Source: a candidate division TM6 bacterium GW2011_GWF2_38_10 (GTDB lineage: Bacteria; Babelota; Babeliae; Babelales; RVW-14). Taken from it: a stretch of DNA of 64,000 nucleotides. Shown here one piece after another: positions 1 to 64,000 of the stretch (positions within the stretch are counted from its first letter, which is position 1; each line of letters starts with the position of its first letter). The notes under the pieces are model-generated. The model did not search any database and was not told where the DNA came from. It saw nothing but the letters and a program-made list of their open reading frames with translations. The position numbers and the translations under genes are program-made. The stretch spans positions 848 to 64,847 of the forward strand of contig LBTY01000001.1 in the NCBI GenBank assembly GCA_000992305.1, written 5' to 3'.

Positions 1-1147
1 TAAGAAGTGTATTATTTTTTTGTAAGCCGCTTATATTAAAATATTTTTTTTGATTAATTTGATTTAGGGCGGTATCGGCGTTATTGTTGGCTTTTATTTC
101 TATAATAATTGGCTGGCTTGTTTTATTAATAAGAAGGTCGATAAAGCCTTGTCCTGCTGCAACTTCTGCTTCAACGGTATCCGTTGGAAAAAATCCATAT
201 GCATAAAAAAGTAGGATATGAAAATATTTTTCAAGGTATTTAAAGTTTTTATTGTGGTAATCCTTTGTTTTTTGGATTGTTTTTTCCACTATACTCTGCA
301 GTAGAAATGTTATTTCTTCTGGTTGATATATTTTTTCTTTTAATAAGGCGATGTTGTGGTCAATATCACATAAGGATACGGAGAGATAATTTCGTTTTGG
401 GGCGTGAGAAAAAAAAGGATCAGAAGCTTTTTCGTTTGTAAAAAACAACAGTGAAGGACTATTGTTGATGATGTTGATGTCAAAGGTCCATATATGTGTT
501 GTTAGTCCAGGATGTGCTTGTTGGTTAATGTTTTTTTGAGTTTCACATGAGATTTTTTTTGCATTAATTAAAAATTGAAATATATAGATCTCTTTTTGGG
601 CATATAAGGGGAGTTCTATAAGATAGCTTGTTTCCTCTAATTTTTTGATAGTAGTTTTAATTGAGGTATTCTTTTTATTATTAAAAAGCTCTTCTATGCA
701 GAGGCAAAGCATGTACGAAATTGCAACATACAATTGTGAATTTTGATTTTTTTGGGTACCTTCTAACGATTGCATTGGCTTTGCTGCTTTTTGCAATAAT
801 TCTTTAATACGCATGGCAATGATAGCTAATAATTCATGTGTTGATGGTGCTTGTTTTATTTTTTCAATAAAGGTAATTGTGTCACATAAAAAATCTGGTC
901 TTGGTAGTTCTTGATTTTGTGAAGTGTTTTGTTCCAAGTTTTCATAGCATTGTGGATGTGCATAGAATATTGCTTCGAGTATTCGGTTCCGTTGGATGAG
1001 CTGTTCATTTTTTATGAGTATTTCTTTTATGGTATTTTCGTCGATGCTCATGCATGTGAGTGACGTATATTTTGTGAATGTTCCTATTGCTAGGAGCAGT
1101 TTTATTAAAAAAAATGATATTTTTTTAATAAAAATATTTTTTTGCAT
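1..1147 (-). CDS. Partial CDS whose C-terminus lies beyond the left window edge. Hypothetical protein with an N-terminal hydrophobic leader and a PD-(D/E)XK nuclease-like (PDDEXK_9/DUF1703-type) block
   Basis: Absent from the ORF track because it has no in-window stop. My hand translation of the minus strand from the ATG at 1147-1145 stays open to position 2. It begins MQKNIFIKKISFFLIKLLLAIGTF. Near the edge it reads YFHILLFYAYGFFPTDTVEAEVAAGQGFIDLLINKTSQPIIIEIKANNNADTALNQINQKKYF. This fits the E...G.ID...IIE(I/F)K...A..QI..K.Y signature of PDDEXK_9 domains. Confidence 0.45.
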   Translation of the reverse strand, partial: MQKNIFIKKISFFLIKLLLAIGTFTKYTSLTCMSIDENTIKEILIKNEQLIQRNRILEAIFYAHPQCYENLEQNTSQNQELPRPDFLCDTITFIEKIKQAPSTHELLAIIAMRIKELLQKAAKPMQSLEGTQKNQNSQLYVAISYMLCLCIEELFNNKKNTSIKTTIKKLEETSYLIELPLYAQKEIYIFQFLINAKKISCETQKNINQQAHPGLTTHIWTFDINIINNSPSLLFFTNEKASDPFFSHAPKRNYLSVSLCDIDHNIALLKEKIYQPEEITFLLQSIVEKTIQKTKDYHNKNFKYLEKYFHILLFYAYGFFPTDTVEAEVAAGQGFIDLLINKTSQPIIIEIKANNNADTALNQINQKKYFNISGLQKNNTLL

Positions 1148-1300
1148 GAGTACCCTTGAGTTTAACCTATATTTTCTTTAAGATATTGGACTTAATATAT
1201 AAAAAAGGTTATAAGAAAGCAATAAGTCATTATTAATGCGCATTTGAACTATTAATTATTATAGCTGACGTTTAATATAAAAGGTTTTATTTAAAAAATA

Positions 1301-1341
1301 AACAAAGGCCTGGAAGTTTTTTGATCTTCCAGGCCTTTGTT
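1301..1341 (-). terminator. Rho-independent terminator downstream of the 1362-4499 ankyrin gene
   Basis: Perfect 16-bp stem: aacaaaggcctggaag (1301-1316) pairs with cttccaggcctttgtt (1326-1341). On the minus strand it is followed by a T run (complement of 1292-1300). Confidence 0.75.
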
Positions 1342-1361
1342 TATTGGATTATGGCGAATGA

Positions 1362-4300
1362 TTATCGATTACTTGAGAGCATAATTCCTTCATTGATAAG
1401 CGCTGCAACTATGCTGCGTTCACCAAAATTTTCCTGTGCAAGTTCTTGAGCATTGTTATGTTTATTAAAGTAACTGAGTATTGGAGTATCGATTTCATAA
1501 TTAGGGATGTTGGCATATTTTTCTAATATTTGAATTGCTGCATATTCATTTTTAAGGCGGAGCGCAAGAAATAAAGGGGTTGTTTCAGGGATTGTTGTAT
1601 TACTATATTTATAAACACATCGATTATCGTTGATATTTACGATATGATTAGGAAGATAAAACTCGTTATTAAGTAATGCAAAAATCTGGTATCTGTTATT
1701 AAATAATATGGCAGCATGCAAGGGGGTTGCATTGTAAAGTGTAATTTTTTTATTTTGATTTTCGTAAGTTATGTTACAGAGTGCATTTTTGTTTATGTGA
1801 TAGAAAATGCCAAATCTTTTATAGATCTGAATTTTTTGTTTTTCGTTTAATTCTGGATTGTTATCTGTTAATGTTGCTGCAACATGTAATATGTGAGCAT
1901 TTTCAATGCTATATTTTGTTGAATCATTTTGTACAGAAAGTGTGCAGAGACCATTCGCTTGTGCGAGTTGATTAGTGAGTGCAAAAAACTTGTCTATAAA
2001 TATCATGTTGTTACGCACGAGCACAAGATGGAGAGGTGTTGCATTTTCAAGCTCTATAGTTTCGCCTAATTTTATTTTTGTGCAAGGATAGTTTATTATT
2101 TCTCGATTTTGTTGGATAAGTTCTCTACATGCCTCTAAGTTTTCTTTATAGACAGCAAGATGAAGAGGTGTTGCGTTTTCTATGGTTATTGTTTCATCGC
2201 TGTAGTTATAGACTTCTTGTAAGAGTTGGGATGTGTTGGGTAAGGAGGTAATGGTTTGAAGCATTTTTTGATTGTTGCTATGGAGTGCTGCAAAATGGAG
2301 TACGTTGAGTGTATCTATTCTCAAAAATTCATTTTTTTTCATAAGCCTTTGTGTGATATCGAAATTGTTAAGAAAAACAGCAGCAAAAAGTTCATTTATA
2401 GATTCATTGATTTGTGTACCGATAATGCTTTGGGTATTGGTTGTTGTTGTTGGGGTTATGCCATTTTCTTGGCTGAATAATTCATTAATAAGGTTTTTTG
2501 CATTTATATGGCTAGATTCTCTTATTATATACCCTAGGAGCGATATTTCATGTCCACTTGGTATTGTGACTGTTTCGGGAGTACCATATGTTTCTCTTAT
2601 TTTTTTTACGATATGATGTTGATTTTTTTTGAGTGCATTTAAAAATAGGTCTTTATAAATTTCTTCTTGTGGGCGAAAATAATCTCGAAATCGGCGTTTA
2701 ATTTCTTGGCCTATATAATTTGGTTTTTCTTGTAATTTTGGATTTTTTTCCCATAATAGATTGAATATGTCAGGATTGGTATATTTTAAGATATCGTTGC
2801 GCATAAGAGAAAATGGTTGAAAGATCCTGTCTTCAAATATAATAGTATCTTGTTCTTGTGGTTGTTGATCAATCATAAGCATAAGCATTTTTTCTTGTTG
2901 GGTTATCATTGCCAACCAGAGCCCTGGTACGAGTTTTGCATTGGTTTGTGGTCCACTTGGTCCAAGAGGAATTATTTTTATAAAATCATAGTAATCGATT
3001 TTGTAAGTTGAGTCTAATCGTTGTCGTCTTTTTAGAAATTCTTGAGCAAGTATATATTCATGATTAATAAGAGCCAATGATACAGGTTCTTCTGTAAAAA
3101 GAAGTTCAGTCGACTCTGCCTGTTTGCTTACTGGAAACAAATTGGGAAACGCGGCAAGCATTTTGAGTGATTTGTATCTATAATTTTCAAATACAGTATT
3201 AAAAAAAGTTATGCTTATTCCACGCTGTGTCATATGGGCTATATTTAGAACATCATAATAAAATAGATTATAAATTGGGAATAAATCTGCATGTGCTGAC
3301 GGTATTTTTGTTGTTACATAGGCGGGTAAATTTTGTCGGTTTCTGGCGGCACCTTCTGGAAACGTTTGAGCATATTCGATGAGGATTCCATTAAGTATTG
3401 GATCTTTGTTAATCAATGCGCTTAGTGTGGATAATGTGAGTTTATATGTTTGCATTATTTGATTAAGGTTGCTCATTATTGTTTGAAATTGAGTCTTGAT
3501 ATTTTCTTCTGCCCCGTATTCCCTGACTCTATATTCGGCAGCTTTATAGGATAAATAGATCAGTGCTTGGCTTATAGGTGTTGTGGTAGTTTCTAAAAAG
3601 TTGTTATTGAGAGGAAAGTCTTCATTTTTTAATCTTGCTACAATCTCATGATTATGTTGTATTATAGCAAGATCTATGGGTGTGAGTTTGCAGATGTCTT
3701 GTTTTTGTTGTAGATTCTTGTACAAACTCTTATTTGTACTTTTTGCCTTTTGTAAAATTTCATCTATAAAGGCAGCGTCATTTGCTATTATTGCCCAGTG
3801 CAGTATGGTTCGATTATAATAATCAGTTTGACTAAAAGTAGTAGAAAGGAGGTCATTGTTATCTATGGCTTCTATTACCAACCTGGCTTGGGTGAGGTCT
3901 CTTTTTTGGAGAGCATTTATAATTTTTTCAAAAACTTCTTGCGCCGTTATCCACGCTAAAAGCTTTTGACTGTTTGTTTTTTGAACGAGCGATAGTGGGC
4001 TTTCTCCGTATTGATCTTCTAGATGAATATCCCCTCCCCATTTTGTTATCTTGCGGATGAGTAATATTTTTTTTAGTAGATTTTTTTTATCCTCATCTTC
4101 TTTTGGTTTTTTATATGTTGTTTCTATGTTTGGATAATTTTGTATTACATTTTGAACAAGATAGAATAATGGTGTTCTTCCGTCATTGTCTGTGACATTT
4201 GGGTTTATTCGTTGTATTGTTTCATCATCAAGATTAAGTTCTTCAAAGTTTTCAAAAATTATATGTACAGCAGTTTTTCCATTATTAAAAAGCCGTTTAT

Positions 4301-4499
4301 AGATAGGATTAATTAAGGTTGACATGATTGGTGGCTGATTGCGATTGGTATAATTAGTGTAAAAGCTTTGAGGAATGAGTCTTGCAAGTTCGCTAAAATC
4401 TTTTTCCTCGATAGCATTTATTTTTGTATTTCTGCTGGTGGGATGGCTGCATGGGTAGTAGAGCATCCATAAATTATTCCAAGGCAGATGATTATACAT
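1362..4499 (-). CDS. Large ankyrin-repeat protein (1045 aa)
   Basis: Long ORF with many ANK signatures: GRTPLFYLVQN, RTILHWAIIANDAAFIDEILQ, NATPLHLAVYKENLEACRELIQ, NATPLHLVLVRNN, NATPLHAAILFNN, TTPLFLALRLKNEYAAIQILEKY. The start codon is uncertain because there is no clear RBS at 4499. Confidence 0.85.
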   Translation of the reverse strand: MYNHLPWNNLWMLYYPCSHPTSRNTKINAIEEKDFSELARLIPQSFYTNYTNRNQPPIMSTLINPIYKRLFNNGKTAVHIIFENFEELNLDDETIQRINPNVTDNDGRTPLFYLVQNVIQNYPNIETTYKKPKEDEDKKNLLKKILLIRKITKWGGDIHLEDQYGESPLSLVQKTNSQKLLAWITAQEVFEKIINALQKRDLTQARLVIEAIDNNDLLSTTFSQTDYYNRTILHWAIIANDAAFIDEILQKAKSTNKSLYKNLQQKQDICKLTPIDLAIIQHNHEIVARLKNEDFPLNNNFLETTTTPISQALIYLSYKAAEYRVREYGAEENIKTQFQTIMSNLNQIMQTYKLTLSTLSALINKDPILNGILIEYAQTFPEGAARNRQNLPAYVTTKIPSAHADLFPIYNLFYYDVLNIAHMTQRGISITFFNTVFENYRYKSLKMLAAFPNLFPVSKQAESTELLFTEEPVSLALINHEYILAQEFLKRRQRLDSTYKIDYYDFIKIIPLGPSGPQTNAKLVPGLWLAMITQQEKMLMLMIDQQPQEQDTIIFEDRIFQPFSLMRNDILKYTNPDIFNLLWEKNPKLQEKPNYIGQEIKRRFRDYFRPQEEIYKDLFLNALKKNQHHIVKKIRETYGTPETVTIPSGHEISLLGYIIRESSHINAKNLINELFSQENGITPTTTTNTQSIIGTQINESINELFAAVFLNNFDITQRLMKKNEFLRIDTLNVLHFAALHSNNQKMLQTITSLPNTSQLLQEVYNYSDETITIENATPLHLAVYKENLEACRELIQQNREIINYPCTKIKLGETIELENATPLHLVLVRNNMIFIDKFFALTNQLAQANGLCTLSVQNDSTKYSIENAHILHVAATLTDNNPELNEKQKIQIYKRFGIFYHINKNALCNITYENQNKKITLYNATPLHAAILFNNRYQIFALLNNEFYLPNHIVNINDNRCVYKYSNTTIPETTPLFLALRLKNEYAAIQILEKYANIPNYEIDTPILSYFNKHNNAQELAQENFGERSIVAALINEGIMLSSNR

Positions 4500-4523
4500 T
4501 TTTTAAGATGAGTATAGTTCATT

Positions 4524-7500
4524 TTATTCTCCTTCGTGTTGTTCTTCATTTATTTTTGCGTTTATTGCATTTTTTAATGCGGTTAATTTTGTATTATTTG
4601 GTAATTGCTCTAATTCTTCTTCAAGTATGGTTAATGGTGTTTTACCTTCGTTGTTTACTTGATGAATAAGTTCTGGATAGCTTGCGATAAGGAATAATCC
4701 TATGTTTTTACTAGAAAAGATTATTGCTGCGTGTAAAAATGTAGATTTTGCGTATTGTATATTTCCTTTTTGGAAATCTATCTTTGATCTTAAAATAGGT
4801 TGAAATTTGGGGTTCTTGTGAAGTTGCTTAATTATCATTAATCTCCTGTTTTTGTTGGAAAAAAGAAGCGATATAGGAGTGTTGTTATACTTATCTTTGA
4901 TGGTTATTATTTCAGGTGGGGTGCGAGCAAGTATTTTACCTATAATGGATTCTTTTAAATTTTGATCTTTATTTGCAAAAATATGATGTAGTATTGTTTT
5001 ATTATTGTTATCTTGGAGTGAGGGGGCGTAATTTGGGTGATTAATAAAATAAGGCATAAGGGAATATTTTTTTTGTGTGTTAAGTGTTAGTAGTGATTCA
5101 AATATTTGTTGCTCAGTGAGGTCTGTGCATTTAAGGAGGAATTCGATAATGCTTATTGAGTTTTCATTTAAGCTTTCTATATTAACAATGGTTTCAATTA
5201 TTTGAGCTCTTTGCTCTTGGGATGTAAGTCTACGAGCAAAAAATGCTTTATTTTTTTCTATAGTGTTTATAAATTCGATTATTTGATAAGGATGATCTTG
5301 CGTAATGGTGCTTATTAATTGTGTAGCCCCTTTTTCTTGTAGGCTATTAAAAGCACGTCTGTTGTTGCATTGCATTGTATATGCAAGAGGCATAAGTCCT
5401 TGAGTATTTTCAAGAGTAAATATTCTTTGTAGGTCTTCTTGAGAATCTAATAATATATTGAGTAAATCATTTTTACCTAATTTTATTGCTAAGTGCAGCT
5501 GTGATTCAATTTCATCTGTTCCATAAATTATGGCACCAGATTGAAGTAATAATGATACAATATCAGGATTGTTGACGTATATGGCCAAGTGTAGCGGTGT
5601 GTATCCTGCAAATGCTTCAGATTCTGCTATTTCATTATTTAAAAAATTTAAAAAAGCTTGTTGATTTGTCATATTTGCGATTTCTAGCATTTTTTGTACA
5701 AGAGCGATATCTTGTTTTAGGATGGCAAGATGGAAATGATTAAGTCCTGCATGGTTTTTTTCTAGGAAATCTAAAAAATTATTTGGATTATGTTCAAAAT
5801 GTTTTTTTATTTTATCAAACATTATTTGTATATCTTCTGCTGTAAAGTATGGTGTATTGTTAAGCATGTAAAAAAGATACGAGTGTGTTTTTTCTTTATT
5901 TAAATAGAGTTGGTTTCCGTTTATGTCAATTTCATATAATTGCAGAAATGACTTTGTAATGAATGATGCTTTTTGTTCTGTGGCTAACTCGAAAATACCT
6001 TTTTCGTTAGTGGCTCGAAATAATCTTAGATAATCAAGTCCTTGAATATTAGCTTGCTTAAATAGTTGTTGGGCTATGCTTGTTCTGTTATATTTCAGGG
6101 CCAATGTAATGAGTGATTGAATATGTAAATCTAATGCTTGATCTATTGCTCTTGTAAGGGCTTCAATTCCTGTTATTGTACTTCTTTGAGGTAATGTAAT
6201 ATTATTAAAAATAAAAAAAGCAGTGTATTTGTTGCCATAGATTATGCAATGGTTATAGAGTTCATAAATATACTTTTCATCCAATAGGTTATAATGCTTA
6301 AGTGTTTGAAATAGTATGAAGATATAAAAAAAATTATTCATATTTATTGCGTAGAGGAGTGCACTTTTTAGCTCTTGAGCAATTTTTGTTGGATTTTGTA
6401 TGTTATGTAGTATGGTAACTAAAAAGGAATTAAAATCCCCTGTTTCTAAAAAATATAATAATTGATTGATTTCTTTGTAGGACCTATTGAGTAATGTTAA
6501 TAAATTATTCATATCGCCATTTTTATTTTGTATTTCTATGAGCTTGGCATATGATTTTTCTGGATAAAATGATTGAGCTAAAAGTGTAAGGTGTTCCGCG
6601 CCCCAATTATTTAAGCCTACGTTTGTATTTATATGTTGTTCAATAAGATATTGAGCAACATTAGGTAAGCCTTTCATGATTGAGATGTGAAGAATATTAA
6701 GTCCATTTGCATCACGTTGATTGAAATCAGCAGTATACATTTTTAAGCGCTTTAATACCTCTATTGTTTTATTTTCATCCGAGGCATATTTAATAACATA
6801 AAAAATTGGAGTTTCATTGTTTATGCCTGGACTATTAATCCATGGAGCAACAGAATCTTGGTTTTTAGGGGTGCTACCAAAAAAACTGATAGGAAATAAT
6901 CTATCAAGAGTCTTTTCTTCAAAAATAGATTGATTTGCGCAGGCGGTTTCAAATTGGTTAGCTGGATGTAGGTCTTTTAATAATATGATGGATGATTCAT
7001 ATTTTTGTAAAAGAAGGTCTTTAGGGGTTATTTGAAGGTTATTTTTTTTGTTAATATCGGCGCCTAGCGAAATAAGTGTTTGTGCTTGTTCTTCTTTGCG
7101 AGGTGATTTTGGTCGAAGTAAAATATAATGTAATGGGGTATTACCAAAGATATCTTGAGCGTTTATATCCACTTTCAACGAGCTTAGAGCTTTAAATATT
7201 TCAGGCCTATCATATTCTGGTTGTTTGGAAAAAATATGCATTAAATTTTGGTCATACCCATTGCAAATGTTTAAATTAAGCGTTGGTATTTCTTTTTTTA
7301 ATTCTTCTAACACTTTTTTAATTTTTTCTGATGGGCTCAAATGAATTTGTTTTAGGATCATTTCTAAAAAAAGGTCCCATGAAGAAGAGAGTGGTTGATT
7401 GCAATCGGCTCCATGTTTAATAAGTTCTTTTATGCTGGCTAAATCTATAAACACATATCCACCTGCGTCACAGAAAAGTCGGTTTTTTTTTATAGATCCA

Positions 7501-8540
7501 ATATCACTATCGTTATATTTTTCGCCAGATGGCAAAAATTTTGGCTTTAAAAGATAGAATAATGGTGAGTATTTGTTTTGAGCGTCCAAGGCATTCATGA
7601 TTTCAGATGGGGAGACTTGATCAACAAGATAATCAAGGTTAAGAGTTTGTGTTATTTTAGGAATTTCTTTTATTTGCTCTAGTATAAAAGGGATTGCGGT
7701 TTGTATAGTTCCTTTACGGTGGGTGTCTTGTATAATTGTCATGATAGATTCTTTTATTCTATAGATATTTACTATGGGTTGATGAGGCGTATCATTGAGC
7801 TCTGCTATTTCGGCGTTATCTAGTTTTGCACCTAATTTTATATATTCTAATGCTGAAGCATATTGATTTTTTTCGATAGCCATCATAAGCGCAGATTTAC
7901 CGTCGTTATTTTTTTGATCTATAAGGTATTTATTGTGTGCGTATAAAAAAAATGGTTCATTATGGCAAAAGTATTTTATTGCTTCAAAGGCATGTAGGCC
8001 TGATTGGCCTACATATTTATGTAAAAAAGAATTGTTATCATTATCTAATATGTAAAAATCATGTGGAATTTTGGGTATTGGATGGTTGATAAAGAGACAT
8101 GATAATATTTTTTTTATTGTTGGTAACATATCCTTATTTGTAGAAGTGCCTTGAGCAATCATAAAAGGGATGGAAAGTTCTTGTTCATCATCTAAAAAAA
8201 AGTTAGTTTTGGCTCCGTAGAGTATAAGTCTTTTTAGTATATCAAAATGGACCGGTTCTCCTCTGCTAAAAATATTATTTATGGCAAAAGATATGGGTAG
8301 AAGGCCATGATTATTTCTACTATTAATAATATCTTGTAGTTCTAGAGCCCTTTGTTCATAAATATTTGAACCTGAGTGAAGAGGCATAATTTTTTCTAAT
8401 ACATTGGTTTCATTTTTATTAATAAGTTCTATAAGTTTATTAGTCGTTAAATCATGCATCATTCCTTGGCATGATGGCGGTGTGAATAAGAGTGTGCAAT
8501 ATATTAAGCGTGATGCTATGTTCCATATACTATGTTTCAT
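4524..8540 (-). CDS. Giant ankyrin-repeat protein (1338 aa) with an N-terminal hydrophobic leader
   Basis: ANK signatures: DGKSALMMAIEKNQYASALEYIKLGAKLD, GNTPLHYILL, GLNILHISIMKGLPNVAQYLIEQ, GYTPLHLAIYVNNPDIVSLLLQSGA, GLMPLAYTMQCNN, STFLHAAIIFSSKNIGLFLI. The N-terminus MKHSIWNIASRLIYCTLLFTPPSC looks like a signal peptide. Confidence 0.85.
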   Translation of the reverse strand: MKHSIWNIASRLIYCTLLFTPPSCQGMMHDLTTNKLIELINKNETNVLEKIMPLHSGSNIYEQRALELQDIINSRNNHGLLPISFAINNIFSRGEPVHFDILKRLILYGAKTNFFLDDEQELSIPFMIAQGTSTNKDMLPTIKKILSCLFINHPIPKIPHDFYILDNDNNSFLHKYVGQSGLHAFEAIKYFCHNEPFFLYAHNKYLIDQKNNDGKSALMMAIEKNQYASALEYIKLGAKLDNAEIAELNDTPHQPIVNIYRIKESIMTIIQDTHRKGTIQTAIPFILEQIKEIPKITQTLNLDYLVDQVSPSEIMNALDAQNKYSPLFYLLKPKFLPSGEKYNDSDIGSIKKNRLFCDAGGYVFIDLASIKELIKHGADCNQPLSSSWDLFLEMILKQIHLSPSEKIKKVLEELKKEIPTLNLNICNGYDQNLMHIFSKQPEYDRPEIFKALSSLKVDINAQDIFGNTPLHYILLRPKSPRKEEQAQTLISLGADINKKNNLQITPKDLLLQKYESSIILLKDLHPANQFETACANQSIFEEKTLDRLFPISFFGSTPKNQDSVAPWINSPGINNETPIFYVIKYASDENKTIEVLKRLKMYTADFNQRDANGLNILHISIMKGLPNVAQYLIEQHINTNVGLNNWGAEHLTLLAQSFYPEKSYAKLIEIQNKNGDMNNLLTLLNRSYKEINQLLYFLETGDFNSFLVTILHNIQNPTKIAQELKSALLYAINMNNFFYIFILFQTLKHYNLLDEKYIYELYNHCIIYGNKYTAFFIFNNITLPQRSTITGIEALTRAIDQALDLHIQSLITLALKYNRTSIAQQLFKQANIQGLDYLRLFRATNEKGIFELATEQKASFITKSFLQLYEIDINGNQLYLNKEKTHSYLFYMLNNTPYFTAEDIQIMFDKIKKHFEHNPNNFLDFLEKNHAGLNHFHLAILKQDIALVQKMLEIANMTNQQAFLNFLNNEIAESEAFAGYTPLHLAIYVNNPDIVSLLLQSGAIIYGTDEIESQLHLAIKLGKNDLLNILLDSQEDLQRIFTLENTQGLMPLAYTMQCNNRRAFNSLQEKGATQLISTITQDHPYQIIEFINTIEKNKAFFARRLTSQEQRAQIIETIVNIESLNENSISIIEFLLKCTDLTEQQIFESLLTLNTQKKYSLMPYFINHPNYAPSLQDNNNKTILHHIFANKDQNLKESIIGKILARTPPEIITIKDKYNNTPISLLFSNKNRRLMIIKQLHKNPKFQPILRSKIDFQKGNIQYAKSTFLHAAIIFSSKNIGLFLIASYPELIHQVNNEGKTPLTILEEELEQLPNNTKLTALKNAINAKINEEQHEGE

Positions 8541-8730
8541 ATTCTTTCCTTATAGTAAGAAATTAATAATCAATAAAATGGTTTCCTATCATAAAAGTAT
8601 GATATTGAGAGATTTTTATGCTATGCAATATTTTTGTTAAAACGGATGCTTTTTATTGATTGAGCTTGTAATCTTCTTTGTTATACTCAGCCTAACGGTG
8701 ACATATAAGTTTTTTGTAGGGGAGATAGTG

Positions 8731-9663
8731 ATGAGAACTACGTTTATCGAGCAATTGGTTGCATATGCACATCAAGATGCTTCGGTTTATTTATTAACGG
8801 CTGATCTTGGGTATTCTGTTATTGAACCATTTAAGCAAGCCTTTCCTGATCGTTTTATTAACGTTGGGATTGCTGAGCAAAATATGATAGGCATTGCGGC
8901 GGGGCTTGCAATGCGCGGCAAAAAGGTTATTGCTTACTCCATTATTCCTTTTATTACCATGCGATGCTTTGAGCAGATTCGCAATAATATTTGTTATCAA
9001 AATATGACCGTTAAGCTTGTTGGTGTTGGAGGCGGGTTGAGTTATGGCTCGCTTGGCCATACGCATCATGCTATTGATGACATTGCTATTATGAACGTGC
9101 TTGCGCATATGAACATAGTTGCCCCCGCAAGCCGATATGAGGCTCAAGCGCTGATTCCTGATTTTTTTTCGCAGCCTGGTCCTGGCTATTTACGGCTTGC
9201 CAATACTGACGAGACTTTTTCGTATTCAGAATTATGCCGGCCGCAGCTTGGTAAGGCTTTTGAAATAATTCCTCATGATGAGCATCTTATTATTGCCACA
9301 AGTAACGCCCTTGATTTGGCCTATAAGGTGCAAACAGAGCTTGCAGCCTTGGGAGTGGATATGGGGCTTGTGAGTGCTCATACACTTAAACCATTTGATG
9401 GTGATTTTTTTGAACAAAAAAAAGCGACGCTTAAAACAGTTATCACTATTGAGGAACATTCGGTTATTGGGGGCTTGGGAAGTATTGTTGCTTCGGTGTT
9501 GCAGGCTCAAAATATGCATTATGTTGCATTAAAGGTTTTTGGTATTCGTGATGTGTATGCGCATACTGCTGGAAATCGCAAAGACTTGCTTGAATTAGTT
9601 GGTTTAACGCCTTGCGTAATTGTAAATGCAATACAGCGCAATAACAGTATAGGTGCCGTATGA
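8731..9663 (+). CDS. Transketolase C-terminal subunit (pyrimidine-binding plus C-terminal domains of a split transketolase)
   Basis: Motifs: LLTADLGYS, FINVGIAEQNMIGIAAGLAMRGK, GGGLSYGSLGHTHHAIDDIAIM, VITIEEHSVIGGLGS. I prefer the ATG at 8731 (MRTTFIEQL), preceded by ggggag, over the track start at 8656. The stop TGA at 9661-9663 overlaps the next ATG at 9660 (ATGA). Confidence 0.85.
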   Translation: MRTTFIEQLVAYAHQDASVYLLTADLGYSVIEPFKQAFPDRFINVGIAEQNMIGIAAGLAMRGKKVIAYSIIPFITMRCFEQIRNNICYQNMTVKLVGVGGGLSYGSLGHTHHAIDDIAIMNVLAHMNIVAPASRYEAQALIPDFFSQPGPGYLRLANTDETFSYSELCRPQLGKAFEIIPHDEHLIIATSNALDLAYKVQTELAALGVDMGLVSAHTLKPFDGDFFEQKKATLKTVITIEEHSVIGGLGSIVASVLQAQNMHYVALKVFGIRDVYAHTAGNRKDLLELVGLTPCVIVNAIQRNNSIGAV

Positions 9664-11141
9664 TGATGCAGTATAAAAAACATGTATATGCCGTTGGGCT
9701 TTTTCTTTTGGTTGTCGTTATTCTTGGTTTTTGCATACCAACGTGGGGTTTTAAGACTGATGACTGGGGGAATATTTGGCAAAGTATTACATCGTCTATG
9801 AGTGAATGGGGGAGGTTTTTTGTCGATTGCAAGAGTATCGAAATTTTTAATCATCCGTGTAATATTTCCCCAGCTCAACAAGAGCAGGCTTTTTTTTGCG
9901 GGTTATTTCGGCCGATGTCATTTTTATACTATGCGCCGCAGTATTGGTTGTTTGGATCGTGTGCGTATGGATATTTTTTAACAACTATTGTTATGCATGC
10001 CTTGGCAAGTGTTACTTTTTTTTATGTACTGGCTCATTTTTTTACTTGTGCGTGGGCTTTTTTGGGGGCATCTTTTTTTGCATTTCATCCGAGCCTTGGT
10101 CGGTGGCTTGGGTGGGTTAGTGCGCAAACGTACCAGATAGAATTGTTTGTGTTGCTGATGATTATTTTGTTGTTGTTGTATGTTTTAAATCGTCGATCAT
10201 ATCTTGCGTATGTACTTGCGCTTGTGTTGTTTGCAAGTAACTTATTTTTACGTGAACAAACATTTTTTTTACCGCTGTGGCTTATGGGGGCCATTGCTTT
10301 GTATCGTTATTATTGGAAGCGGCGGGGGGGGGGGCAGAGCGTTTTTTATGGTATTGCTTTGTCATTGCCTTTTTTGGGAACCTCAGCGTTTTATATTTTC
10401 CAGCGGCTTCGTTTTTTTCCGCTTACGGCTAAAACAACGACGCTCACGTTCGAGCCAACGTGGGCGTCCTTCATTAATCGAATGATTGAGCGGAAGTATG
10501 ATTTTGTAACGTATGTTGTGGATATGTTTGGATTTTCGTGGATGCCGGGTAATAATCAGCTTATTAAAGGTGTTGTGCTTGTAAGTGTTGTGTTTATGTT
10601 GCTTTTACTTTTTCGTCGTTATGGTTATTTTATTCCTGCACTTTTTATGGCGGCAAGTATTCCACTTTTTAGTTGGCCTTCACTTTTAATGCATGCTCAG
10701 CCGCGGTATATGTACATGGCTTTGCCCATTTTTATTGCTTTTGTAATGATGCTTTTGTGGCCATTAATTCACCAACGTACAGTTCGTTTTTTTGTGGCAT
10801 TTTTGGTGATGTTGGTGGTTGGCGCACATGGTTTTTTTGTATTCACTACAATGCACAAGCGTAGTAGCATGCTTGCGATGGTTACCGATTCGTTTATTAC
10901 CTTATTAAAAAATCCAAAAACCGATCATAAAGCTCTTTGTTTTATTAATCCCCCGGCCGAGTATTTTCAGGCTGGATCAGCGCAAGCTGTGTGGTTATTG
11001 CGCGCAAGTGATCAATATCCGGTATATCAGGTTGATGGGGTTGATGCTACAACCTATCAGCTTGAGCAGCAGTATCAGCGCCATAATCCCGTGTATATTT
11101 TGTGGGATGAGCAAGCGCAAAAATTTGTTATTCGGGATTAA
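9660..11141 (+). CDS. Polytopic membrane protein, GT-C-fold glycosyltransferase-like (PMT/TMTC/ArnT-type), paralogue 1
   Basis: Many hydrophobic helices. Early-loop acidic motif KTDDWG, then GLFRPMSFLYY, then REQTFFLPLW. The pattern is shared with the two downstream ORFs. Translationally coupled to the transketolase C subunit. Confidence 0.55.
   Translation: MMMQYKKHVYAVGLFLLVVVILGFCIPTWGFKTDDWGNIWQSITSSMSEWGRFFVDCKSIEIFNHPCNISPAQQEQAFFCGLFRPMSFLYYAPQYWLFGSCAYGYFLTTIVMHALASVTFFYVLAHFFTCAWAFLGASFFAFHPSLGRWLGWVSAQTYQIELFVLLMIILLLLYVLNRRSYLAYVLALVLFASNLFLREQTFFLPLWLMGAIALYRYYWKRRGGGQSVFYGIALSLPFLGTSAFYIFQRLRFFPLTAKTTTLTFEPTWASFINRMIERKYDFVTYVVDMFGFSWMPGNNQLIKGVVLVSVVFMLLLLFRRYGYFIPALFMAASIPLFSWPSLLMHAQPRYMYMALPIFIAFVMMLLWPLIHQRTVRFFVAFLVMLVVGAHGFFVFTTMHKRSSMLAMVTDSFITLLKNPKTDHKALCFINPPAEYFQAGSAQAVWLLRASDQYPVYQVDGVDATTYQLEQQYQRHNPVYILWDEQAQKFVIRD
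10324..10334 (+). repeat. Homopolymeric G tract (11 G) inside the GT-C paralogue 1 coding sequence
   Basis: Sequence aag cgg cgg ggg ggg ggg cag, encoding KRRGGGQ. Counted directly: positions 10324-10334 are all G. Confidence 0.95.
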
Positions 11142-11170
11142 TATAATTTTTTTGCACAGGGAGTAAGGGC

Positions 11171-12862
11171 GTGGTGGGTATTATAAAAAAAACTGGGGCG
11201 TGGTATTGCGCCCTATGGCTTTTTGTTTTTTGTTTTTTTGCGGTTGTTGGTATGGGGTGGTGGTTTCATGGAGATGATTTTTCTGGCCTTGCTCTTGGTA
11301 AGGCTATGCAGTCATGGGATGCTTTTTGGGCTCATCTTGTACAAGGTAATGTGAATAAATATTTTTTCCCCTCACATCATCCATTGTATGTGCCATTTAC
11401 CAATGAGCATGGACCGGCGCTTTCATTTTTTCAGGTGTATTATCGGCCAGTGCAGTGTGCTTATTTTGCATTTGCTCATTGGGCATTTGGATACGTAGGA
11501 TATTATTATTTTTTAGTTAATGTTGCCTTGCATGCGTGCAATACAACGGTATTATTTGCTTTTTTGCGTAAATTTACCACAACGTGGTGGGCGCTGGGGC
11601 TGGCTCTTTTTTTCGCTTTACATCCTCAGATTGGCTATCGCTTTGGAACGAGTGCTAATTTTCAGTACTATCTTAATGTTTTGCTTATGCTTGCGCTTGT
11701 ATGGGCGTATAAAAAATATCTTGATGGCGCCTCGTGGTCTTATCTTATGTGGTCTGTAGCGTTATTTTTTTTAGCGCTTTTTACGCGTGAAACAGTTATC
11801 GTTTTACCTCCTCTTTTGTGGCTTGGCGCGTGGGTGTACACAAAGCGTTTTGGTTGGAGTGCTATCGCTCATGGCATAGTCGTGCTTTTTTATCTTGCCG
11901 TGCGCTTGGCGCAGTACCCTTTGCCCACAAAGTCTGCTTTTGGCGGGGGCGGGTTGAATGTTGTGCAACTTTTGTTGGAGCGCAAAGATCAGTTTTTAGT
12001 TTGTTTGTATGATTCTTTGGGGTTGTCGTGGCTTTTGCATGGGTCTAAGGGGTTGCGGGTTATGTTAGTTGGGGTTGTTGCGGCAATTGTTTTGATGGCA
12101 TGGCGTCGACATGCACATTCCCTGGCATTATTTTTTTTATTAGGAGCCTATGTGTTATTACTTTGGCCATCGTGTTTTGGCGCTTATAGCCCTCGTTATT
12201 TTTATGAAGCATCACCAGCCTTACTTGCATTTTTTGCTGTGCTGCGCGGCAAGCAGCGTGTGCCGCTTTGGGTAGTGCGTTTTGGGGCGGGGGCTTGTGG
12301 AGCATTTTTAGCACTTTGCGCTTATTTTATCATGATAAATATTTCGTGCAGGGCGCAAAAAATGATGGCAATGCGTGATGGTTTTTGTTCATTAATGCAT
12401 GATGTTCGTGTAACAAGCGGGGAGCGACCGCTTGTATTTATTGGAGTTCCGATTGATGGATTTGGGACAGGAATTGAATGGGCTGCCTGGTTGTTTTTAA
12501 CGCCTTTGCATAATCAGGTGTATTATGATCCGTGCACCATAGTAACGCAGTATAAACGTAATGTGGTTATGCCCGTCGGATGGTACATGCGGTGCGCGCC
12601 GTATTATGAAAAACAATATGTTGCGATAGCAAAAGAGGGGCGGCGCATACGGTTTTGTAGTGTTGATCCAGCGTTTGTGCATTTTATTATTCAGCCGCAA
12701 TTATTGAGCCTTGGTGAGTATGACATTCACAAAAAAATGGTTATTGATGGTGTTGAAGTTGTGGTTGATTTTACGCTTGTTTTGGATGAGTTGTTGTATA
12801 AAAAAAATCCATTAGTTATAACGTGGAATTATGAACACAAAAAATGTTACGTACTTGAGTAG
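11171..12862 (+). CDS. GT-C-fold glycosyltransferase-like membrane protein, paralogue 2
   Basis: GTG start preceded by gggag. Motifs HGDDFSG, VYYRPVQCAYFAF and RETVIVLPPLLW. Polytopic. Confidence 0.55.
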   Translation: MVGIIKKTGAWYCALWLFVFCFFAVVGMGWWFHGDDFSGLALGKAMQSWDAFWAHLVQGNVNKYFFPSHHPLYVPFTNEHGPALSFFQVYYRPVQCAYFAFAHWAFGYVGYYYFLVNVALHACNTTVLFAFLRKFTTTWWALGLALFFALHPQIGYRFGTSANFQYYLNVLLMLALVWAYKKYLDGASWSYLMWSVALFFLALFTRETVIVLPPLLWLGAWVYTKRFGWSAIAHGIVVLFYLAVRLAQYPLPTKSAFGGGGLNVVQLLLERKDQFLVCLYDSLGLSWLLHGSKGLRVMLVGVVAAIVLMAWRRHAHSLALFFLLGAYVLLLWPSCFGAYSPRYFYEASPALLAFFAVLRGKQRVPLWVVRFGAGACGAFLALCAYFIMINISCRAQKMMAMRDGFCSLMHDVRVTSGERPLVFIGVPIDGFGTGIEWAAWLFLTPLHNQVYYDPCTIVTQYKRNVVMPVGWYMRCAPYYEKQYVAIAKEGRRIRFCSVDPAFVHFIIQPQLLSLGEYDIHKKMVIDGVEVVVDFTLVLDELLYKKNPLVITWNYEHKKCYVLE

Positions 12863-14261
12863 GTGGTGGGCGCTTTTTTTGTTGCCGGTGATAACATTTA
12901 TTTTTTTTGTTGTTGCTGGTTATGGATGGGAATTTTATAAAGAAGAAATTGATTTATTTTGTGCTGCCGACAAGGTTCAGTCATGGCGTGATATACTTAC
13001 GTTTTTTTTAGATGGAAATGCCAGTGGCAATGCTCATCCGAGTAATTACGTTGCGCCGCCATTAACGGTTTTTTCGTCATTTTATCGTCCGTTACTTTTT
13101 GTGAGCGCGTATGTGCAGTATGTTCTTTTTGGCATGCGTCCTTATCTGCACTATATAATTTCTATAGCATTTCATTGTTGTACCATTCCTGTTATGTATA
13201 TTTGGTTAACGCGCTGGATTTCTTCTGCTATTGCTGCGGCTGCATGTACGTTATTGGCTTTGCATCCTGCATGGGCCTTGTGGATTGGAAGTCCCAATAT
13301 GCAGCAGTATACCGTCAATACGCTGTTGATTGTGTTGATCGCATTAAGCGCGCATAATTTTGTGCTCAAAAAAAGTTGGTATGATCTATTAGCGGTGGCC
13401 GGTATGAGCATTGTTTCAATTTTTTATCGTGAAACCATGGTTGTGGCCCCCTTCTTTGTTGTAATGCTAGCTATGGGGCTGTCGGCGCATCGACGAGCGC
13501 TTATTGTTTTGTCTGCCGTGCTGAGTTTAATAAGCGCAGGGTATGTTGCATGCAAATTGTTTTTATACCCTTTGAGTGCGCCGGGTGCTGTTTCATCATC
13601 ATTTACCAACATGCATCATAGCATTGTATCGTTTTTGGGGCAGATAAAACTTTTTATAAGTGATTTTTGTGCGCTTTCATGGTTCCCGCAAGGGTATTCG
13701 TTAATAAAGGGTTTTGTTTTGGTTGCAATGCTGAGTGCTGCTTTTTTGTTGTGGCGGCCTTCTGCTTATAAGTGGCAGCTTGGATATGCGGCGCTGGGTA
13801 TGTTTTTTTTGTTATGGCCTGCTTTTTTGATAGGATATTTTTCGCCGAGCCGTTATTTTTATGAGGCATCGCCGGCTTATTTTTTGCTCGTTGGGTTATT
13901 GTTTGAGGGGCAAGGCCGGCGCGTGGTGCGGTGGGGGTGTATTATTCTTTTTATGTGTTTGAGCGGTTCGCTTGTGTATACGTGGCATACTATTTACGAG
14001 CGCAAAAAGGCCCCAGCGCTTTTTGCAGCAGCTTTAGCTCCATTGCGGAACAATGAAGTTATTAAACATAATGCGCTTTGTTTTGTAGGGTTTCCGTCGC
14101 ATCTATGTTCAACGGGCATTGCTCAGCAGATGTGGTTATATCGCATGAATGATTATCACTCTATTTATGTTGTTGATACGATGGAGCAGGCGGCTGAGTA
14201 TGATGCGGTGTTGATTGGGTGGGATGATAAAAATTATAATTTTTCTAAAGGAAGATTTTGA
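12831..14261 (+). CDS. GT-C-fold glycosyltransferase-like membrane protein, paralogue 3, with an apparently replaced C-terminal tail
   Basis: Motifs SFYRPLLFVSAY and RETMVVAPFFV. Overlaps paralogue 2 by 32 nt. The last 12 or so residues (DKNYNFSKGRF) diverge exactly where the 140-bp repeat ends at 14227. Confidence 0.55.
   Translation: MNTKNVTYLSRWWALFLLPVITFIFFVVAGYGWEFYKEEIDLFCAADKVQSWRDILTFFLDGNASGNAHPSNYVAPPLTVFSSFYRPLLFVSAYVQYVLFGMRPYLHYIISIAFHCCTIPVMYIWLTRWISSAIAAAACTLLALHPAWALWIGSPNMQQYTVNTLLIVLIALSAHNFVLKKSWYDLLAVAGMSIVSIFYRETMVVAPFFVVMLAMGLSAHRRALIVLSAVLSLISAGYVACKLFLYPLSAPGAVSSSFTNMHHSIVSFLGQIKLFISDFCALSWFPQGYSLIKGFVLVAMLSAAFLLWRPSAYKWQLGYAALGMFFLLWPAFLIGYFSPSRYFYEASPAYFLLVGLLFEGQGRRVVRWGCIILFMCLSGSLVYTWHTIYERKKAPALFAAALAPLRNNEVIKHNALCFVGFPSHLCSTGIAQQMWLYRMNDYHSIYVVDTMEQAAEYDAVLIGWDDKNYNFSKGRF
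14088..14227 (+). repeat. Direct repeat copy 1 (140 bp), the 3-prime end of GT-C paralogue 3
   Basis: Hand alignment with 17403-17542 gives 137 of 140 identical positions. The mismatches lie in ccgTcgc/ccgCcgc, tcacT/tcacC and gcagG/gcagT. Confidence 0.9.
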
Positions 14262-14404
14262 TGAAGAAAAAATGGCCAGTTATAAGGTAAGATACCACAA
14301 CGAAACCATGATTAACAGATTTTTTTCAATGTTAGCGCCAGGGGTAACTTTGAAAAAATCAACCCCTATTTTCAAGGAGGCCGTGAACTATGGAACTATT
14401 AATT

Positions 14405-14653
14405 TTAGTTAACGTTTAAAACTGTCCACAGTATTGTTATTGGCGTATTGATAAAAAGATCTTCTGGTTTTTCAGCATTAAAATTATAACTGATTATCAA
14501 GTCGCCAACTTTTAGATCTTTTATAGGGATTAAGCCGTTTGGCGTTAAAACTTGTTGTGTTTCAATATGCCCTGCAAACGAGGTGTTTATAATGCTCATG
14601 TTGCATAAAATGATACTTAAGAATAACAGCAATTGCTTTTTGATAGTGAACAT
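14405..14653 (-). pseudogene. Truncated 5-prime copy of the Hint-domain toxin gene (signal peptide plus the start of the Hint domain only)
   Basis: The 82-aa ORF MFTIKKQLLLFLSIILCNMSIINTSFAGHIETQQVLTPNGLIPIKDLKVGDLIISYNFN... is nearly identical to the N-terminus of 15148-16446. Homology, including about 45 nt upstream of the ATG, ends near 14436, and the ORF stops soon after. Confidence 0.7.
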
Positions 14654-14728
14654 GAATCTGTTCCTTGGGAATTTATTTTAATAATTTTGGTGGTAAGTAT
14701 TTTGTTATTTTGCATAATAATTTTTTAT

Positions 14729-15133
14729 TTAATTTATTATTTTCATAGTTGGTTTTTTTGGATCAATTAAATATACAGATTCGCCTATAACTTTAATAGT
14801 TAAATCATGAGTCATACTATTATCATCAACGTGGCTTGCTTCTATAGTAAATTCATATAAATTATGACTAATTTGTTTTGCATAAATATCATAAATTTCA
14901 TCATTTGGTAGTAAACCAGATTGATCAAATATTATTTTTTTTACGCCATCTATAACTATTATCCCATTTTCTATATCTTCAGTTGTATAAAAATTCCATT
15001 TCCCTAAAATATCTCTTATTCGAGATATACAGTTTATATGTATTTCGAAATTGTTATCTATACCATTAATTACCATTTTAGTACAATATCGATCTCCTAG
15101 ATAAAGAGTTTTTAAAAAATCGATTGTATTCAT
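14729..15133 (-). CDS. Candidate immunity protein for the upstream Hint-domain toxin
   Basis: Small ORF directly downstream of the toxin stop at 15148. I prefer the ATG at 15133 (MNTIDFLKTLYLGDRYC...), preceded by aaagga, over the TTG at 15163. No signal peptide. The function is inferred from position only. Confidence 0.45.
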   Translation of the reverse strand: MNTIDFLKTLYLGDRYCTKMVINGIDNNFEIHINCISRIRDILGKWNFYTTEDIENGIIVIDGVKKIIFDQSGLLPNDEIYDIYAKQISHNLYEFTIEASHVDDNSMTHDLTIKVIGESVYLIDPKKPTMKIIN

Positions 15134-15147
15134 AAGTGTTAATCCTT

Positions 15148-16446
15148 TTAATATATTGGCCAATGAGCTTCGGAGCTATTATTTGGAACGATATTACCTT
15201 TTGTGTTAATAGATGGGCCTTGTCCTTTTTTGCCTGGTCCAGTCCCTTCTAGATGTGCATGGCCATGAGGTAAGTCTGATTTGGGTGGATGTCCGTGAGG
15301 GTTTAGCCTTTGATAATTGGATCCATTTGGATAAGTAGTATGCGTATCAATACCATTTTTTCCAGCGGGTATTGTTTTTCCTCCAATCGGCTCTACCATT
15401 ATATTTCCTTTATTATCAACTATAAATCGACCAATCTCTTTCCCTGTGTTTTTATCAATAATTGGCTTTTCCTTATCTCTATCTTTTTTTCCAAATGGCG
15501 GGGGCGGAGGGGGATTTTTGTTGCCTTTAGGATCTTTATTTTTTTCTGAGAGTTCTTGATTTTTAGAATTATCATCAGAATTTTTATCTATAGACATTTC
15601 AAGAAATAATTGTTCTTTATGCCCTTTGTCAAATAATGTATAGAGCGCATAAGATCCCACCGCCGCGGCGCCGATAGCCCAGCCGGCGGGGCCTGCAAGT
15701 AAACTTAAGCCCCCGGCAGCAATACTTGCTCCCGCAAAAGATAATGATGCTGGGGTGGAGCCAAATGCCAAGGAAATTCCTGCTGCAAGTGCTGGTAAGC
15801 CATTGTGCATTAATATCAGTGGAATATTTTTGTCGTCTTTGCAAGCTATGCCTTGTGAAAATACCGGAATTAAGTAATTATGGGGTTCTTGCAATTCAAT
15901 GGAATACAGGTCAATGCGAGTAAATATAGTTTTTCTTTTAACACGTTTTATGCTTTTCCAAAAATATTTTTTTACTCTTCTTTCTACCTTGTACAGCTCT
16001 TTTTTATGTGTTTGAGTAATGGGAATAGTGAGTAGATTGGAATCAAGAAGCATGTGGCTAGAGGTAAGATATTGTGCTTCAATAACTTCTATGCCAAAAG
16101 TTAGACTCTCCTGATCTTTATCTTCTTGTGTCGCTACTAAAAATTTTTGTTGAGGAGAAGCGCTGATGCATCGATTATCTTCAATGTAAATTTCATAAAG
16201 TGCATCAGCATAATTTTTTTGAGTTTTTATTATTGGCGTATTGATAAAAAGATTTTCAGGTTTTTTAGTATTAAAATTATAACTGATTACCAAATCGCCA
16301 ACTTTAAGATCTTTTATGGAGATCAATCCATTTGGCGTTAAAACTTGTTGTGTTTCAATATGCCCTGCAAAGGAGACGTTTATAATGCTTATGTTGCATA
16401 AAATGATACTTAAGAATAACAGCAATTGCTTTTTGATAGTGAACAT
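15148..16446 (-). CDS. Secreted Hint-domain polymorphic-toxin-like protein. Architecture: signal peptide, degenerate Hint domain, Gly/Ala-rich hydrophobic segment, charged/poly-Pro linker, His-rich C-terminal module
   Basis: Signal peptide MFTIKKQLLLFLSIILCNISIINVSFA. Hint-like blocks VLTPNGLISIKDLKVGDLV and PHNYLIP...PLILMHN, ending in the intein-type HN. Then GLPALAAGISLAFG...GPAGWAIGAAAVG, then KNPPPPPPFGKK. C-terminal module: GIDTHTTYPNGSNYQRLNPHGHPPKSDLPHGHAHLEGTGPGKKGQGPS...SEAHWPIY. Confidence 0.6.
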   Translation of the reverse strand: MFTIKKQLLLFLSIILCNISIINVSFAGHIETQQVLTPNGLISIKDLKVGDLVISYNFNTKKPENLFINTPIIKTQKNYADALYEIYIEDNRCISASPQQKFLVATQEDKDQESLTFGIEVIEAQYLTSSHMLLDSNLLTIPITQTHKKELYKVERRVKKYFWKSIKRVKRKTIFTRIDLYSIELQEPHNYLIPVFSQGIACKDDKNIPLILMHNGLPALAAGISLAFGSTPASLSFAGASIAAGGLSLLAGPAGWAIGAAAVGSYALYTLFDKGHKEQLFLEMSIDKNSDDNSKNQELSEKNKDPKGNKNPPPPPPFGKKDRDKEKPIIDKNTGKEIGRFIVDNKGNIMVEPIGGKTIPAGKNGIDTHTTYPNGSNYQRLNPHGHPPKSDLPHGHAHLEGTGPGKKGQGPSINTKGNIVPNNSSEAHWPIY

Positions 16447-16643
16447 GGACCTACCACTTATGGAATTTATACCAATAATTTTGGGGTAATGTAGAACGGT
16501 TTTTTTAAAAAAGCAACAGATTTTTTGAATTTATTTAAACCATTTTGAGATTTTAAAGTCCTCGCTTTTTCCACCATTCATCAGTTTTAAATTCATTAGG
16601 AAAGTTTTTTTTGTAAACAATATCAAATTTAAGTTCATTAGAT

Positions 16644-17244
16644 CTTATGCACAATAAGGAACTTTAGATAAAAAAAAAGTGGGCAATCTTTTTTTAGCCG
16701 ATTAAGCTAAAAATTGAAAAAGGGACTGACTACACGAACATGATAGAAAAAATAATGAAAAATGAAAAGAAATGTAAAAGATTTTTTTGGATAAGCAGTC
16801 AACAAATTGACACTCTCATTAAGCGTTTAGAGCCCTTTTTAAGGGAATATAAAAATGCTCGCTTATCACGATTTAATAGAAAAAAGGCTCTTGGTGGCGG
16901 ACGTCAATTCGATCCTGATGCACTAAAAACCATGCTGCGTTTGTCTTTTGTACTACAAGTTGTATCTAACACAAGAATTTGTTACCCTCATTTTTATCGT
17001 TAATCAAAGCACTGTCTCGCGAATTATTTCATGGCTTTCAAAGTTAATATAAAAGGCCGCCGATCCAGAGTTTGAAACAATTCTTCACAAAACAGAAGTT
17101 ATCACAAAACAACGTATTAGAAATTTTGTTGAACTGCGAAAAGCATACCCTGATTTTGCAGATGGTTATAACGGATGCAAGTGAAACACCGTGTAATGGG
17201 TATAGGGGAGCTACATTTTATAAATAAATTTTATTGTGCATAAG
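16644..17244 (+). mobile_element. Decayed IS remnant (IS5/DDE_Tnp_4-like) bounded by 14-bp inverted repeats
   Basis: Perfect inverted repeats: cttatgcacaataa (16644-16657) and ttattgtgcataag (17231-17244). They enclose frameshifted transposase fragments. Confidence 0.55.
16740..17215 (+). pseudogene. Frameshifted and truncated transposase (HTH_Tnp_4 plus the start of a DDE_Tnp_4-like domain)
   Basis: The ORF 16740-17003 (...RFNRKKALGGGRQFDPD...) continues in another frame as LLYYKLYLTQEFVTLIFIVNQSTVSRIISWLSKLI. Later, in yet another frame, it reads LQMVITDASETPCNG, which resembles the first catalytic-D block. There are stops in all frames after that. Confidence 0.55.
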
Positions 17245-17262
17245 CTCTATTTCATTAATCCT

Positions 17263-17333
17263 TATTTAAATCATCGCAAAGAGTTAATCTTTTTGGTGTG
17301 TATAGCATAGATTCTTAATGGTGCCTATGCTTC
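17263..17333. repeat. Dispersed roughly 70-nt repeat, copy A
   Basis: tatttaaatcatcgcaaagagttaatctttttggtgtgtatagcatagattcttaatggtgcctatgcttc aligns with 51545-51615. The 20-nt core gtatagcatagattcttaat is identical in both copies (17300-17319 and 51582-51601). Confidence 0.8.
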
Positions 17334-17348
17334 CAGGGTTACTGATAA

Positions 17349-17573
17349 ATGCGATTTGAATTTGATGCTGCGTGTCATCGTTTGCAGTATTTTTGGTTTG
17401 CGGGGTTTCCGCCGCATCTATGTTCAACGGGCATTGCTCAGCAGATGTGGTTATATCGCATGAATGATTATCACCCTATTTATGTTGTTGATACGATGGA
17501 GCAGTCGGCTGAGTATGATGCGGTGTTGATTGGGTGGGATGAGTTGCGTCAGGAGTTTGTTATTTTGAGTTAA
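17349..17573 (+). pseudogene. Orphan 3-prime fragment of a GT-C paralogue 3-type gene, containing direct repeat copy 2 at 17403-17542
   Basis: Encodes ...GFPPHLCSTGIAQQMWLYRMNDYHPIYVVDTMEQSAEYDAVLIGWDELRQEFVILS, matching the C-terminus of 12831-14261. Its tail WDELRQEFVILS resembles the tail of paralogue 1 (WDEQAQKFVIRD). Confidence 0.75.
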
Positions 17574-17621
17574 TAGTATATAGATGAAATAATTGACTAC
17601 TATATTAAAATATACTATATT
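17574..17621 (+). promoter_or_regulatory. Sigma70-type promoter with a flanking inverted repeat (candidate operator) for the toxin-antitoxin pair
   Basis: TTGACT (17593-17598), a 17-nt spacer, then TATATT (17616-17621). The inverted repeat tagtatat (17574-17581) / atatacta (17610-17617) brackets the -35 and overlaps the -10. An RBS aaggaggg follows at 17641. Confidence 0.55.
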
Positions 17622-17658
17622 AAATTGTAGTTCAATAGAAAAGGAGGGTTTTGTCTAT

Positions 17659-17979
17659 ATGAAAAAATGGACTTTAGAGTATTGGGTTGATAATTCAAGT
17701 AGAAGATCTGTTGAAAATTGGTTTTTGAAATTAACGCGAGAGCAATTTAAGTCGGTAGCTAAAGAGCTTAAATTACTTGAAACTTGCGGCAATGAGCTTA
17801 AGCTCCCTCATAGCAAAGCTCTTGGTCAAGGATTATTTGAATTGAGAGAGTATCGATATGGGTTTAGAATTTATTATGGGTTTTATGCAGATAAAATAAT
17901 AATTTTATTGAGTGCTGGTGATAAAACAAGCCAACAAAATGATATTAAAATAGCACGGATGCGATTATCAAAAATTTAA
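17659..17979 (+). CDS. Type II toxin, HigB/RelE superfamily (Gp49-like, DUF891)
   Basis: MKKWTLEYWVDNSSRRSVENWFLKL...LPHSKALGQGLFELREYRYGFRIYYGFYADKIIILLSAGDKTSQQNDIKIA fits the Gp49/HigB-like pattern. The ATG at 17659 follows the RBS. Confidence 0.7.
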   Translation: MKKWTLEYWVDNSSRRSVENWFLKLTREQFKSVAKELKLLETCGNELKLPHSKALGQGLFELREYRYGFRIYYGFYADKIIILLSAGDKTSQQNDIKIARMRLSKI

Positions 17980-17998
17980 AAAATAAGGGGTTATTGTT

Positions 17999-18331
17999 AT
18001 GAAATCAACAAAAACACGTATGTTTACAACAAAAAAATTTCAATCATTAGTAGAATCACGATTAACTAAGGCAGAAATTAAAGAAATAGATCAGCAAGTT
18101 GCTCTTGAGGCAAAGGTTTTAAAGTCGTTGCAAAATGATATTACGCTTGCCATGGACGATTATATGAAAGAAAAAAAAATAGGATTTAATGATATGGTAA
18201 AGCTTTTAGGCGTTAGTCCTGCACACATTGCTAAGATTAAGCGGAGTGATGCAAATTTAACACTTGCAAGTATTGCACGTCTTTTTGCTGTATTGGGGCA
18301 AGAAGCGCATTTGGTATTTAAAAAACGATAA
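17999..18331 (+). CDS. XRE-family HTH antitoxin (HigA-like)
   Basis: Lies 19 nt downstream of the toxin, with RBS aagggg. HTH segment: FNDMVKLLGVSPAHIAKIKRSDANLTLASIARLFAVLG. Confidence 0.65.
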   Translation: MKSTKTRMFTTKKFQSLVESRLTKAEIKEIDQQVALEAKVLKSLQNDITLAMDDYMKEKKIGFNDMVKLLGVSPAHIAKIKRSDANLTLASIARLFAVLGQEAHLVFKKR

Positions 18332-18500
18332 GTATTTATTTTTTGCGTTAATAAAAAATTTGCCGAGTTGATAGATTTTTGCTAGTTTATGTCAATGTGT
18401 ATTATGCTGCGTAAAAGCATCGTGCATGAGTTGTTGAAAACGTAAGTTTAACCCTTTAATTCAAAAAAACGCGTTATCGCGTTATCTCGAGGAAGATTTA

Positions 18501-20408
18501 ATGCAAAAAGAAAAAAAATTCTCCTCCATTCCAGTTCCTACTACCAGTGCTCTTTTGTTCGAAGATGAAAATCTTGCTATTGATGCTTCGTTGCAAAAAG
18601 AACTTGCTGAGTATTATGAAGAATTTGGGAGCAAGTTTCAAACTGGTAAAATTGTTACCGGCCGTGTAGTAAACAAAGACAGCAACGGTGTTTTGATTAG
18701 CATTGATTACAAATCTGATGGGCTTATTCCAAACTATGAATTTTCTGATTATGAGCTCAAAAAGATTGTTATTAATGAACCAATCGATGTTATTTTGGAT
18801 CGTCTTGAAGACAAAAATGGCATGGTGGTCTTGTCTTATCAAAAAGCAAAATCACTTAAAGCCTGGGACAAAATTGCAGAACTTGCTGAAAAAGATGAGC
18901 CAGTCACTGGTGTGGTTACTCACAAGGTTAAGGGTGGCTTGAGCGTTGACGTTGGTATTCCTGCGTTCTTGCCAGGATCTCAAGTTGATGTTCAACGTGT
19001 TACTGATTTTGATCAATTTGTAAATCAAGAAGTAACCTGCAAAATCCTTAAGATCAATAAAAAACGCGGCAATATCATTGTTTCTCGTCGTAAGTACATT
19101 GAAGAACAACGTACAGAAGACAAGAAAAAAGCATTGGAAACAATCCAAGACGGACAAATATTGCAGGGTGTGGTCAAAAATATCACCAGTTATGGTGTGT
19201 TTATTGACATTGGAGGCATCGATGGCTTGTTGCATATTACCGATATGTCATGGGGGCGCATTGCTCACCCAAGCGAATTGGTAAAAATTGGACAAACAAT
19301 TCCTGTAAAAGTTATCGCATTTGATAAGGCTCATGAAAAAATATCTCTTGGCATGAAGCAATTGAGCTCCAATCCTTGGGAAAATGTTGATACAAAATAT
19401 CCTGTCAATTCAAAAGTTTCTGGACGTATTTCAAGCATTACCGATTACGGCCTTTTTGTTGAAGTAGAAAAAGGTGTTGAAGGCTTGGTACATATTTCAG
19501 AAATTTCTTGGACAGAACGTATCAGCCATTTGGCAAAGCATTTTTCAGTAGGTCAAACAATCGAAGCGCTCGTTGTAGCCTTGGATAAAGACAACCGTAG
19601 AATGTCATTGAGTATCAAACAAATGACTGAAGATCCATGGAAAGCAGTTGCTGAAAAATTCAAGATCGGCGATAAGATTTCTGGTAAAATTACCAACATT
19701 ACCGATTTTGGTCTTTTTGTTCAATTGCTTGATGGTGTTGATGGTCTTGTTCATATTTCAGATCTTTCATGGACTGATCATATTGCTCATCCAAGCGATA
19801 AGTTCAAAAAAGGTGACGTTGTTGAAGCCGTGGTTCTTGCTATCGATATTGAAAACCGTAAGGTTTCTCTTGGTATTAAGCAACTTGAAAATGATCCATG
19901 GGCAAACGTTGCAACAGAATATGCATTGGGTTCAGTGGTTGAAGGCACAGTTTCTAAGATTACCAGCTTTGGTGCATTTGTTAAATTGCAAACAGGTATT
20001 GAAGGCCTTGTTCATATCTCCGAGTTATCAAACAGCGATGTTTCAAAAGTAGAAGATATGCTTAAGGTTGGTCAAGTTGAGAAGTTTAAGGTTATCAAGG
20101 TAAGTTCTGAAGATCGTAAGCTTGGTTTGAGTTTGCGTGCATTGCGTGAACCAAAACCAGAAACTGCCGAAAAACCTGCAGAACAACAACATCAAGAAAG
20201 ATCTCAACAAGCCGCACCTGAACGTGAGCATCGTGCACCTCGTCAACAACAGCCACGACAAGAACAACATCGTGAACGTTCTCATGCAAAACCAAAAGAA
20301 CAACAACATGCTCATGCTTCACAGCAATCTCAACCTAAAGGAACCTTGCAACAGGCCCTTGAAGAACACGCTGCTAAGCTTAAGCAAATGCAAAACGACG
20401 AAAAATAA
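18501..20408 (+). CDS. rpsA: 30S ribosomal protein S1 with a low-complexity Q/E/R/H-rich C-terminal extension
   Basis: Six S1-domain repeats, with recurring G.V..I..(F/Y)G.FV.....GL.H.S(E/D). RBS gaggaag. Confidence 0.9.
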   Translation: MQKEKKFSSIPVPTTSALLFEDENLAIDASLQKELAEYYEEFGSKFQTGKIVTGRVVNKDSNGVLISIDYKSDGLIPNYEFSDYELKKIVINEPIDVILDRLEDKNGMVVLSYQKAKSLKAWDKIAELAEKDEPVTGVVTHKVKGGLSVDVGIPAFLPGSQVDVQRVTDFDQFVNQEVTCKILKINKKRGNIIVSRRKYIEEQRTEDKKKALETIQDGQILQGVVKNITSYGVFIDIGGIDGLLHITDMSWGRIAHPSELVKIGQTIPVKVIAFDKAHEKISLGMKQLSSNPWENVDTKYPVNSKVSGRISSITDYGLFVEVEKGVEGLVHISEISWTERISHLAKHFSVGQTIEALVVALDKDNRRMSLSIKQMTEDPWKAVAEKFKIGDKISGKITNITDFGLFVQLLDGVDGLVHISDLSWTDHIAHPSDKFKKGDVVEAVVLAIDIENRKVSLGIKQLENDPWANVATEYALGSVVEGTVSKITSFGAFVKLQTGIEGLVHISELSNSDVSKVEDMLKVGQVEKFKVIKVSSEDRKLGLSLRALREPKPETAEKPAEQQHQERSQQAAPEREHRAPRQQQPRQEQHRERSHAKPKEQQHAHASQQSQPKGTLQQALEEHAAKLKQMQNDEK

Positions 20409-20426
20409 GTTGTTATTGTGATTTTT

Positions 20427-20458
20427 TATGGATCCCAGATTATTGTTTGGGATCCATA
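20427..20458 (+). terminator. Perfect 11-bp hairpin after rpsA (possible terminator or attenuator, no strong T run)
   Basis: tatggatccca (20427-20437), a 10-nt loop, then tgggatccata (20448-20458). Confidence 0.4.
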
Positions 20459-20513
20459 ATGATTCTTGGGTTATTGCTAAAAACTACGGTAGCTTAGATT
20501 AAAAGGAATTATC

Positions 20514-20924
20514 ATGCTTGAAAGAACGTTTGCAATTATAAAGCCAGATGCTGTTAAATCAAAGTTTACTGGTCAAATTATTGATCGTATCGAAAAAGAA
20601 GGGTTTTCTATTGTTGGTCTTAAAAAGCATCATTTGAGCCAGCAAGAAGCTGAAGCTTTTTATGCGGTACATAAAGACCGTCCTTTTTATGGCGAACTTA
20701 CACAATTTATGTGCTCTGGTCCTGTCGTTGTTATGGTTTTGGAAAAAGAAAATGCTATTAAGGCATGGCGTGAATTAATGGGCGCCACAGATCCAGAACA
20801 AGCAGCAGCAAACACCATCAGAAAATTATTTGCAAAAAACAAAGGTGAAAATGCCGTTCATGGTTCAGATGCACCAGAAACTGCGCGAGAAGAAATTCGC
20901 TTTTTCTTTTCTGATTTAGCGTAA
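20514..20924 (+). CDS. ndk: Nucleoside diphosphate kinase
   Basis: [38 protein letters not shown] aaagga. Confidence 0.95.
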
Positions 20925-20946
20925 TTTTTTTAAACAAAATAGTTTA

Positions 20947-20978
20947 ATACCCGATAATGTTTTTCATTATCGGGTATT
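20947..20978. terminator. Bidirectional hairpin terminator between the convergent ndk and glyA genes
   Basis: atacccgataatg, loop, cattatcgggtat, followed by tttttt. An A-rich run lies upstream, which serves the opposite strand. Confidence 0.7.
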
Positions 20979-20985
20979 TTTTATA

Positions 20986-22212
20986 TTAGCAAGGGATTGG
21001 AAATTGAGAGGCCCATTGTATAATGTGTTTTTGAGTTTTTTGCAGGTATGTTTGATCGGTTCTGTGTACAATAATGTCATTGATAAGTGATGTAAGTTCT
21101 TGTATTTCTTTTTCTTTAAATCCTCGTGTTGTCATTGCTGGTGTTCCAATACGCATCCCGCTTGTTATCATTGGAGATTGTGTATCGCCTGGGACGGTGT
21201 TGCGATTGATAATAATATTGCATTGTCCTAAAACTTCCTCTGCAAGTTTTCCTGTTACATCGTTAAATTTGCTGCGCAAATCAACTAAGAAAAGGTGTGT
21301 ATCAGTGCCGCCCGAAACTATTTTATACCCCATATCTTTAAAGGCATGAGCCATGGCTTGGGCATTTTTTATAACCTGTTGTTGGTAGGTGATAAATGAT
21401 GGCGATTGAGCTTCTTCAAACGCTATGGCCTTGGCTGCTATAATATGCATGAGTGGGCCGCCCTGTGTACCAGGAATAATGGCGCGGTCAATTGACTTTG
21501 CATGGGGATTTTTGCTACAGATTACACCTCCGCGTGGCCCGCGTAATGTTTTGTGCGTTGTGCTTGTGACGATATCTGCGTATTCAAAAGGACTAGGTAT
21601 GAGTTTGGCGGCGATGAGTCCTGCAATGTGTGCCATGTCAACAAGCAAAATACTTTTTGTTTGTTGTGCTATTGCTGCAAGCTTTTCATAGTCAATGAGG
21701 CGAGCGTAGGCCGATGCGCCGGCAATAATCATTTTGGGCTGATGCTCTTGCGCTAGTTTTTCTATTTCGTCATAATCAAGACATTCAGTATCAGGATTAA
21801 CGCCGTATGAAATTGCCTTAAACATTGTTCCAGAAAAATTAAGGGGATATCCGTGGGTAAGGTGTCCCCCCGCGCTTAATTGCATTCCAAGAATGGTATC
21901 TCCTGGCTTTAGCAAGCTAAAGTAGGCCGCAAAATTTGCAGAAGAACCTGAATGGGGTTGAACATTCATATGTTCGCAGCCAAATAATTTTTTTCCTTGT
22001 TCTATGGCGTACGATTCAACTTCATCAATAATAGAACACCCACCGTAGTAGCGGCGGCCTGGATATCCTTCGGCATATTTATTGGTAAGGATAGAACCAG
22101 CTGCGGACAATATATTTTTGCTGGCATAGTTTTCTGAGGCTATTAAATTAATACATTCGGTTTGTCGCTGTTGTTCTCGTGCTATCATCGAAAAAATAGG
22201 CGATGTTGTCAT
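20986..22212 (-). CDS. glyA: Serine hydroxymethyltransferase
   Basis: [33 protein letters not shown] prefer the ATG at 22212 (MTTSPIF), preceded by agaaagg, over the track start at 22266. Confidence 0.93.
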
Positions 22213-22338
22213 GAATAACCTTTCTTGTTTGAATAGTGTTATTTGATCTTGTGCATATGGTAGCATCTTTTTTAAACTTTGTTACACTGTTTTTTATACT
22301 GTTTTTTTGGGTTTCTATTAAAAAGAGGATTGGGTGCG

Positions 22339-23985
22339 ATGGATATGTTTAAAAAAATTTGTACTCTTGTGTTTTTGGGAATGATAGGTATTGGAGGTTA
22401 TGTTTTTTATGGGTTGTATGCACAACGGCATGCATTGCAGCAGTATCAGCAGGTTGTTGATATGAAAAAACATGCTGAGCATAAAGATTCTAATCAGGTT
22501 GTTTCAGCAAATAATGGAAATGGGGTTTTAATTTCAGGTAAGAGTGTTGCAACATCAACGTGGTTAGAGGTTCAAAAAAAAGTTAAAGATACTGTTGTCC
22601 AGGTCTTTGCTCAAATTTGTGAATTTAATTGGTTAGAGCCTTATAAAACGCCTGAACAGGGCGAGGGGCGAGGTAGTGGTTTTTTTATTAATGCTGACGG
22701 TGATTTGATTACCAATTATCATGTGGTGGCGCAGGCTAGTAGCGTGCAAATTCAGATTCCATCATTTGGGCACGAGCAATTTGATGTTGAAATTGTGGGG
22801 GTAAGCCCAGAGCGAGATATTGCATTATTGAGGCTTACCGATGAGTCGCGAGAAAAAATTGTGCGTAAATTAGGAAGTGTGCCATTTTTAGAGCTTGGTG
22901 ATTCTGATGAAATTTTACGTTCGCAAGAGGTGTTAGCGCTGGGTTATCCATTGGGGCAAACACGTTTAAAGAGTACGCTTGGTATTGTGAGTGGTCGTGA
23001 GCGCCTGGGGATTTTTGGATATATTCAGATTACAGCTCCTTTAAATCCTGGCAACTCTGGAGGTCCTGCTTTAAATAGCCATGGTGAAGTTATTGGTATT
23101 AATGCACGTGGCATTCTGGAAGCCCAAAATGTTGGGTATATTATTCCAATTGACGAAGTTAAAAATGCATTGCAGGACCTATATAAAGTTACGTTGTTGC
23201 GGCGTCCAACGCTTGGGTGTTTATTTACTATTGCTTCTCCAGAATTAGTTTCATATTTGGAAAACCCTGGCGAAGGTGGATGGTATATTGCAAAAGTATT
23301 TGATAACACATTGCTTAAAAGTGTTGGGATTCAAGAAAATGATATGCTTTATGAAATTAATGGGTATAGGGTTGATATTTACGGAGATTTAAACGTTCCA
23401 TGGAGTGAAGATAAAGTTAATCTGCTTGAGGTACTCAATCGCCTTAAGGTTGGCGAAGATGTAACATTGCTTGTGTATCGCAAGGGGCAACCAAAGGTGT
23501 TTACGTTTAAATTGGAGCATACCTATTTACCTAAAGTAAGAATTATTTACAGTGAATTTGAGCCAGAAGCAAAGGATTATGAAGTTATTGGCGGCATGGT
23601 GATTATGCAGCTTGCGCTTAATCACGTTGCGCCGCTGATGCAGCGTTCACCCGAGCGAGCTTCTGATTTATCTCGTTATGCCAAAATTGAAAAACAGCAA
23701 GAGCCTGCTTTAGTTCTTACGCATATTTTGCCAAATTCTCAAGCATACAAAGCACAAATTTTACAGCCGGGTGAGCTTATTGAATGTGTTAATGATATAC
23801 CTGTAAAAACATTGGATGAGTTTCGTAATGCGGTGAAAAAAAGTAAAACTACTCGTTTTTTAACCATAAAAACAGAAAGTAAGTTTTATTGTGTATTGTC
23901 AGTTGATAAAATTGTAAAAGATGAAGACATGCTTGCACGTCGCTTCTTTTTTAGGCCATCAAAATTGATTGAAGAAATTGCATGA
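22339..23985 (+). CDS. HtrA/DegP-family (S1C) serine protease with an N-terminal membrane anchor, paralogue 1
   Basis: Catalytic triad context: TNYHVV, DIALLRL, GNSGGPAL. PDZ-like C-terminal region. Start MDMFKK is preceded by aagagga. Confidence 0.8.
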   Translation: MDMFKKICTLVFLGMIGIGGYVFYGLYAQRHALQQYQQVVDMKKHAEHKDSNQVVSANNGNGVLISGKSVATSTWLEVQKKVKDTVVQVFAQICEFNWLEPYKTPEQGEGRGSGFFINADGDLITNYHVVAQASSVQIQIPSFGHEQFDVEIVGVSPERDIALLRLTDESREKIVRKLGSVPFLELGDSDEILRSQEVLALGYPLGQTRLKSTLGIVSGRERLGIFGYIQITAPLNPGNSGGPALNSHGEVIGINARGILEAQNVGYIIPIDEVKNALQDLYKVTLLRRPTLGCLFTIASPELVSYLENPGEGGWYIAKVFDNTLLKSVGIQENDMLYEINGYRVDIYGDLNVPWSEDKVNLLEVLNRLKVGEDVTLLVYRKGQPKVFTFKLEHTYLPKVRIIYSEFEPEAKDYEVIGGMVIMQLALNHVAPLMQRSPERASDLSRYAKIEKQQEPALVLTHILPNSQAYKAQILQPGELIECVNDIPVKTLDEFRNAVKKSKTTRFLTIKTESKFYCVLSVDKIVKDEDMLARRFFFRPSKLIEEIA

Positions 23986-24746
23986 AAATTAAACGTCGAT
24001 TAGATCAGGTTTTAGCAGAATTATATCCAGACCTTTCTCGTACACTTTTGCAAAGTTTTATTATGCAGGGCAAGGTTACGGTCAATGGAAAGGTGCAAAC
24101 AAAAGCGGGTACTCCCATAACGCCTGAGGATGAGGTTATTTTAACGCATCAAGAACCTAAATATGTTAGTCGCGGCGGCTTCAAGCTTGAAGCCGCTTTG
24201 GATCATTTTCAGGTTAATCCTGAAGGACTTGTTGCTATGGATGCTGGTATCTCAACAGGTGGTTTTACTCATTGCTTGTTACAGCGTGGGATTAAAAAAG
24301 TGTATGGGATAGATGTTGGTTTTGGGCAGGTTCATGAAAAGGTGCGTCAAGATTCGCGCGTTGTTGTGCTCGAAAAAGTTAATCTTCGTCACCTTGATTA
24401 TCTTCCCGAATTAGTTGATCTTGTTACGCTTGATTTGTCATTTATTTCATTACTCAAGGTTATGGATGCAATTAAAAAAATTACTCAATCGCATGCAACT
24501 ATTTTGGCTCTTATAAAACCTCAATTTGAAGCAGAGCGAGAAGATATTCGTCGTGGAGGTCTTGTAAAAGATGATGCTGTGCATCAGCGGGTTATAAAAA
24601 AAGTTATTGATGGCATGGCAGAACATGGTTTTGTATGCAAAGGGGTTATCGATTCACCGATTTTAGGAGCCGCTTCAGGTAATAAAGAATTTTTAGGGTG
24701 TTTTGTTCGGCGTGCCAATACCGCTGAAGTTTCTGTTTATGATTAA
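23982..24746 (+). CDS. tlyA: TlyA-family rRNA 2-prime-O-methyltransferase / hemolysin A
   Basis: S4-like N-terminus (RLDQVLAE...SRTLLQSFIMQGKVTVNG). SRGGFKLEAAL, DAGISTGGFTHCLLQRG, GIDVGFGQ. ATGA overlap with the upstream gene. Confidence 0.88.
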   Translation: MKIKRRLDQVLAELYPDLSRTLLQSFIMQGKVTVNGKVQTKAGTPITPEDEVILTHQEPKYVSRGGFKLEAALDHFQVNPEGLVAMDAGISTGGFTHCLLQRGIKKVYGIDVGFGQVHEKVRQDSRVVVLEKVNLRHLDYLPELVDLVTLDLSFISLLKVMDAIKKITQSHATILALIKPQFEAEREDIRRGGLVKDDAVHQRVIKKVIDGMAEHGFVCKGVIDSPILGAASGNKEFLGCFVRRANTAEVSVYD

Positions 24747-24855
24747 TTATACGATTAATTAGTTGTATATTATTGACTAATAAAAATATTTTATGCAACA
24801 CTAAGGTGTAGTATAATGGTTTTTATATGAAGGTTTTGGGGGAATGGAGGTTATA

Positions 24856-26505
24856 ATGGTTATGCGATTGTTATTGTTGTTGTTATGTGTAAGCTGCGGC
24901 TTTGTGTATGCTGATAATCCGAATGATCCTGTTCGATCTGCATCATTAAACATTCAGGTGGAGCGTTCGGCTGCTCAAGCTCCAAATTATACTTATCCTT
25001 CGTTGATTGATTGGACTGTTACTTGTTTGCGTTCATATGATGAGCAACATGAGCCATCATATTTTAGATCTGAAACAGTTTTTCCCTATCTTGAGTTTGT
25101 TCGTGTTTTTCGTGATTATAAAAAGAAAATGGAGCGAAAAGGGATTTTAAACAAAGAAATCTGGACTGTAGTTGATCGCAAAACGGCAGCAGCTTCACAG
25201 GATTTTATGCATCCCTATGCTACTGTTTTAGATATGGATGATGGCAATAAAGTTTGTTTTATGGGTGATTTGCACGGAAGTTTACATTCATTATTAAGAA
25301 ACTTGTGGAGACTTGTATCACTTGGTTATTTAAATGATCAGTTTAAAATAATAAAAAAAGATTTTTATATGGTTTTTACAGGCGATTATGTTGATCGTGG
25401 TCGCTATGGTATTGAGGTTTTGTATACACTGTTACGTTTAAAATGTGCTAATTGGGGACGCGTTCATCTTATTCGTGGTAATCATGAAATGATTGAAATT
25501 AACAAAAGAGATGGATTGTATGAGGAATTGACGCAAAAGTATGGAGAAAATAAGGCAGAACAATGTATGGGGTTATTGTCTATAGTGTATGATACTATGC
25601 CCTTGGCTGTTTATATTGTTGTTCATAAACAAATTATTAAGGCGGTGCATGGTGGTTTTGCACCATATGACTACTACTTTGATGTTAATCGTTTTATAGA
25701 AACGAGTGTAAAAATTAGAAATGATAAAGCTGAATCCTTAGTTCAAAAGCGTTATTTTTATATACCTCTTGTAGGTGAGGAAATTTCTGCCCCTGGATAT
25801 CAGTGGTGTGATTTTGAGCCGCTTTTTGAACAAGCCCTTACGGATGCTGCAATTTTTCCAACATCTGGGCGTGTTTGGCATATTGGTGGGGCATCGGTTC
25901 CTGAATTGCTTAGAAAAGCAGGATTGAGCCTTATGATTAGGGGACACCAGCATGCTTGTTTTGGCTTAAAAGTTTTAGGCGCGGCAGATACTTCATTGGT
26001 GAATATTGACCAAGCTTTTGTTGATCCAAATAGTGGGCAAATACATTGGGTTGCTGCATTGTTTTATGTTGGTTCAGAGGCGGCATTTGATCAGCATAAT
26101 AAACATAATGGATTCCAGGTATCTACAATGATTCCTGTTTTAACTTTTTCATCAGCGGTAGAGGGTGTTGGATTAAATTATGATTGTTTTGGTATTTTGA
26201 CGCTCGATGGGATGTTCGAAACATGGAGACTTAAAGTCTATGAATTTCCTGTTTCATTTATTTCAAAATTAAGAATAATTAATTCGTTGCCGCAACCGTT
26301 TACACTCATAAAACCAGGCAATATGGCTGACAGATTACAGCGTTTTAGATCTACCTCTGGTATGGAAGATTCAGTCTTTATAAAGTTTTTACCAAAAGAA
26401 CGAGCGATGGCGGTTGATGAGTCAACGATGCGAGAATGGTTGCAAGAGATCGTTAATGTGTCTGCCGGTAATGGTCAATCAGCATCTCAAAACATAGCTG
26501 AGTAA
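24856..26505 (+). CDS. Exported PPP-family (eukaryote-type) Ser/Thr phosphatase-like protein, tandem copy 1
   Basis: Signal peptide MVMRLLLLLLCVSCGFVYA. Motifs GDLHGSLHS, GDYVDRGRYGIEVLYTLLRLK, RGNHE, VHGGFAP, RGHQH, FSSAVEGVG. The start at 24856 follows ATGGAGG. Confidence 0.8.
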   Translation: MVMRLLLLLLCVSCGFVYADNPNDPVRSASLNIQVERSAAQAPNYTYPSLIDWTVTCLRSYDEQHEPSYFRSETVFPYLEFVRVFRDYKKKMERKGILNKEIWTVVDRKTAAASQDFMHPYATVLDMDDGNKVCFMGDLHGSLHSLLRNLWRLVSLGYLNDQFKIIKKDFYMVFTGDYVDRGRYGIEVLYTLLRLKCANWGRVHLIRGNHEMIEINKRDGLYEELTQKYGENKAEQCMGLLSIVYDTMPLAVYIVVHKQIIKAVHGGFAPYDYYFDVNRFIETSVKIRNDKAESLVQKRYFYIPLVGEEISAPGYQWCDFEPLFEQALTDAAIFPTSGRVWHIGGASVPELLRKAGLSLMIRGHQHACFGLKVLGAADTSLVNIDQAFVDPNSGQIHWVAALFYVGSEAAFDQHNKHNGFQVSTMIPVLTFSSAVEGVGLNYDCFGILTLDGMFETWRLKVYEFPVSFISKLRIINSLPQPFTLIKPGNMADRLQRFRSTSGMEDSVFIKFLPKERAMAVDESTMREWLQEIVNVSAGNGQSASQNIAE

Positions 26506-26534
26506 AAATTATTCATTAAAAATATTGCATTGTG

Positions 26535-26570
26535 AAAAGTCCCTTGATGTGATATCAGGGGACTTTTTTT
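26535..26570 (+). terminator. Rho-independent terminator after phosphatase copy 1
   Basis: aaaagtcccttgat, loop, atcaggggac, followed by ttttttt. Confidence 0.6.
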
Positions 26571-26681
26571 GAATGAACAAAAGATATGTCGATAAATTAT
26601 TGACCAATAGAAATATTATATGTCATGATAATAGGTAGTAAGATTTTTTTTAATGTGTTTCTTAGGAGAATGGAGGTTTTT

Positions 26682-28319
26682 ATGCTTTCTCGATTGTTAT
26701 TGTTGGCTTTATGTTTTAGCAATTACGCGGTATTTGCAACTTTACCACAAGATTCAGCTCAATCTGTATCGTCAAAAAGTCAGGATGAATCTATATCATA
26801 TGCTTCATTAACTGGTTGGAGTGCGGCTTGTTTGTCTTCTTATGATGAGCAGAAGGCGCCGAAAATGTATAGTTATCCAAGTCCAGTTTTATCATTTGAA
26901 GAATTTGTGCGTGTTTTTAATGAATATAAAGAAAATATGCAAGAAAAAGGAATTTTGAATGAAGCAACATGGAATGCTATTGATCAAAAAACTGCTATTT
27001 TATCTGATGACGTTAAGCATCCTCATGTAACCGTTTTACGAATAGGTAATGAGAGTAAGGTTTGTTTTATAGGTGATTTACATGGAAGTTTGCATTCATT
27101 ATTAAGAAGTTTGTGGCGGCTTGTAGCTCTTGGTTATTTGGATGATCAATTTAAGATAATAAAAAAAGATTTTTATATGGTTTTTACAGGCGATTATGTT
27201 GATCGAGGGCGTTTTAGTATTGAAGTTTTATACACGTTGTTGCGTTTAAAATGTGTTAATTGGGAACAAGTCTATCTTATTCGTGGAAACCATGAAAAAA
27301 TATTTCTGGATATGGTTGAACCACGAGTAATAGACTTCGAGATTGAAAAGAAGTATGGGTATGAACAATATGAAGAAATTAATCCGTTATTATATCAATT
27401 ATATGATACAATGCCTTTAGCTGTTTATATTGTTGTTAATGACGAAGTAATAAAAGCTGTTCATGGTGGGTTTGCTCCATATAGTTATTATGATGTTAAT
27501 CATTTAAAAAATAATAAAGAAGTGCCTGAATCTTTACCTTCAATTAGGTATATTTATATTCCACTTGGGTCACAAGGGAATTTTAGTGATCAATATCCGG
27601 AGAATAGTTATTCTGGATATCAGTGGTGTGATTTTGAAATATATAAAAAACCTAAATCTTCAAAAAATTTAGAATTTTTTAAAGATTCTTTATCACAAGA
27701 TTTTATTAAAAAAGCAGGATCCCGTATTTGGCGTGTTGGCCGCTCTGCTAGTCAGTTGTTACTTGAAAAAGCTGGAATCCGCCTTATGATGAGGGGCCAT
27801 CAACATCATTCTTTTGGTTTAAAGGTTTTGGGAATTTCAGGGGATTCTGATACGTTTAAACCTGCAACGGGTGATTGGTGTCGTGGAAATCCTAGTTTGT
27901 ATAATTGGGTGGCTGCGCTTTCTCATATTGGTGCGATTGATGAACATAATGAATCTGATGGATTTTTAGTTTCTAAAATGATTCCTATTTTTACTTTTTC
28001 TTCAGCAATAGAAGGGGTTGGTGTAAAAAGTGATTGTTTTGGTATTCTAAGTATCAAAGGGCCGTTTGAAGAATGGAGACTTAAAGTCTATGAGTTCCCA
28101 GTTTGGTTTGCTTCAACTAATCCATCAATAAGCAAATTAACCAATCCTTTTACGTTGATTAAACCAATAAATAAAACTATTCAAGATAAATCGTACAAAT
28201 CTACCTCTGGCATGGAGGATTCTATTTTTGTAGAATTTTCAGAAGAGCAAGGTGATCAAGCAACAATTAAAGGATGGTTGCAAGAGATTGTTAATACGTC
28301 TGCTGGCAATAATCAATAA
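26682..28319 (+). CDS. Exported PPP-family phosphatase-like protein, tandem copy 2
   Basis: Leader MLSRLLLLALCFSNYAVFA. Same motif set: GDLHGSLHS, GDYVDRGRFSIEVLYTLLRLK, RGNHE, VHGGFAP, RGHQH, FSSAIEGVG. Has a 50-nt run identical to copy 1 (27156-27205 equals 25348-25397). An alternative start lies at 26670. Confidence 0.8.
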   Translation: MLSRLLLLALCFSNYAVFATLPQDSAQSVSSKSQDESISYASLTGWSAACLSSYDEQKAPKMYSYPSPVLSFEEFVRVFNEYKENMQEKGILNEATWNAIDQKTAILSDDVKHPHVTVLRIGNESKVCFIGDLHGSLHSLLRSLWRLVALGYLDDQFKIIKKDFYMVFTGDYVDRGRFSIEVLYTLLRLKCVNWEQVYLIRGNHEKIFLDMVEPRVIDFEIEKKYGYEQYEEINPLLYQLYDTMPLAVYIVVNDEVIKAVHGGFAPYSYYDVNHLKNNKEVPESLPSIRYIYIPLGSQGNFSDQYPENSYSGYQWCDFEIYKKPKSSKNLEFFKDSLSQDFIKKAGSRIWRVGRSASQLLLEKAGIRLMMRGHQHHSFGLKVLGISGDSDTFKPATGDWCRGNPSLYNWVAALSHIGAIDEHNESDGFLVSKMIPIFTFSSAIEGVGVKSDCFGILSIKGPFEEWRLKVYEFPVWFASTNPSISKLTNPFTLIKPINKTIQDKSYKSTSGMEDSIFVEFSEEQGDQATIKGWLQEIVNTSAGNNQ

Positions 28320-28364
28320 GCATCAGAAGGTTTTGATGTGCAGAATTAATTAAAAGGGGCGGTT

Positions 28365-30044
28365 ATGAAAAAAGTTGTAATGTTATTGTTTGGTCTTTTG
28401 ATTGTGTGTCAGGAAGTGCATGCATTAATGGAACAACGATTTTTTCATAGCCGCTTACATGCCTTACCTTCAGCATTATACTATAAAAATTTAATGCAAA
28501 AGACATCATTGCCAGAAGAAAAAAAAGTTCGGTTACCGCGTTTATCTTCACAAGACGTGCAAGATTATTATCAGTCCTATGAAGGATCTATTCCTTATAC
28601 ATTTACAACATTTTCATTATGGAGCGCGCGTTGTTTTTCGTCATATGATGAACAGTTTAGTAATTATGATTATCTTTCTGATTCTATTTTACCAGCCCAG
28701 GAATTATTGCGTGTTTTGTATGATTTTAGAGGCAAGGCAGCAAGCGCGGGGGTTCGAGTTAATGTTTCTTCTGATGAATCTGATGAGAGTAGTGAAAATT
28801 ACATAAAAAATGCACATGCTGCACAAGTTCGGCTTGAGGGTGATAGTACCATATGTTTTATTGGGGATTTGCATGGAAGTATTCATTCATTGTTGCGGAA
28901 TTTATGGCGACTTGTTGCATTGGGCTATCTGGGTGATGATTTTGTTATAAAAGATAAACATTTTCATATGGTTTTTACGGGTGATTATGTTGATCGGGGT
29001 CGTTATGGTGCGGAGGTTTTGTATACACTTTTGCGGTTGAAATGTGCAAACTGGGATTCTGTGTTTTTAGTTCGTGGAAACCATGAATTGCCAATTGTTA
29101 ATAATCGCATTGTTTCAAAGGGTGGAGGTTTTTCAAAAGAATTACAGTTAAAATATGCTGATAATGCTGATTATGTAAAATCTATGATTTACAGAGCATA
29201 TCAGGATTTGCCTTTGGCTCTTTATATAACCAAAGAAAGCAAAACAATACTTGCGTGTCATGGTGGATTTGCGCCATTTCCTTATTACACAGAATTATTA
29301 AAAAAATTTCAGACACTTTCTGCTGAAAAAAAAGTTTATTATTTGCCGATTACGTTAGATAAAAATGAATTAATTTCTTGCGGGTTTCAATGGTGCGACA
29401 TTTATCAATGCGATTCTGTTGGGGTACCTCAAGAGATTTTAGCGGATTCTTTACGGGTTTGGGCAATGTCAGTTCCATGCGTTTTAAAAAAAATGCATGA
29501 GGCGGGAGTGTGTGCTTTTTTTCGAGGTCATCAGCATCGAGAGTATGGTATGAAAATGTTTTTGCATCAAGCAACCTATGATCATTTGCAGATGGACTCA
29601 TCTAAACGATTACCGAGTATTTTTCATTGGCGTGTTGCCCTTAAGTATGCTCCTTTAGGCAAGGGAATTGATGAACATAATGGGAGTGGATTTTTATTAA
29701 AAAATCATATACCTGTTTTTACCTTTTCTTCTGCCACTGAAGGAGTAGGGATCCCCTTTGATTGTTTTGGTTTGTTATTTGCTCATGGTGATTATGATTT
29801 TTGGCGTTTAAAAGTTTTTGAATATCCTTGTGCTTTGGGGTTTTCTTCATATAAAAAAAATAGTCATGTTTTTACACAAATTGTGCCAAACGATAATGAA
29901 GATACCCGAGTGCTGAATGATGTGTTACAATCAACATCGGGCATCAAAGATATAGTGTCTATTCAATTTTCTTTACATGCTCAGGATGAAGATGATCTAA
30001 AAAAAACACTTATAGATATTGCATCTTCAGTTTCAGCTAACTGA
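28365..30044 (+). CDS. Exported PPP-family phosphatase-like protein, tandem copy 3
   Basis: Leader MKKVVMLLFGLLIVCQEVHA. Motifs GDLHGSIHS, GDYVDRGRYGAEVLYTLLRLK, RGNHE, CHGGFAP, RGHQH, FSSATEGVG. RBS aagggg. Confidence 0.8.
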   Translation: MKKVVMLLFGLLIVCQEVHALMEQRFFHSRLHALPSALYYKNLMQKTSLPEEKKVRLPRLSSQDVQDYYQSYEGSIPYTFTTFSLWSARCFSSYDEQFSNYDYLSDSILPAQELLRVLYDFRGKAASAGVRVNVSSDESDESSENYIKNAHAAQVRLEGDSTICFIGDLHGSIHSLLRNLWRLVALGYLGDDFVIKDKHFHMVFTGDYVDRGRYGAEVLYTLLRLKCANWDSVFLVRGNHELPIVNNRIVSKGGGFSKELQLKYADNADYVKSMIYRAYQDLPLALYITKESKTILACHGGFAPFPYYTELLKKFQTLSAEKKVYYLPITLDKNELISCGFQWCDIYQCDSVGVPQEILADSLRVWAMSVPCVLKKMHEAGVCAFFRGHQHREYGMKMFLHQATYDHLQMDSSKRLPSIFHWRVALKYAPLGKGIDEHNGSGFLLKNHIPVFTFSSATEGVGIPFDCFGLLFAHGDYDFWRLKVFEYPCALGFSSYKKNSHVFTQIVPNDNEDTRVLNDVLQSTSGIKDIVSIQFSLHAQDEDDLKKTLIDIASSVSAN

Positions 30045-31112
30045 TTAAGAAAGTGTGTCAAGAAAACGTTTTGCTTGCAGCGCCGCGCGGCAACCATCGC
30101 CTGCAGCTGTTATAGCTTGTATAAAATGATTGTCTGCAATATCTCCCGCTGCAAAAATACCAGGGCGCGATGTTTCTTGATGATTTTTAAGAGTGATAAA
30201 TCCTTGTGGCGTGAGTTCAAGTTGATCTTTAAAAAGGGTTGTATTTGGACGAGATCCTATGGCCAAAAAGATTCCATCAACTGCGATTGTTTCTTGTTTA
30301 TTTGTTTTTGTGTTTGTTGTGTGAATAGCAGTAACGCCATAAGCATCACCTTCTATTTGGTGAGGGGCAGTATTAAAGCGTACTGAAACATTTTCTTTTT
30401 TTAGCAATAGATCCAGCGCCTTTTTGTCTTTTGCTGCAAAAACATCTTTGCGGATAAGCATGGTGACCGAAGAGGCAATGTTCGATAAATAATGAGCTTG
30501 CTCAACCGCAGAGTCTCCGCCGCCAACAACAACAACTTTTTTATTTTTGTAAAATGCACCATCGCATACAGCACAATTGCTTACGCCGCGCCCCCAAAAA
30601 CCATCTTCTCCTTGTTCACCTGGTATGTGCAAAAAGTTTGGCTCGGTGCCCATTGCAATAATGCACGTGTGAGTTGCGATTGTTTTAAGTTTTCCATCAG
30701 GTAGTTCAATGGTTATTTGATAGGGTAGTGAGGTAAATGTAACGTTTTGTACTACGCCATCTATTATAGTCGCACCGCTTTGGAGCGCGTGTTTTTTTAT
30801 TTTTTCTACAATCGAAGCTCCAGATACGTGATATTCTCCTGGCCAATTATTAACTTCATGTGATTGTCCGAGAGCCCCTCCGGGTTTTGGTCCTTCAACC
30901 ACAAGGGCTGGGATGTTACTTTGCTGCAGGTAAATCGAAGCTGTTAAGCCTGCAATGCCGCCGCCGAGTATAACAACAGGGACTATGTCTTGAGGCTTGA
31001 CCGATTGAGGCTTTGAATTTTCCTCTATGGTTGTTTTGGTGCAGCTTGTAAACAACGTAAGGCAAACAACACTACAGAGTGTTATTATATTTTTTTTTAT
31101 TGTCATATTCAT
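30045..31112 (-). CDS. Thioredoxin-reductase-like flavoprotein with an N-terminal lipoprotein-type leader
   Basis: GGGIAGLTA (FAD), CAVCDG (redox-active dithiol), GGGDSAVEQA (NAD(P)H), FAAGD. About 44 extra N-terminal residues: MNMTIKKNIITLCSVVCLTLFTSC-TKT. Lies 21 nt downstream of phosphatase copy 4. Confidence 0.75.
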   Translation of the reverse strand: MNMTIKKNIITLCSVVCLTLFTSCTKTTIEENSKPQSVKPQDIVPVVILGGGIAGLTASIYLQQSNIPALVVEGPKPGGALGQSHEVNNWPGEYHVSGASIVEKIKKHALQSGATIIDGVVQNVTFTSLPYQITIELPDGKLKTIATHTCIIAMGTEPNFLHIPGEQGEDGFWGRGVSNCAVCDGAFYKNKKVVVVGGGDSAVEQAHYLSNIASSVTMLIRKDVFAAKDKKALDLLLKKENVSVRFNTAPHQIEGDAYGVTAIHTTNTKTNKQETIAVDGIFLAIGSRPNTTLFKDQLELTPQGFITLKNHQETSRPGIFAAGDIADNHFIQAITAAGDGCRAALQAKRFLDTLS

Positions 31113-31133
31113 AATTTCTCCTTTTAAAATGAA

Positions 31134-32747
31134 CTATATAAACAATTTTCTTTGCTGCGTAATAGCGGCGCTTTGGGGGAGTGTTATAACATTAGGTTTT
31201 ATAGGTGTTTTGGTAATAGGTTTTTTTTGTAGACCGGTGGGGGGCTTGGGAAGTCTAAAAATTTGTAGAGAAGTTCTTTGTTTTTTATAGTCCGAGAGCA
31301 TTCCGGGGTTGGGTAGAATAGTAATTTCTTGTGATTTTGTTTGCCATACATCATCATATTTATTTTTGCTAAAAGGATTGACTTGCCATGTGTCATAAAC
31401 CTTATTGAACGTTAATGTAATAAAATTATCATAATCCAAAATGTTTGCTAGGCTTGATATGGAAACAACGGGAAAGCTACTATTTTGAGGGTCAACTTGT
31501 AATAAGATTGGGTGTTTAATAGGGGTCCAGTTTGCAAGTTCTAAGTTTGATAAACAGCGGCTAGGTTCTGGGTGTTTGTTGTAAGCAAGTTGTGAGACGT
31601 ATTTAAGATGATCATGCCCACGGATAATGCCGCATACAGAATATACTTTTTCTTTACGATGGGCTTCTAGGTAATTGAGTGTGGCTATGCCGTGAAATTG
31701 TTGATCTTGGGCGGCGCCATTTGGAAGAGGGCATCTATTTCCTGGTAACTTTATTGCGGGAGCTTCAGGGTCGGAAAAAAAACTATTCCAAATAAGCCCA
31801 TTGTGCTTTGGAGCTTGAGGGTAAATGGTCATAGCGTTATTATTCATATTGCGAATGGTAAGATTTAACAGTTTATTAAATTGTAGGGAGAAATATTCAT
31901 TATTTTCAGCAAGAAAATCGGGAAGTCCTGCGTGAAAATATTGGGTAAATGTGTAAGAATTTTGTGCATTGAGTGTTCCTACAAAGCATGTTTGAGGGAG
32001 TAAGTAAAAAAGTTCAAAAAAGGCTCTGTTTAAAATATCATAAAAACAACTATCGCAAAATTTTTGGTATTTTATTGTTAATTCATTTAACATGCCATAC
32101 ATTTCTATGAGTTTTTTTGTTTCGTGATTTCCTTGAAGAATGGTAACTTTTTTGGGGTTTTTTTTGTAGAGCAATAAGGCAAGGAACCATGTTTCAATGC
32201 TATAGTGCCCACGATCGCCAAGGTCTCCGGTGAATATAAGATATGCATCTTTATCAAGTATGCCATCGCGGGTGATAAGTTTTCTTTTATAAAGAGCATT
32301 GATAATTCTTGCAAGAGAGTGCGCATTTCCATGAAGATCCCCAATAGAAATTATTGTCGCTTCTGGTTGAACGGTAAAGGCTTTAGCGCAGATTCCTTGT
32401 TCTTCGTCAAAAAGGCAATCAATATCTTGAGGGGAGAAATTATACAATTGTTTATACTCTTCTTTCATTGAGGAAAAAACATGAGCGATAAGATTTGAAA
32501 GCATTTCCATGGATATTATTGGTTCGTAGGATTCTCCAAAATCAGATGCTATATCCTCTGTGTATTCATATTCTGGGAGCTGTAAAATTGACTCACAAAC
32601 TTCAAAAAAGGATGAGTCTTGGTGGAGAGGTTCTAGCGTTTTTTTTAGTGAAGGAAGGTTTGACATAGGGTACATAGTTGAAGATCCTAAACACAGTATT
32701 GCTATGCAGGTAAGGATATTTTTTTTTAGTGATGAGAGCAAAAACAT
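31134..32747 (-). CDS. Exported PPP-family phosphatase-like protein, divergent subfamily (copy 4)
   Basis: Leader MFLLSSLKKNILTCIAILCLGSS. Motifs GDLHGNAHSLARI, GDLGDRGHYSIETW, QGNHE, RGHDH. RBS aaagga. Confidence 0.75.
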   Translation of the reverse strand: MFLLSSLKKNILTCIAILCLGSSTMYPMSNLPSLKKTLEPLHQDSSFFEVCESILQLPEYEYTEDIASDFGESYEPIISMEMLSNLIAHVFSSMKEEYKQLYNFSPQDIDCLFDEEQGICAKAFTVQPEATIISIGDLHGNAHSLARIINALYKRKLITRDGILDKDAYLIFTGDLGDRGHYSIETWFLALLLYKKNPKKVTILQGNHETKKLIEMYGMLNELTIKYQKFCDSCFYDILNRAFFELFYLLPQTCFVGTLNAQNSYTFTQYFHAGLPDFLAENNEYFSLQFNKLLNLTIRNMNNNAMTIYPQAPKHNGLIWNSFFSDPEAPAIKLPGNRCPLPNGAAQDQQFHGIATLNYLEAHRKEKVYSVCGIIRGHDHLKYVSQLAYNKHPEPSRCLSNLELANWTPIKHPILLQVDPQNSSFPVVSISSLANILDYDNFITLTFNKVYDTWQVNPFSKNKYDDVWQTKSQEITILPNPGMLSDYKKQRTSLQIFRLPKPPTGLQKKPITKTPIKPNVITLPQSAAITQQRKLFI

Positions 32748-32961
32748 TATGGTCCTTTAGGTAAAGTTTTTATTTTGGAGTACATATAAAAATGCAAAGA
32801 TAGGGGTTTGAATGTATGCTAAAAATATAATTATGCAATAAAAAAATAGAATTCGAAACTAATAACTATTTTTTAGTGATTTTAGTGAGATTTTTCTTGC
32901 AATATTTAAGGTATTTGGCAAACTATCTGGTAATTACTGGTTAAAACGCCTCAAGTATTTT

Positions 32962-33039
32962 GGGGCTGTAGCTCAGTTTGGTTAGAGCGTCCGCCTGTCA
33001 CGCGGAAGGTCGCGGGTTCGAGCCCCGTCAGCCCCGCCA
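32962..33039 (+). tRNA. tRNA-Asp (anticodon GUC), CCA encoded
   Basis: Hand-folded cloverleaf. Acceptor GGGGCTG/CAGCCCC. Anticodon arm TCCGC-CTGTCAC-GCGGA. T arm GCGGG-TTCGAGC-CCCGT. Close to the E. coli tRNA-Asp pattern. Confidence 0.92.
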
Positions 33040-33183
33040 GTTAATTTCAAAATTTTGCTATTCCATTTTCATTTCCCTTTTTATATTTTCCTTGTCTTGC
33101 GTAAAACTTTTACAATTGTTGCGTGTTGATCCTTTATTATGCTTTACTAAAAAATAAAAATATTGTTTTTGGGGGAGATGATT

Positions 33184-34698
33184 ATGATGATATGTTACGA
33201 TAGTATTATTCGAGTTTTTTACATTTTTGTGGTTTTTGTCTATGGAGCGCTTGCTGCGACCATCGCAGAGCAAGGTGGGTGGCGTAAGGTTCAGGCGCTT
33301 GCCAAGAATACCGTTGTTCAAATTTTTGTGCAGACGGCTTCGTTTGATTGGCTTGAGCCTTATAAGGCACCGAGCCAAAGTAAATCGTATGGAACTGGTT
33401 TTTTTATTGATGCTCAAGGTCATTTACTTACCAATTTTCATGTTATTGATCATGCGGTGAGTGTTAAGATTCAAATTCCAGCACTAGGAAAGGAACAGCT
33501 TGACGTGCATATTGTTGGGGTTTGTCCTGATCGTGACCTTGCGTTGCTTAAGTTGTCGCCGGAGTCTTTTGGGCGTATTACGGAGTATTTGGGCTCAATT
33601 CCTTGGTTAAAGCTTGGGGAGTCGGATAAGGTTGTACGTACGCAGGAAATTTTGGCGCTGGGGTATCCGCTTGGGCAAGAAAAATTAAAAAGCACTCAGG
33701 GGATTGTGAGTGGTCATGAATATGCCTGGGGTGAGGCATATATTCAAATTACGGCTGCGCTTAATCCAGGAAATTCTGGTGGACCATCATTAAATGCTCA
33801 AGGAGAGGTAGTTGGTATTAATACGGCGCGGATACCTGACGCACAAAATATTGGATATATCATTCCTATCGATAATCTAAAAAGCGTTATTCAGGATTTA
33901 CATAAAGTGCGGTTATTGCGCAAGCCTATTTTGGGGTGTGAATTTAATTATGGGAACAAGCCTATGATTGCATTTTTGCAAAATCCATTGCCGGGTGGGT
34001 TGTATATCACGCGTGTATACAAAGATTCGTTGTTAGAGCGGGCGGGTGTTTGTCCAGGGGATATGATGTACAAAATAAATGGGTATTCGGTTGATCGTTA
34101 CGGTGAGCTTGATGTGCCATGGAGCGAGGATAAAGTTCCGCTCGCTGCACTTTTAAATAGATTTGAATTAGGTCAGCGCTTGAATATTGTGGTGTTCCGT
34201 CATGGGCTAGAGCATTCGATAGAATTATTATTTGAGCATACGCAACCGCTTGCAATTCGCAAGATGTATCCAGGGTTTGAGCCTATTTTGTATGAAATAT
34301 TTGGAGGGATGGTTGTGATGGAGCTCGCCTTGAATCATCTTGAGCCTTTGGAAGATATTGAGCCAAAACTCATTCGATATCGAGAGCGAAAAAATCAATA
34401 CAAGGGACGGTTAGTAGTAACGCATTTATTCCCTAATTCTCCTGCGCAACGAGCTCGTGTTGTGTGTGTGGGGGATTTATTGGTTGAGGTAAATGGCAAA
34501 AAGGTGAGAACTATTGATGAGTTTCGTGAGTGTATTAAGATGAGCGGGGAGTATTGTACGTTTGCCATGCATGATAAGAAATTTATGGTGCTTGCAACTC
34601 GTGATGTTGTTGCGTCTGAACCTTTATTGGCTCAGCGTTATTTTTATACACCGTCACCACTTATAGAAGCGTTAGGTGGTATCTTGGATGGAAAATAG
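33184..34698 (+). CDS. HtrA/DegP-family serine protease, paralogue 2
   Basis: TNFHVI, DLALLKL, GNSGGPSL. Collinear with 22339-23985. The ATG at 33184 follows gggggag. The track start at 33163 is a TTG. Confidence 0.8.
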   Translation: MMICYDSIIRVFYIFVVFVYGALAATIAEQGGWRKVQALAKNTVVQIFVQTASFDWLEPYKAPSQSKSYGTGFFIDAQGHLLTNFHVIDHAVSVKIQIPALGKEQLDVHIVGVCPDRDLALLKLSPESFGRITEYLGSIPWLKLGESDKVVRTQEILALGYPLGQEKLKSTQGIVSGHEYAWGEAYIQITAALNPGNSGGPSLNAQGEVVGINTARIPDAQNIGYIIPIDNLKSVIQDLHKVRLLRKPILGCEFNYGNKPMIAFLQNPLPGGLYITRVYKDSLLERAGVCPGDMMYKINGYSVDRYGELDVPWSEDKVPLAALLNRFELGQRLNIVVFRHGLEHSIELLFEHTQPLAIRKMYPGFEPILYEIFGGMVVMELALNHLEPLEDIEPKLIRYRERKNQYKGRLVVTHLFPNSPAQRARVVCVGDLLVEVNGKKVRTIDEFRECIKMSGEYCTFAMHDKKFMVLATRDVVASEPLLAQRYFYTPSPLIEALGGILDGK

Positions 34699-34760
34699 TA
34701 CAAAAAGAATGAATTGATCATTTTATTGCGTAAAAAAAAAGCTGATGTATACTGTAGAAC

Positions 34761-36686
34761 ATGATTATATTAAAAAATTTATCACTTAACCTTGGTGGGA
34801 AGGTTATATTTAACGATATATCTCTTACAATAGCTCAAGATCATCGTATTGCGCTTGTTGGAAAAAATGGTAGCGGCAAAACAACTTTGTTGAAAGTCAT
34901 TAGTGGTCAGCAGGCTTTAGACTTTGGTCAGGTTTCTATTGAAAAACGTAAGACAGTAGCATATCTTCCTCAGGAAGTAGTGTTGGCTTCGGCGCGTTCA
35001 ATTTTGGATGAAACACTTTCGGTATATGAAGATGTTGTTCTTGCAAAAACTGAATTAAAAGCCCACGAAGAAAGTCTTATTGCATATAAAAATAATCCCG
35101 AAAAAAGTTTAGAACTTATTGAGCGTATTGCAGAATTGCAATATTTTCTTGTTGAACATGATTTTGATCAATTGGTGTTAGAAACTAAAAAAATGTTACA
35201 GGGTCTAGGCTTTTTGCCAACCTCATTTGACCAGCCAGTGGCAACGTTGAGTGTTGGTTGGAAAATGCGTATTGTGCTCGCAAAATTATTATTGCAAAAA
35301 GCAGATTTTTATATTTTTGATGAACCAACAAACCATTTGGATATTTTAGCAAAAGATTGGTTACTTGGTTTTTTACAGCAGTCAACGTTTGGTTTTATGC
35401 TTGTGTGTCACGATCGATTATTTCTTGATAAACTTTGCCCCTTAACGTTTGAACTTGATCGCGGGCGCGGAAAGTTATATCGTGGCAATTATTCTTCTTA
35501 TCTTGAAACAAAAGAAAAAGAGCTGGAGGCGCAAGAGGTTGCTTATGCCGAACAGCAGCGTGAAATAAAACACAAGATGGAAATTATCAATAAATTCCGA
35601 GCAAAGGCGTCAAAGGCTTCGACGGCTCAGAGTATGTTGCGGGCGCTTGAAAAAATTGAGCTTGTTGAGATTGTGCCGCCGCCGCCTAAAATTAAACTCA
35701 ATTTTTCTGCGGTTAAACAGCCTGGAAAAATAGTTTTAAAAGTGCATGATATTGCGCATGCTTTTGAAAAAAAGCAATTATTTAAAAATGTTTCATTTGA
35801 ATTGGTGCGCGGGGATAAGGCTGCAATTGTTGCTTCAAATGGTGTGGGGAAAACAACGTTATTAAATATTATTATGGGGGCAATTCGTTGCCAGCATGGT
35901 ACTATTGAGCGTGGGCATAATGTTTCTATTGCATTGTTTGAGCAGGATCAAGATCGTGTTCTTGATAAAAAGAAAACAGTTTATGAGGAGGTAGAATCGG
36001 CATGCACTACGCAGGCAATGCGCATGCAAATACGTCCTTTGTTGGGATCTTTTTTATTTTCAGGTGATGACGTTGATAAAAAAATTGGCGTGTTGAGCGG
36101 TGGGGAGCGTAATCGTGTTGCAATGGTAAAGGTATTGTTGCAGCATGCAAATGTATTAATTCTTGACGAGCCAACAAACCATCTTGATATTGATTCAAAA
36201 GATATATTGTTAAAAGCGCTTGGTCAATTTCCAGGGACCATTTTGTTTGTTTCACACGATCACACTTTTTTAAATGGATTGGCTACTCGAATTTTAGAAT
36301 TATCTCCAAGCGGAGTGGTTTCGTATGAAGGTAATTTTGATTCATATCATTATCAAAAGGAGCAACAAGAGATTGCTCGTATGCAAAGTATTGAATCAAC
36401 AAAGCCTGAGAAGAGAGCGGCTGTTGCAAAACCCCAAGCACAACAAGAAAAAAAGAGCTTAAGCGGCAAAGAGCTTTATGAAATCAAGAAAAAAATGGAA
36501 AGTATTGAGCGTAAGATGGAGACGCTCGAGAAAAAGCAAGCAGATTGTGCAAGTAGATTAGAGTCTGTAGTCTATGGGAGTGTTCCGTTTGCAAAAATAT
36601 TTGATGAAATGGAGCAATACAAAAAAGATATATCCGAAGCTCTCGCGCAGTGGGAAGATTGCGCAAAAAGCCTTGAAAATCAATAA
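34761..36686 (+). CDS. ABC-F family ATPase (two ABC domains, no transmembrane domain)
   Basis: Two Walker A motifs (GKNGSGKTT, ASNGVGKTT). Two signature motifs (LSVGWKMR, LSGGERNR). Two Walker B motifs (FDEPTNHLD, LDEPTNHLD). Coiled-coil C-terminal tail. Confidence 0.88.
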   Translation: MIILKNLSLNLGGKVIFNDISLTIAQDHRIALVGKNGSGKTTLLKVISGQQALDFGQVSIEKRKTVAYLPQEVVLASARSILDETLSVYEDVVLAKTELKAHEESLIAYKNNPEKSLELIERIAELQYFLVEHDFDQLVLETKKMLQGLGFLPTSFDQPVATLSVGWKMRIVLAKLLLQKADFYIFDEPTNHLDILAKDWLLGFLQQSTFGFMLVCHDRLFLDKLCPLTFELDRGRGKLYRGNYSSYLETKEKELEAQEVAYAEQQREIKHKMEIINKFRAKASKASTAQSMLRALEKIELVEIVPPPPKIKLNFSAVKQPGKIVLKVHDIAHAFEKKQLFKNVSFELVRGDKAAIVASNGVGKTTLLNIIMGAIRCQHGTIERGHNVSIALFEQDQDRVLDKKKTVYEEVESACTTQAMRMQIRPLLGSFLFSGDDVDKKIGVLSGGERNRVAMVKVLLQHANVLILDEPTNHLDIDSKDILLKALGQFPGTILFVSHDHTFLNGLATRILELSPSGVVSYEGNFDSYHYQKEQQEIARMQSIESTKPEKRAAVAKPQAQQEKKSLSGKELYEIKKKMESIERKMETLEKKQADCASRLESVVYGSVPFAKIFDEMEQYKKDISEALAQWEDCAKSLENQ

Positions 36687-36813
36687 AAAAAAGTCCTTAA
36701 TAATCATTTTATATCTTTACATTTTGGTGGGGTCAGGCTTTTTAAAAAAAATATAAATTACGGAAAGAATAATTTAAAAAAAGGTTTTCTTCTTATTTTT
36801 TTTTCATTTAAAC

Positions 36814-36849
36814 TAACCAAACCTTGGTCAAAAAAATAGGTTGGTTTTT
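36814..36849 (+). terminator. Hairpin plus T run between the ABC-F gene and nrdG
   Basis: aaccaaacct, loop, aggttggtt, followed by tttttt. There is one bulge in the stem. Confidence 0.4.
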
Positions 36850-36868
36850 TAAAAAATAAGGGGGGCCT

Positions 36869-37321
36869 ATGCATGGTTATATAGCTCGCATATGCACGTC
36901 ATTCATCGATTATCCAGATCATACAAGTATAGCAATATACCTTTCTGGATGTAGCTTGCGCTGTCCTCACTGCCAGAATAAAGAGTTATGGGAAAAAGAA
37001 AATGGTACCCTGATGTCATTAGACCAGGTGCTGCAAAAAGTTAAAGAACATCCTTTAGCCGATTCTGTTGTGTTTTTAGGTGGCGAACCTACGGATCAGA
37101 TGGATTTTTTGATTGCGCTATGCAAAGAAATTACCGCTAAAACTGATAAAACAATTGTTTTATATACAGGGCGCGAATATGAGGTATTGCCTCATGATCT
37201 ATTGAAATCGTTATCACTTATTGTGTGTGGACCATATCGTCAAGAGTTGCATGTTGATGCGTGGCCAGCGTCAACAAATCAAAGAGTTTTTAAAAAAGAG
37301 GCGGGACAATGGAAGTCTTAA
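36869..37321 (+). CDS. nrdG: Anaerobic ribonucleoside-triphosphate reductase activating protein (radical SAM)
   Basis: CSLRCPHCQN (CxxxCxxC), small size, and a 13-nt overlap with nrdD. Confidence 0.8.
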   Translation: MHGYIARICTSFIDYPDHTSIAIYLSGCSLRCPHCQNKELWEKENGTLMSLDQVLQKVKEHPLADSVVFLGGEPTDQMDFLIALCKEITAKTDKTIVLYTGREYEVLPHDLLKSLSLIVCGPYRQELHVDAWPASTNQRVFKKEAGQWKS

Positions 37322-39249
37322 AAAATTATAGTCAGTTTTCACAGGCGTTCAAAGAAGTATATGCTCAGACCCATCCAAAAATTTTGGCATTAGAGGGTAT
37401 TGCAGAGCATCAGCTTGATATGTCGTTGATGTCAAAGCGTTATTACGGAGAAAATCTTATTGATATTTCGATTGATAATAATGCGAATTTGCATGAAGGG
37501 CGGTCTCATGGAAATTTCCTTTCTGAGGTTGCTAAAAGCAATTTTAAGATTCTTGGGTATCATGATCTTCATGATATTTTAATGCAAGAATATGGTGCTG
37601 GGTATGCAAATGAAATTATGCGCGCAACATGGGAAGGTGATTTATATTTTCACGATAGTACAGCGGTACAAGTACCTTATTGTTGGGCATATTCTTCATA
37701 TTTTATACTTGATCGCGGTAATTTTTGGGGTCAGTTAAAATCATTGCCGCCACATCGTGCTCGTTCATTTATCGATCAAGTAAAAGAAGTAACCATTGAA
37801 TTGGCTCAGCAAATTGCTGGTGCGGTTGCTGTTGGGGATCTTTTTGTTTGTTATTCTTATTTTATTAAAAAAGATGGTTTAGATATTTATGATCCTAAAG
37901 TGCGTAAAGAAATTGAAAATGATTTTCAGTCATTGGTACATACGCTCAATAAAAAATTGAGACCTTCGCATCAATCTCCTTTTTCAAACGTATCTATTTT
38001 TGATCGCCCTAATCTTGAGCAACTTTTTGGTGAACTTGTGTTTCCTGATGGTAGTTCACCAGATTATGATTTAATTCTTGAAATCCAAAAAATATTTTGT
38101 GATTGGTTTCAACAAGGTGATCCATCAAGTGGGTTGCCATATCGTTTTCCTGTGGTAACACTTAATTTACGAATTGATGAAGATCGTAAAATTTTAGATC
38201 AAGAAGCACTTGATTATTATTCAGAAATTAATTTGGAAAAAGGTTGTTTTAATATTTATATTTCTTCCGGCAATAAAATTGCAAGTTGTTGTCGATTAAT
38301 TAATGATCTTGAGCTTGCAGGAACAGATAGTTTTGGTAATGGTGGGGTTTCATTAGGTTCTCATCGCGTTGTAACCTTAAATTTGGCTCGCCTTGGTAAG
38401 GTTGCAACATCGTATGAACATTTATTAGAATTGTTAAAAGTTCGTCTTGATCAGGCTCGCGATGCTTTAAATGCCCATCGTAAATTGATATCCCAGCGAT
38501 CAGCTGAAGGGTTTTTACCATTTTTTAAATATGATATCATGTCAATGGAGCGCTTATTTAGTACATTTGGTGTAAATGGTATTTATGAATGCTTAGAGCA
38601 GCTTGGATATTCTATTTTGTCTGAGCAGGGCAAGCGGTTGGCAATTGATTTGCTTGAAACGATTCGCAATTATGCAACTGAATGTAGCAAAAAATATGGC
38701 GTGCCTTTTAACGTAGAACAAGTTCCGGCTGAAAGTTTAGCAGTTAAGTTTGCAGAAAAAGATCGTATGCTTCATGGAATGAATTACGAAATTTATTCGA
38801 ACCAATTTATTCCACTGTGGGTTGATTGTGATATTGTTGATCGCATACAGTTAGATGGTAATTTTTCTAAAGCTCTCACAGGTGGTGGTATTTCGCACTT
38901 AAATATTGGCGAAAAGTTAACGCACAAGAATCAAATGAAACGATTGATTGATTATGCTATTAGTAGCGGTTGTGATCATTTTGCGGTAAATTATAATTTC
39001 TGTCGATGTCAAAATAATCACGTTTCAGTTGCTGGACCTGTACAAACGTGTCCTATTTGCGCGGCACCTATTACTGAGCATTATACACGTATTATTGGAT
39101 ATTTTACTCCAGTGTCCGCGTGGAATAGAGGTCGACAAGTTGAACATGGTAACCGAATATTCCAATCAGAATCAGCGGTAGTTGACCAGACGCATACGAG
39201 TCATTTGCCAAAGGATACGGTTGTTTGTAAGGGCGATGTTTCTCTTTAA
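37309..39249 (+). CDS. nrdD: Anaerobic (class III) ribonucleoside-triphosphate reductase
   Basis: KIASCCRL, GGVSLGSHRVVTLNLARL, Zn-ribbon CRCQNNH...CPIC, and glycyl-radical motif TRIIGYFTPVSAWNRGR. Confidence 0.85.
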   Translation: MEVLKNYSQFSQAFKEVYAQTHPKILALEGIAEHQLDMSLMSKRYYGENLIDISIDNNANLHEGRSHGNFLSEVAKSNFKILGYHDLHDILMQEYGAGYANEIMRATWEGDLYFHDSTAVQVPYCWAYSSYFILDRGNFWGQLKSLPPHRARSFIDQVKEVTIELAQQIAGAVAVGDLFVCYSYFIKKDGLDIYDPKVRKEIENDFQSLVHTLNKKLRPSHQSPFSNVSIFDRPNLEQLFGELVFPDGSSPDYDLILEIQKIFCDWFQQGDPSSGLPYRFPVVTLNLRIDEDRKILDQEALDYYSEINLEKGCFNIYISSGNKIASCCRLINDLELAGTDSFGNGGVSLGSHRVVTLNLARLGKVATSYEHLLELLKVRLDQARDALNAHRKLISQRSAEGFLPFFKYDIMSMERLFSTFGVNGIYECLEQLGYSILSEQGKRLAIDLLETIRNYATECSKKYGVPFNVEQVPAESLAVKFAEKDRMLHGMNYEIYSNQFIPLWVDCDIVDRIQLDGNFSKALTGGGISHLNIGEKLTHKNQMKRLIDYAISSGCDHFAVNYNFCRCQNNHVSVAGPVQTCPICAAPITEHYTRIIGYFTPVSAWNRGRQVEHGNRIFQSESAVVDQTHTSHLPKDTVVCKGDVSL

Positions 39250-39267
39250 AAATACCTAAGAAATGAA

Positions 39268-39303
39268 TTTTCAGCTGCAGGGCGTTAGTCTTGCAGCTGA
39301 AAA
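39268..39303. terminator. Bidirectional hairpin terminator between the convergent nrdD and GH130 genes
   Basis: ttttcagctgca (39268-39279) pairs with tgcagctgaaaa (39292-39303), a perfect 12-bp stem that includes the flanking T and A runs. Confidence 0.7.
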
Positions 39304-39314
39304 TGACAAATATC

Positions 39315-41252
39315 TTAATTTTTTTTCCAAAAAATTTTGCATGCTTCAACGTATTCCATAGCTTCGTATAAATTCATGGTGGCAACACCTATAACTTGAT
39401 CAGCTCCGCCGTAGTACATGTAGATTGTATTATTAACACGTACGGCTCCACAAGGGAATACGACATTATTTACTTGTCCTTCCAATTCCCATGGCATTAC
39501 TGGTTCAAAAAGCGGTTCATCGGTGCGTGCTATAATGTGTGTTGGATTTTCAAGATCAAGCAGTAGTGCCCCGACTCGGTAAAAGTGATCATCGGAAGAA
39601 ACGCCATGATAGAGTAATACCCATCCCTTTTCAGTTTTGATTGGTGGTGCCGACATTCCTATTTTTAGACTATCCCAATGTCCAGGGCGTGGACAAATCC
39701 AGCGATATTCTTCAAGCCATGTATTCCCATCAAAGTCAAGTGTTTTGCAAAAAGAAGAGTCGATATCATCACCGCTTCGATGAATAATGAAATAATTGCC
39801 ATGAATTTTTTCAGGGAAAATACACGAATTTTTATTGCTAATTCCAGGAGGCGAAATAAGCACAGGCATTGCCCATTTATCCCATGCTTGGTTAAGAAAA
39901 TCATGCGTGCTGATAAAGGTGAGGGCAACGCGGGGGAGGCTTTGTCCATCAACTGCCGTATAGAGCATGTAAACGCGATCATCAATAAGTGTAATGCGTG
40001 GATCTTCGCATCCAGTATTAGCATTCGGAACTTTTTTTTGTTCAAATGACGCTCGAGGAACATATATTGGCTCTTGAGCGCGATAATCTATATGAATACC
40101 ATCTTTTGTGGTTGCATATCCTAAAACAGAGGTGTTATCTTGTGACATTGCTCGATAAATAATATGTGTTGTTCCTCCAAGGTGAATTGCCGCTGGATTG
40201 AATACTGCGCGAGATTCCCATGCATGATTTTGAATAGGACTTAGGATGGGATTGCTTTCGGCTCGGGTAAATGAAAGTTTTTTGTGCCGTTGTAAAAGTT
40301 TTGTGATAAGTGCTTCTTTGTTGATTGTTGCACGACAGCATGTTGTATCAGCAGCTCCGTAGTAAAGGTGAAGGTTATTATCTTCTTCTAAAATACCTGT
40401 TGGGAATACAACGTTTGGTACAATGCCGATCCGTTCATAATATTCATCAGGTGTTAAAAGAGGGGCTTTCGTATGGGCTATTATGTTTTTGGGATTTTCA
40501 AGATCAAGCAGGACTGCTTCAATGCCAAATAGTGGGTTGCCGGTAAAATAATTTTTTATGTATGAGTAAATCATGAGCCAGCCTTCATCTGTTTTAATCG
40601 GTGTTGCACCGCATTCAACATGATCATGTGGCGAGCGCGCAAGTGGCAGTATATTTTGTTCATAATTTTCATACCATGTCTGCCATAGATTTTGATTCCA
40701 GATGTCGCTGATATGATCAAAGCTTACAAGGCATACTGCCGCTGGTGGCATGTCGGTATGAACGGTAAGAGTAGCCCAATATTTACCATTAATTTTTTCA
40801 GGAAAAAGTGCCATGCCTTTTGCATTGAATGGTGTTACTAAATGTTTTTCTTCTATGGTGTATAAATCTTTGGTAAGTGCAACGCCAACTTTAATTCCTT
40901 GTGCATTAAATGGATAGGTTGATAAGGCGGTATAAAAAATATAATAGGTATCATCTATTTTAGTTACGCGTGGATCTTCGCAGCCAAATTGCTCCCAGGG
41001 TTGCTCTGGGGTAATGATGCATTTGCGATCATGAAAATGAATGCCATCGGTACTTGGTGCAAGGCCAATGGTTGAAAGATGAAGTCTGGTTTGGGCTATA
41101 TTGTGATAATGATCTCGAGATAAGGCTCTGTAGATAAGATATATTTTATCATCTTTTTTTACGGGGCATCCATTAAAAACAGCATGGGCTTCCCATGAGT
41201 GAATTCGTTTAGGTTTTAAAATGGGGTTGCTTTCATGTCTTTGTATGAGCAT
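39315..41252 (-). CDS. Tandem double GH130-family (beta-mannoside phosphorylase/glycosidase-like, DUF377) protein
   Basis: Two modules, each with NPIL.P....WE..AVFN, CEDPR and YYG.AD: HESNPILKPKRIHSWEAHAVFN...GCEDPRVT...LYYGAADT, and again ESNPILSPIQNHAWESRAVFN...GCEDPRIT...MYYGGADQ. No signal peptide. Confidence 0.75.
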   Translation of the reverse strand: MLIQRHESNPILKPKRIHSWEAHAVFNGCPVKKDDKIYLIYRALSRDHYHNIAQTRLHLSTIGLAPSTDGIHFHDRKCIITPEQPWEQFGCEDPRVTKIDDTYYIFYTALSTYPFNAQGIKVGVALTKDLYTIEEKHLVTPFNAKGMALFPEKINGKYWATLTVHTDMPPAAVCLVSFDHISDIWNQNLWQTWYENYEQNILPLARSPHDHVECGATPIKTDEGWLMIYSYIKNYFTGNPLFGIEAVLLDLENPKNIIAHTKAPLLTPDEYYERIGIVPNVVFPTGILEEDNNLHLYYGAADTTCCRATINKEALITKLLQRHKKLSFTRAESNPILSPIQNHAWESRAVFNPAAIHLGGTTHIIYRAMSQDNTSVLGYATTKDGIHIDYRAQEPIYVPRASFEQKKVPNANTGCEDPRITLIDDRVYMLYTAVDGQSLPRVALTFISTHDFLNQAWDKWAMPVLISPPGISNKNSCIFPEKIHGNYFIIHRSGDDIDSSFCKTLDFDGNTWLEEYRWICPRPGHWDSLKIGMSAPPIKTEKGWVLLYHGVSSDDHFYRVGALLLDLENPTHIIARTDEPLFEPVMPWELEGQVNNVVFPCGAVRVNNTIYMYYGGADQVIGVATMNLYEAMEYVEACKIFWKKN

Positions 41253-41279
41253 GAGTGATCTCCTTTTTTTGGGGGAATA

Positions 41280-42263
41280 TTATGCGAGCTGTTTGAGGGT
41301 TGCTAAAAATTGTGAATATGGTGCGGTAGCTACACCAATGTAATTATCGCTGCATCCATAATAAACAAATAATGTCTCATCTTTGATTACAGCTCCGGTT
41401 AGGTATACTACTCCAGGTTTAAAACCAGTGTTTTCATAAGGCTGGTCTGGAATAATAAGTGGAGTTTTGGAGCGGTGTAGAACGATTGTTGGATTTTCAA
41501 GATCAAGGAGCATTGCGCCGATTTTGTATTGCCCCCAGTTGTTATCCATGGCATGATAAAATACAAGCCAGCCATCTTGTGTTTTGAGCGGGGGAGCTCC
41601 GGCGCCGCGTATCCATATATCCCAACAATTTTTTCTCGGTGCGCCGTAATAAGCGCTTTGTATTTTGGGAAATGTTTTACCATCAAGTCGATTAAGATAT
41701 GCTATTTGAACGCTTGGTTTAATGCTATGAAGGATAGCATAGGTACCATTTATTTTTTCGGGGAAAAGGAGCCAGTTTTTGTGAATTTGTCCCGCTGGCG
41801 AAATTAATCGTGGTTGTTGCCAGTTCCAATTTTTTTTTACAAAATCTTCTTGATCAATAGCGGTTAAGCCAACACGTAATCCTCCATCGCATGCGGTATA
41901 GGTCATATAGATTTTTTTTTCGTCGATCATGTGCACAAGGCGAGGGTCCTCGCATCCACCAAGACTCCCGCCAGATGCGTAACTATAAAGTGATGTTTGG
42001 TGTGTGACAATGTGGTGTTCAAATGCTGGGAGTTGCGATGTTCGTTGAAAATGAATTCCATCACTTGATTGGGCATAGCCAAGGCGTGATATTCCATCGT
42101 TGCCAATGGCTCGGTAGAGCATGTAAAAAGTATTGTTAAGAAGTATAACTCCGGGGTTAAATACTTGTGCATTTTCCCACACATTATGAGGATTGGGAAT
42201 GAGAATGGGGTTGTCGTGGTGTTTGGTAAGCACTTGATGCAAAGGGGAGGTTGGCTGGTGCAT
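41280..42263 (-). CDS. GH130-family protein (single module)
   Basis: HDNPILIPNPHNVWENAQVFNPG, GGCEDPRLV, VYYGCSDN. No signal peptide. Confidence 0.75.
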   Translation of the reverse strand: MHQPTSPLHQVLTKHHDNPILIPNPHNVWENAQVFNPGVILLNNTFYMLYRAIGNDGISRLGYAQSSDGIHFQRTSQLPAFEHHIVTHQTSLYSYASGGSLGGCEDPRLVHMIDEKKIYMTYTACDGGLRVGLTAIDQEDFVKKNWNWQQPRLISPAGQIHKNWLLFPEKINGTYAILHSIKPSVQIAYLNRLDGKTFPKIQSAYYGAPRKNCWDIWIRGAGAPPLKTQDGWLVFYHAMDNNWGQYKIGAMLLDLENPTIVLHRSKTPLIIPDQPYENTGFKPGVVYLTGAVIKDETLFVYYGCSDNYIGVATAPYSQFLATLKQLA

Positions 42264-42285
42264 GATTATCCTCTCTTATCAAGAA

Positions 42286-43227
42286 TTAATTAAAGTTGAT
42301 CTTTTCATCAACTAAAAAAATTGGTCGTTCTTTTATTTCTTGAAAAATTTTTCCAATATACAGGCCGATAATGCTTAGGGCAAAAAGAATCGTTGCGGAT
42401 AGAAAAAGCATGCACATCATTAAAGAAGTCCAACCACTCATAACTACATAACCGCACAAGCGCATAATAAGCGCTACTACAATACCTCCACCACAAAGTG
42501 TGATGATACCTAATGAGAAAAAAAGTAACCAATAAATAGGCACGGTGGAAAACGAGATTATGTTTTCTAGCGCAAAAATAGTTAATTTACGATAATTATA
42601 TTTTGTTGTTCCTGCGCCGCGTTCTCGTCGTACAAATGGTATTGCACGTTTTGGTAACCCAAGCCAGTAAATAAGCCCTCTTACAAAAAGAGCGCGCTCT
42701 GGAAGTTGTTTGATCATATCGACCGCCTTTCTGCTTAAAAGGCAAAAGTCGCCTACATCGCGCGGCATATCTATGTTTGTTATAAATTTAAAAAGGGGAT
42801 AAAACATTTTTGATGTACATTTTTTTACCCAACTTTCTTGTAGGCGTTTGGTGCGTTGTCCGTATGCAATGTCGATTCCCTCTTGATAAGCTTTTTCAAA
42901 TTCAAAAATAAGTGTTGGGGGATCTTGGCGATCAGCATCCATGAGTACAACGGCATCCCCTGTGGCATTGATAATGCCAGCATAAGTTGCTGATTCATGT
43001 CCAAAGTTTCTTGTAAATGAAAGTACTTTAACGTGGGTATTTTGATGTGCAAGTTTTTTTACAATATCTAAGGAAGTATCTTTGCTGCCGTCATTAACAA
43101 ATACAATTTCATAGGTTGAAAAAACATTGAGTTTGGGAAGTATTTGTAGTAATTCTTCGTAAAGTGGTCCTATGTTTTCTTCCTCATTAAAAAGGGGAAT
43201 TACAATTGAAAGTAAAAGATCCTTCAT
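42286..43227 (-). CDS. GT2 polyprenyl-phosphate glycosyltransferase (DPM1/GtrB/ArnC-like) with C-terminal transmembrane helices
   Basis: SIVIPLFNEEENI, VNDGSKD, TRNFGHE, MDADRQDPP, IGLYIGKIFQEIKERP. I prefer the ATG at 43227 (MKDLLL), after ggag, over the TTG at 43239. Confidence 0.8.
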   Translation of the reverse strand: MKDLLLSIVIPLFNEEENIGPLYEELLQILPKLNVFSTYEIVFVNDGSKDTSLDIVKKLAHQNTHVKVLSFTRNFGHESATYAGIINATGDAVVLMDADRQDPPTLIFEFEKAYQEGIDIAYGQRTKRLQESWVKKCTSKMFYPLFKFITNIDMPRDVGDFCLLSRKAVDMIKQLPERALFVRGLIYWLGLPKRAIPFVRRERGAGTTKYNYRKLTIFALENIISFSTVPIYWLLFFSLGIITLCGGGIVVALIMRLCGYVVMSGWTSLMMCMLFLSATILFALSIIGLYIGKIFQEIKERPIFLVDEKINFN

Positions 43228-43430
43228 TAAAGTCTCCAAAAAAATGAGTATTCATTTATTGATTAGTATTTTAGCTTATATTCTTTTTTTTGTACTGCCA
43301 ATCTAAAAAATATGTAGTTAGATTAAATCACGAAAATTAATACATCTTTTTAAAAATAGTTGTTTTTTTTTTATAAAAAATATTACAGTTAACCAAGTTG
43401 CAATACTCTATTGTGAAAAAAGGAGATGCT

Positions 43431-44975
43431 ATGAATATTATGGGATGCAAAGGGTGGATTAATGTCATAGGGGTCCATTTTTTTTTATGGTTTTTTAGTG
43501 GTATGCTTTTTGGGCAAGTAGAGCATTTTTCAGATTCATTATCGATTACGCAAATGTGTCAATTGGTGTTCAGTCATCTTTATGAATTTAATTATCCTTG
43601 CAGTCCAAAGGATAGTTCATTGTCGTGTAAAAAAGAAGCTTTCGATTTGGATATGCCTTTGTGTGGTGAGGCGATTATGTCGGCAGCTTTTTTTGAAAGT
43701 CTGCTTCAAGCGACAATTGCTGTTGTTGGAAATGAACTTAATGATGGTTCTATGAAGTGGATAAAAAATCAGTCGTTGCAAAAGAGTTATTTAAAGTATA
43801 CAGGCGTGTATCCTTATGGGATTGCAGCGGTGTTTCCTTCTTACACCACGGTTATTGCTATGGGTGATTATCATGGTAATGTTCATTCATTGGCTCGTAA
43901 TATTCGACGACTTCAGTATTTAAAGCTTATGGATGAGGAAGGTGTTTTAAATACAAATATTGTATTAGTCATGTTGGGGGATATTGGCGATCGAGGGCAT
44001 TATAGTATTGAAACATGGGCGTTAGCAATGCTCTTAAAAATAAAAAATCCACGTCAGGTTATTCTTATGCAGGGCAATCATGAAACAGCTTTTTTATTTG
44101 GAGAGTATGGATTTCGGTGTGAGCTTTTATCTAAGTTTGGCGAGGTATATGAAAAACCTATAGAATTATTGCTTGAAAGACTATTTTCTTTATTGCCTCA
44201 AGTATGTTTTTTAGGTGTGCCTGATGATTTTGGTCATATTTTTTTTAATCAGTTTAATCATGGTGGACTTGGCCAGTATGGAGTAATTTCTGATGTTCAT
44301 ACTATGAGAGTTTTACCCCTGTTACGATTGGCTACTCAAAATATTGAGTTTGGTAATTTTTGTGGGATCGTGTATGAAGGTTACCCAACCGATAATGGTT
44401 TTATTTGGAATGATTTTGTTGCTACTCCAGGTGATAAGCCTGAGATGCGCTTGCAAGGTTGGCGGCATGAGGAGCATCTTGTTCACCATGGTAAAGTAGT
44501 TGTAAATTATTTTCGTAAGTTATCAGAAAAGCAAAACTTTTCCGTTGGGGGAATTATTCGTGGACATGCCCATTTGCCTGGTGGAATTAATCAATTACGT
44601 TATTATTCAGAACGAAAAGCACCAGGATCGTGGATGAATAATTGGACACCGCTTTCTAAAAATGCGTGTATGCCCATTGCTTTTGAATCTCCAAATTTTG
44701 GTTTTCCTGTGTTTACAATAACTTCGGTGTGTGACGTTTTTCATGATGAAGCCTTTGCATTACTTTCATTTGATTCAAGGAAAGGGTTATGGTTTTTAGA
44801 AAATTATCGCTTTGATGGACCTAAAGAAAGTTTTTCTGATATGAATTATCGTTGGAAAACAGGGTTAGATGAAATGTTGCATGCGATTTCTGATGATGTT
44901 CTTTTTGTGCCTTGTGGTTTTTCAAGCGATTTGTATTCTTCATCGTATGAAGATTTAACGACATATAACCGATAA
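43431..44975 (+). CDS. Exported PPP-family phosphatase-like protein, divergent subfamily (copy 5)
   Basis: Hydrophobic leader ...WINVIGVHFFLWFFSGMLFG. Motifs GDYHGNVHSLARNI, GDIGDRGHYSIETW, QGNHE, NHGGLG, RGHAH. The ATG at 43431 follows aaggag. Confidence 0.75.
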   Translation: MNIMGCKGWINVIGVHFFLWFFSGMLFGQVEHFSDSLSITQMCQLVFSHLYEFNYPCSPKDSSLSCKKEAFDLDMPLCGEAIMSAAFFESLLQATIAVVGNELNDGSMKWIKNQSLQKSYLKYTGVYPYGIAAVFPSYTTVIAMGDYHGNVHSLARNIRRLQYLKLMDEEGVLNTNIVLVMLGDIGDRGHYSIETWALAMLLKIKNPRQVILMQGNHETAFLFGEYGFRCELLSKFGEVYEKPIELLLERLFSLLPQVCFLGVPDDFGHIFFNQFNHGGLGQYGVISDVHTMRVLPLLRLATQNIEFGNFCGIVYEGYPTDNGFIWNDFVATPGDKPEMRLQGWRHEEHLVHHGKVVVNYFRKLSEKQNFSVGGIIRGHAHLPGGINQLRYYSERKAPGSWMNNWTPLSKNACMPIAFESPNFGFPVFTITSVCDVFHDEAFALLSFDSRKGLWFLENYRFDGPKESFSDMNYRWKTGLDEMLHAISDDVLFVPCGFSSDLYSSSYEDLTTYNR

Positions 44976-45662
44976 TTGGCATAGGCGGGCATGGCCATTT
45001 CGACGATTGGAGTGATATGCAGTATTACATATTGTGCATTCATTGTATTGCATATGAATGTGTGATGGATCAATGCCCAAATCAACAAGGTGAAGTTTAT
45101 TAAAGAGGGGTATGTTAAAAAACAGCTTTTCATTCCGTTGTTCGATAACGCGTTCATGCCATGGATATTCTGCAAGAGCATATAAAAACTCTGGTTGTAC
45201 TTCATAACAGCAACTTTTGGCACATGGCCCAAAGTAAACATGTAGATCTGCTGGAGCAAAAAAATTTTTTTGGAGCATATGTTCAATTACTTTTGTCGTA
45301 ATTCCTGCAAGTGAGCCCTTCCATCCCGCGTGAACAATGCTGCCGATATGATTGCGTGTTTCGATCATGACTATGGGAAGGCAATCTGCAGTAAGTACGC
45401 CCAGCGCAACGCCTTTTTGATTAGTTATAAGATAATCTCCTGTAGTTTCTTTAAGTTGGAGAGGGTTTTGTTGAGACTGATCTTTATCAATATACATTCC
45501 CGTTGTGCCATGTGTTTGTTCTTGGATAATAAGGGTTGAGCATTTTAAGGCATCAATTGTTTTTTTGCATGAGGTATAAAATGTTGGATCTGCATGTTCA
45601 ATAGGAAAATCTTGAGCTTGTCCAAAGAAAAATGAAAAACCATATGCTTTGATAATTTTCAT
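44955..45662 (-). CDS. pgeF: YfiH/PgeF-family (DUF152, laccase-domain) protein
   Basis: LTADCLPIV, HAGWKG, CCYEV. The 3-prime end overlaps the convergent phosphatase gene by 21 nt. Confidence 0.8.
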   Translation of the reverse strand: MKIIKAYGFSFFFGQAQDFPIEHADPTFYTSCKKTIDALKCSTLIIQEQTHGTTGMYIDKDQSQQNPLQLKETTGDYLITNQKGVALGVLTADCLPIVMIETRNHIGSIVHAGWKGSLAGITTKVIEHMLQKNFFAPADLHVYFGPCAKSCCYEVQPEFLYALAEYPWHERVIEQRNEKLFFNIPLFNKLHLVDLGIDPSHIHMQYNECTICNTAYHSNRRNGHARLCQLSVICR

Positions 45663-45671
45663 AAGTTCTCC

Positions 45672-46496
45672 TTAGCTTTTTGAGTTTAGCCACCAGCCAT
45701 CATGGTGGTTTTTGATAAAATGTTCTTTTTCCAGTGTGATGAGTATTCGTGTAACGCGAGATGGTTCTTCTTGGAGTTCTGTGAGTATAGTGTGTAATGA
45801 TGCCCCGGGTTGGTCAAGGAGAATTTGAAGAATTTTCCCACGGATTTGGCGGTTAGATCCTATAAACTTTGATTGTTTTGTATAATGGGCGCTTTGTTTA
45901 TTCAGATTACCAATTTCTTTTTTGAGCATAACACCATAATCCATAAGAGCATAATACCATTCACGAGGATGTTTGTTGTCGATTGTTGCTTGTATAAGTG
46001 GCATGATTTGTTTATCGGTGACCTTGTGTTCATTTTTAAAGAAAAAATGAATAAAAACGGTTCTAATATTTGTTTCTATAAAACAAGTTGGTTTATTAAA
46101 CGCAAAGGCAACTATAGAAGAAGCCGTTGCTGGTCCTATGCCAGGAAGTGTTTTAAGAATTTCGGGATCATTGGGGAGTTGTCCATCAAAATCATTTACG
46201 ACGTGGGTGGCTATTTTGCATAGCGCTTGTGCTCGTCTGTTATACCCAAGGCCCTTCCATTCGCGTAAAACATCAGCAAATGAAGCATTGGCAAGTGTGG
46301 TAAAATCTGGAAATGCAGCAATAAATGAAGGGAATTTTTGAGCAACGCGTTCAGTTTGTGTTTGTTGAAGCATAATTTCAGAAACAACAACGTGATACGG
46401 AGTTATATGTTCTCGCCAGGAAAAAGAGCGTCTATTGTTTTTGTACCATGTTGTTATTGTTGTAATAAAAGTTTCTTGGTTAATTTGTGGATTCAT
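45672..46496 (-). CDS. HhH-GPD superfamily DNA glycosylase (MutY/Nth-like) without an Fe-S cluster loop and with a winged-helix-like C-terminus
   Basis: YHVVVSEIMLQQTQ, GLGYNRRA, LPGIGPATASSIVAFAFN, ALMDYG. I see no Cys cluster after the catalytic Asp region. The C-terminal part reads SNRQIRGKILQILLDQPGASLHTILTEL... Confidence 0.65.
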   Translation of the reverse strand: MNPQINQETFITTITTWYKNNRRSFSWREHITPYHVVVSEIMLQQTQTERVAQKFPSFIAAFPDFTTLANASFADVLREWKGLGYNRRAQALCKIATHVVNDFDGQLPNDPEILKTLPGIGPATASSIVAFAFNKPTCFIETNIRTVFIHFFFKNEHKVTDKQIMPLIQATIDNKHPREWYYALMDYGVMLKKEIGNLNKQSAHYTKQSKFIGSNRQIRGKILQILLDQPGASLHTILTELQEEPSRVTRILITLEKEHFIKNHHDGWWLNSKS

Positions 46497-46780
46497 TGTA
46501 GGTGTTCTCCAATCATTAAAAACAAAATGTGTTCATTGGTGTGTTTGGTATCATAGCATTTTGCATCTTGGGCGACAATGAGAATGTATGATACGGGGAG
46601 TAGTAATAAATGTTAAGGGCGCTTGCACAGCTTTGTTTGGTGTTTTTTTACAAAACTATTGATTTTTTTTTATATGATTATGCATAGTAAAAGAGTAAAG
46701 AATGAAAAAACTTGGGGGGAGATAACGGGAACCTTTGGGGGGGGGAACGTTATACCCAACACGTGGGTGTTGGGAAAGTA

Positions 46781-46810
46781 AAAGGCGAAAGTCATCAAAC
46801 ACTTTCGCCT
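46781..46810. terminator. Perfect 10-bp hairpin in the ftsZ/glycosylase intergenic region
   Basis: aaggcgaaag (46781-46790) pairs with ctttcgcctt (46801-46810). Short T runs on both strands. Confidence 0.5.
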
Positions 46811-46860
46811 TTTAAATTTGTGTTTTAGGGTTTGTTGACTTTTGTATTTTTATGTAAGAA

Positions 46861-46972
46861 ATGGATGGATCCTCGGGTTGCGGGCTAAAGCTCCGCCCCC
46901 AAGGATGACATGCTAATCGACGGTTGTCATTCTCGGCTTTGGCCGTTAGGCCTCTTGACCGAGAATCCATAT
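46861..46972. ncRNA. Candidate structured RNA or element of unknown class (G+C-rich island in an AT-rich spacer)
   Basis: Closing helix atggatcctcgg (46864-46875) with ccgagaatccat (46958-46969), 11 of 12 pairs. Internal hairpins at 46874-46899, 46901-46932 and ggcc-gtta-ggcc (46940-46951). An alternative perfect 8-bp pairing joins 46928-46935 with 46958-46965. No match to tRNA, 5S or SRP signatures that I know. Confidence 0.3.
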
Positions 46973-47036
46973 CTTAAGTATTTTTAAAGCAAGATTATTA
47001 CGTTAAAAATTAGTTATGTTAAAAAGTTAACAGAGC

Positions 47037-48356
47037 CTAGTAGGGATGATTTTTTTGTTGTTCTTCTGCTTTTTTTCTTAAAAATGTTGGTGTGTCTAAA
47101 TCGTTCACATCAATGTATGGTTCTGCAGCTTGAACAGGATGATATTTTTTTTGAGCTTCTTCTTCATCTTTTTCAAGTTGAGCAAGTGCTTGTTCAAAAC
47201 TTAATTCTTTTGGTTCTATTACAACTTTTTGTAGAGGTTCTTCTTCTCGTGGTGATGTTATTACGACTTCTGGTGTTGTTTTTTCAACGGGTTTTTCATG
47301 GTTGATAGCAGGCCTTATTTTTACGGTTGGTTTTATTGATGGAACAATGACAGGATGAGTGTATATTTTTTCTTGAATTGCTTCTGCTTGTTCAAATCCC
47401 GTGGCAATAACCGTTACCATAATTTCATCGTGCATATTTTCATCAATAACTGATCCAATAATGATATTGGCATCTTCGTTAACCATTTCATAAATCATTG
47501 AGGCAGCTTCGTTGATTTCATAAAGGCCAAGATTTGCGTTGCCTGTTATGTTAAGGAGTACTCCTTGGGCGCCGGTGATGCTAATATTTTCAAGTAAAGG
47601 AGAGTTTATTGCTGCAACAGTTGCTTTACGCGCTCTGTCTTCGCCTTGTGCTCGTCCTGTACCCATAAGCGCCATTCCCATATCTTTCATAATGGTTTTT
47701 ACATCAGCAAAATCAACGTTGATGTGTCCAGGTTTAGTTATAATATCTGAGATTCCGCTGATTGCTTGCTCAAGTACGCTATCGGATAACGAAAAGGCAT
47801 CGAGCATTGAAATTTTTGAATCGGCAACTTCTAAAAGTCGTTGATTAGGTACGACAATAAGTGTGTCGACATAATTTTTAAGTTGTTTGATGGTATCTTC
47901 TGCAAATCGTTGTCTTCGTTTTCCTTCAAACAAAAAAGGTTTTGTTACTACCGCTACGGTAAGAACTCCAAGCTCCCTGGCTGCGTTAGCAATTACAGGG
48001 AGTGCTCCTGTTCCTGTGCCCCCACCCAACCCTGCCGTGAGAAAAAGAATATCGCTATGCATGATACTTTCGGTAATTGAATCAAGATCTTCTTCGGCGG
48101 CTCGTCGTCCAAGATCTGGATTTGAGCCAGCGCCAAGACCTTTGGTGATTTTTGCGCCAAGTTGTATTTTAGTAAAGACGGGTGAACGTTGCAGTGCCTG
48201 AGCATCAGTATTTGCAATCATAAATTCAACTTGCTCATTGGATGTTTTTAGGGTCATTGCATTAACAGCATTGCTACCTGCTCCGCCAATTCCCATAACC
48301 TTTATTGTTGCTTGGCAGTTTGTGAATCGTTCATCATCTGGGCATAAATCGATCAT
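47037..48356 (-). CDS. ftsZ: Cell division protein FtsZ
   Basis: GIGGAGSNAVN, GLGGGTGTGALPV, NVDFADV. Long linker, then the conserved C-terminal peptide DLDTPTFLRKK. Confidence 0.95.
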   Translation of the reverse strand: MIDLCPDDERFTNCQATIKVMGIGGAGSNAVNAMTLKTSNEQVEFMIANTDAQALQRSPVFTKIQLGAKITKGLGAGSNPDLGRRAAEEDLDSITESIMHSDILFLTAGLGGGTGTGALPVIANAARELGVLTVAVVTKPFLFEGKRRQRFAEDTIKQLKNYVDTLIVVPNQRLLEVADSKISMLDAFSLSDSVLEQAISGISDIITKPGHINVDFADVKTIMKDMGMALMGTGRAQGEDRARKATVAAINSPLLENISITGAQGVLLNITGNANLGLYEINEAASMIYEMVNEDANIIIGSVIDENMHDEIMVTVIATGFEQAEAIQEKIYTHPVIVPSIKPTVKIRPAINHEKPVEKTTPEVVITSPREEEPLQKVVIEPKELSFEQALAQLEKDEEEAQKKYHPVQAAEPYIDVNDLDTPTFLRKKAEEQQKNHPY

Positions 48357-48385
48357 ACTACAATCCTTTCATTTTTTAGTGCTTA

Positions 48386-49621
48386 TTAAAAAAAATCATA
48401 AAGCCATGATTTCATTTTGCCAAAAATTTTTCCAAACATCGAATGATTAGTGCAATGAGCACCAAAAAAGTTTTTTTCGTTAATTGCATACAAAAGAAGC
48501 CCAAAGGCGGTGGAATAAATTGGACTTTTAAGAGCATCAGGTATGGTGTAAGGTGAGTTTTTCTGTGTTTCTTGAGGGTATCCTATTCTGACAGGAATTC
48601 CTAAGTGTTGTGCGATGATTTCCTTAAATCCAGGGAGCAAGCAGCCCCCACCGGTTAAAACAAGGCCGGCTGGCATTGCGTTTTTGAGTGTGTTATCAAG
48701 AATTTCATCAATAAGGATATCGATAATTTCTTCAGCTCTAAATCGAAGCATTTCACTTGCAAGGCCGACTTCGATTGTTTTTATGCCGTCATTGTATCCT
48801 AAGTCAATATCGATAAATTTATTGTGTTGTTGCTGAATGTGTAAGGGTGATACGGTTGCGTATTGTTTTTTTATTTCTTCTGCTTTTTCAAGCGGAATGC
48901 CAAGGCCGATTGCAAGATCATTGGTAAAATGATTTCCTGCAAAAGGGATTACTTTTGAGTGGCGAATGCGGCCATCTTTGTAAATTGCAAAATCGGATGT
49001 TCCTCCGCCGATATCCAAAATTCCTACTCCCAATTCTTTTTCAAAAGGAGTTAATACGGCTTGCGCCGATGCTATTTGTTCAAGGACAATGTCTGAAACA
49101 TCAAGTCCTGCAAGCTCGCATGATTTTATAATATTTTGGGCTGAGGCAATTGCTCCCGTTACGATATGAACTTGTGCTTCAAGGCGTACGCCGAACATTC
49201 CTTTAGAGTCTAAAACTTGTTCTTGGCCGTCAACGCGAAAATATTGAGGGAGTACATGAAGAATTTCTTGGTCTTGTTGGATAGGAATTGCTTTTGCCGC
49301 TTCAATAACACGATCAATGTCGTATTGAGTTATTGTTTTATTTTTAACGGCAACAACACCTGTTGAGTTTCTTGATTGTATATGTCCACCCGAAATTCCA
49401 ACACATGCTTTTTCTATTTTAATTCCCGCCATTTCTTCGGCTTGTTTTATAGCAAATTCTAGTGATTCAACTGTTTTTGCAATGTTAACAACAACTCCTT
49501 TTTTTAGCCCATGTGATGGGTGCTGGCCTATGCCTAATATCTCAATGACTCCTTTTGTATTAATTGATGCAATAATAACACATATTTTTGTGGTTCCTAT
49601 GTCAATAGCTGTAATATTCAT
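48386..49621 (-). CDS. ftsA: Cell division protein FtsA
   Basis: Actin-fold motifs AIDIGTTKICV and DIGGGTSD. Positioned between ftsQ and ftsZ. Confidence 0.9.
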   Translation of the reverse strand: MNITAIDIGTTKICVIIASINTKGVIEILGIGQHPSHGLKKGVVVNIAKTVESLEFAIKQAEEMAGIKIEKACVGISGGHIQSRNSTGVVAVKNKTITQYDIDRVIEAAKAIPIQQDQEILHVLPQYFRVDGQEQVLDSKGMFGVRLEAQVHIVTGAIASAQNIIKSCELAGLDVSDIVLEQIASAQAVLTPFEKELGVGILDIGGGTSDFAIYKDGRIRHSKVIPFAGNHFTNDLAIGLGIPLEKAEEIKKQYATVSPLHIQQQHNKFIDIDLGYNDGIKTIEVGLASEMLRFRAEEIIDILIDEILDNTLKNAMPAGLVLTGGGCLLPGFKEIIAQHLGIPVRIGYPQETQKNSPYTIPDALKSPIYSTAFGLLLYAINEKNFFGAHCTNHSMFGKIFGKMKSWLYDFF

Positions 49622-50436
49622 GGTAATCCCCCCCTTTTAATAAATCTATTTTTATGGTTTACGATTACATAGTTATGAAAACGCATATCAAAACAAAGTT
49701 GTTTATGATGTTTTTTTATTTTGGTTTTAGGTACAATTCCTTGTTTAATAAGGTCGTTATAAATGGGGAGGAGTGCATTATATTTTTCCATATGTAAAAA
49801 ATTATGCTCATTGGTAAGAATGGTATATGAGGGATTTGGATGCTTGGGGGTTAGTATAATGTGAGATGCGGTTATGTAGGTTATGTCAAAATGCTCCCAA
49901 ATAATTGATGGAATTGAAGAGAAAAAAGTTATCAATGATGGGCTGATCTTGGTTGGCGATGTTATTTCTGGCATTGTTATTGAGTTGAGTTGTGGTACGG
50001 GTTCGAATGATTCCTTGGGAACAACCTGGGCATTATCGGTAAGCAAAAAGGTATCATTGATTACAAGGATTGGTTGTGCTATTTCTAAGGTAAATACTAT
50101 GATTTGTTGAGGTGTAATGTGGTAACTTATTGTTTTAATGAGCGTATTAAAGGGGTTTAATACCTCTTGGATATCATTACAAGAGCAGGTAAAGAATGTA
50201 CGTGATTGTGCATATGTTTGTACGATAGACGATATTTTTTGTTGTAGCTCTGGACATGGTGGGTTTTTAAACGATACAATTGCTTTGGAGATTCCACAGG
50301 TTTGATAAAGATAGTTTTGAGCGTGGTGTGCGATGTTGGTGTACAAAAATAATAAGCATGGGGTAAGGGCTCCTATTAGGAGGATAGCCCCTGTTATGAT
50401 AACCAGTGAACGATTTAACGCTTGAGAATACTTCAT
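49618..50436 (-). CDS. ftsQ: FtsQ-like cell division protein (single N-terminal transmembrane helix, divergent)
   Basis: Position immediately upstream of ftsA, overlapping it by 4 nt. N-terminal transmembrane segment LVIITGAILLIGALTPCLLFL. I could not recognise any strong sequence motif. Confidence 0.5.
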   Translation of the reverse strand: MKYSQALNRSLVIITGAILLIGALTPCLLFLYTNIAHHAQNYLYQTCGISKAIVSFKNPPCPELQQKISSIVQTYAQSRTFFTCSCNDIQEVLNPFNTLIKTISYHITPQQIIVFTLEIAQPILVINDTFLLTDNAQVVPKESFEPVPQLNSITMPEITSPTKISPSLITFFSSIPSIIWEHFDITYITASHIILTPKHPNPSYTILTNEHNFLHMEKYNALLPIYNDLIKQGIVPKTKIKKHHKQLCFDMRFHNYVIVNHKNRFIKRGGLP

Positions 50437-50537
50437 GATTTTTGCTCTTATAAATTAATTTTCAACCGCTTGCATGTATTATCACCATACATAGCAAAAG
50501 TTTTTCATAAAAAGCAAAACTTTCATGATAATTAATA

Positions 50538-50573
50538 AAAAACTCGCCACGATCGTCTATCGTAGCGAGTTTT
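50538..50573 (-). terminator. Rho-independent terminator downstream of rlmB
   Basis: aaaactcgccacgat, loop cgtct, atcgtagcgagtttt. On the minus strand a T run follows. Confidence 0.65.
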
Positions 50574-50621
50574 AAGTTATTCAATATGATAGTGTTAATC
50601 AGATTTATAGGTTTTTATTTT

Positions 50622-51365
50622 TTAGGATAAAATAGAAAGTTTAGTCGATACCAGGAAAAGTAATATTCCAGCGGCTACTGAGGCATTATAAGAAATTTCG
50701 GTTGTTTTTTGTGGAAGCATAATAGTTGTGCCCAATGCTTGGATATCTTTTGATATTCCTGTTGCTTCGTTACCGATTACAATACAGGCAGGTTTTTGAT
50801 AGTTTGTTTCAAGAGCGTTTTGTCCACCTAATGCTGCCATATAAAAGTGATATCCAGCTTTTTTGTGTTCTAAGATGGCATGATGCATGCTTGGGGCCAA
50901 ATAGATATCCAAGTATTCGGCGAGTCCCGCGGAGGCTTTAAATGCTGCACCGGTCATGGGTGCTGATTGTGTTTTGCATAATACAACGCCTTGCACACCA
51001 GTACAGTAGGCTGACCGGAGAATAGCGCCAAGGTTGCGAACATCTTGAACAGCATCAAGCATGATAATGAGTGGTTTTTGCTGTGGATCGAAGGGTTTTG
51101 TATGGTATTTAAATGGGGTTACCCATGCAAGAATATTGTTATGATCGGTTGTGCCGGCCATGCGATCAAGTATTGCACGGCTAACATACTGAATATTAAT
51201 CGATTTGTCGTTAAGATATGGTTGAATGCGATCCCACGATTTGGCAAGGGGTTTGGTTGTGTAAATGCTTATAACTTTACGACGTTTTGCCTTTAACACT
51301 TCAATGATTGCGTGGGCACCATAGATAAGTTCATTGCTGTGCCCTATTTTCTTTTTTTCGGCCAT
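50622..51365 (-). CDS. rlmB: SpoU/TrmH-family 23S rRNA 2-prime-O-methyltransferase (RlmB-like)
   Basis: N-terminal substrate-binding-like segment (LIYGAHAIIEVLK). SpoU motifs: VQDVRNLGAILRSA, VIGNEATGIS, SYNASVAAGILL. Confidence 0.8.
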   Translation of the reverse strand: MAEKKKIGHSNELIYGAHAIIEVLKAKRRKVISIYTTKPLAKSWDRIQPYLNDKSINIQYVSRAILDRMAGTTDHNNILAWVTPFKYHTKPFDPQQKPLIIMLDAVQDVRNLGAILRSAYCTGVQGVVLCKTQSAPMTGAAFKASAGLAEYLDIYLAPSMHHAILEHKKAGYHFYMAALGGQNALETNYQKPACIVIGNEATGISKDIQALGTTIMLPQKTTEISYNASVAAGILLFLVSTKLSILS

Positions 51366-51544
51366 ACGGTCAGATCCTGTTTAGTTTTAGAGCCTATTGG
51401 CTCTGGTTGTTGCTTAATGTAAAACTATAGTGAAACTAGAGTTTATACTATTTTTAACAGAAAGCAGTATAAAAAAATTAATCACTTATTTTTTTGCCTT
51501 TTTCGCTACCATATTTATATTTTTAGTAACTATTTTTTTTACTG

Positions 51545-51615
51545 TATTTAAATCATCTCAATGAGCTAATTCCTTTGAGGAGTATAGCATAGATTCTTAA
51601 TAGTGCCTACGTTCT
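51545..51615. repeat. Dispersed roughly 70-nt repeat, copy B
   Basis: tatttaaatcatctcaatgagctaattcctttgaggagtatagcatagattcttaatagtgcctacgttctg aligns with 17263-17333. Lies in the rlmB-pilC spacer. Confidence 0.8.
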
Positions 51616-51651
51616 GCGTTCTGTAAATGATAGATAAATACAATTTGTATT

Positions 51652-52851
51652 TTATATTGCGTGAGCCATGGTAAATAGTGGCATGTAGATGGCAATCATT
51701 AAGATCATGATAATAATTCCAACTATAATCATAAGAATCGGTTGGAACAGTGCCGTTGTTGTAGCTATTTTTTTATGGAGTTGCCCTTCAATAAGGGTTG
51801 TAGCTTTTTCAAGCATTGTGGCAAGAGTTCCGGTTTGTTCTCCCAATCGTGAAAATGTTTGTAAGAGTGTACCAAGCGATGTTGGCGCAAGGAGGGGGAT
51901 GTGGTTTGATAGTTGTTGTCCTTTGGTTATTTCATTACTGAGTTGTATAAGTTTATTTTTATACAAAGGATTATGTGTTGTTTGGGCATTGTGAATAAGC
52001 GCCTGATTGAGTGGTATGCCGGCGCGCAAAAAAAGAGTGAGTATTTTAAGTGTTTGGATAAGGTGCACTGATGTTGTTATGGGGTGCAACAATGGGAGGT
52101 GGGCACTGATGCGATACATGATATGTTTACCCTGCGGCATTTTGGTGGCACCCCAGATCGCAAGGAGTAGGAAGGGGATGCTCAGTGCTTGAGGGCTTTG
52201 CATAAACGTGCTTATTGCAATAAGTTTTTGGGTTAAGGGAGGTATTTCTTTATCCATGGAGGCAAAAAAAACTTGAAATTGAGGGATGATGAACATGACG
52301 ATCACCAAGGATATAAAGAGCGCAAAGAGTATGGTAAAAAGTGGAAGAATAGCGGCTTGGGTAAGTTTTTGTTTAAACGTATTTTTGTGTTGCAAATAGG
52401 AGCAAATAAGATTGAGCGTTTGGGCGAGTGCCCCTGATTGTTCTCCGGCATGGATAATTTCAATAATGGCAGGCGAAAAAAGGTTTTTTTGTTGACTGAG
52501 TGCATGTGCAAGTGTTGAACCATGCTCGATGTCTTGGGCTATGCTATCTAAAGCTTTGCGCAGGGAGGTATTTTGAATTTGTTGCGTTGCTGTTTGCAAA
52601 GCGTTTAAAAGTGGAATTCCGCTGTCAATGAGATAATACATGTATTCAAAAAACATTATAATGTCATTTTGTGTTGTTGATGAAGTATAGGTGAATGGTG
52701 CTCCGGCGTCACTATTTTTTTCGGTGACGTGGATTAATGCTATGCCTGATTCTAAAAGGGTTTCTTCAAGCGCTTGTTGCGTTCTTGCGGTGAGTGAGCC
52801 TTTGTGCGTTTTTCCTGAAATATCGATTCCTTCCCATTCAAAATGCGGCAT
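51652..52851 (-). CDS. pilC: Type IV pilus / type II secretion platform protein (GspF/PilC family)
   Basis: Two GspF-type repeats with transmembrane helices, including GIPLLNALQ, AGEQSGAL, GIPLNQAL, LGEQTGTL. 399 aa. Confidence 0.85.
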   Translation of the reverse strand: MPHFEWEGIDISGKTHKGSLTARTQQALEETLLESGIALIHVTEKNSDAGAPFTYTSSTTQNDIIMFFEYMYYLIDSGIPLLNALQTATQQIQNTSLRKALDSIAQDIEHGSTLAHALSQQKNLFSPAIIEIIHAGEQSGALAQTLNLICSYLQHKNTFKQKLTQAAILPLFTILFALFISLVIVMFIIPQFQVFFASMDKEIPPLTQKLIAISTFMQSPQALSIPFLLLAIWGATKMPQGKHIMYRISAHLPLLHPITTSVHLIQTLKILTLFLRAGIPLNQALIHNAQTTHNPLYKNKLIQLSNEITKGQQLSNHIPLLAPTSLGTLLQTFSRLGEQTGTLATMLEKATTLIEGQLHKKIATTTALFQPILMIIVGIIIMILMIAIYMPLFTMAHAI

Positions 52852-52863
52852 ATGTTCCTTTGT

Positions 52864-53154
52864 TTATAAAAGTGTTTTTTGTTCACATAAGTTACAGCGG
52901 TCATAAAAGAGTTGCATGGTCATGGAGTTGTCGAGTATTTTGATAAACTTTTTTTTTGATGTGTGCCCTGCCATAATTTGAACTTGTTGTTTTGCAAGGC
53001 CCAATTGTTTGCTTAAAAATGAAATAAGTTCTTCGTTGGCTTTGCCTTTTTCGGGCTGACTTTTGAGGTGGCACTTTATCAATCCATGCTGCTCAAGGGA
53101 GATTGCTTGCTTTTTGGCATTTGGAACAACTTTGATTTCTACAATAAGGGCCAT
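52864..53154 (-). CDS. DUF167 (YggU-like) protein
   Basis: IKVVPNAKKQAI...HLKSQPEKGKANEELISFLSKQL...VQIMAGHTSKKKFIKI matches the YggU family pattern. Confidence 0.7.
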   Translation of the reverse strand: MALIVEIKVVPNAKKQAISLEQHGLIKCHLKSQPEKGKANEELISFLSKQLGLAKQQVQIMAGHTSKKKFIKILDNSMTMQLFYDRCNLCEQKTLL

Positions 53155-53263
53155 AGGTATCCTAAAAAAAAATAAAAAAAAACTAGAAAAAGAAGCTGAT
53201 TTAGGTATTATAATACCATGAAATTTTTCAAGGGGTTACCTTTTATGAAAAATTAATGAAAAA

Positions 53264-53272
53264 TGTTATTAA
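53264..53272 (+). promoter_or_regulatory. Possible extended -10 promoter element for the tRNA cluster
   Basis: TG-t-TATTAA at 53264-53272, ending 6 nt before the mature tRNA-Arg 5-prime end. The -35 is weak. Confidence 0.3.
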
Positions 53273-53278
53273 AAATGA

Positions 53279-53352
53279 GCGCCCATAGCTCAACTGGATA
53301 GAGTATCAGACTACGAATCTGACGGTTAGAGGTTCGAATCCTCTTGGGCGCA
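53279..53352 (+). tRNA. tRNA-Arg (anticodon ACG), CCA not encoded
   Basis: Acceptor GCGCCCA/TGGGCGC. Anticodon arm TCAGA-CTACGAA-TCTGA. T arm AGAGG-TTCGAAT-CCTCT. Close to E. coli tRNA-Arg(ACG). Confidence 0.9.
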
Positions 53353-53377
53353 TGTTCTTTTTTGTGAGTATTGTTGA

Positions 53378-53469
53378 GGAGAGATGGCTGAGTGGTCGAA
53401 AGCGCGTGCCTGCTAAGTACGTATCTGGGGAAACCCGGATCGAGGGTTCGAATCCCTCTCTCTCCACCA
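53378..53469 (+). tRNA. tRNA-Ser (anticodon GCU), long variable arm, CCA encoded
   Basis: Acceptor GGAGAGA/TCTCTCC. Anticodon arm CGTGC-CTGCTAA-GTACG. Variable arm TCTGGGGAAACCCGGA. T arm GAGGG-TTCGAAT-CCCTC. Confidence 0.9.
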
Positions 53470-53504
53470 TGATTTTCACATGTTCTTTGTCTTCTTATTG
53501 ATCT

Positions 53505-53596
53505 GGAGAGGTGGCAGAGCGGTTGAATGCGGCGGTCTTGAAAACCGTTATTCCGGGAGACCGGAATCGGGAGTTCGAATCTCCCCCTCTCCACCA
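53505..53596 (+). tRNA. tRNA-Ser (anticodon UGA), long variable arm, CCA encoded
   Basis: Acceptor GGAGAGG/CCTCTCC. Anticodon arm GCGGT-CTTGAAA-ACCGT. Variable arm TTCCGGGAGACCGGAA. T arm GGGAG-TTCGAAT-CTCCC. Confidence 0.9.
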
Positions 53597-53744
53597 GATT
53601 TTTACAATTTGTTTGGACTTTTTAATTCTTATTTTTTTAGTCTAGGATTCTTCCGGAAGTTTTCTTTTTTGTGTATTAAAGATATTTCTTCTTGATATGC
53701 TCATAGTTTGGAAATAAAAATTTTTTTATGTAAAAAGGTCATTG

Positions 53745-55394
53745 ATGATAAAACATAATATTTTGCGATACATTTTCTTTTTTTTATGTAACGTATCGTT
53801 TTTATCGGCAATGAACAGTGCTTCTATGCACTGTGAGCATACCGTGTTGCGCGAAATTATTTTCAAAGGTGACATAGAATTGCTAGAACATGTTTTACGC
53901 CTATATACTCTCGATGAAATAAATGCATGTAATGAACATGGACAGACTTTATTGGATTATGCATTTATACTTGGGTACCATCAAGCTGTTGCTCTTTTAT
54001 TGCAATATGGGGCACGTGGAGATGAAGATATTTTTAATAAAGATAAGATGATTCAGGAACTCATGTCATTAAAAAATAATGACACAATAACGTGTGAAAC
54101 TATTCAGTATGTTACTCATTGTGTAAAGCTTAATGAGTTTGAGTATCCAGCTCTTTATCGGTTTTTGAATAGTCAAAAAAGTGCTATGTTTCATCATTGT
54201 GTTAGGTACGATCGCGAAATGTATTTAACGGATCTTTGTTCCGTGGATTTTTATATTTGTTGTCAGCCCTATTGCTTATCGGACAGGAGTCCTGAAAACG
54301 GATGTATAGACTATACTAATAGTGCATGTAGTGCTTGGGTTATGGCTCATATCGATTGTTCTAGTGTTATTATTCTAGGAATTGATTTTATGCTGTTTTT
54401 TCTTAAGAGTATATATACTCCTTTTTGCTATTTTCCGATGCTTGCTCATGAATATGGGCTCTATTTGGATGCATTACGCGTTAAAGATAGTCAAAATAGG
54501 ATAGACCTTGCATCAGATTCTTTACTTGCGCAGAGAATGGACGAGGGATACGAATGTCGTGCTGATTTATTTTCTAATACGTTTGTAGATGATTTTTACA
54601 CATCAAGTATAAGTTTGTTAGGGTTATTGATATTTGACGTTTTTTTGGATTTTTTTTATGAAACGTATCCTCAAAATTTGAATGTTTTGGCTGTGTCTCC
54701 TGATGTAATGTTGACCGATAAATTGGGTCCAGTGATTTATGCGTTATGGGAATTGATATTTAGTAATGGTGATAATGGAACACAGTTTTTTAAAAAATGT
54801 GCTCATTGTCAATGTCTTAAGTCATTGTGTTATACCTGTTTTAGGCAGTCTTTTAGGTTTAATCAAGCTTCTGATCATGGGTATGTTTTTAAAAGTGATC
54901 TTTTTATGAACGTCTTTAAACAAGAATATGCATCTTGTTCTTGTGAGGTAAATAAAGACGAAGATTTTTTTTATACCCATCCTTCTTTAAGGAAGCGTTT
55001 TCAAAATATTACAATAGATTTGATCTTTGGGGCTGTAATAAATTGGTTTAATACATTTAAAAGAAAATATGAGCATGAACATTTTTTAAAGTTATTCCTA
55101 ACACCGTCGTATCAAAGTGTGGGTATAGCTATTGTTCCTTTTTGGCAAGATGGGGAGATTTCTTCAATTTCTATTTGTATTGGTACAGAATCTATTTTGC
55201 AATGTTATGCATTACATCTTTTTTCATGCACGGAGGATATCGTGCAAGAAATTTGTTTGAATATACATTATGTTTTGGATCGGTATTGTGAACGTGTTTT
55301 TCAGGTGAGGGGGTCGTCTAGGGAGCACATTGTCAAAGATTCAATAGATGAGTATTCTTTTGAAGAATCATCACATTCTTGTTGGTGTTGTTAA
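53745..55394 (+). CDS. Secreted hypothetical protein with N-terminal ankyrin-like repeats, a large Cys-rich region of unknown fold, and a C-terminal CWCC
   Basis: Leader MIKHNILRYIFFFLCNVSFLSA. ANK-like segments: LLEHVLRLYTLDEINACNEHGQTLLDYAFILGYHQAVALLLQYGARGD. Many Cys residues. Ends in ...EESSHSCWCC. Confidence 0.6.
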   Translation: MIKHNILRYIFFFLCNVSFLSAMNSASMHCEHTVLREIIFKGDIELLEHVLRLYTLDEINACNEHGQTLLDYAFILGYHQAVALLLQYGARGDEDIFNKDKMIQELMSLKNNDTITCETIQYVTHCVKLNEFEYPALYRFLNSQKSAMFHHCVRYDREMYLTDLCSVDFYICCQPYCLSDRSPENGCIDYTNSACSAWVMAHIDCSSVIILGIDFMLFFLKSIYTPFCYFPMLAHEYGLYLDALRVKDSQNRIDLASDSLLAQRMDEGYECRADLFSNTFVDDFYTSSISLLGLLIFDVFLDFFYETYPQNLNVLAVSPDVMLTDKLGPVIYALWELIFSNGDNGTQFFKKCAHCQCLKSLCYTCFRQSFRFNQASDHGYVFKSDLFMNVFKQEYASCSCEVNKDEDFFYTHPSLRKRFQNITIDLIFGAVINWFNTFKRKYEHEHFLKLFLTPSYQSVGIAIVPFWQDGEISSISICIGTESILQCYALHLFSCTEDIVQEICLNIHYVLDRYCERVFQVRGSSREHIVKDSIDEYSFEESSHSCWCC

Positions 55395-55586
55395 GTTGGT
55401 GTTTGGATAATATACCGTTGTTCCGTGTGTGGTGAATTTTGTTTTGCGCACAAAATGCGTTTTGCTCACCTCAAACGGGTATCTTAATTCTATTTACCTT
55501 GTCGTTTCTAAAATTAGTCAATTTGATTAAAGCTTTTTAAAATAGTTTATGCAATAGATTTAATCCTTTTTATGCAAGAATCATAA

Positions 55587-55615
55587 TTAACTTCCTCGTG
55601 AAAAATTGTTATACT
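55587..55615 (+). promoter_or_regulatory. Candidate sigma70 promoter with an extended -10 upstream of rfbF
   Basis: TTAACT (55587-55592), a 17-nt spacer that contains TG at 55607-55608, then TATACT (55610-55615). An RBS aaggag follows at 55635-55640. Confidence 0.45.
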
Positions 55616-55644
55616 GCTCAAAAACCAGAGCGCAAAGGAGATGT

Positions 55645-56506
55645 ATGATGAAAAAAAACAGAACACCTGTGATGATTCTTGCTGGAGGTTTTGGAACGCG
55701 ATTAAAGGAGGAGACGGAGTTTCGACCAAAGCCTATGGTCCCCATAGGAGGTCATCCTATGTTGTGGCACATCATGAAAATATATGCTCATTTTGGTTAT
55801 TACCGTTTCATTATTTGTCTTGGTTACAAAAGTGAGATGATAAAAAATTATTTTTTAAACTATCGCATGGAAGATACCACCTTTACGATTAGTACCAAAA
55901 CAGGGACAATCGTGGAGCATCAATCGCTGGCGGAGGACTGGGAAGTAACCTTGGTTAATACTGGTCTTGATTGTATGACGGGTGGGCGAGTTGCTCGTGC
56001 AGCTCAGTATGTTGATACCGATTCTTTTTTGTTAACCTATGGCGATGGGCTTGCTAATGTTGATATTGCGGCCTTGGTTGAGTTTCATAAGGCGCATAAT
56101 CGGCATGCAACCATTACCGGCGTTAACCTACCATCACGCTTTGGCAATGTTGCCCTAGAGGGTGATGCTATAACGTCATTTGCCGAAAAAATGCAGATTG
56201 AGGATGCGTGGATTAATGGTGGTTTTATGGTTCTTAATCGTGATTTTTTATCCTATCTTAGTTGCGATTCTTCATGCGTTTTGGAGCAGCAACCGCTTAA
56301 GCAAGCTGCCCTTGATGGACAATTGATGATGTATAAACGGATTTTGGCAATGCATGGACACCGTGCGTGAACATCAAATGCTTGAATCGCTTTGGCAAAA
56401 AGGGGCGCCATGGAAGGTATGGAGAGATCAACACGAAGAGTACGTGCCGGCGACGCGTCATAAAAACAATGAAGATTCATCATATGCAAAGGAAAAATGT
56501 TTATGA
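55645..56506 (+). pseudogene. rfbF: Glucose-1-phosphate cytidylyltransferase with a frameshift near 56336-56339 (pseudogene, sequencing error or recoding)
   Basis: The N-terminal 230 or so residues are canonical: VMILAGGFGTRLKEETEFRPKPMVPIGGHPMLWHIMKIYAHFGYYRFIICLGYKSEMIKNYFLNY. The frame ends ...[17 protein letters not shown]. The conserved C-terminus [28 protein letters not shown] is encoded in the +1 frame from 56339. That frame stops at 56504-56506, overlapping the next gene start. Confidence 0.75.
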
Positions 56507-57546
56507 TCATATCTAAGACTTATTGGCACCAGCGTAACGTTTTGGTAACAGGGGCAACCGGCCTTTTGGGCCCATGGTTGGTTAATGAACTTTTGCGGCA
56601 AGGTGCTCATGTTTCTGTCTTGGTGCGAGATCTTGTTCCTGAATCGGTGTTTTTTGGGCAGGATATGCAAAAGCGTTCAACTGTGTATTTTGGGGATCTT
56701 TTGGATCGCGATTTGTTGATGCGTATTATCAATGAAGGAAATATCGAAACGGTGTTTCATCTTGGCGCGCAGGCTATTGTTGGATATGCAAATCGGTCAC
56801 CTATTTCAACATTTCGTTCCAACATTGAAGGCACCTGGAATTTGTTAGAAGTGTGTCGCCAAAGCCCTTGGGTTAAGCGTATTGTTGTAGCATCAAGTGA
56901 CAAAGCCTATGGCGAACAAGAAAATCTTCCCTATACCGAAAATGCTCCCCTACAGGGGCGCCATCCTTATGATGTTTCAAAAAGTTGTGCTGATTTGATT
57001 GCACAATCGTATTTTCATACCTACAAAGTTCCGGTATGCATAACGCGCTGTGGTAACTTTTTTGGGGGTGGTGATTTTCATTACAATCGCATCATTCCAG
57101 GAACGATACAGGCTATTATGCAGGGTAAGCAGCCGGTCATTCGTTCAAATGGTTTTTTTGTACGTGACTATATTTATGTTAAAGATGTTGTTGATGCCTA
57201 TTTAACGTTAGCGCAGGCAATGGAGCGGTCAGAAATTATTGGTCAGTCTTTTAATTTTAGCACCGACCATCCATTTACCGTTATTGAACTTGTGCATGAA
57301 ATTCGTGCATTAATGCAAGCGGTTCATCTTGAGCCAATTATTCAGAATAATGCAACCAATGAGATCCCTGCGCAGCACCTGTGTTCCGAAAAAGCTCGTG
57401 AGCTTTTGGGTTGGAAGGCGGTATATGGCGTGCGCAAGGGGCTTGAAGAAACAATTGCATGGTACCAACAACATGCGGCAGAACGTGAAACTCAACCAAA
57501 TCAGGATACCCATGAAAAAAGTAGCAATTATTGCAACATGTTATAA
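56497..57546 (+). CDS. NDP-sugar 4,6-dehydratase of the SDR family (CDP-glucose 4,6-dehydratase-like by context)
   Basis: [14 protein letters not shown] (Rossmann), [16 protein letters not shown] (YxxxK). Positioned directly after rfbF. Confidence 0.65.
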
Positions 57547-58537
57547 TGAAGCGGCCAATATCGTAGCTCTTTATCAGCGCATAACTGCCGCCATGAAAAC
57601 TGTTGCGGATCTTGATTATGAAATTATTTTTATTGATAACGCCAGCACCGATAACTCTTATGCACTTTTTCAACACGTTATTGCTGCGGATGCGCGCTGC
57701 AAGGCGCTTATTATGTCGCGTAATTTTGGCTCTAACCAGCCGAGCATTTTGGCAGGAATGCGCCATGCACAGGCTGATGCCGTGATTATCATTTCGGGCG
57801 ACATTCAAGATCCACCAGAAATTATACCAACCTTTATAGAGCGTTGGCGCCAGGGATTTGATGTTGTGTATGGGGTTGCAAAAAAGCGCAAGGGTGGCAT
57901 TCTCCGTCGCATTGGATATCGTTGTTTTTATCGCGTGCTCAAGCAACTTTCATATCTTGATATTCCGCTTGATGGCATAGATTTTAGTTTGATGGACCAC
58001 AAGGTTGTTGCGGTTTTAAAACATCTTCCAGAAAAAGATTTGTACATCCGTGGCCTGCGCGCCTGGGCAGGCTTTGCGCAAACGGGGGTTGATTTTGTTC
58101 GTGAAGATCGGGCGGGGGGGAGAACAAGTAATAGTTTTTTTGCCAACTTTATGTGGGCCAAAAAAGCGATTGTTAATTTTTCCTACAAACCCCTTGTGTA
58201 CATAACTCGTCTTGCAACATTGTCGGTTTTTGCTACATTTTGCGCCGCATGTTTGTTTTTGTATTGGCATTTTGCTTATGGCGCGCCGCGTGGCTTTTCA
58301 ACATTGTTGATGACGATGTTTTTGTTCGGAACCGTTCAGTTGCTTGCCTTGGCTACCATTGGCGAGTATATGATTAAAATTTTTGAAGAGGTTAAGGGCC
58401 GCCCACCGTATGTTATACGTGAAATTTTGCAGCAGCCGGTAGCTTCTACCGCTCAGTTTGTTCCCGCTTTTTATGAAGCGGCGCCGGTGGTGCATGTGCA
58501 GGCTTGTTTACCTAAACATGAGCAGGAGGTATTGTGA
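57512..58537 (+). CDS. GT2 polyprenyl-phosphate glycosyltransferase (ArnC/GtrB/DPM1-like) with C-terminal transmembrane helices
   Basis: [55 protein letters not shown] prefer the ATG at 57512 (MKKVAII) over the track start at 57329, which lies in an alternative frame overlapping the dehydratase gene. Confidence 0.8.
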   Translation: MKKVAIIATCYNEAANIVALYQRITAAMKTVADLDYEIIFIDNASTDNSYALFQHVIAADARCKALIMSRNFGSNQPSILAGMRHAQADAVIIISGDIQDPPEIIPTFIERWRQGFDVVYGVAKKRKGGILRRIGYRCFYRVLKQLSYLDIPLDGIDFSLMDHKVVAVLKHLPEKDLYIRGLRAWAGFAQTGVDFVREDRAGGRTSNSFFANFMWAKKAIVNFSYKPLVYITRLATLSVFATFCAACLFLYWHFAYGAPRGFSTLLMTMFLFGTVQLLALATIGEYMIKIFEEVKGRPPYVIREILQQPVASTAQFVPAFYEAAPVVHVQACLPKHEQEVL

Positions 58538-59511
58538 AAATTTGTTTAGTAACCGGAGGCGCTGGGTTTATTGGTGCCAATCTTGTCCGTTCGCTTGTTG
58601 CGCTGGGGCATCGCGTACATATTGTTGTTGAACCCCAATCTTCATTTTGGCGACTTGCAGGGGTTGTTGATCGCATTGTGGTGCACGAAATCGATCTCAC
58701 TCAGTTTACCAAAATAAATCAAATGATTGAACACATTGCGCCTGAGTGGATTTTTCATTTAGCAAGTTACGGCGGCATGCCTGAGCAGAACGATCAGGAC
58801 TTTGTGTATTACATTAATTTTGACTGTACGCGCAATCTTCTTGATGCATGCGCTCGGCAGGGTTTTGAGTGTTTTATTAACACGGGAAGTTCTTCTGAAT
58901 ATGGCATTCAGCAACAGGGTATGTCGGAGCTTATGGCGCTTGCTCCGGTGAGTGATTATGGCGTGGCCAAAGCTGCAGCAACGCAGTATTGTTCCAAACG
59001 TGCATTGGCCGATAAATTGCCTGTTTACACCGTGCGTCCTTTTTCGGTTTATGGGGAATATGAGGCTCCAACACGATTTATTCCAACGTTGGTGCAGCAT
59101 GCCCTTGCAGGGACTACGATGAACTTATCATCGCCCGATTATGTGCGTGATTTTATCTATGTTCAGGACCTTGTTGATTTGTACCTTGCCATTGCAAAAA
59201 AATCTCCGTTTGGTCATACCATTTTTAATGGTGGGACTGGTGTTGAAACATCACTGGGGCGGGCGGTGCAGGTTGCTCAGTCTGTGGTTGAGTTGCCGTT
59301 GCAGGTTGCATGGAATGCCAGTGAGCCGCGCTCATGGGAGCCAAAACACTGGAAGGCAGATTGTTCATTAGCGCAGCATGTGCTGGGATGGAAGGCGCAA
59401 TATAGTTTTGAAAAAGGACTCAAAAAAACGATCCTTTGGTTTAAACAACATGGTCATGTGTACCAAGCATCGCCTGATTGCCAGCATGAGCTCAAGCAAC
59501 AAGGGGCATAA
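58534..59511 (+). CDS. NAD-dependent NDP-sugar epimerase/reductase (SDR family)
   Basis: GTG start after aggagg. VTGGAGFIGANL, TGSSSEYG, YGVAKAAA (YxxxK). Confidence 0.75.
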   Translation: MKICLVTGGAGFIGANLVRSLVALGHRVHIVVEPQSSFWRLAGVVDRIVVHEIDLTQFTKINQMIEHIAPEWIFHLASYGGMPEQNDQDFVYYINFDCTRNLLDACARQGFECFINTGSSSEYGIQQQGMSELMALAPVSDYGVAKAAATQYCSKRALADKLPVYTVRPFSVYGEYEAPTRFIPTLVQHALAGTTMNLSSPDYVRDFIYVQDLVDLYLAIAKKSPFGHTIFNGGTGVETSLGRAVQVAQSVVELPLQVAWNASEPRSWEPKHWKADCSLAQHVLGWKAQYSFEKGLKKTILWFKQHGHVYQASPDCQHELKQQGA

Positions 59512-59512
59512 A

Positions 59513-60346
59513 ATGGAGCAGACTGTTATACAAAAAATACAATCACTCCATCACGAGTTGATTGCGCATCAAGCGCTGCGAATGCGGCGGTTTATTGTCG
59601 ATATGGTTTTTCAGGCAAGGGCGGCGCATCTTGGGAGCGCCCTTTCGTGTGTTGATATTCTTGCAACATTGTATCATGGCATTGTTGATGTTGAAAAAAT
59701 AAAAGCGGGGCACGCCGCGCGTGATTACATTCTTTTGAGTAAAGGGCACGCTGCCACCGCGCTGTATGCAGCTTTGATCTCGGCAGGCATTATGCCAGAG
59801 CAAGCGGTGCAGCAATATGCGCAAAAACATTCAGGGCTGTGCGGCCATCCGGTCAAAGATGCTTACGTTGGGATTGAAGCCAGTACCGGATCGCTGGGGC
59901 AGGGATTATCGATGGGGATTGGTATTGCGCTTGCGTGCAAGCATGATGGGTTGCATAACAAAGTGTATGTGGTGCTTGGCGATGGTGAATGTCAGGAGGG
60001 CTCGGTGTGGGAATCTGCAATGTTTGCGCCGCGTTATCATCTTAGCAATTTGGTGGTGATTGTTGATGCTAATCAGTTGCAAGGCCTTGACCGCACGTGT
60101 GATGTGATGCCTGGGGACCTTGTGAAAAAATTTCAGGCATTTGGTTGGCAAGGGTGTGTTGTGGATGGACATGATTATGCTGATTTGCATGCGGCAATTA
60201 CAGCGCCGGCGCAAGCCCCGTGTGTTATTGTTGCCCATACCATAAAGGGCAAAGGGCTTGCCTTTGCGCAGGATAAACTTGAGTGGCATTATAAAAGTTT
60301 AACGCCGGAACTTTATGAGCAAGCGATGTGTATGCTGAAGTCCTGA
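59513..60346 (+). CDS. Transketolase N-terminal subunit (ThDP-binding half of a split transketolase)
   Basis: AHLGSALSCVDILATLY, LSKGHAATALYAAL, GSLGQGLSMGIGIA, VVLGDGECQEGSVWES, VIVDANQLQ. The ATG at 59513 (MEQTVIQ) follows aagggg. No C-terminal-half gene lies adjacent. Confidence 0.85.
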   Translation: MEQTVIQKIQSLHHELIAHQALRMRRFIVDMVFQARAAHLGSALSCVDILATLYHGIVDVEKIKAGHAARDYILLSKGHAATALYAALISAGIMPEQAVQQYAQKHSGLCGHPVKDAYVGIEASTGSLGQGLSMGIGIALACKHDGLHNKVYVVLGDGECQEGSVWESAMFAPRYHLSNLVVIVDANQLQGLDRTCDVMPGDLVKKFQAFGWQGCVVDGHDYADLHAAITAPAQAPCVIVAHTIKGKGLAFAQDKLEWHYKSLTPELYEQAMCMLKS

Positions 60347-60527
60347 TACTGCTCAGCTGATGCTTTGCGTTAATTTAAAATGGATCTTAGCTCGGGGATG
60401 AGCAGATAAGGTTTAATTTGACCGCATAATTCTCTCTTGCTTTTTAATAATAATGAACTACGCTTGTTGTCCAGTTGATAAATAAGTATAGGATTTCTAA
60501 AAAAAACGTATTTTTTGAAAGCGTATT

Positions 60528-62018
60528 ATGGTTGATTGTATAAAAAAAGCATGTGTGAGTATTTGGTTTTTATTGGGGTTATTTTCTTTGAGTTACGGGA
60601 CACTTCCTATCAAGTCGATAGGTTCTTATCGTGGAGCGCTGAGCTCTGTTCAGCGAGAGTATGCGAATAATACTGAGTTTGGGACGTGTATAAAAGTTCG
60701 GCAGTTGTTTGATGGATTAATGAATAATTCTGTGGATATATTTGATTTTGCGGTAAATTTATCGAATGTGCTAGAAAATTGCCATTTTGAATCCGCTACT
60801 CATGAGGCGATCAATCTTTTGTTTCATTATCTTATTTTTTGTCGACCGTTTAATTTTGAAGAAACATGTAGATCTGTTGATTTTATATGCTTAATAAAAC
60901 CATTAAAAGTTTTTTTAGACAAATCGTTGGATGACATAGGGTTTGATGTTGTGCCACGTGATTATTTAAATGCGCTTCATCCTTACCAAAAATTTTTTTT
61001 GAGGGGGTTTGCTCAAATTGATTTAAAGAACATTATACAGATGTGCTTACATAAAAAGCCATTACCTTTTTTGACCCCTGCGTGTTTAAAAAATGTAGCT
61101 ATTTGGATGGCTCTTGATATGGCATATTCTAATGATCAACGATTAATTTTTAGTTTTACTCAGTTTAGGTCGTATTTTATGGTGGCTCATAGTTATTTTC
61201 CTTCTTTTTCTACTGATGGGGCAAGGGATTTGTTTTTTTCAGATGGGATATGGGGAGGGATTTCTGTTGAACTGCAAGATATGTTACGATGTATTTTTGA
61301 TGATGATATTAAAAAATTCAAAGAATTACAAAGGTTTTATGGTAAAGAGTTATGCCAAAATTTTGATTACATTGAATTAGCAGCGTTGGCTGGTTCAGAA
61401 AAAATATTTAATTCGCTTGTTGCATCATTTGATCCGAATCGTCATACAAGACTCGCTATTTTTGCTATTCAGGGAGGGTGTTTGTCAATTATTCAACGGA
61501 CTATTGCTGTAGTGGAAAAACGTGAATTAAATAAGGAGTTTATGCAGGCTATTAGATGGCATCGACATGCAGTTGCTGATTGGTTATTGACTTATGCAAA
61601 CGTTCCGCATTTTGCGTATACGGTGCCGTTTTCAGGACGCAATTTTTATGGGTTTAATAATTTGGCTTTTTTACTCATGATGTCAGAAACTCATCCAATT
61701 GCGTGGGATAGACTTTCTGCTCATCGTCATACTATTTTTGAAGAGGCTTTGGCAAATGAATGGAGCGCTTTAAGCGTTTTTTGTCGAGTGCATTGTGATC
61801 AGATTATTTTTAGCCAGGATATTGGATATATTTGGTTATCTAGCGCCATAAAAACGGGAATTCCTTATTTTGTTGAGAATCTTTTAATGTCAGGGGTTGA
61901 TGTTTTGGCTTTACAAGATAAAAAACATAAAAGATCTCGTATGTTTATGGTTAATCCTCATTTTTCAGGAATTATCAACTGCTTGAAAAAATACAAATAT
62001 CAGGCACCTTCTGTTTGA
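60528..62018 (+). CDS. Secreted hypothetical protein with weak ankyrin-like repeats in the C-terminal half
   Basis: Leader MVDCIKKACVSIWFLLGLFSLSYG. Segments such as IELAALAGSEKIFNSLV, LAIFAIQGGCLSIIQ and MQAIRWHRHAVADWLL look like ANK helices. I recognise no other motif. Confidence 0.5.
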   Translation: MVDCIKKACVSIWFLLGLFSLSYGTLPIKSIGSYRGALSSVQREYANNTEFGTCIKVRQLFDGLMNNSVDIFDFAVNLSNVLENCHFESATHEAINLLFHYLIFCRPFNFEETCRSVDFICLIKPLKVFLDKSLDDIGFDVVPRDYLNALHPYQKFFLRGFAQIDLKNIIQMCLHKKPLPFLTPACLKNVAIWMALDMAYSNDQRLIFSFTQFRSYFMVAHSYFPSFSTDGARDLFFSDGIWGGISVELQDMLRCIFDDDIKKFKELQRFYGKELCQNFDYIELAALAGSEKIFNSLVASFDPNRHTRLAIFAIQGGCLSIIQRTIAVVEKRELNKEFMQAIRWHRHAVADWLLTYANVPHFAYTVPFSGRNFYGFNNLAFLLMMSETHPIAWDRLSAHRHTIFEEALANEWSALSVFCRVHCDQIIFSQDIGYIWLSSAIKTGIPYFVENLLMSGVDVLALQDKKHKRSRMFMVNPHFSGIINCLKKYKYQAPSV

Positions 62019-62171
62019 TAGCTTTCATGGTACGTTTAGTTTTTTTACGTTCTTTTTGGTTGGGTGTAGAGATTTTATAAAAATGATCAACATTCTACTA
62101 TTTTTGGGTTAGAATCTTTCAAGTGGGTTAAAGTTATTAGAAAGCGTGCTGTAGTAGCGTAATACTTAAGG

Positions 62172-63956
62172 ATGAGATTTACTATGCAATTGTTAAAAAG
62201 AACCGAGTGGTGCGGACAGATTGGTACCGCTCATTGCGGTAAGCAAGTTATTATTTCGGGGTGGGTGCAAAAACGTAGAAACTTAGGAGGGCTTGTTTTT
62301 CTGGATGTGCGCGATCGCACCGGGGTTGTCCAAGTCGTTTTTGATCCAAGCGTTAATAATGAGCTTACGCAGGCGGCTCAAGATGTTCGGTCTGAGTATG
62401 TTATTGCCATACAGGGTGTTGGTGCACAGCGCGAAGCATCTGCTGTCAATAAGGCAATGGCGACGGGGCATGTTGAGATTCAAGCCGCTCAATTAGTTGT
62501 TTTTAGTAAGTCTGCGGTTATGCCATTTCCGCTTGAAGATGATGCGGTTTCTGAGGAGTTGCGCCTTACGTACCGCTATCTTGATTTGCGCCGCAAAAAA
62601 ATGTTTGATTTTTTGCAGTTGCGACATGATGTTATTCATTCCATGAGACAGTATTTTAATGAACATGGTTTTTTAGAAGTTGAAACTCCAATATTGTCAA
62701 AGAGTACGCCAGAAGGAGCGCGTGACTTTTTGGTGCCGTGTCGCTTGCAGCCTGAACTTTTTTATGCGCTTCCTCAGTCGCCGCAAATTTATAAACAGCT
62801 TTTGATGGTGGGTGGCATAGAGCGTTATTTTCAGATTGCTCGTTGTTTTCGTGATGAGGCTTTGCGTTCTAATCGTCAGCCAGAATTTACGCAGCTTGAT
62901 ATAGAAATGTCATTCGTTGATGAGATTGACATTCAAACAATGTGTGAAGGGTTATTCGCTCGTCTATGGAAGCAATTTTTGGGGAAGGAATTATCATTGC
63001 CGCTTGCTCGTTTTTCGTATCAGGATGTATTTTCTCGCTATGGGAGCGATAAACCTGATACACGCTTTGGTTTAGAAATTGCTGATATTACCTCATTGTT
63101 TCACGATGGGTCTGTGGGCTTTTTAACATCGATTGTTAATGATGGCGGGCACATTGGTGCGTTTTGTGTAAAAGACAAACGGTTTAGCCGTTCGGAACTT
63201 GATGCGTTATCATCCTTTGCTTTAAAAGAACTTGGTGCAAAAGGGTTGCTGTGGGTTCGTAAGCGTGATGATGGTTCTTACGATTCTGCTATTGCAAAAA
63301 ATATTACGGCTGATTTTTGGCAACATGCGCGAGAAAAATTTCAGGATCTTACCGATGCCGATACGCTTTTTATTGTTGCAGGGCGCTATGAACAAGCGTG
63401 GACCATTTTGGGGCAGTTGCGATTGCATATTGGTAAAAAGCTTGATCTTATTGATCAGTCTAAGCAGGAAATGTTTTGGGTAACTGATTTTCCTATGTTT
63501 GAATGGAATGAGGATGAAAAGCGTTGGGAAGCTAAGCACCATCCATTTACCTCTCCGGAGCAGGGCTGGGAACTCAAAGAACTTGGTGATGTAAAAGCTC
63601 GCGCATATGATCTTGTCTGCAATGGTGAAGAACTTGGCGGAGGGTCGATTCGTATTCATGATGCGGCAGTGCAAGAAAAAGTATTTGCTGCACTTGGCAT
63701 ATCGGCCGAAAAAGCGCGCGAAAAATTTGGATTTTTACTCGAAGCCCAAGGGTTTGGGTATCCACCCGATGGAGGTATTGCTTTTGGGATTGACCGCATG
63801 ATTATGATGCTTGGTGGAACCGATTCGATACGTGATGTTATTGCATTTCCTAAAACAACTACGGGATCGTGCTTGATGATGCAAACGCCTGCTTCTGTTG
63901 AACAAAACCAGCTTGACGATCTGCATCTTGTGCTTTCATCATCCAAAAAATCTTAA
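62172..63956 (+). CDS. aspS: Aspartyl-tRNA synthetase
   Basis: Class IIb motifs: GWVQKRRNLGGLVFLDVRDRTG, FEVETPIL, FRDEALRSNRQPEFTQLD, GGGSIRIH, GIAFGIDR. An alternative start lies at 62184 (MQLLKRTEW). Confidence 0.93.
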   Translation: MRFTMQLLKRTEWCGQIGTAHCGKQVIISGWVQKRRNLGGLVFLDVRDRTGVVQVVFDPSVNNELTQAAQDVRSEYVIAIQGVGAQREASAVNKAMATGHVEIQAAQLVVFSKSAVMPFPLEDDAVSEELRLTYRYLDLRRKKMFDFLQLRHDVIHSMRQYFNEHGFLEVETPILSKSTPEGARDFLVPCRLQPELFYALPQSPQIYKQLLMVGGIERYFQIARCFRDEALRSNRQPEFTQLDIEMSFVDEIDIQTMCEGLFARLWKQFLGKELSLPLARFSYQDVFSRYGSDKPDTRFGLEIADITSLFHDGSVGFLTSIVNDGGHIGAFCVKDKRFSRSELDALSSFALKELGAKGLLWVRKRDDGSYDSAIAKNITADFWQHAREKFQDLTDADTLFIVAGRYEQAWTILGQLRLHIGKKLDLIDQSKQEMFWVTDFPMFEWNEDEKRWEAKHHPFTSPEQGWELKELGDVKARAYDLVCNGEELGGGSIRIHDAAVQEKVFAALGISAEKAREKFGFLLEAQGFGYPPDGGIAFGIDRMIMMLGGTDSIRDVIAFPKTTTGSCLMMQTPASVEQNQLDDLHLVLSSSKKS

Positions 63957-64000
63957 GTGCTGTATAACAATTTTTTTTAAAAAAGGGCATTGTTATGTTG

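Follow-up and report, generated by a model that had tools for sequence, protein, structure and literature searches.

How did the two halves of a transketolase come to lie far apart in the genome of an uncultured bacterium of the amoeba-parasite type (Dependentiae, Babeliales), each among genes of glycan synthesis, and do they still serve one system? The question arises from a 64,000-nt stretch of contig LBTY01000001.1 (the window), part of a metagenome-assembled genome (MAG) of 1.05 Mb (29 contigs, 89% complete). The initial annotation had read the two loci as one surface or protein glycosylation system that became physically split. The features concerned are:

8541-8730, no strand: left breakpoint, an AT-rich spacer (190 bp) that separates tktC from a divergent ankyrin gene
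8731-9663, + strand: tktC (310 aa), Pyr and C-terminal domains of a transketolase-like ThDP enzyme that is encoded in two halves
9660-11141, + strand: M1 (493 aa), first of three putative GT-C-fold membrane glycosyltransferase paralogues
10324-10334, + strand: G11 homopolymer in M1 (codons RRGGGQ, cytoplasmic KRRG loop)
11171-12862, + strand: M2 (563 aa), second paralogue, whose C-terminal domain (~170 aa) is longer and rich in beta structure
12831-14261, + strand: M3 (476 aa), third paralogue, with the acidic pair EE instead of DD
17349-17573, + strand: orphan M3 3' end (74-aa ORF), left behind beyond an inserted island of ~3.2 kb
55648-56455, + strand: rfbF, glucose-1-phosphate cytidylyltransferase with a frameshifted 3' part
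56503-57546, + strand: rfbG-like CDP-glucose 4,6-dehydratase (SDR)
57512-58537, + strand: GT2, polyprenyl-phosphate sugar synthase (PgfS/ArnC/GtrB type) whose C-terminus has two membrane helices
58534-59511, + strand: SDR epimerase/reductase
59513-60346, + strand: tktN (277 aa), ThDP-binding N-terminal half of a split transketolase
60347-60527, no strand: right breakpoint, a spacer past tktN; the next gene (496 aa) is specific to the lineage and takes the place of the tktC of relatives

The gene at 8731-9663 had been taken for the C-terminal half of a transketolase only, and the domain search agrees: Pfam detects Transket_pyr (PF02779, E 8.6e-28) and Transketolase_C (PF02780, E 1.2e-15) but no N-domain. 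Among PDB entries, 6yaj (C-chain of the split transketolase of Carboxydothermus, E 5.6e-49) matches best, and the catalytic Glu motif GIAEQN is retained. The matching N-half (Transketolase_N, PF00456, E 4.4e-36), which aligns with the N-chain of 6yak (E 3.1e-57) and retains the motifs GDGE, SKGH, and GHP, is indeed distant, being the last gene of the cassette rfbF-rfbG-GT2-SDR-tktN, with ~46-50 kb between the halves. The genome encodes one copy of each half and, on another contig, one ordinary full-length transketolase; a genome search for a second tktN/tktC pair or anything further of either half found none.

The separation of the halves is, judged by gene order among relatives, a derived state. 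The expectation that such halves are adjacent holds in each of the 13 related genomes in which both occur, and M genes follow tktC in at least nine of them. In a same-genus relative, rfbH-E3 and rfbF-rfbG-GT2-SDR-tktN-tktC-M1-M2 form one block, which corresponds to three pieces in the present genome, each beside ankyrin genes; the third piece, on contig C14, comprises RfbH (670 bits, above the cut-off of 423) and its reductase (E3). With a MAG in 29 contigs, the separation might be an artefact of assembly, which is, however, very improbable. An independent assembly of a sister lineage from a different sample (ENA ERZ16299754) is broken in the same way on either side, with ankyrin-tktC-M1-M2 on one contig and rfbF-rfbG-GT2-SDR-tktN, other genes, and aspS on another, which argues against a misassembly; moreover, ordinary housekeeping genes fill the 46 kb between the halves.

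The left spacer is collinear with the sister contig (L015; 94% identity) and contains a GGGAG Shine-Dalgarno sequence at ~8720-8724; no remnant of the 3' end of tktN was found in it in any frame. The promoter of tktC-M1-M2-M3 would now have to come from this spacer, which has three sigma-70-like matches at 8563-8687, a count that does not exceed the shuffled expectation for the region. On the right side, similarity to the sister ends 10 nt before the stop of tktN and resumes at 60476, and the sister has 5.3 kb of additional sequence. The impression, gained by eye, that both blocks are richer in G+C than their ankyrin neighbours is confirmed by windowed values: against a genome average of 0.383, the region 8731-14261 has a G+C content of 0.419 (89th percentile of 2-kb windows), the region 55648-60346 one of 0.452 (99th percentile), and the ankyrin gene one of 0.307 (2nd percentile). 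tktN (0.493) is the top gene-sized stretch of the genome, whereas at 8731-14261 the very low G+C content of the ankyrin neighbour contributes more to the contrast than the block itself does.

All genes of both blocks are under purifying selection (dN/dS 0.02-0.16). Relative to the sister lineage, dN/dS is 0.041 for rfbF upstream of its frameshift, 0.134 for tktC, 0.16 for tktN, 0.115 for M1, and 0.147 for M2, compared with 0.059 for aspS; values of 0.034, 0.024, and 0.052 were obtained for the rfbG-like gene, GT2, and the SDR gene, respectively, so that the two transketolase halves exceed the remaining sugar genes. The persistence of this constraint after the break suggests that both halves are still produced, each from its own unlinked locus, and continue to function jointly.

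A different reading of the same loci is that the system is a decaying relic of a reduced genome, in which the sugar is no longer made and the constraint predates a very recent inactivation. One indication is rfbF, which has TIGR02623 as its best model, with 279 bits (cut-off 300) over profile positions 3-224 of 255. A two-frame tblastn match reveals a 4-nt deletion at ~56338 (sister TATAAACATCGTGGATTT, window TATAAACGGATTT) that puts ~45 C-terminal codons out of frame, and the genome contains no second copy; a genuine deletion could mean that the pathway is blocked at its first step in this genome. Decay would also fit the insertion that replaced the final ~10 codons of M3 and left a copy of its 3' end (~155 nt with ~98% identity to 14085-14239; profile match E 9.6e-18) beyond the island, and the G11 tract, which could switch M1 off (the sister lineage has GGGGGTTGGGG at this position, and G or C runs of at least 8 nt occur only 10 times genome-wide). 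The genome is smaller than the 1.4 Mb of the relative, and the same-genus glycan island (G001 C2, 17-38 kb) is mostly without counterparts. However, the eleven other reading frames are all intact, their dN/dS is in the range of that of aspS, and the sister lineage with the same break has an intact rfbF. Because the tail of rfbF (56339-56455) remains an open frame and hardly differs from that of the sister, the deletion would either have arisen very recently, be confined to a minority of the population, or stem from an error of assembly. Decay is therefore considered unlikely, and a system that is split but maintained is the preferred reading.

The cassette around tktN points to a lipid-linked deoxysugar. 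The rfbG-like protein has TIGR02622 as its best model (214 bits, below the cut-off of 278) and shares 77% identity with its same-genus orthologue. GT2 matches the NCBIfam models PgfS (201 bits, the best model) and ArnC (123.5 bits) over its full length, albeit under the equivalog cut-offs, and its C-terminal hydrophobic stretch can be read from the sequence. The SDR (Pfam Epimerase, E 9.5e-47) is always located directly upstream of tktN in relatives and is a conserved partner of the split transketolase. The residues that bind sugar phosphates in canonical transketolases appear to be conserved in alignments, so that a nucleotide-sugar acceptor is not favoured over an ordinary sugar phosphate. 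The transketolase and the SDR might thus serve a separate purpose, such as the supply of sugar-phosphate precursors, and merely travel with a glycosylation system formed by GT2 and the GT-C paralogues. Across Babeliales, a GT2 resembling PgfS/ArnC accompanies tandem arrays of two to seven M genes; the transketolase is present beside some of these arrays, but many lack it, and in another phylum a split transketolase lies beside a transaldolase in a polysaccharide locus. But a full-length housekeeping transketolase is already present, the order of the six genes rfbF-rfbG-GT2-SDR-tktN-tktC, a cassette that also occurs without M genes, is kept with tight and overlapping junctions, and the stop of tktC overlaps the start of M1, as had been noted (ATGA at 9660-9663, read directly as GCC GTA TGA / ATG ATG ATG), here and in relatives. 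Independent functions are thus judged rather improbable, and a shared pathway is preferred.

The products of M1-M3 probably represent an unnamed family of lipid-carrier glycosyltransferases, judged by the predicted GT-C fold. That they are three consecutive polytopic paralogues is borne out by BLASTP (E 4e-37, 2e-27, and 2e-30; 24-28% identity), and the motifs they were said to share recur as KTDDWG (M1), HGDDFS (M2), and YKEEID (M3), LFRP/YYRP/FYRP, and REQ/RET/RET. R84, P85, and E199 are unchanged across 72 family members. The AF2 model of M1 (pLDDT 91.4, pTM 0.92) matches exclusively GT-C enzymes in Foldseek (probability 1.0, TM-score 0.43-0.52), with PglB, STT3, ArnT, ALG12, AglB, AftA, DPY19, and Pmt4 as the top matches; EmbB is also among the fold matches. 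The positive-inside rule predicts 11 TM helices with the N-terminus inside and the C-terminus outside, and places D34, D35, R84, H143, E199, and R349/Y350/Y352 in periplasmic loops; the acidic motif (D34/D35), located just past TM1, would thus lie on the side of the membrane that had been anticipated.

Of the resemblance to PMT, TMTC, and ArnT enzymes suggested by the initial annotation, the GT-C fold stands, but the tests run do not place the proteins in PMT/GT39, ArnT/GT83, or TMTC/GT105. M1-M3 have no sequence match in Pfam, NCBIfam, or the PDB; only 6 of the 72 family members match PMT_2 (Pfam), and weakly, and the family profile aligns with a TMTC-like membrane protein with TPR repeats from the same genome (hhalign 86.7%, E 4e-6). 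The C-terminal domain of M2 (model pLDDT 86) has no matching fold in the PDB. In M3, E replaces the near-invariant second Asp of the acidic pair; because its orthologues read KE (sister) and EE (L017), conservation in the M3 of this clade is limited to the second acid. The absence of a sequence-level place in any characterised GT-C family, the modest TM-scores, and the departure of M3 from the acidic motif would be compatible with M1-M3 not being transferases at all (a glycan polymerase, ligase-like, or purely structural), or with only one of them being catalytic. This is improbable, because all significant fold matches are lipid-carrier glycosyltransferases, the acidic pair past TM1 and other polar residues are conserved family-wide, and a polyprenyl-phosphate sugar synthase is constantly alongside. 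As the membrane proteins match only glycosyltransferases by fold, the relatives keep the halves together, and a second pair is absent, the interpretation as one physically split system is sustained, albeit in three pieces and not in two.

On balance, the loci are probably the remains of one Babeliales operon for lipid-carrier glycosylation outside the cytoplasmic membrane that has since been cut up. The most likely function is that of a Gtr/Arn/Pgf-type system that transfers a CDP-deoxyhexose-derived sugar, possibly branched by the transketolase, to an envelope acceptor. The ancestral operon would have comprised rfbF-rfbG-GT2-SDR-tktN-tktC-M1-M2(-M3) with a divergent rfbH-E3 alongside. RfbF and RfbG, with RfbH/E3, would convert glucose-1-phosphate to a CDP-4-keto-6-deoxy or 3,6-dideoxy hexose, which the tktN-tktC heteromer and its partner SDR would tailor, most likely by adding a two-carbon hydroxyacetyl branch with subsequent reduction, by analogy with YerE/YerF. 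GT2 would transfer the sugar to polyprenyl phosphate, and after the flip, the three GT-C paralogues, whose active sites would face the periplasm, would pass it to one or more acceptors in the envelope, perhaps LPS, another glycan, or proteins; LPS is a candidate because the genome encodes LpxC. Rearrangements beside expanding ankyrin-repeat genes would have cut exactly between the stop of tktN and the start of tktC and also detached rfbH-E3, the break being older than the split from the sister lineage (dS ~0.15-0.28). An operon that is whole in all relatives checked is here cut between the transketolase halves, yet both pieces are conserved.

Several known systems share parts of this organization. 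GtrA/GtrB/GtrC, ArnC/ArnE-F/ArnT, and PgfS/PgfM1/PgfE/PgfM2 of S. mutans likewise have an epimerase/reductase gene in the operon and combine a GT2 of the PgfS/ArnC/GtrB type, which has membrane helices at its C-terminus, with transferases of GT-C fold that act at the outer face. Unlike in these systems, no GtrA-type or ArnE/F-type flippase was found in the genome, the GT-C proteins are three tandem paralogues outside the named families, the operon is distributed over three loci, and a CDP-deoxyhexose pathway that includes a split transketolase would provide the donor. Tandem GT-C paralogues that presumably use one common lipid-linked donor (a polyprenyl-P-sugar in their case) are found also among the mycobacterial Emb/Aft arabinosyltransferases, but M1-M3 are much smaller (~480-560 aa), depend on another donor pathway, and differ in the C-terminal domain, which is unrelated. 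With the TMTC/PMT_2-type enzymes (GT105, GT39) and ArnT (GT83), they share the acidic pair directly past TM1 (xFxxDD), His/Pro and Glu motifs, and ~11 TM helices, but they lack the TPR domain of TMTC.

The closest solved relative of both transketolase halves, the enzyme of Carboxydothermus hydrogenoformans (6yaj/6yak), has the same two-chain layout and cofactor motifs, but it is encoded by adjacent genes and has ordinary transketolase activity, a role that is covered here by the separate full-length enzyme, while the halves lie apart amid glycan genes. In yersiniose A biosynthesis (YerE/YerF), RfbF/RfbG/RfbH-type genes for a CDP-4-keto-3,6-dideoxyhexose likewise stand beside a ThDP enzyme and a reductase; YerE, which acts on CDP-3,6-dideoxy-4-keto-glucose and sets a precedent for sugar branching (PMC12247030), belongs to the decarboxylase class, unlike tktN/tktC. 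For the hydroxyacetyl branching of keto sugars in miharamycin and amipurimycin, split-gene transketolases have been proposed; according to the same review, all such cases stem from the secondary metabolism of Streptomycetes, and in vitro proof is lacking for each of them (PMC12247030). The split transketolase of the present genome differs from these in its context, which is that of envelope glycosylation in a member of the Dependentiae.

The distal and proximal genes of the window had been read in the initial annotation as two parts of one surface or protein glycosylation system, separated between the halves of a split transketolase. The proximal part begins with the C-terminal half (tktC) and continues with three membrane paralogues (M1 to M3):

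8731-9663, forward strand: tktC, 310 aa, only Transket_pyr and C-terminal transketolase domains (Pfam)
9660-11141, forward strand: M1, polytopic membrane protein
11171-12862, forward strand: M2, polytopic membrane protein
12831-14261, forward strand: M3, polytopic membrane protein

The domain content of tktC is that of a C-terminal half only, as annotated, and the claimed stop/start overlap with M1 (ATGA, 9660-9663) is present in the sequence, the TGA of tktC (9661-9663) overlapping the ATG of M1 (9660-9662). The three membrane proteins are indeed mutually paralogous (BLASTP E 4e-37 to 2e-27, identity 24-28%). Upstream of tktC, no remnant of the N-terminal half (tktN) was found in any frame; the gene has its own GGGAG ribosome-binding site and starts with MRTTFI, as in its relatives. 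Scans for promoters and terminators gave match counts equal to the shuffled expectation. The single N-terminal half, identified by its match to the transketolase N-terminal domain, lies where the annotation had placed it, at the end of a distal cassette; rfbH is located on another contig of the same genome (C14):

55648-56370, forward strand: rfbF, glucose-1-phosphate cytidylyltransferase (RfbF model 279 bits, cut-off 300), frameshifted
56503-57546, forward strand: rfbG, CDP-glucose-4,6-dehydratase-like SDR (RfbG model 214 bits, cut-off 278)
57512-58537, forward strand: GT2, aligned end to end with PgfS (201 bits) and ArnC (123.5 bits)
58534-59511, forward strand: second SDR, directly before tktN
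59513-60346, forward strand: tktN, N-terminal transketolase half
Contig C14: rfbH, CDP-4-keto-6-deoxyglucose 3-dehydrase (670 bits, cut-off 423)

The ancestral arrangement is evident from the relatives. A split transketolase occurs in 13 of 40 relatives, all from the window's own family, and the expectation that its halves are normally adjacent holds for every carrier, with none keeping them apart. In the same-genus relative (GCA_964527595.1), rfbH and the gene of an FNR-like reductase (E3) are divergently oriented to rfbF-rfbG-GT2-SDR-tktN-tktC-M1-M2 in one block, with overlaps between the tktN stop and the tktC start (TAATG) and between the tktC stop and the M1 start; other Babeliales have the order SDR-tktN-tktC-M-M(-M). 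In the genome of the window, this block is broken into three pieces, all of them bordering ankyrin-repeat genes: tktC-M1-M2-M3 (8.7-14.3 kb), rfbF to tktN (55.6-60.3 kb), and rfbH-E3 (contig C14). The contiguity of the halves in 13/13 relatives supports the interpretation that one glycosylation system was physically split.

Only a few bases separate the cut from the tktN stop on one side and from the tktC start on the other. A mobile element inserted between the halves is ruled out by the content of the interval, which comprises rpsA, ndk, glyA, nrdD, ftsZ, ftsA, and other housekeeping genes and thus indicates a rearrangement rather than an insertion. Neither repeats nor IS elements were found at the breakpoints; each of the four spacers occurs only once in the genome. 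Misassembly is excluded by the identical break in an independent assembly of a sister lineage from another sample (ENA ERZ16299754; protein identity 92-96%), where one contig carries ankyrin-ankyrin-tktC-M1-M2 and a second carries rfbF-rfbG-GT2-SDR-tktN, followed by unrelated genes and the housekeeping gene aspS. Hence the break is real, and it predates the divergence of both lineages. Directly after tktN, the sister lineage has an additional 5.3 kb (positions 4807-10100 of its contig L040 versus 60337-60475 of the window), which encodes a 1015-aa unknown protein, an AAA-ATPase_like/PDDEXK_9 protein, and a 53-aa ORF; this difference marks the right breakpoint as a hotspot of gain and loss. A stretch of 86 nt that is 94% identical between 46885-46970 of the window, an unrelated site, and 9972-10057 of L040, in the variable region after tktN, may represent a short dispersed repeat.

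The catalytic machinery of the transketolase is retained in both halves. Alignment to 6yak/6yaj shows that the motifs LGDGECQEG, SKGH, and GHP are kept in tktN and GIAEQN in tktC, and the two proteins have the features of the split transketolase class (an N-half with the ThDP-binding motif GDG...N, and a C-half with the Pyr domain, the catalytic Glu, and the C-terminal domain). The genome (1.05 Mb, 29 contigs, 89% complete) encodes one N-half, one C-half, and one full-length transketolase (contig C11); a second tktN/tktC pair, which would make these halves unrelated, is not present. Their status as unique partners, the constant adjacency in relatives, and the selective constraint on both genes provide indirect support for the two chains forming one active enzyme. 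Also the canonical phosphate-binding residues of transketolases appear to be retained, which would fit a sugar-phosphate donor but is no proof of a nucleotide-sugar acceptor.

The system seems to have remained functional after the split. Comparison with the sister lineage (dS 0.15-0.28) yielded dN/dS values of 0.024 for GT2, 0.034 for rfbG, 0.041 for rfbF (part before the frameshift), 0.052 for SDR, 0.059 for aspS (included for comparison), 0.115 for M1, 0.134 for tktC, 0.147 for M2, 0.16 for tktN, and 0.30 for a lineage-specific neighbour gene. Together with the preserved ThDP-binding and catalytic motifs, these values argue for continued function. There are also signs of wear, namely a deletion in rfbF, a G11 run in M1, a replaced tail of M3, and the loss of most of the larger glycan island that is present in the same-genus relative. 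The 4-nt deletion in rfbF (at about 56338, within 56326-56455; TATAAAC joined to GGATTT versus TATAAACATCGTGGATTT in the sister lineage) is specific to the genome of the window, which has no second rfbF, and places approximately 45 last codons out of frame; given that the shifted tail has kept an open and conserved reading frame, this change is either very recent or an artefact. The G11 run (10324-10334), where the sister lineage has GGGGGTTGGGG, belongs to only ten G/C runs of at least 8 nt in the 1.05-Mb genome and is a possible candidate for an on/off switch. The tail of M3 was replaced via the insertion of a ca. 3.2-kb island (14262-17573). The island carries a gene for a Hint-domain protein and a truncated second copy, a DUF6258 gene, and an IS-like remnant; its flanks consist of the duplicated 3' end of M3 (ca. 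155 nt, ca. 98% identical), and the orphan 3' end (17349-17573) preserves a tail (WDELRQEFVILS) that more closely resembles those of the other paralogues.

Base composition sets both blocks apart from their surroundings. The G+C content of the first block (0.419, 89th percentile) and the distal block (0.452, 99th percentile) exceeds that of the genome (0.383), and the computation upholds the impression that both are richer in G+C than the ankyrin neighbour (0.307), which is itself an extreme low outlier. With 0.493, tktN represents the maximum among gene-sized stretches of the genome and lies 7 points above tktC (0.419). The entire cluster of the same-genus relative has the average G+C content of its contig.

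The membrane proteins had been likened to glycosyltransferases of the PMT/TMTC/ArnT type. This assignment stands with respect to the GT-C fold, a polytopic membrane fold common to PglB/STT3, ArnT, PMT, ALG, and Emb/Aft, but not with respect to membership in GT39, GT83, or GT105. Neither M1-M3 nor the family profiles (3, 35, and 37 sequences) gave meaningful matches in Pfam, NCBIfam, or PDB sequences, and the proteins themselves had no match in Pfam and NCBIfam even at E 0.1. They remained below the curated profile cut-offs of PMT_2, PMT (GT39), and ArnT (GT83); weak matches to PMT_2 (best E 2.2e-6) were obtained for 6 of 72 family members (2/35 and 4/37 relatives). The identification came from fold comparison alone: when an AlphaFold2 model of M1 (alignment of 35 sequences; pLDDT 91.4, pTM 0.92) was compared with the PDB using Foldseek, each of the top 26 matches was a GT-C enzyme (probability 0.97-1.0, best E 4.4e-6, TM 0.34-0.52). 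The significant matches (probability about 1.0, TM 0.43-0.52, sequence identity 9-14%) comprise PglB, STT3, ArnT, ALG12/ALG9, AglB, AftA, DPY19, and Pmt4, and thus none from a non-glycosyltransferase family. Since M1-M3 match nothing by sequence and the fold of M1 matches exclusively GT-C enzymes, the three are predicted to form part of an unnamed family with the GT-C fold, which most resembles the TMTC/PMT_2/ArnT group in style yet lies outside those families.

In a profile comparison, residues 82-330 show moderate similarity to a TMTC-like protein of contig C6 that combines a membrane domain with TPRs (hhalign 86.7%, E 4e-6), but M1-M3 lack the TPRs of the TMTC-type (GT105) architecture. The locus on C6 (ca. 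26900-30400) contains at least two tandem genes with a GT-C-like membrane domain (YEFVFDDFPTI) and long TPR arrays; the membrane part of these proteins has no match in Pfam. The C-terminal domain of M1-M3 is a small alpha/beta or beta-rich module. That of M2-type proteins is longer and beta-rich and, when modelled alone (pLDDT 86) in search of a hint at the acceptor, had no match in the PDB (best E 0.25, probability at most 0.15).

The acidic, RP, and (R/K)E motifs proposed for the paralogues are genuine, being invariant or nearly so across the 72 family members. The acidic pair (D34/D35 in M1) directly follows TM1 and has D or E in the first and D in the second position in 69 of the 72; it is EE in M3, which with its orthologues retains only Glu at the second position. 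Model helices and the positive-inside rule give M1 11 TM helices, with the N-terminus inside and the C-terminal domain outside, a topology that would place the acidic pair, as had been expected, together with the other invariant polar residues (R84, H143, E199, R349, Y350, and Y352) on the periplasmic side.

Among 1.84 billion representatives, the search with a family profile matched 173 at E<=1e-30, 878 at E<=1e-10, and 19,533 at E<=1e-3, a long tail that probably consists of other GT-C proteins. The relatives of M1-M3 are unnamed "hypothetical proteins" in metagenome genomes of Dependentiae/Babeliales (TM6). Of 41 relatives, 26 have M genes, which number 1-7 and mostly lie in tandem; M genes without a transketolase still adjoin a related GT2, which indicates that the constant partnership is that between GT2 and M. 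The six-gene cassette, for its part, is also encountered without M genes, and the rfb and transketolase genes apparently serve one subgroup as its module for sugar supply. The GT2 of the cassette resembles polyprenyl-phosphate sugar synthases in its hydrophobic C-terminus but scores below the equivalog cut-offs of both PgfS and ArnC, so it is of the same type and not an orthologue. Its constant adjacency supports a polyprenyl-phosphate-linked sugar as putative donor of the M proteins. A second GtrB/DPM1-like GT2 (39315-43239, reverse strand; 317 aa, 32% identical to that of the cassette) adjoins two genes of the beta-mannoside phosphorylase family GH130, one encoding a 645-aa double-domain protein; these genes may belong to a separate mannoside-related surface pathway.

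By its gene content, the overall anatomy is that of a Gtr/Arn/Pgf-type lipid-carrier glycosylation system, in which a cytoplasmic nucleotide-sugar pathway would make the sugar, GT2 would load it onto polyprenyl phosphate, and the GT-C enzymes would transfer it at the outer face of the membrane. LpxC is encoded in the genome, so LPS is a possible acceptor. RfbF, RfbG, RfbH, and E3 point to a CDP-4-keto-3,6-dideoxyhexose intermediate, the compound from which YerE builds yersiniose. The E3-like reductase on contig C14 comprises only the FNR-like part, without a ferredoxin domain; rfbH and its gene are isolated (32606-36838) between an ankyrin-repeat gene and the gene of an AAA_14/DUF4143-type ATPase. 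Hydroxyacetyl branching of keto sugars by split-gene transketolases has been proposed, but never shown, for nucleoside antibiotics of Streptomyces (PMC12247030); apart from this review, literature searches yielded no direct description of a transketolase in glycan clusters of the rfb/yersiniose type or of Dependentiae. In combination with the predicted intermediate, that proposal favours a two-carbon branch, and we tentatively suggest that the transketolase may form the branch and the partner SDR then reduce it. The complete scenario is less likely than not: a two-subunit carboligase of the transketolase class, encoded by genes 46-50 kb apart, would hydroxyacetylate a CDP- or lipid-linked 4-keto-3,6-dideoxyhexose, and the Dependentiae-centred GT-C paralogues would transfer the branched sugar from polyprenyl phosphate to different envelope acceptors.

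If the branching model is true, it would give YerE its first counterpart of the transketolase type in the synthesis of cell-surface glycans, and a rare branched sugar would decorate the envelope of an intracellular protist parasite. The locus is a further instance of the recurrent cassette of split transketolase, SDR, and GT2, with carbon-branched sugars as putative product. A family of considerable size, made up of "hypothetical" membrane proteins with one to seven copies in those Babeliales genomes that have any, gains a fold and a likely, predicted role; its members are probably major determinants of the cell surface of Dependentiae, which are obligate associates of protists. Taken alone, the operon break is a modest evolutionary curiosity, but the unlinking of a heteromeric enzyme with both halves under constraint is a natural experiment on how tightly co-translation of subunits matters.

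Glycosylation via lipid carriers is already a known theme; what is new is an as yet undescribed family of GT-C proteins together with an uncharacterised tailoring module of the transketolase type, and particular to this window is that the enzyme's halves, and the operon around them, have been unlinked cleanly and in a conserved manner. A GT2 with C-terminal TM helices is shared with the Gtr/Arn/Pgf systems, whereas a dedicated small flippase of the GtrA type was not found here, with no match to PF04138 in the entire genome (89% complete). The tandem arrangement of M1-M3 recalls the Emb/Aft enzymes of mycobacteria, which are likewise tandem paralogues that presumably share one donor.

Follow-up and report, generated by a model that had tools for sequence, protein, structure and literature searches.

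The window, by which we mean the whole 64-kb stretch of DNA that was analyzed, comes from the candidate division TM6 (Dependentiae) bacterium GW2011_GWF2_38_10. An earlier note on this DNA had described in it five phosphatase genes, two of them diverged, and all five are present where it had placed them, as intact ORFs that each match the Pfam Metallophos model (PF00149) above its cut-off in the HMMER search it had called for (E 4e-20 to 5e-9). A scan of the 64 kb with the family HMM recovers exactly these five copies and none further. They are listed here with two other genes considered below:

24856-26505, plus strand: copy 1, 549 aa (Metallophos E 3.7e-20)
26682-28319, plus strand: copy 2, 545 aa (ORF with Metallophos match)
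28365-30044, plus strand: copy 3, 559 aa (ORF with Metallophos match)
30045-31112, minus strand: flavoprotein resembling thioredoxin reductase, located between copies 3 and 4 and bearing a lipoprotein-like leader (Pyr_redox_2 E 2.4e-47)
31134-32747, minus strand: copy 4, 537 aa, divergent subfamily (Metallophos E 2.8e-14; family HMM 311 bits)
43431-44975, plus strand: copy 5, 514 aa, divergent subfamily with copy 4 (Metallophos E 4.7e-9; family HMM 320 bits)
51652-52851, minus strand: T2SS/type IV pilus platform protein of the GspF/PilC type (Pfam T2SSF E 5.9e-46)

The array and its surroundings

The very ATGs that had been picked as starts are preceded, at a distance of 4-6 nt, by Shine-Dalgarno-like motifs, with GGAGG 5 nt before the ATGs of copy 1 and copy 2 (26682) and AGGAG 6 nt before that of copy 5 (43431). 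At the protein level, copy 2 is 56% identical to copy 1, copy 3 is 39% identical to it, and copies 4 and 5 are each 21% identical to it. Copy 1 itself is 100% identical to protein P0001 of GW2011_GWF2_38_10. The identical stretch reported for copies 1 and 2 is exact, and is the longest run common to both:

25348-25397 (copy 1) = 27156-27205 (copy 2), plus strand: 50 identical nt, encoding IIKKDFYMVFTGDYVDR, the invariant PPP motif 2

Nevertheless, with codon pairs shuffled within amino-acid classes such a run is only mildly unusual (P ~0.013). The 75 nt upstream of copy 2 are 73% identical to those upstream of copy 1. The recent duplication proposed from this stretch is at odds with the divergence of the copies: because copies 1 and 2 share only 66% nucleotide identity, and the tandem trio (copies 1-3) is joined in its clade by a gene of a different MAG (73% support), the duplications in the array are judged from these comparisons to be old, leaving at most a possible short conversion tract. 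Copies 4 and 5 group together (83% support) as a separate old subfamily.

The flavoprotein gene also has counterparts adjoining family phosphatases in two other loci, L001 (57% identity) and L011 (44%); in the window it is simply a neighbor of the array, and any functional link is conjectural. The GspF/PilC-type protein, encoded away from the array, is possibly part of an export route. The depiction of the segment as full of ankyrin proteins was overstated, as just two of the ORFs encode ankyrin proteins (1362-4499 and 4524-8540, minus strand in each case). The rest of the ORFs scanned are for the most part either housekeeping genes or without a Pfam match, and neither a secretion island nor an effector island is seen among them.

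A PPP core with family-specific decorations

In copy 1, an N-terminal leader and a W53-x3-C57 box precede the PPP core, which is followed by a C-terminal extension (residues 468-549):

24856-24912, plus strand: leader, aa 1-19
25012-25047, plus strand: W53-x3-C57 box
25216-26256, plus strand: PPP core, aa ~121-467

Structure prediction and Foldseek comparison, both advised in the earlier note, recover the PPP beta-sandwich fold. The AF2 model of copy 1 (pLDDT 86.4, pTM 0.88) retrieves PP5, PP1 and PP2A first from the PDB, at E ~1e-15 and with target-normalised TM-scores of up to 0.74, and the best 50 of the 175 matches at E<=1e-3 are all eukaryotic PPPs. The segments DCFGIL and WRLKVYEFP align with the final pair of beta strands in the PPP core (NAGAMMSV and LMCSFQILKP in PP1); hence, what had been taken for a conserved C-terminal module consists mostly of core strands, and the true extension comprises residues ~468-549 only. 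The SYDEQ-bearing box singled out in the same reading is indeed present, but is better defined as a family-wide W-x3-C element found in Verrucomicrobiota too. Between the motif 5 His and motif 6 lie 67 residues, as against 20 in PP1.

Copies 1-3 all carry the motifs initially reported (GDLHGS, GDYVDRGR, RGNHE, HGGFAP, RGHQH and the FSSAxEGVG block); those of copy 4 read GDLHGN, GDLGDRGH, QGNHE, HAG and RGHDH. The earlier note had made its assignment hinge on the metal ligands, and alignment to PP1 shows all six conserved in all five copies, along with the catalytic His and the first clamp Arg. In copy 1, D138, H140, D177, N209, H265, H364 and H210 align to D64, H66, D92, N124, H173, H248 and H125 of PP1, and these residues are invariant among 56 aligned sequences; the PPP motifs are invariant both in this alignment and in one of 86 family sequences. 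D319, equivalent to PP1 D208 and lying within a W-x-D motif, is retained in 83 of the 86 sequences and in copies 1, 2, 3 and 5; copy 4 has a Ser aligned at this position and SDP three residues further on. R339, which HMMER aligns with PP1 R221 in the loop before motif 5, is retained in 81 of the 86 and stands 25 residues before H364 (27 in PP1). Copy 5 has a Gln in this column with Arg residues close by, which makes the assignment ambiguous there. In motif 6 the low-GC consensus is pVfTf.sapeg, against LVTLFSAPNY in PP1; copies 1-3 read TFSSA(V/I/T)EG, with E-G in place of the PP1 N-Y, and lack the Tyr of SAPNY.

A sequence search of the PDB is led by BSU1, PP2A, RdgC, PP5, PP1 and calcineurin (E 5e-15 to 1e-9), with no eukaryotic subfamily favored (BSU1 58 bits, PP2A 52, PP5 48, PP1 42; identity 15-20%). 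The family HMM scores 112.9 bits on human PP1alpha (identical to 1FJM_A), spanning motifs 1-5, and 17 bits on lambda phosphatase (1G5B), at the N-terminus only. Kerk et al. 2021 recognize eukaryotic-like PPPs by an Asp in the place of the second clamp Arg of bacterial PPPs, a loop Arg and C-terminal remodelling (PMC8249667). At the sequence level, the family displays the D208-type Asp, the R221-type loop Arg and a SAPNY-type motif 6 without the Tyr. The (I/L/V)D(S/T)G motif, which marks bacterial PPPs (PMC535813), was sought in the family sequences and is absent. Thus, the PDB matches by sequence and fold, the HMM scores, the W-x-D, the loop Arg and the T-F-x-S-A-(P) form of motif 6 lead us to classify the five proteins, on sequence and modeled structure, as eukaryote-type PPPs and not as members of the lambda/PrpA/ApaH type, which upholds the PP1/PP2A/calcineurin-style character first proposed for them. 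The substrate class (pSer/pThr, pTyr or non-protein) is not readable from sequence.

Several established families were considered and rejected. NCBIfam models for PrpA, ApaH, PrpE and Pnkp reach 16-24 bits against cut-offs of 176-750 in all, and of 176-340 for the lambda/PrpA-PrpB/ApaH/PrpE group, over N-terminal stretches only. Membership in the canonical PP1, PP2A, PP5 or PP2B subfamilies, which have a compact core of ~300 aa, is at odds with the missing SAPNY Tyr272, the large insertions and the lack of a preferred subfamily.

We posit that all five gene products are binuclear-metal phosphomonoesterases competent for catalysis, each synthesized as a pre-protein with a Sec leader. The mature enzyme of ~500 aa would form one compact globule, in which a PP1/PP5-like core is decorated by family-specific elements, namely an N-terminal helical segment bearing the W-x3-C box, an insertion of ~45 aa, with an invariant Trp, between RGHQH (motif 5) and motif 6 and, in copies 1-3, the C-terminal extension. 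By the PP1 mechanism, D138, H140, D177, N209, H265 and H364 would hold the two metals, H210 and D180 would provide the general acid, and R181 and R339 would clamp the phosphate.

Leaders, relatives and possible roles

On inspection, each of the five proteins has a hydrophobic leader at its N-terminus. Those of copies 1-3 comprise a basic n-region, an h-region of 10-13 residues and V-x-A before the predicted cut, and copies 1-4 agree by eye with expectation in n-region charge, h-region (8-15 hydrophobic residues) and small -3/-1 residues or lipobox. The leaders claimed at the outset therefore appear to follow the export-type n-h-c pattern in copies 1-3, and this pattern recurs in homologues from two phyla. 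Beyond copy 1, the leaders in the window are encoded at:

26682-26738, plus strand: copy 2 leader, aa 1-19
28365-28424, plus strand: copy 3 leader, aa 1-20
32679-32747, minus strand: copy 4 leader, aa 1-23
43431-43514, plus strand: copy 5 leader or anchor, long and hydrophobic, aa 1-28

In the AF2 model of copy 1, a helix (residues 2-13) leads into a linker (residues 15-39) modeled with low confidence. Immediately before the W box, a hydrophobic leader stands in 38/38 Verrucomicrobial and 17/20 low-GC homologues, as compared to 18 of 174 control windows, and several homologues possess lipoboxes. A crude hydrophobicity test of low specificity flagged 19 of the 37 window ORFs as leader-bearing.

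The hydrophobic stretch of copy 5 is 19 residues long, without a clear cleavage site, and would suffice for a membrane anchor. Were the N-termini generally uncleaved signal anchors, the proteins might sit tethered in the membrane and regulate either the Ser/Thr/Tyr phosphorylation of the bacterium itself or envelope signalling, a notion to which one may add that a histidine kinase adjoins the array in locus L081 (four family genes in 12 kb) and that PrpA, PrpB and like bacterial PPPs work in stress signalling. We consider this improbable: copies 1-3 and most homologues have the short h-regions and small -3/-1 residues or lipoboxes typical of cleaved leaders, no partner kinase conserved beside family genes was found in the window and Luteolibacter neighborhoods, and even an N-in anchor would leave the domain outside the cytoplasm. 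Rather, the proteins are very probably Sec-exported and active PPP phosphomonoesterases, as predicted from their sequences and the model. Leaders are very common in Dependentiae, with 44% of the CDS of Chromulinavorax bearing one (PMC6561590). In cultured Dependentiae, proteins with leaders are regarded as secreted into the host, and a T2SS is the sole secretion system found (PMC4378268, PMC6561590).

At E<=1e-30 the family comprises 158 clusters (50% identity) from two bacterial phyla. The combination of leader, W-x3-C box and PPP core with insertions is conserved in ~50 Verrucomicrobiota sequences, including one from the cultured Luteolibacter pohnpeiensis, and the genes there are mostly present in one copy per fetched locus. 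Tandem arrays recur in the Dependentiae-type loci L007, L015, L016 and L081. One family phosphatase (P0164) is fused to ~20 ankyrin repeats and has no leader at its called start, and a 2034-aa ORF of L015 likewise bears an ankyrin segment. In the literature searched, no publication describes this family, consistent with its not having been recognized as characterized when first noticed. The conservation in Verrucomicrobiota, the Dependentiae arrays with their occasional ankyrin fusions, the age of the duplications and the recognition of the C-terminal module as core strands go beyond that first reading.

The nearest solved structures are eukaryotic, and the best BFVD matches (E 4e-18 to 1e-14) come from giant viruses of protists and are long PPPs, with one family-like gene occurring on a 188-kb IMG/VR contig. 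These might evoke a recent horizontal transfer of a host PPP gene, from a eukaryote or a giant virus, that was kept as a host mimic. Such an origin is very hard to credit, as the low identity extends to any eukaryotic PPP without a favored subfamily, the family has conserved insertions of its own and a bacterial leader, its diversity in the two phyla is broad and deep, and giant-virus bins mostly hold ordinary PP1 (>300 bits to PP1). By sequence, we read the family instead as an old bacterial lineage common to Dependentiae and Verrucomicrobiota.

This distribution also bears on function. The host-targeting effector role suggested in the earlier note is weakened because the leader-bearing architecture is conserved in Verrucomicrobiota, Luteolibacter pohnpeiensis among them; export would thus be older than a role directed at the host, and does not entail one. 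Also weighing against an effector role are the commonness of leaders in Dependentiae, the housekeeping surroundings of the five genes and the missing leader of the ankyrin-fused P0164. The ankyrin fusions and recurrent arrays partly restore the effector reading. A less probable but serious alternative makes the proteins exported housekeeping phosphoesterases of the bacterium's own envelope, periplasm or surface, possibly scavenging phosphate or nutrients from phosphorylated organic matter or processing imported phospho-compounds; the Dependentiae copies would then simply be paralogues with that function. This alternative accords with the retention of leader, W-x3-C box and core in free-living Verrucomicrobiota, as a single gene per fetched locus and with several lipoboxes, with the housekeeping neighborhoods of the family gene both in Luteolibacter and in the window, and with the reliance of Dependentiae on imported host metabolites (PMC4776705, PMC6561590). 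Conversely, the two-Arg clamp and W-x-D have been linked to phosphoprotein substrates (PMC8249667), and for a reduced genome, a scavenging enzyme with five or more divergent paralogues, arrays and ankyrin fusions would be out of the ordinary.

We favor a scenario in which the family grew, in the genome of an obligately host-dependent dependentiaean, into five genes of two old subfamilies, with products that would leave the cell through Sec and then the T2SS or outer-membrane vesicles and there dephosphorylate host phosphoproteins. Their targets might be chosen through the variable decorations or, in relatives, through fused ankyrin repeats. Taken whole, this account of exported eukaryote-type PPPs acting on host phosphoproteins has in our estimation an even chance of being right; effector use directed at the host of a parasitic dependentiaean is plausible, at slightly under even. 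If so directed, the five enzymes would be plausible tools for manipulating the host.

Comparison with known phosphatases

Lambda phosphatase, PrpA/PrpB, ApaH, PrpE, Shelphs and Rhilphs have the N-terminal half in common with the family (GDxHG, GDxxDRG, GNHE). The family differs from these bacterial-type PPPs in having neither (I/L/V)D(S/T)G nor an Arg at the PP1 D208 position, and alignments to them span only the first ~90 residues; the Shelphs and Rhilphs are set apart here at the level of sequence. Closer are the bacterial "EukaryoticPPP-Like" sequences, whose diagnostic features are common to the family (PMC8249667). That set (Sci Rep 11:13681) holds 59 sequences, chiefly from Deltaproteobacteria and Firmicutes, and export leaders are not discussed (PMC8249667). 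A text search of its supplementary tables found two Dependentiae entries from other MAGs, both possible members of the family, and neither Verrucomicrobia nor GW2011_GWF2_38_10.

With the eukaryotic catalytic subunits (PP1, PP2A, PP5, calcineurin, BSU1, RdgC/PPEF) the family shares the six motifs, six metal ligands, catalytic His-Asp pair, clamp (R96, R221 and D208 equivalents), T-(F/L)-x-S-A-(P) start of motif 6 and fold. To these it adds a Sec-type leader, an N-terminal segment longer by ~100 residues that holds the W-x3-C box, and two insertions, one of ~20 aa separating motifs 4 and 5 and another of ~45 aa separating motifs 5 and 6; copies 1-3 also have a C-terminal extension. The family further differs in lacking Tyr272, in its bacterial origin and in its identity of just 15-20%.

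The Legionella pneumophila proteins WipA, WipB and WipC are metallophosphoesterase/PPP-fold phosphatases delivered into the host as Dot/Icm effectors, WipA and WipB setting a precedent for effectors built on this fold (PMC5454105, PMC5572681). The family is not part of this group, as the NCBIfam model NF043030 (T4SS_Wip), with a cut-off of 300 bits, yields only short matches of 18.8 and 13.2 bits, in copies 4 and 5 alone. Moreover, Wip proteins travel through a type IV secretion system, whereas the family bears a Sec-type leader, and WipA has, after its LLW motif, an Arg tied to pTyr specificity, where the family shows the W-x-D of Ser/Thr PPPs. Nevertheless, as paralogous phosphatases with grafted targeting modules in an intracellular parasite of amoebae, the Wip effectors offer the best functional analogy to the family.

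The phosphatase genes and their chromosomal setting

A scan of the 64 kb with a profile HMM built from the family, i.e. the clade uniting these phosphatases with their Dependentiae and Verrucomicrobiota homologues, recovers exactly five matches, the number recognized in the earlier note:

24856-26505, plus strand, copy 1, 549 aa
26682-28319, plus strand, copy 2, 545 aa
28365-30044, plus strand, copy 3, 559 aa
31134-32747, minus strand, copy 4, 537 aa
43431-44975, plus strand, copy 5, 514 aa

Copies 1-3 are arranged head to tail with intergenic gaps of 176 and 45 nt, only a thioredoxin-reductase-like gene (30045-31112, minus strand) separates copy 3 from copy 4 on the opposite strand, and copy 5 is found 10.7 kb beyond copy 4. 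Each of the start codons proposed earlier has a Shine-Dalgarno-like motif 4-6 nt upstream, which is GGAGG at 5 nt in copies 1 and 2. Promoter and terminator scans across 24600-33200 returned sites no commoner than in shuffled sequences. Copy 1, which is 100% identical to a GW2011_GWF2_38_10 protein annotated merely as 'Serine/threonine-protein phosphatase', shares 56% identity with copy 2, 39% with copy 3 and 21% with copies 4 and 5.

The neighborhood is that of an ordinary chromosome, with genes for SHMT, ribosomal protein S1, HtrA-like proteases, a TlyA/FtsJ methyltransferase, ABC-F, NrdD, GH130 enzymes, FtsZ/FtsA and AspRS. The window's only ankyrin genes, which are adjacent to each other, and its sole T2SS/Tfp platform gene are:

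1362-4499, minus strand, ankyrin-repeat giant, 1045 aa
4524-8540, minus strand, ankyrin-repeat giant, 1338 aa
51652-52851, T2SS/Tfp platform gene

The thioredoxin-reductase-like gene codes for a Pyr_redox_2 flavoprotein with a lipoprotein-like leader (MNMTIKKNIITLCSVVCLTLFTSC...), although export would be an odd feature for an NAD(P)H flavoenzyme. The gene immediately adjoins a family phosphatase gene in the window and also in two relative loci, the syntenic L001 (5323-6864, minus strand; 57% identity to the window copy) and the more distant L011 (3695-4759; 44%). This recurrent linkage and the single conserved cysteine of the phosphatases (C57) might hint at redox control. Paralogous HtrA/DegP-like proteases, each combining a trypsin-like domain and PDZ domains with an N-terminal hydrophobic segment, bracket the phosphatase cluster (22279-23985 and 33163-34698, both plus strand), the former having a 75%-identical ortholog in L001. 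Further along, genes for a double-domain GH130 (39315-41252), a single-domain GH130 (41280-42263) and a GT2 glycosyltransferase (42286-43239) stand in a row on the minus strand. GH130 is the mannoside-phosphorylase family, and such a sugar-phosphorolysis set is unexpected for a metabolically reduced parasite. A 432-aa leader-bearing protein (15148-16446, minus strand) matches the intein/Hint splicing domain weakly, below the threshold (E 2.7e-4), and plus-strand ORFs of 470-560 aa with hydrophobic N-termini and no Pfam match occur at 9660-14261 (three consecutive), 53742-55394 and 60528-62018. Every 2-kb bin of the 64 kb shows a positive GC skew (0.05-0.27), whatever the gene strand, consistent with the whole window lying on one replichore.

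Catalytic core and N-terminal leaders

All five copies pass the Pfam Metallophos model. The best relatives among the PDB sequence matches listed are BSU1, PP2A-C, RdgC, PP5, PP1 and calcineurin (E 5e-15 to 1e-9), and curated models for the bacterial PrpA/B, ApaH, PrpE, Pnkp and Wip families reach just 13-24 bits over the N-terminal motifs, far under their cut-offs. With the family HMM, human PP1alpha reaches 112.9 bits over motifs 1-5, as against 17 bits, at the N-terminus only, for lambda phosphatase (references checked against 1FJM_A, 330/330 identical, and 1G5B_A, respectively). An AlphaFold2 model of copy 1, generated from a 56-sequence alignment, is confident (pLDDT 86.4, pTM 0.88) and consists of a helix (residues 2-13), a low-confidence linker (15-39) and a single globule with the PPP fold. 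The best 50 Foldseek matches listed from the PDB are all eukaryotic PPPs (PP5, PP1, PP2A, PPZ1, calcineurin and RdgC), the top ones having E ~1e-15 and a target-normalised TM-score of at most 0.74. The full catalytic set of PP1 is present, along with the eukaryote-type clamp:

Catalytic residues of copy 1 and their PP1 equivalents
Metal ligands: D138, H140, D177, N209, H265, H364 (PP1 D64, H66, D92, N124, H173, H248)
General acid pair: H210 with D180 (PP1 H125 with D95)
Phosphate clamp: R181, R339 (PP1 R96, R221)
Eukaryote-type W-x-D: W317-x-D319 (PP1 W206-S-D208)

Motif 6 takes the form T-F-S-S-A-x-E-G in copies 1-3 and pVfTf.sapeg in the low-GC family consensus, versus LVTLFSAPNY in PP1. Features of the D208, loop-Arg and motif 6 type separate 'EukaryoticPPP-like' from bacterial PPPs (Kerk et al. 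2021, PMC8249667), and the (I/L/V)D(S/T)G signature, a hallmark of the latter (PMC535813), is absent from the family. The presence of the former and the absence of the latter support the assignment to eukaryote-type PPPs made in the earlier note. Among the features tested, those that define the PPP family and the 'eukaryotic-like' class are found, and those that mark the PP1/PP2A-type subfamilies, lambda/PrpA/ApaH/PrpE or the Wip effectors are not. The DCFG(I/L)L and WRLKV(Y/F)E(F/Y)P blocks, which had been taken for a conserved C-terminal module, correspond in the alignment to the final two strands of the PP1 core (NAGAMMSV and LMCSFQILKP) and do not form a separate unit. What is family-specific is an N-terminus of about 100 residues with W53-x3-C57 (the W box) and W103, added length between motifs 4 and 5 and, in copies 1-3, residues 468-549. 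A search of the family alignment for a conserved disulfide partner of the box cysteine found none, C57 alone being conserved (80%). Copies 4 and 5 keep all metal ligands, but copy 4 has Ser followed by SDP at the D208 position and copy 5 has Gln, with Arg residues nearby, at the R221 position; their substrate clamp may differ.

By inspection, the leaders of copies 1-3 are of textbook n-h-c architecture:

Copy 1: MVMR-L6CVSCGF-VYA/D
Copy 2: MLSR-LLLLALCF..-VFA/T
Copy 3: MKK-VVMLLFGLLIVC-QEVHA/L

That of copy 4 is plausible, and the longer hydrophobic stretch of copy 5 could be an anchor. A crude hydrophobicity test is unspecific, being passed by 19 of the 37 ORFs in the window. Comparison across homologs with a complete N-terminus gives the stronger evidence for export: a hydrophobic leader immediately precedes the W box in 38/38 Verrucomicrobial and 17/20 low-GC proteins, against 18/174 control windows. 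The family leaders are not conserved in sequence, and several end in lipoboxes.

Phyletic spread, duplication and domain fusions

When 1.84 billion cluster representatives were scanned exhaustively with HMMER, 158 clusters matched at E<=1e-30, rising to 2042 at E<=1e-10 and to 8545 at E<=1e-3. In one genome per GTDB species, a motif-seeded scan brought up 141 relatives, and the 80 loci kept divide by GC content into a low set (0.32-0.44) and a high set (0.51-0.71; ~50 sequences). The former is labeled TM6, Dependentiae or Babeliales, together with MAGs labeled 'uncultured Pseudomonadota'. At least two of these MAG loci are mislabeled: L001 and L003 share synteny with the window and their HtrA, TlyA, SHMT and S1 proteins are 72-75% identical to its own; hence their labels are almost certainly wrong and both belong to relatives within Dependentiae. 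The loci L002, L004, L006, L008, L011 and L037 are probably mislabeled in the same way. The high-GC set is mostly labeled Verrucomicrobiota (Verrucomicrobiales and Limisphaerales) and includes the cultured Luteolibacter pohnpeiensis, a tractable organism for seeking the ancestral function. The Verrucomicrobial proteins, of about 500 aa, keep the leader, an (F/Y)xxWxxxC box (e.g. PTFAAWQAACAKL), RAHQH and the Trp of the insertion between motifs 5 and 6, with one family gene per fetched locus. Around the Luteolibacter ortholog and locus L007 we sought a conserved partner gene and found none, the neighborhoods being unrelated housekeeping genes.

In a neighbor-joining tree rooted on PP1, only shallow nodes are resolved: the Verrucomicrobial clade (70% support), copies 1 and 2 (100%), copies 1-3 with the L001 protein (73%) and copies 4 and 5 (83%). 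The low-GC lineages branch deeply and the Verrucomicrobial clade nests among them, both without support, and this nesting may reflect long-branch attraction. The occurrence of the family, leaders included, in both Dependentiae and Verrucomicrobiota indicates an old bacterial lineage common to two phyla, in which the predicted export signal is ancestral and not an invention of the parasites.

Recent duplication had been proposed for the tandem array on the strength of a 50-nt run identical in copies 1 and 2. The run is real, but it is no evidence for a recent event, the two genes being 66% identical in DNA. It encodes the invariant motif 2 peptide (P ~0.013 under shuffling of codon pairs inside amino-acid classes) and is compatible with micro-conversion, or with chance and AT-biased codon usage. 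Gene conversion or recent duplication as the main feature was rejected, as codons for identical amino acids are the same in 62% of cases and no extended low-divergence tract exists beyond the 50-nt run. Copies 4 and 5 belong to a second subfamily, of ancient origin, and the paralogs are saturated as regards dN/dS.

Expansion recurs in other Dependentiae-type loci: L007, L015 and L016 have two family genes each, and L081 (GC 0.36) has four in 12 kb. The L081 array is adjoined by a HAMP/HisKA histidine kinase gene. The syntenic interval of L001 (TlyA, phosphatase, TrxR-like) has one visible family gene, ~40% identical to copies 1 and 3, on a scaffold that includes a gap of 20 N. Several members are fused to other domains: P0164, encoded in L081 (6001-9804; 1267 aa), is a family phosphatase followed by ~20 ankyrin repeats and a coiled coil, a 2034-aa family ORF in L015 (7425-13526) has an ankyrin segment, and a phosphatase in L033 (7500-9797) carries a hemerythrin domain. 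Other family proteins of 800-1500 aa have extensions without a domain assignment.

A viral origin was also considered and rejected, as IMG/VR holds one family-like gene, the rest being ordinary PP1 in giant-virus bins and N-terminal-only phage matches. That gene (L082, 4377-6386, in the 188-kb IMGVR_UViG_3300042197_002395) codes for a leaderless PPP scoring 166 bits with the family HMM versus 32 bits with PP1. The best BFVD structural matches are 520-650 aa PPPs of the protist giant viruses Indivirus, Hyperionvirus, Bodo saltans virus and CroV (A0A1V0SDR3, A0A3G5ACJ1, A0A2H4UVV2 and E3T5U6; E 4e-18 to 1e-14), with better E-values than solved eukaryotic PPPs. Both sets of matches hint at gene sharing, or a common gene pool, among parasites of protists.

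Proposed function and relation to known systems

Dependentiae are widespread, almost uncultured parasites of protists, and what is known of their host-manipulation toolkit is mainly a set of ankyrin proteins of unassigned activity. Exported dephosphorylating enzymes, sometimes fused to ankyrin repeats, would offer a concrete and testable handle on their action on host cells. We infer that the copies very probably act as metal-dependent phosphomonoesterases and exit the cytoplasm via Sec. In this parasite, they might then be released by a T2SS or vesicles and dephosphorylate host phosphoproteins, a scenario that we consider plausible but advance tentatively; their targeting could come from the variable decorations or the fused ankyrin repeats. 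In cultured Dependentiae, leader-bearing ankyrin proteins are held to be secreted into the host (PMC4378268; PMC6561590), signal peptides occurring in 44% of the CDS and 78% of the ankyrin proteins of Chromulinavorax (PMC6561590); phosphatases go unmentioned in these papers. The main rival places the enzyme in the envelope or periplasm, where it would serve the bacterium itself, e.g. in scavenging or processing; this is what the Verrucomicrobial orthologs suggest, and we deem it a lesser but serious possibility for the Dependentiae proteins.

A search of the literature on Dependentiae, Babela and Chromulinavorax phosphatases and on Verrucomicrobia eukaryotic-like PPPs yielded no description of the family and no experimental work characterizing it. 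Kerk et al. (2021) reported 59 bacterial eukaryotic-like PPPs, mostly from Deltaproteobacteria and Firmicutes; in their supplementary tables, text searching retrieves two Dependentiae entries that belong to other MAGs and nothing from Verrucomicrobia (PMC8249667). The clade seems to be missing from that analysis and from previous PPP surveys. Phosphatase effectors are already familiar as an idea, and so is the enzyme class; what is new is a leader-bearing, decorated branch of eukaryote-type PPPs that databases annotate generically. The size and phyletic pattern of this putatively exported clade, its expansion in Dependentiae and its ankyrin fusions are useful and testable. For PPP evolution, hundreds of eukaryote-type clusters in Dependentiae and Verrucomicrobiota enlarge the published picture of such PPPs as rare in Bacteria, and the leader-bearing clade would add an extracytoplasmic branch to the family.

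Among known systems, Legionella WipA and WipB offer a functional analogy as phosphatase effectors (PMC5454105; PMC5572681). WipA and the Shewanella cold-active PTPase have an Arg after the LL(V)W motif (PMC5454105), which is absent from our family; W-x-D in combination with the missing Arg would favor pSer/pThr, and with the SAPNY Tyr lost, pTyr could be accommodated more easily. A further-reaching and rather unlikely version is that in Dependentiae the clade was recruited, multiplied and sometimes fused to ankyrin repeats to yield secreted 'self-targeting holoenzymes' altering the Ser/Thr (or Tyr) phosphorylation of the host. If true, these would parallel the Legionella Wip effectors, with delivery by Sec/T2SS, and would mimic PP1-ankyrin-subunit complexes. 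More boldly, the clade would then bear on where the eukaryotic-type PPP architecture first arose, the bacterial-to-eukaryotic PPP transition having been placed within Bacteria by Kerk et al. (PMC8249667).
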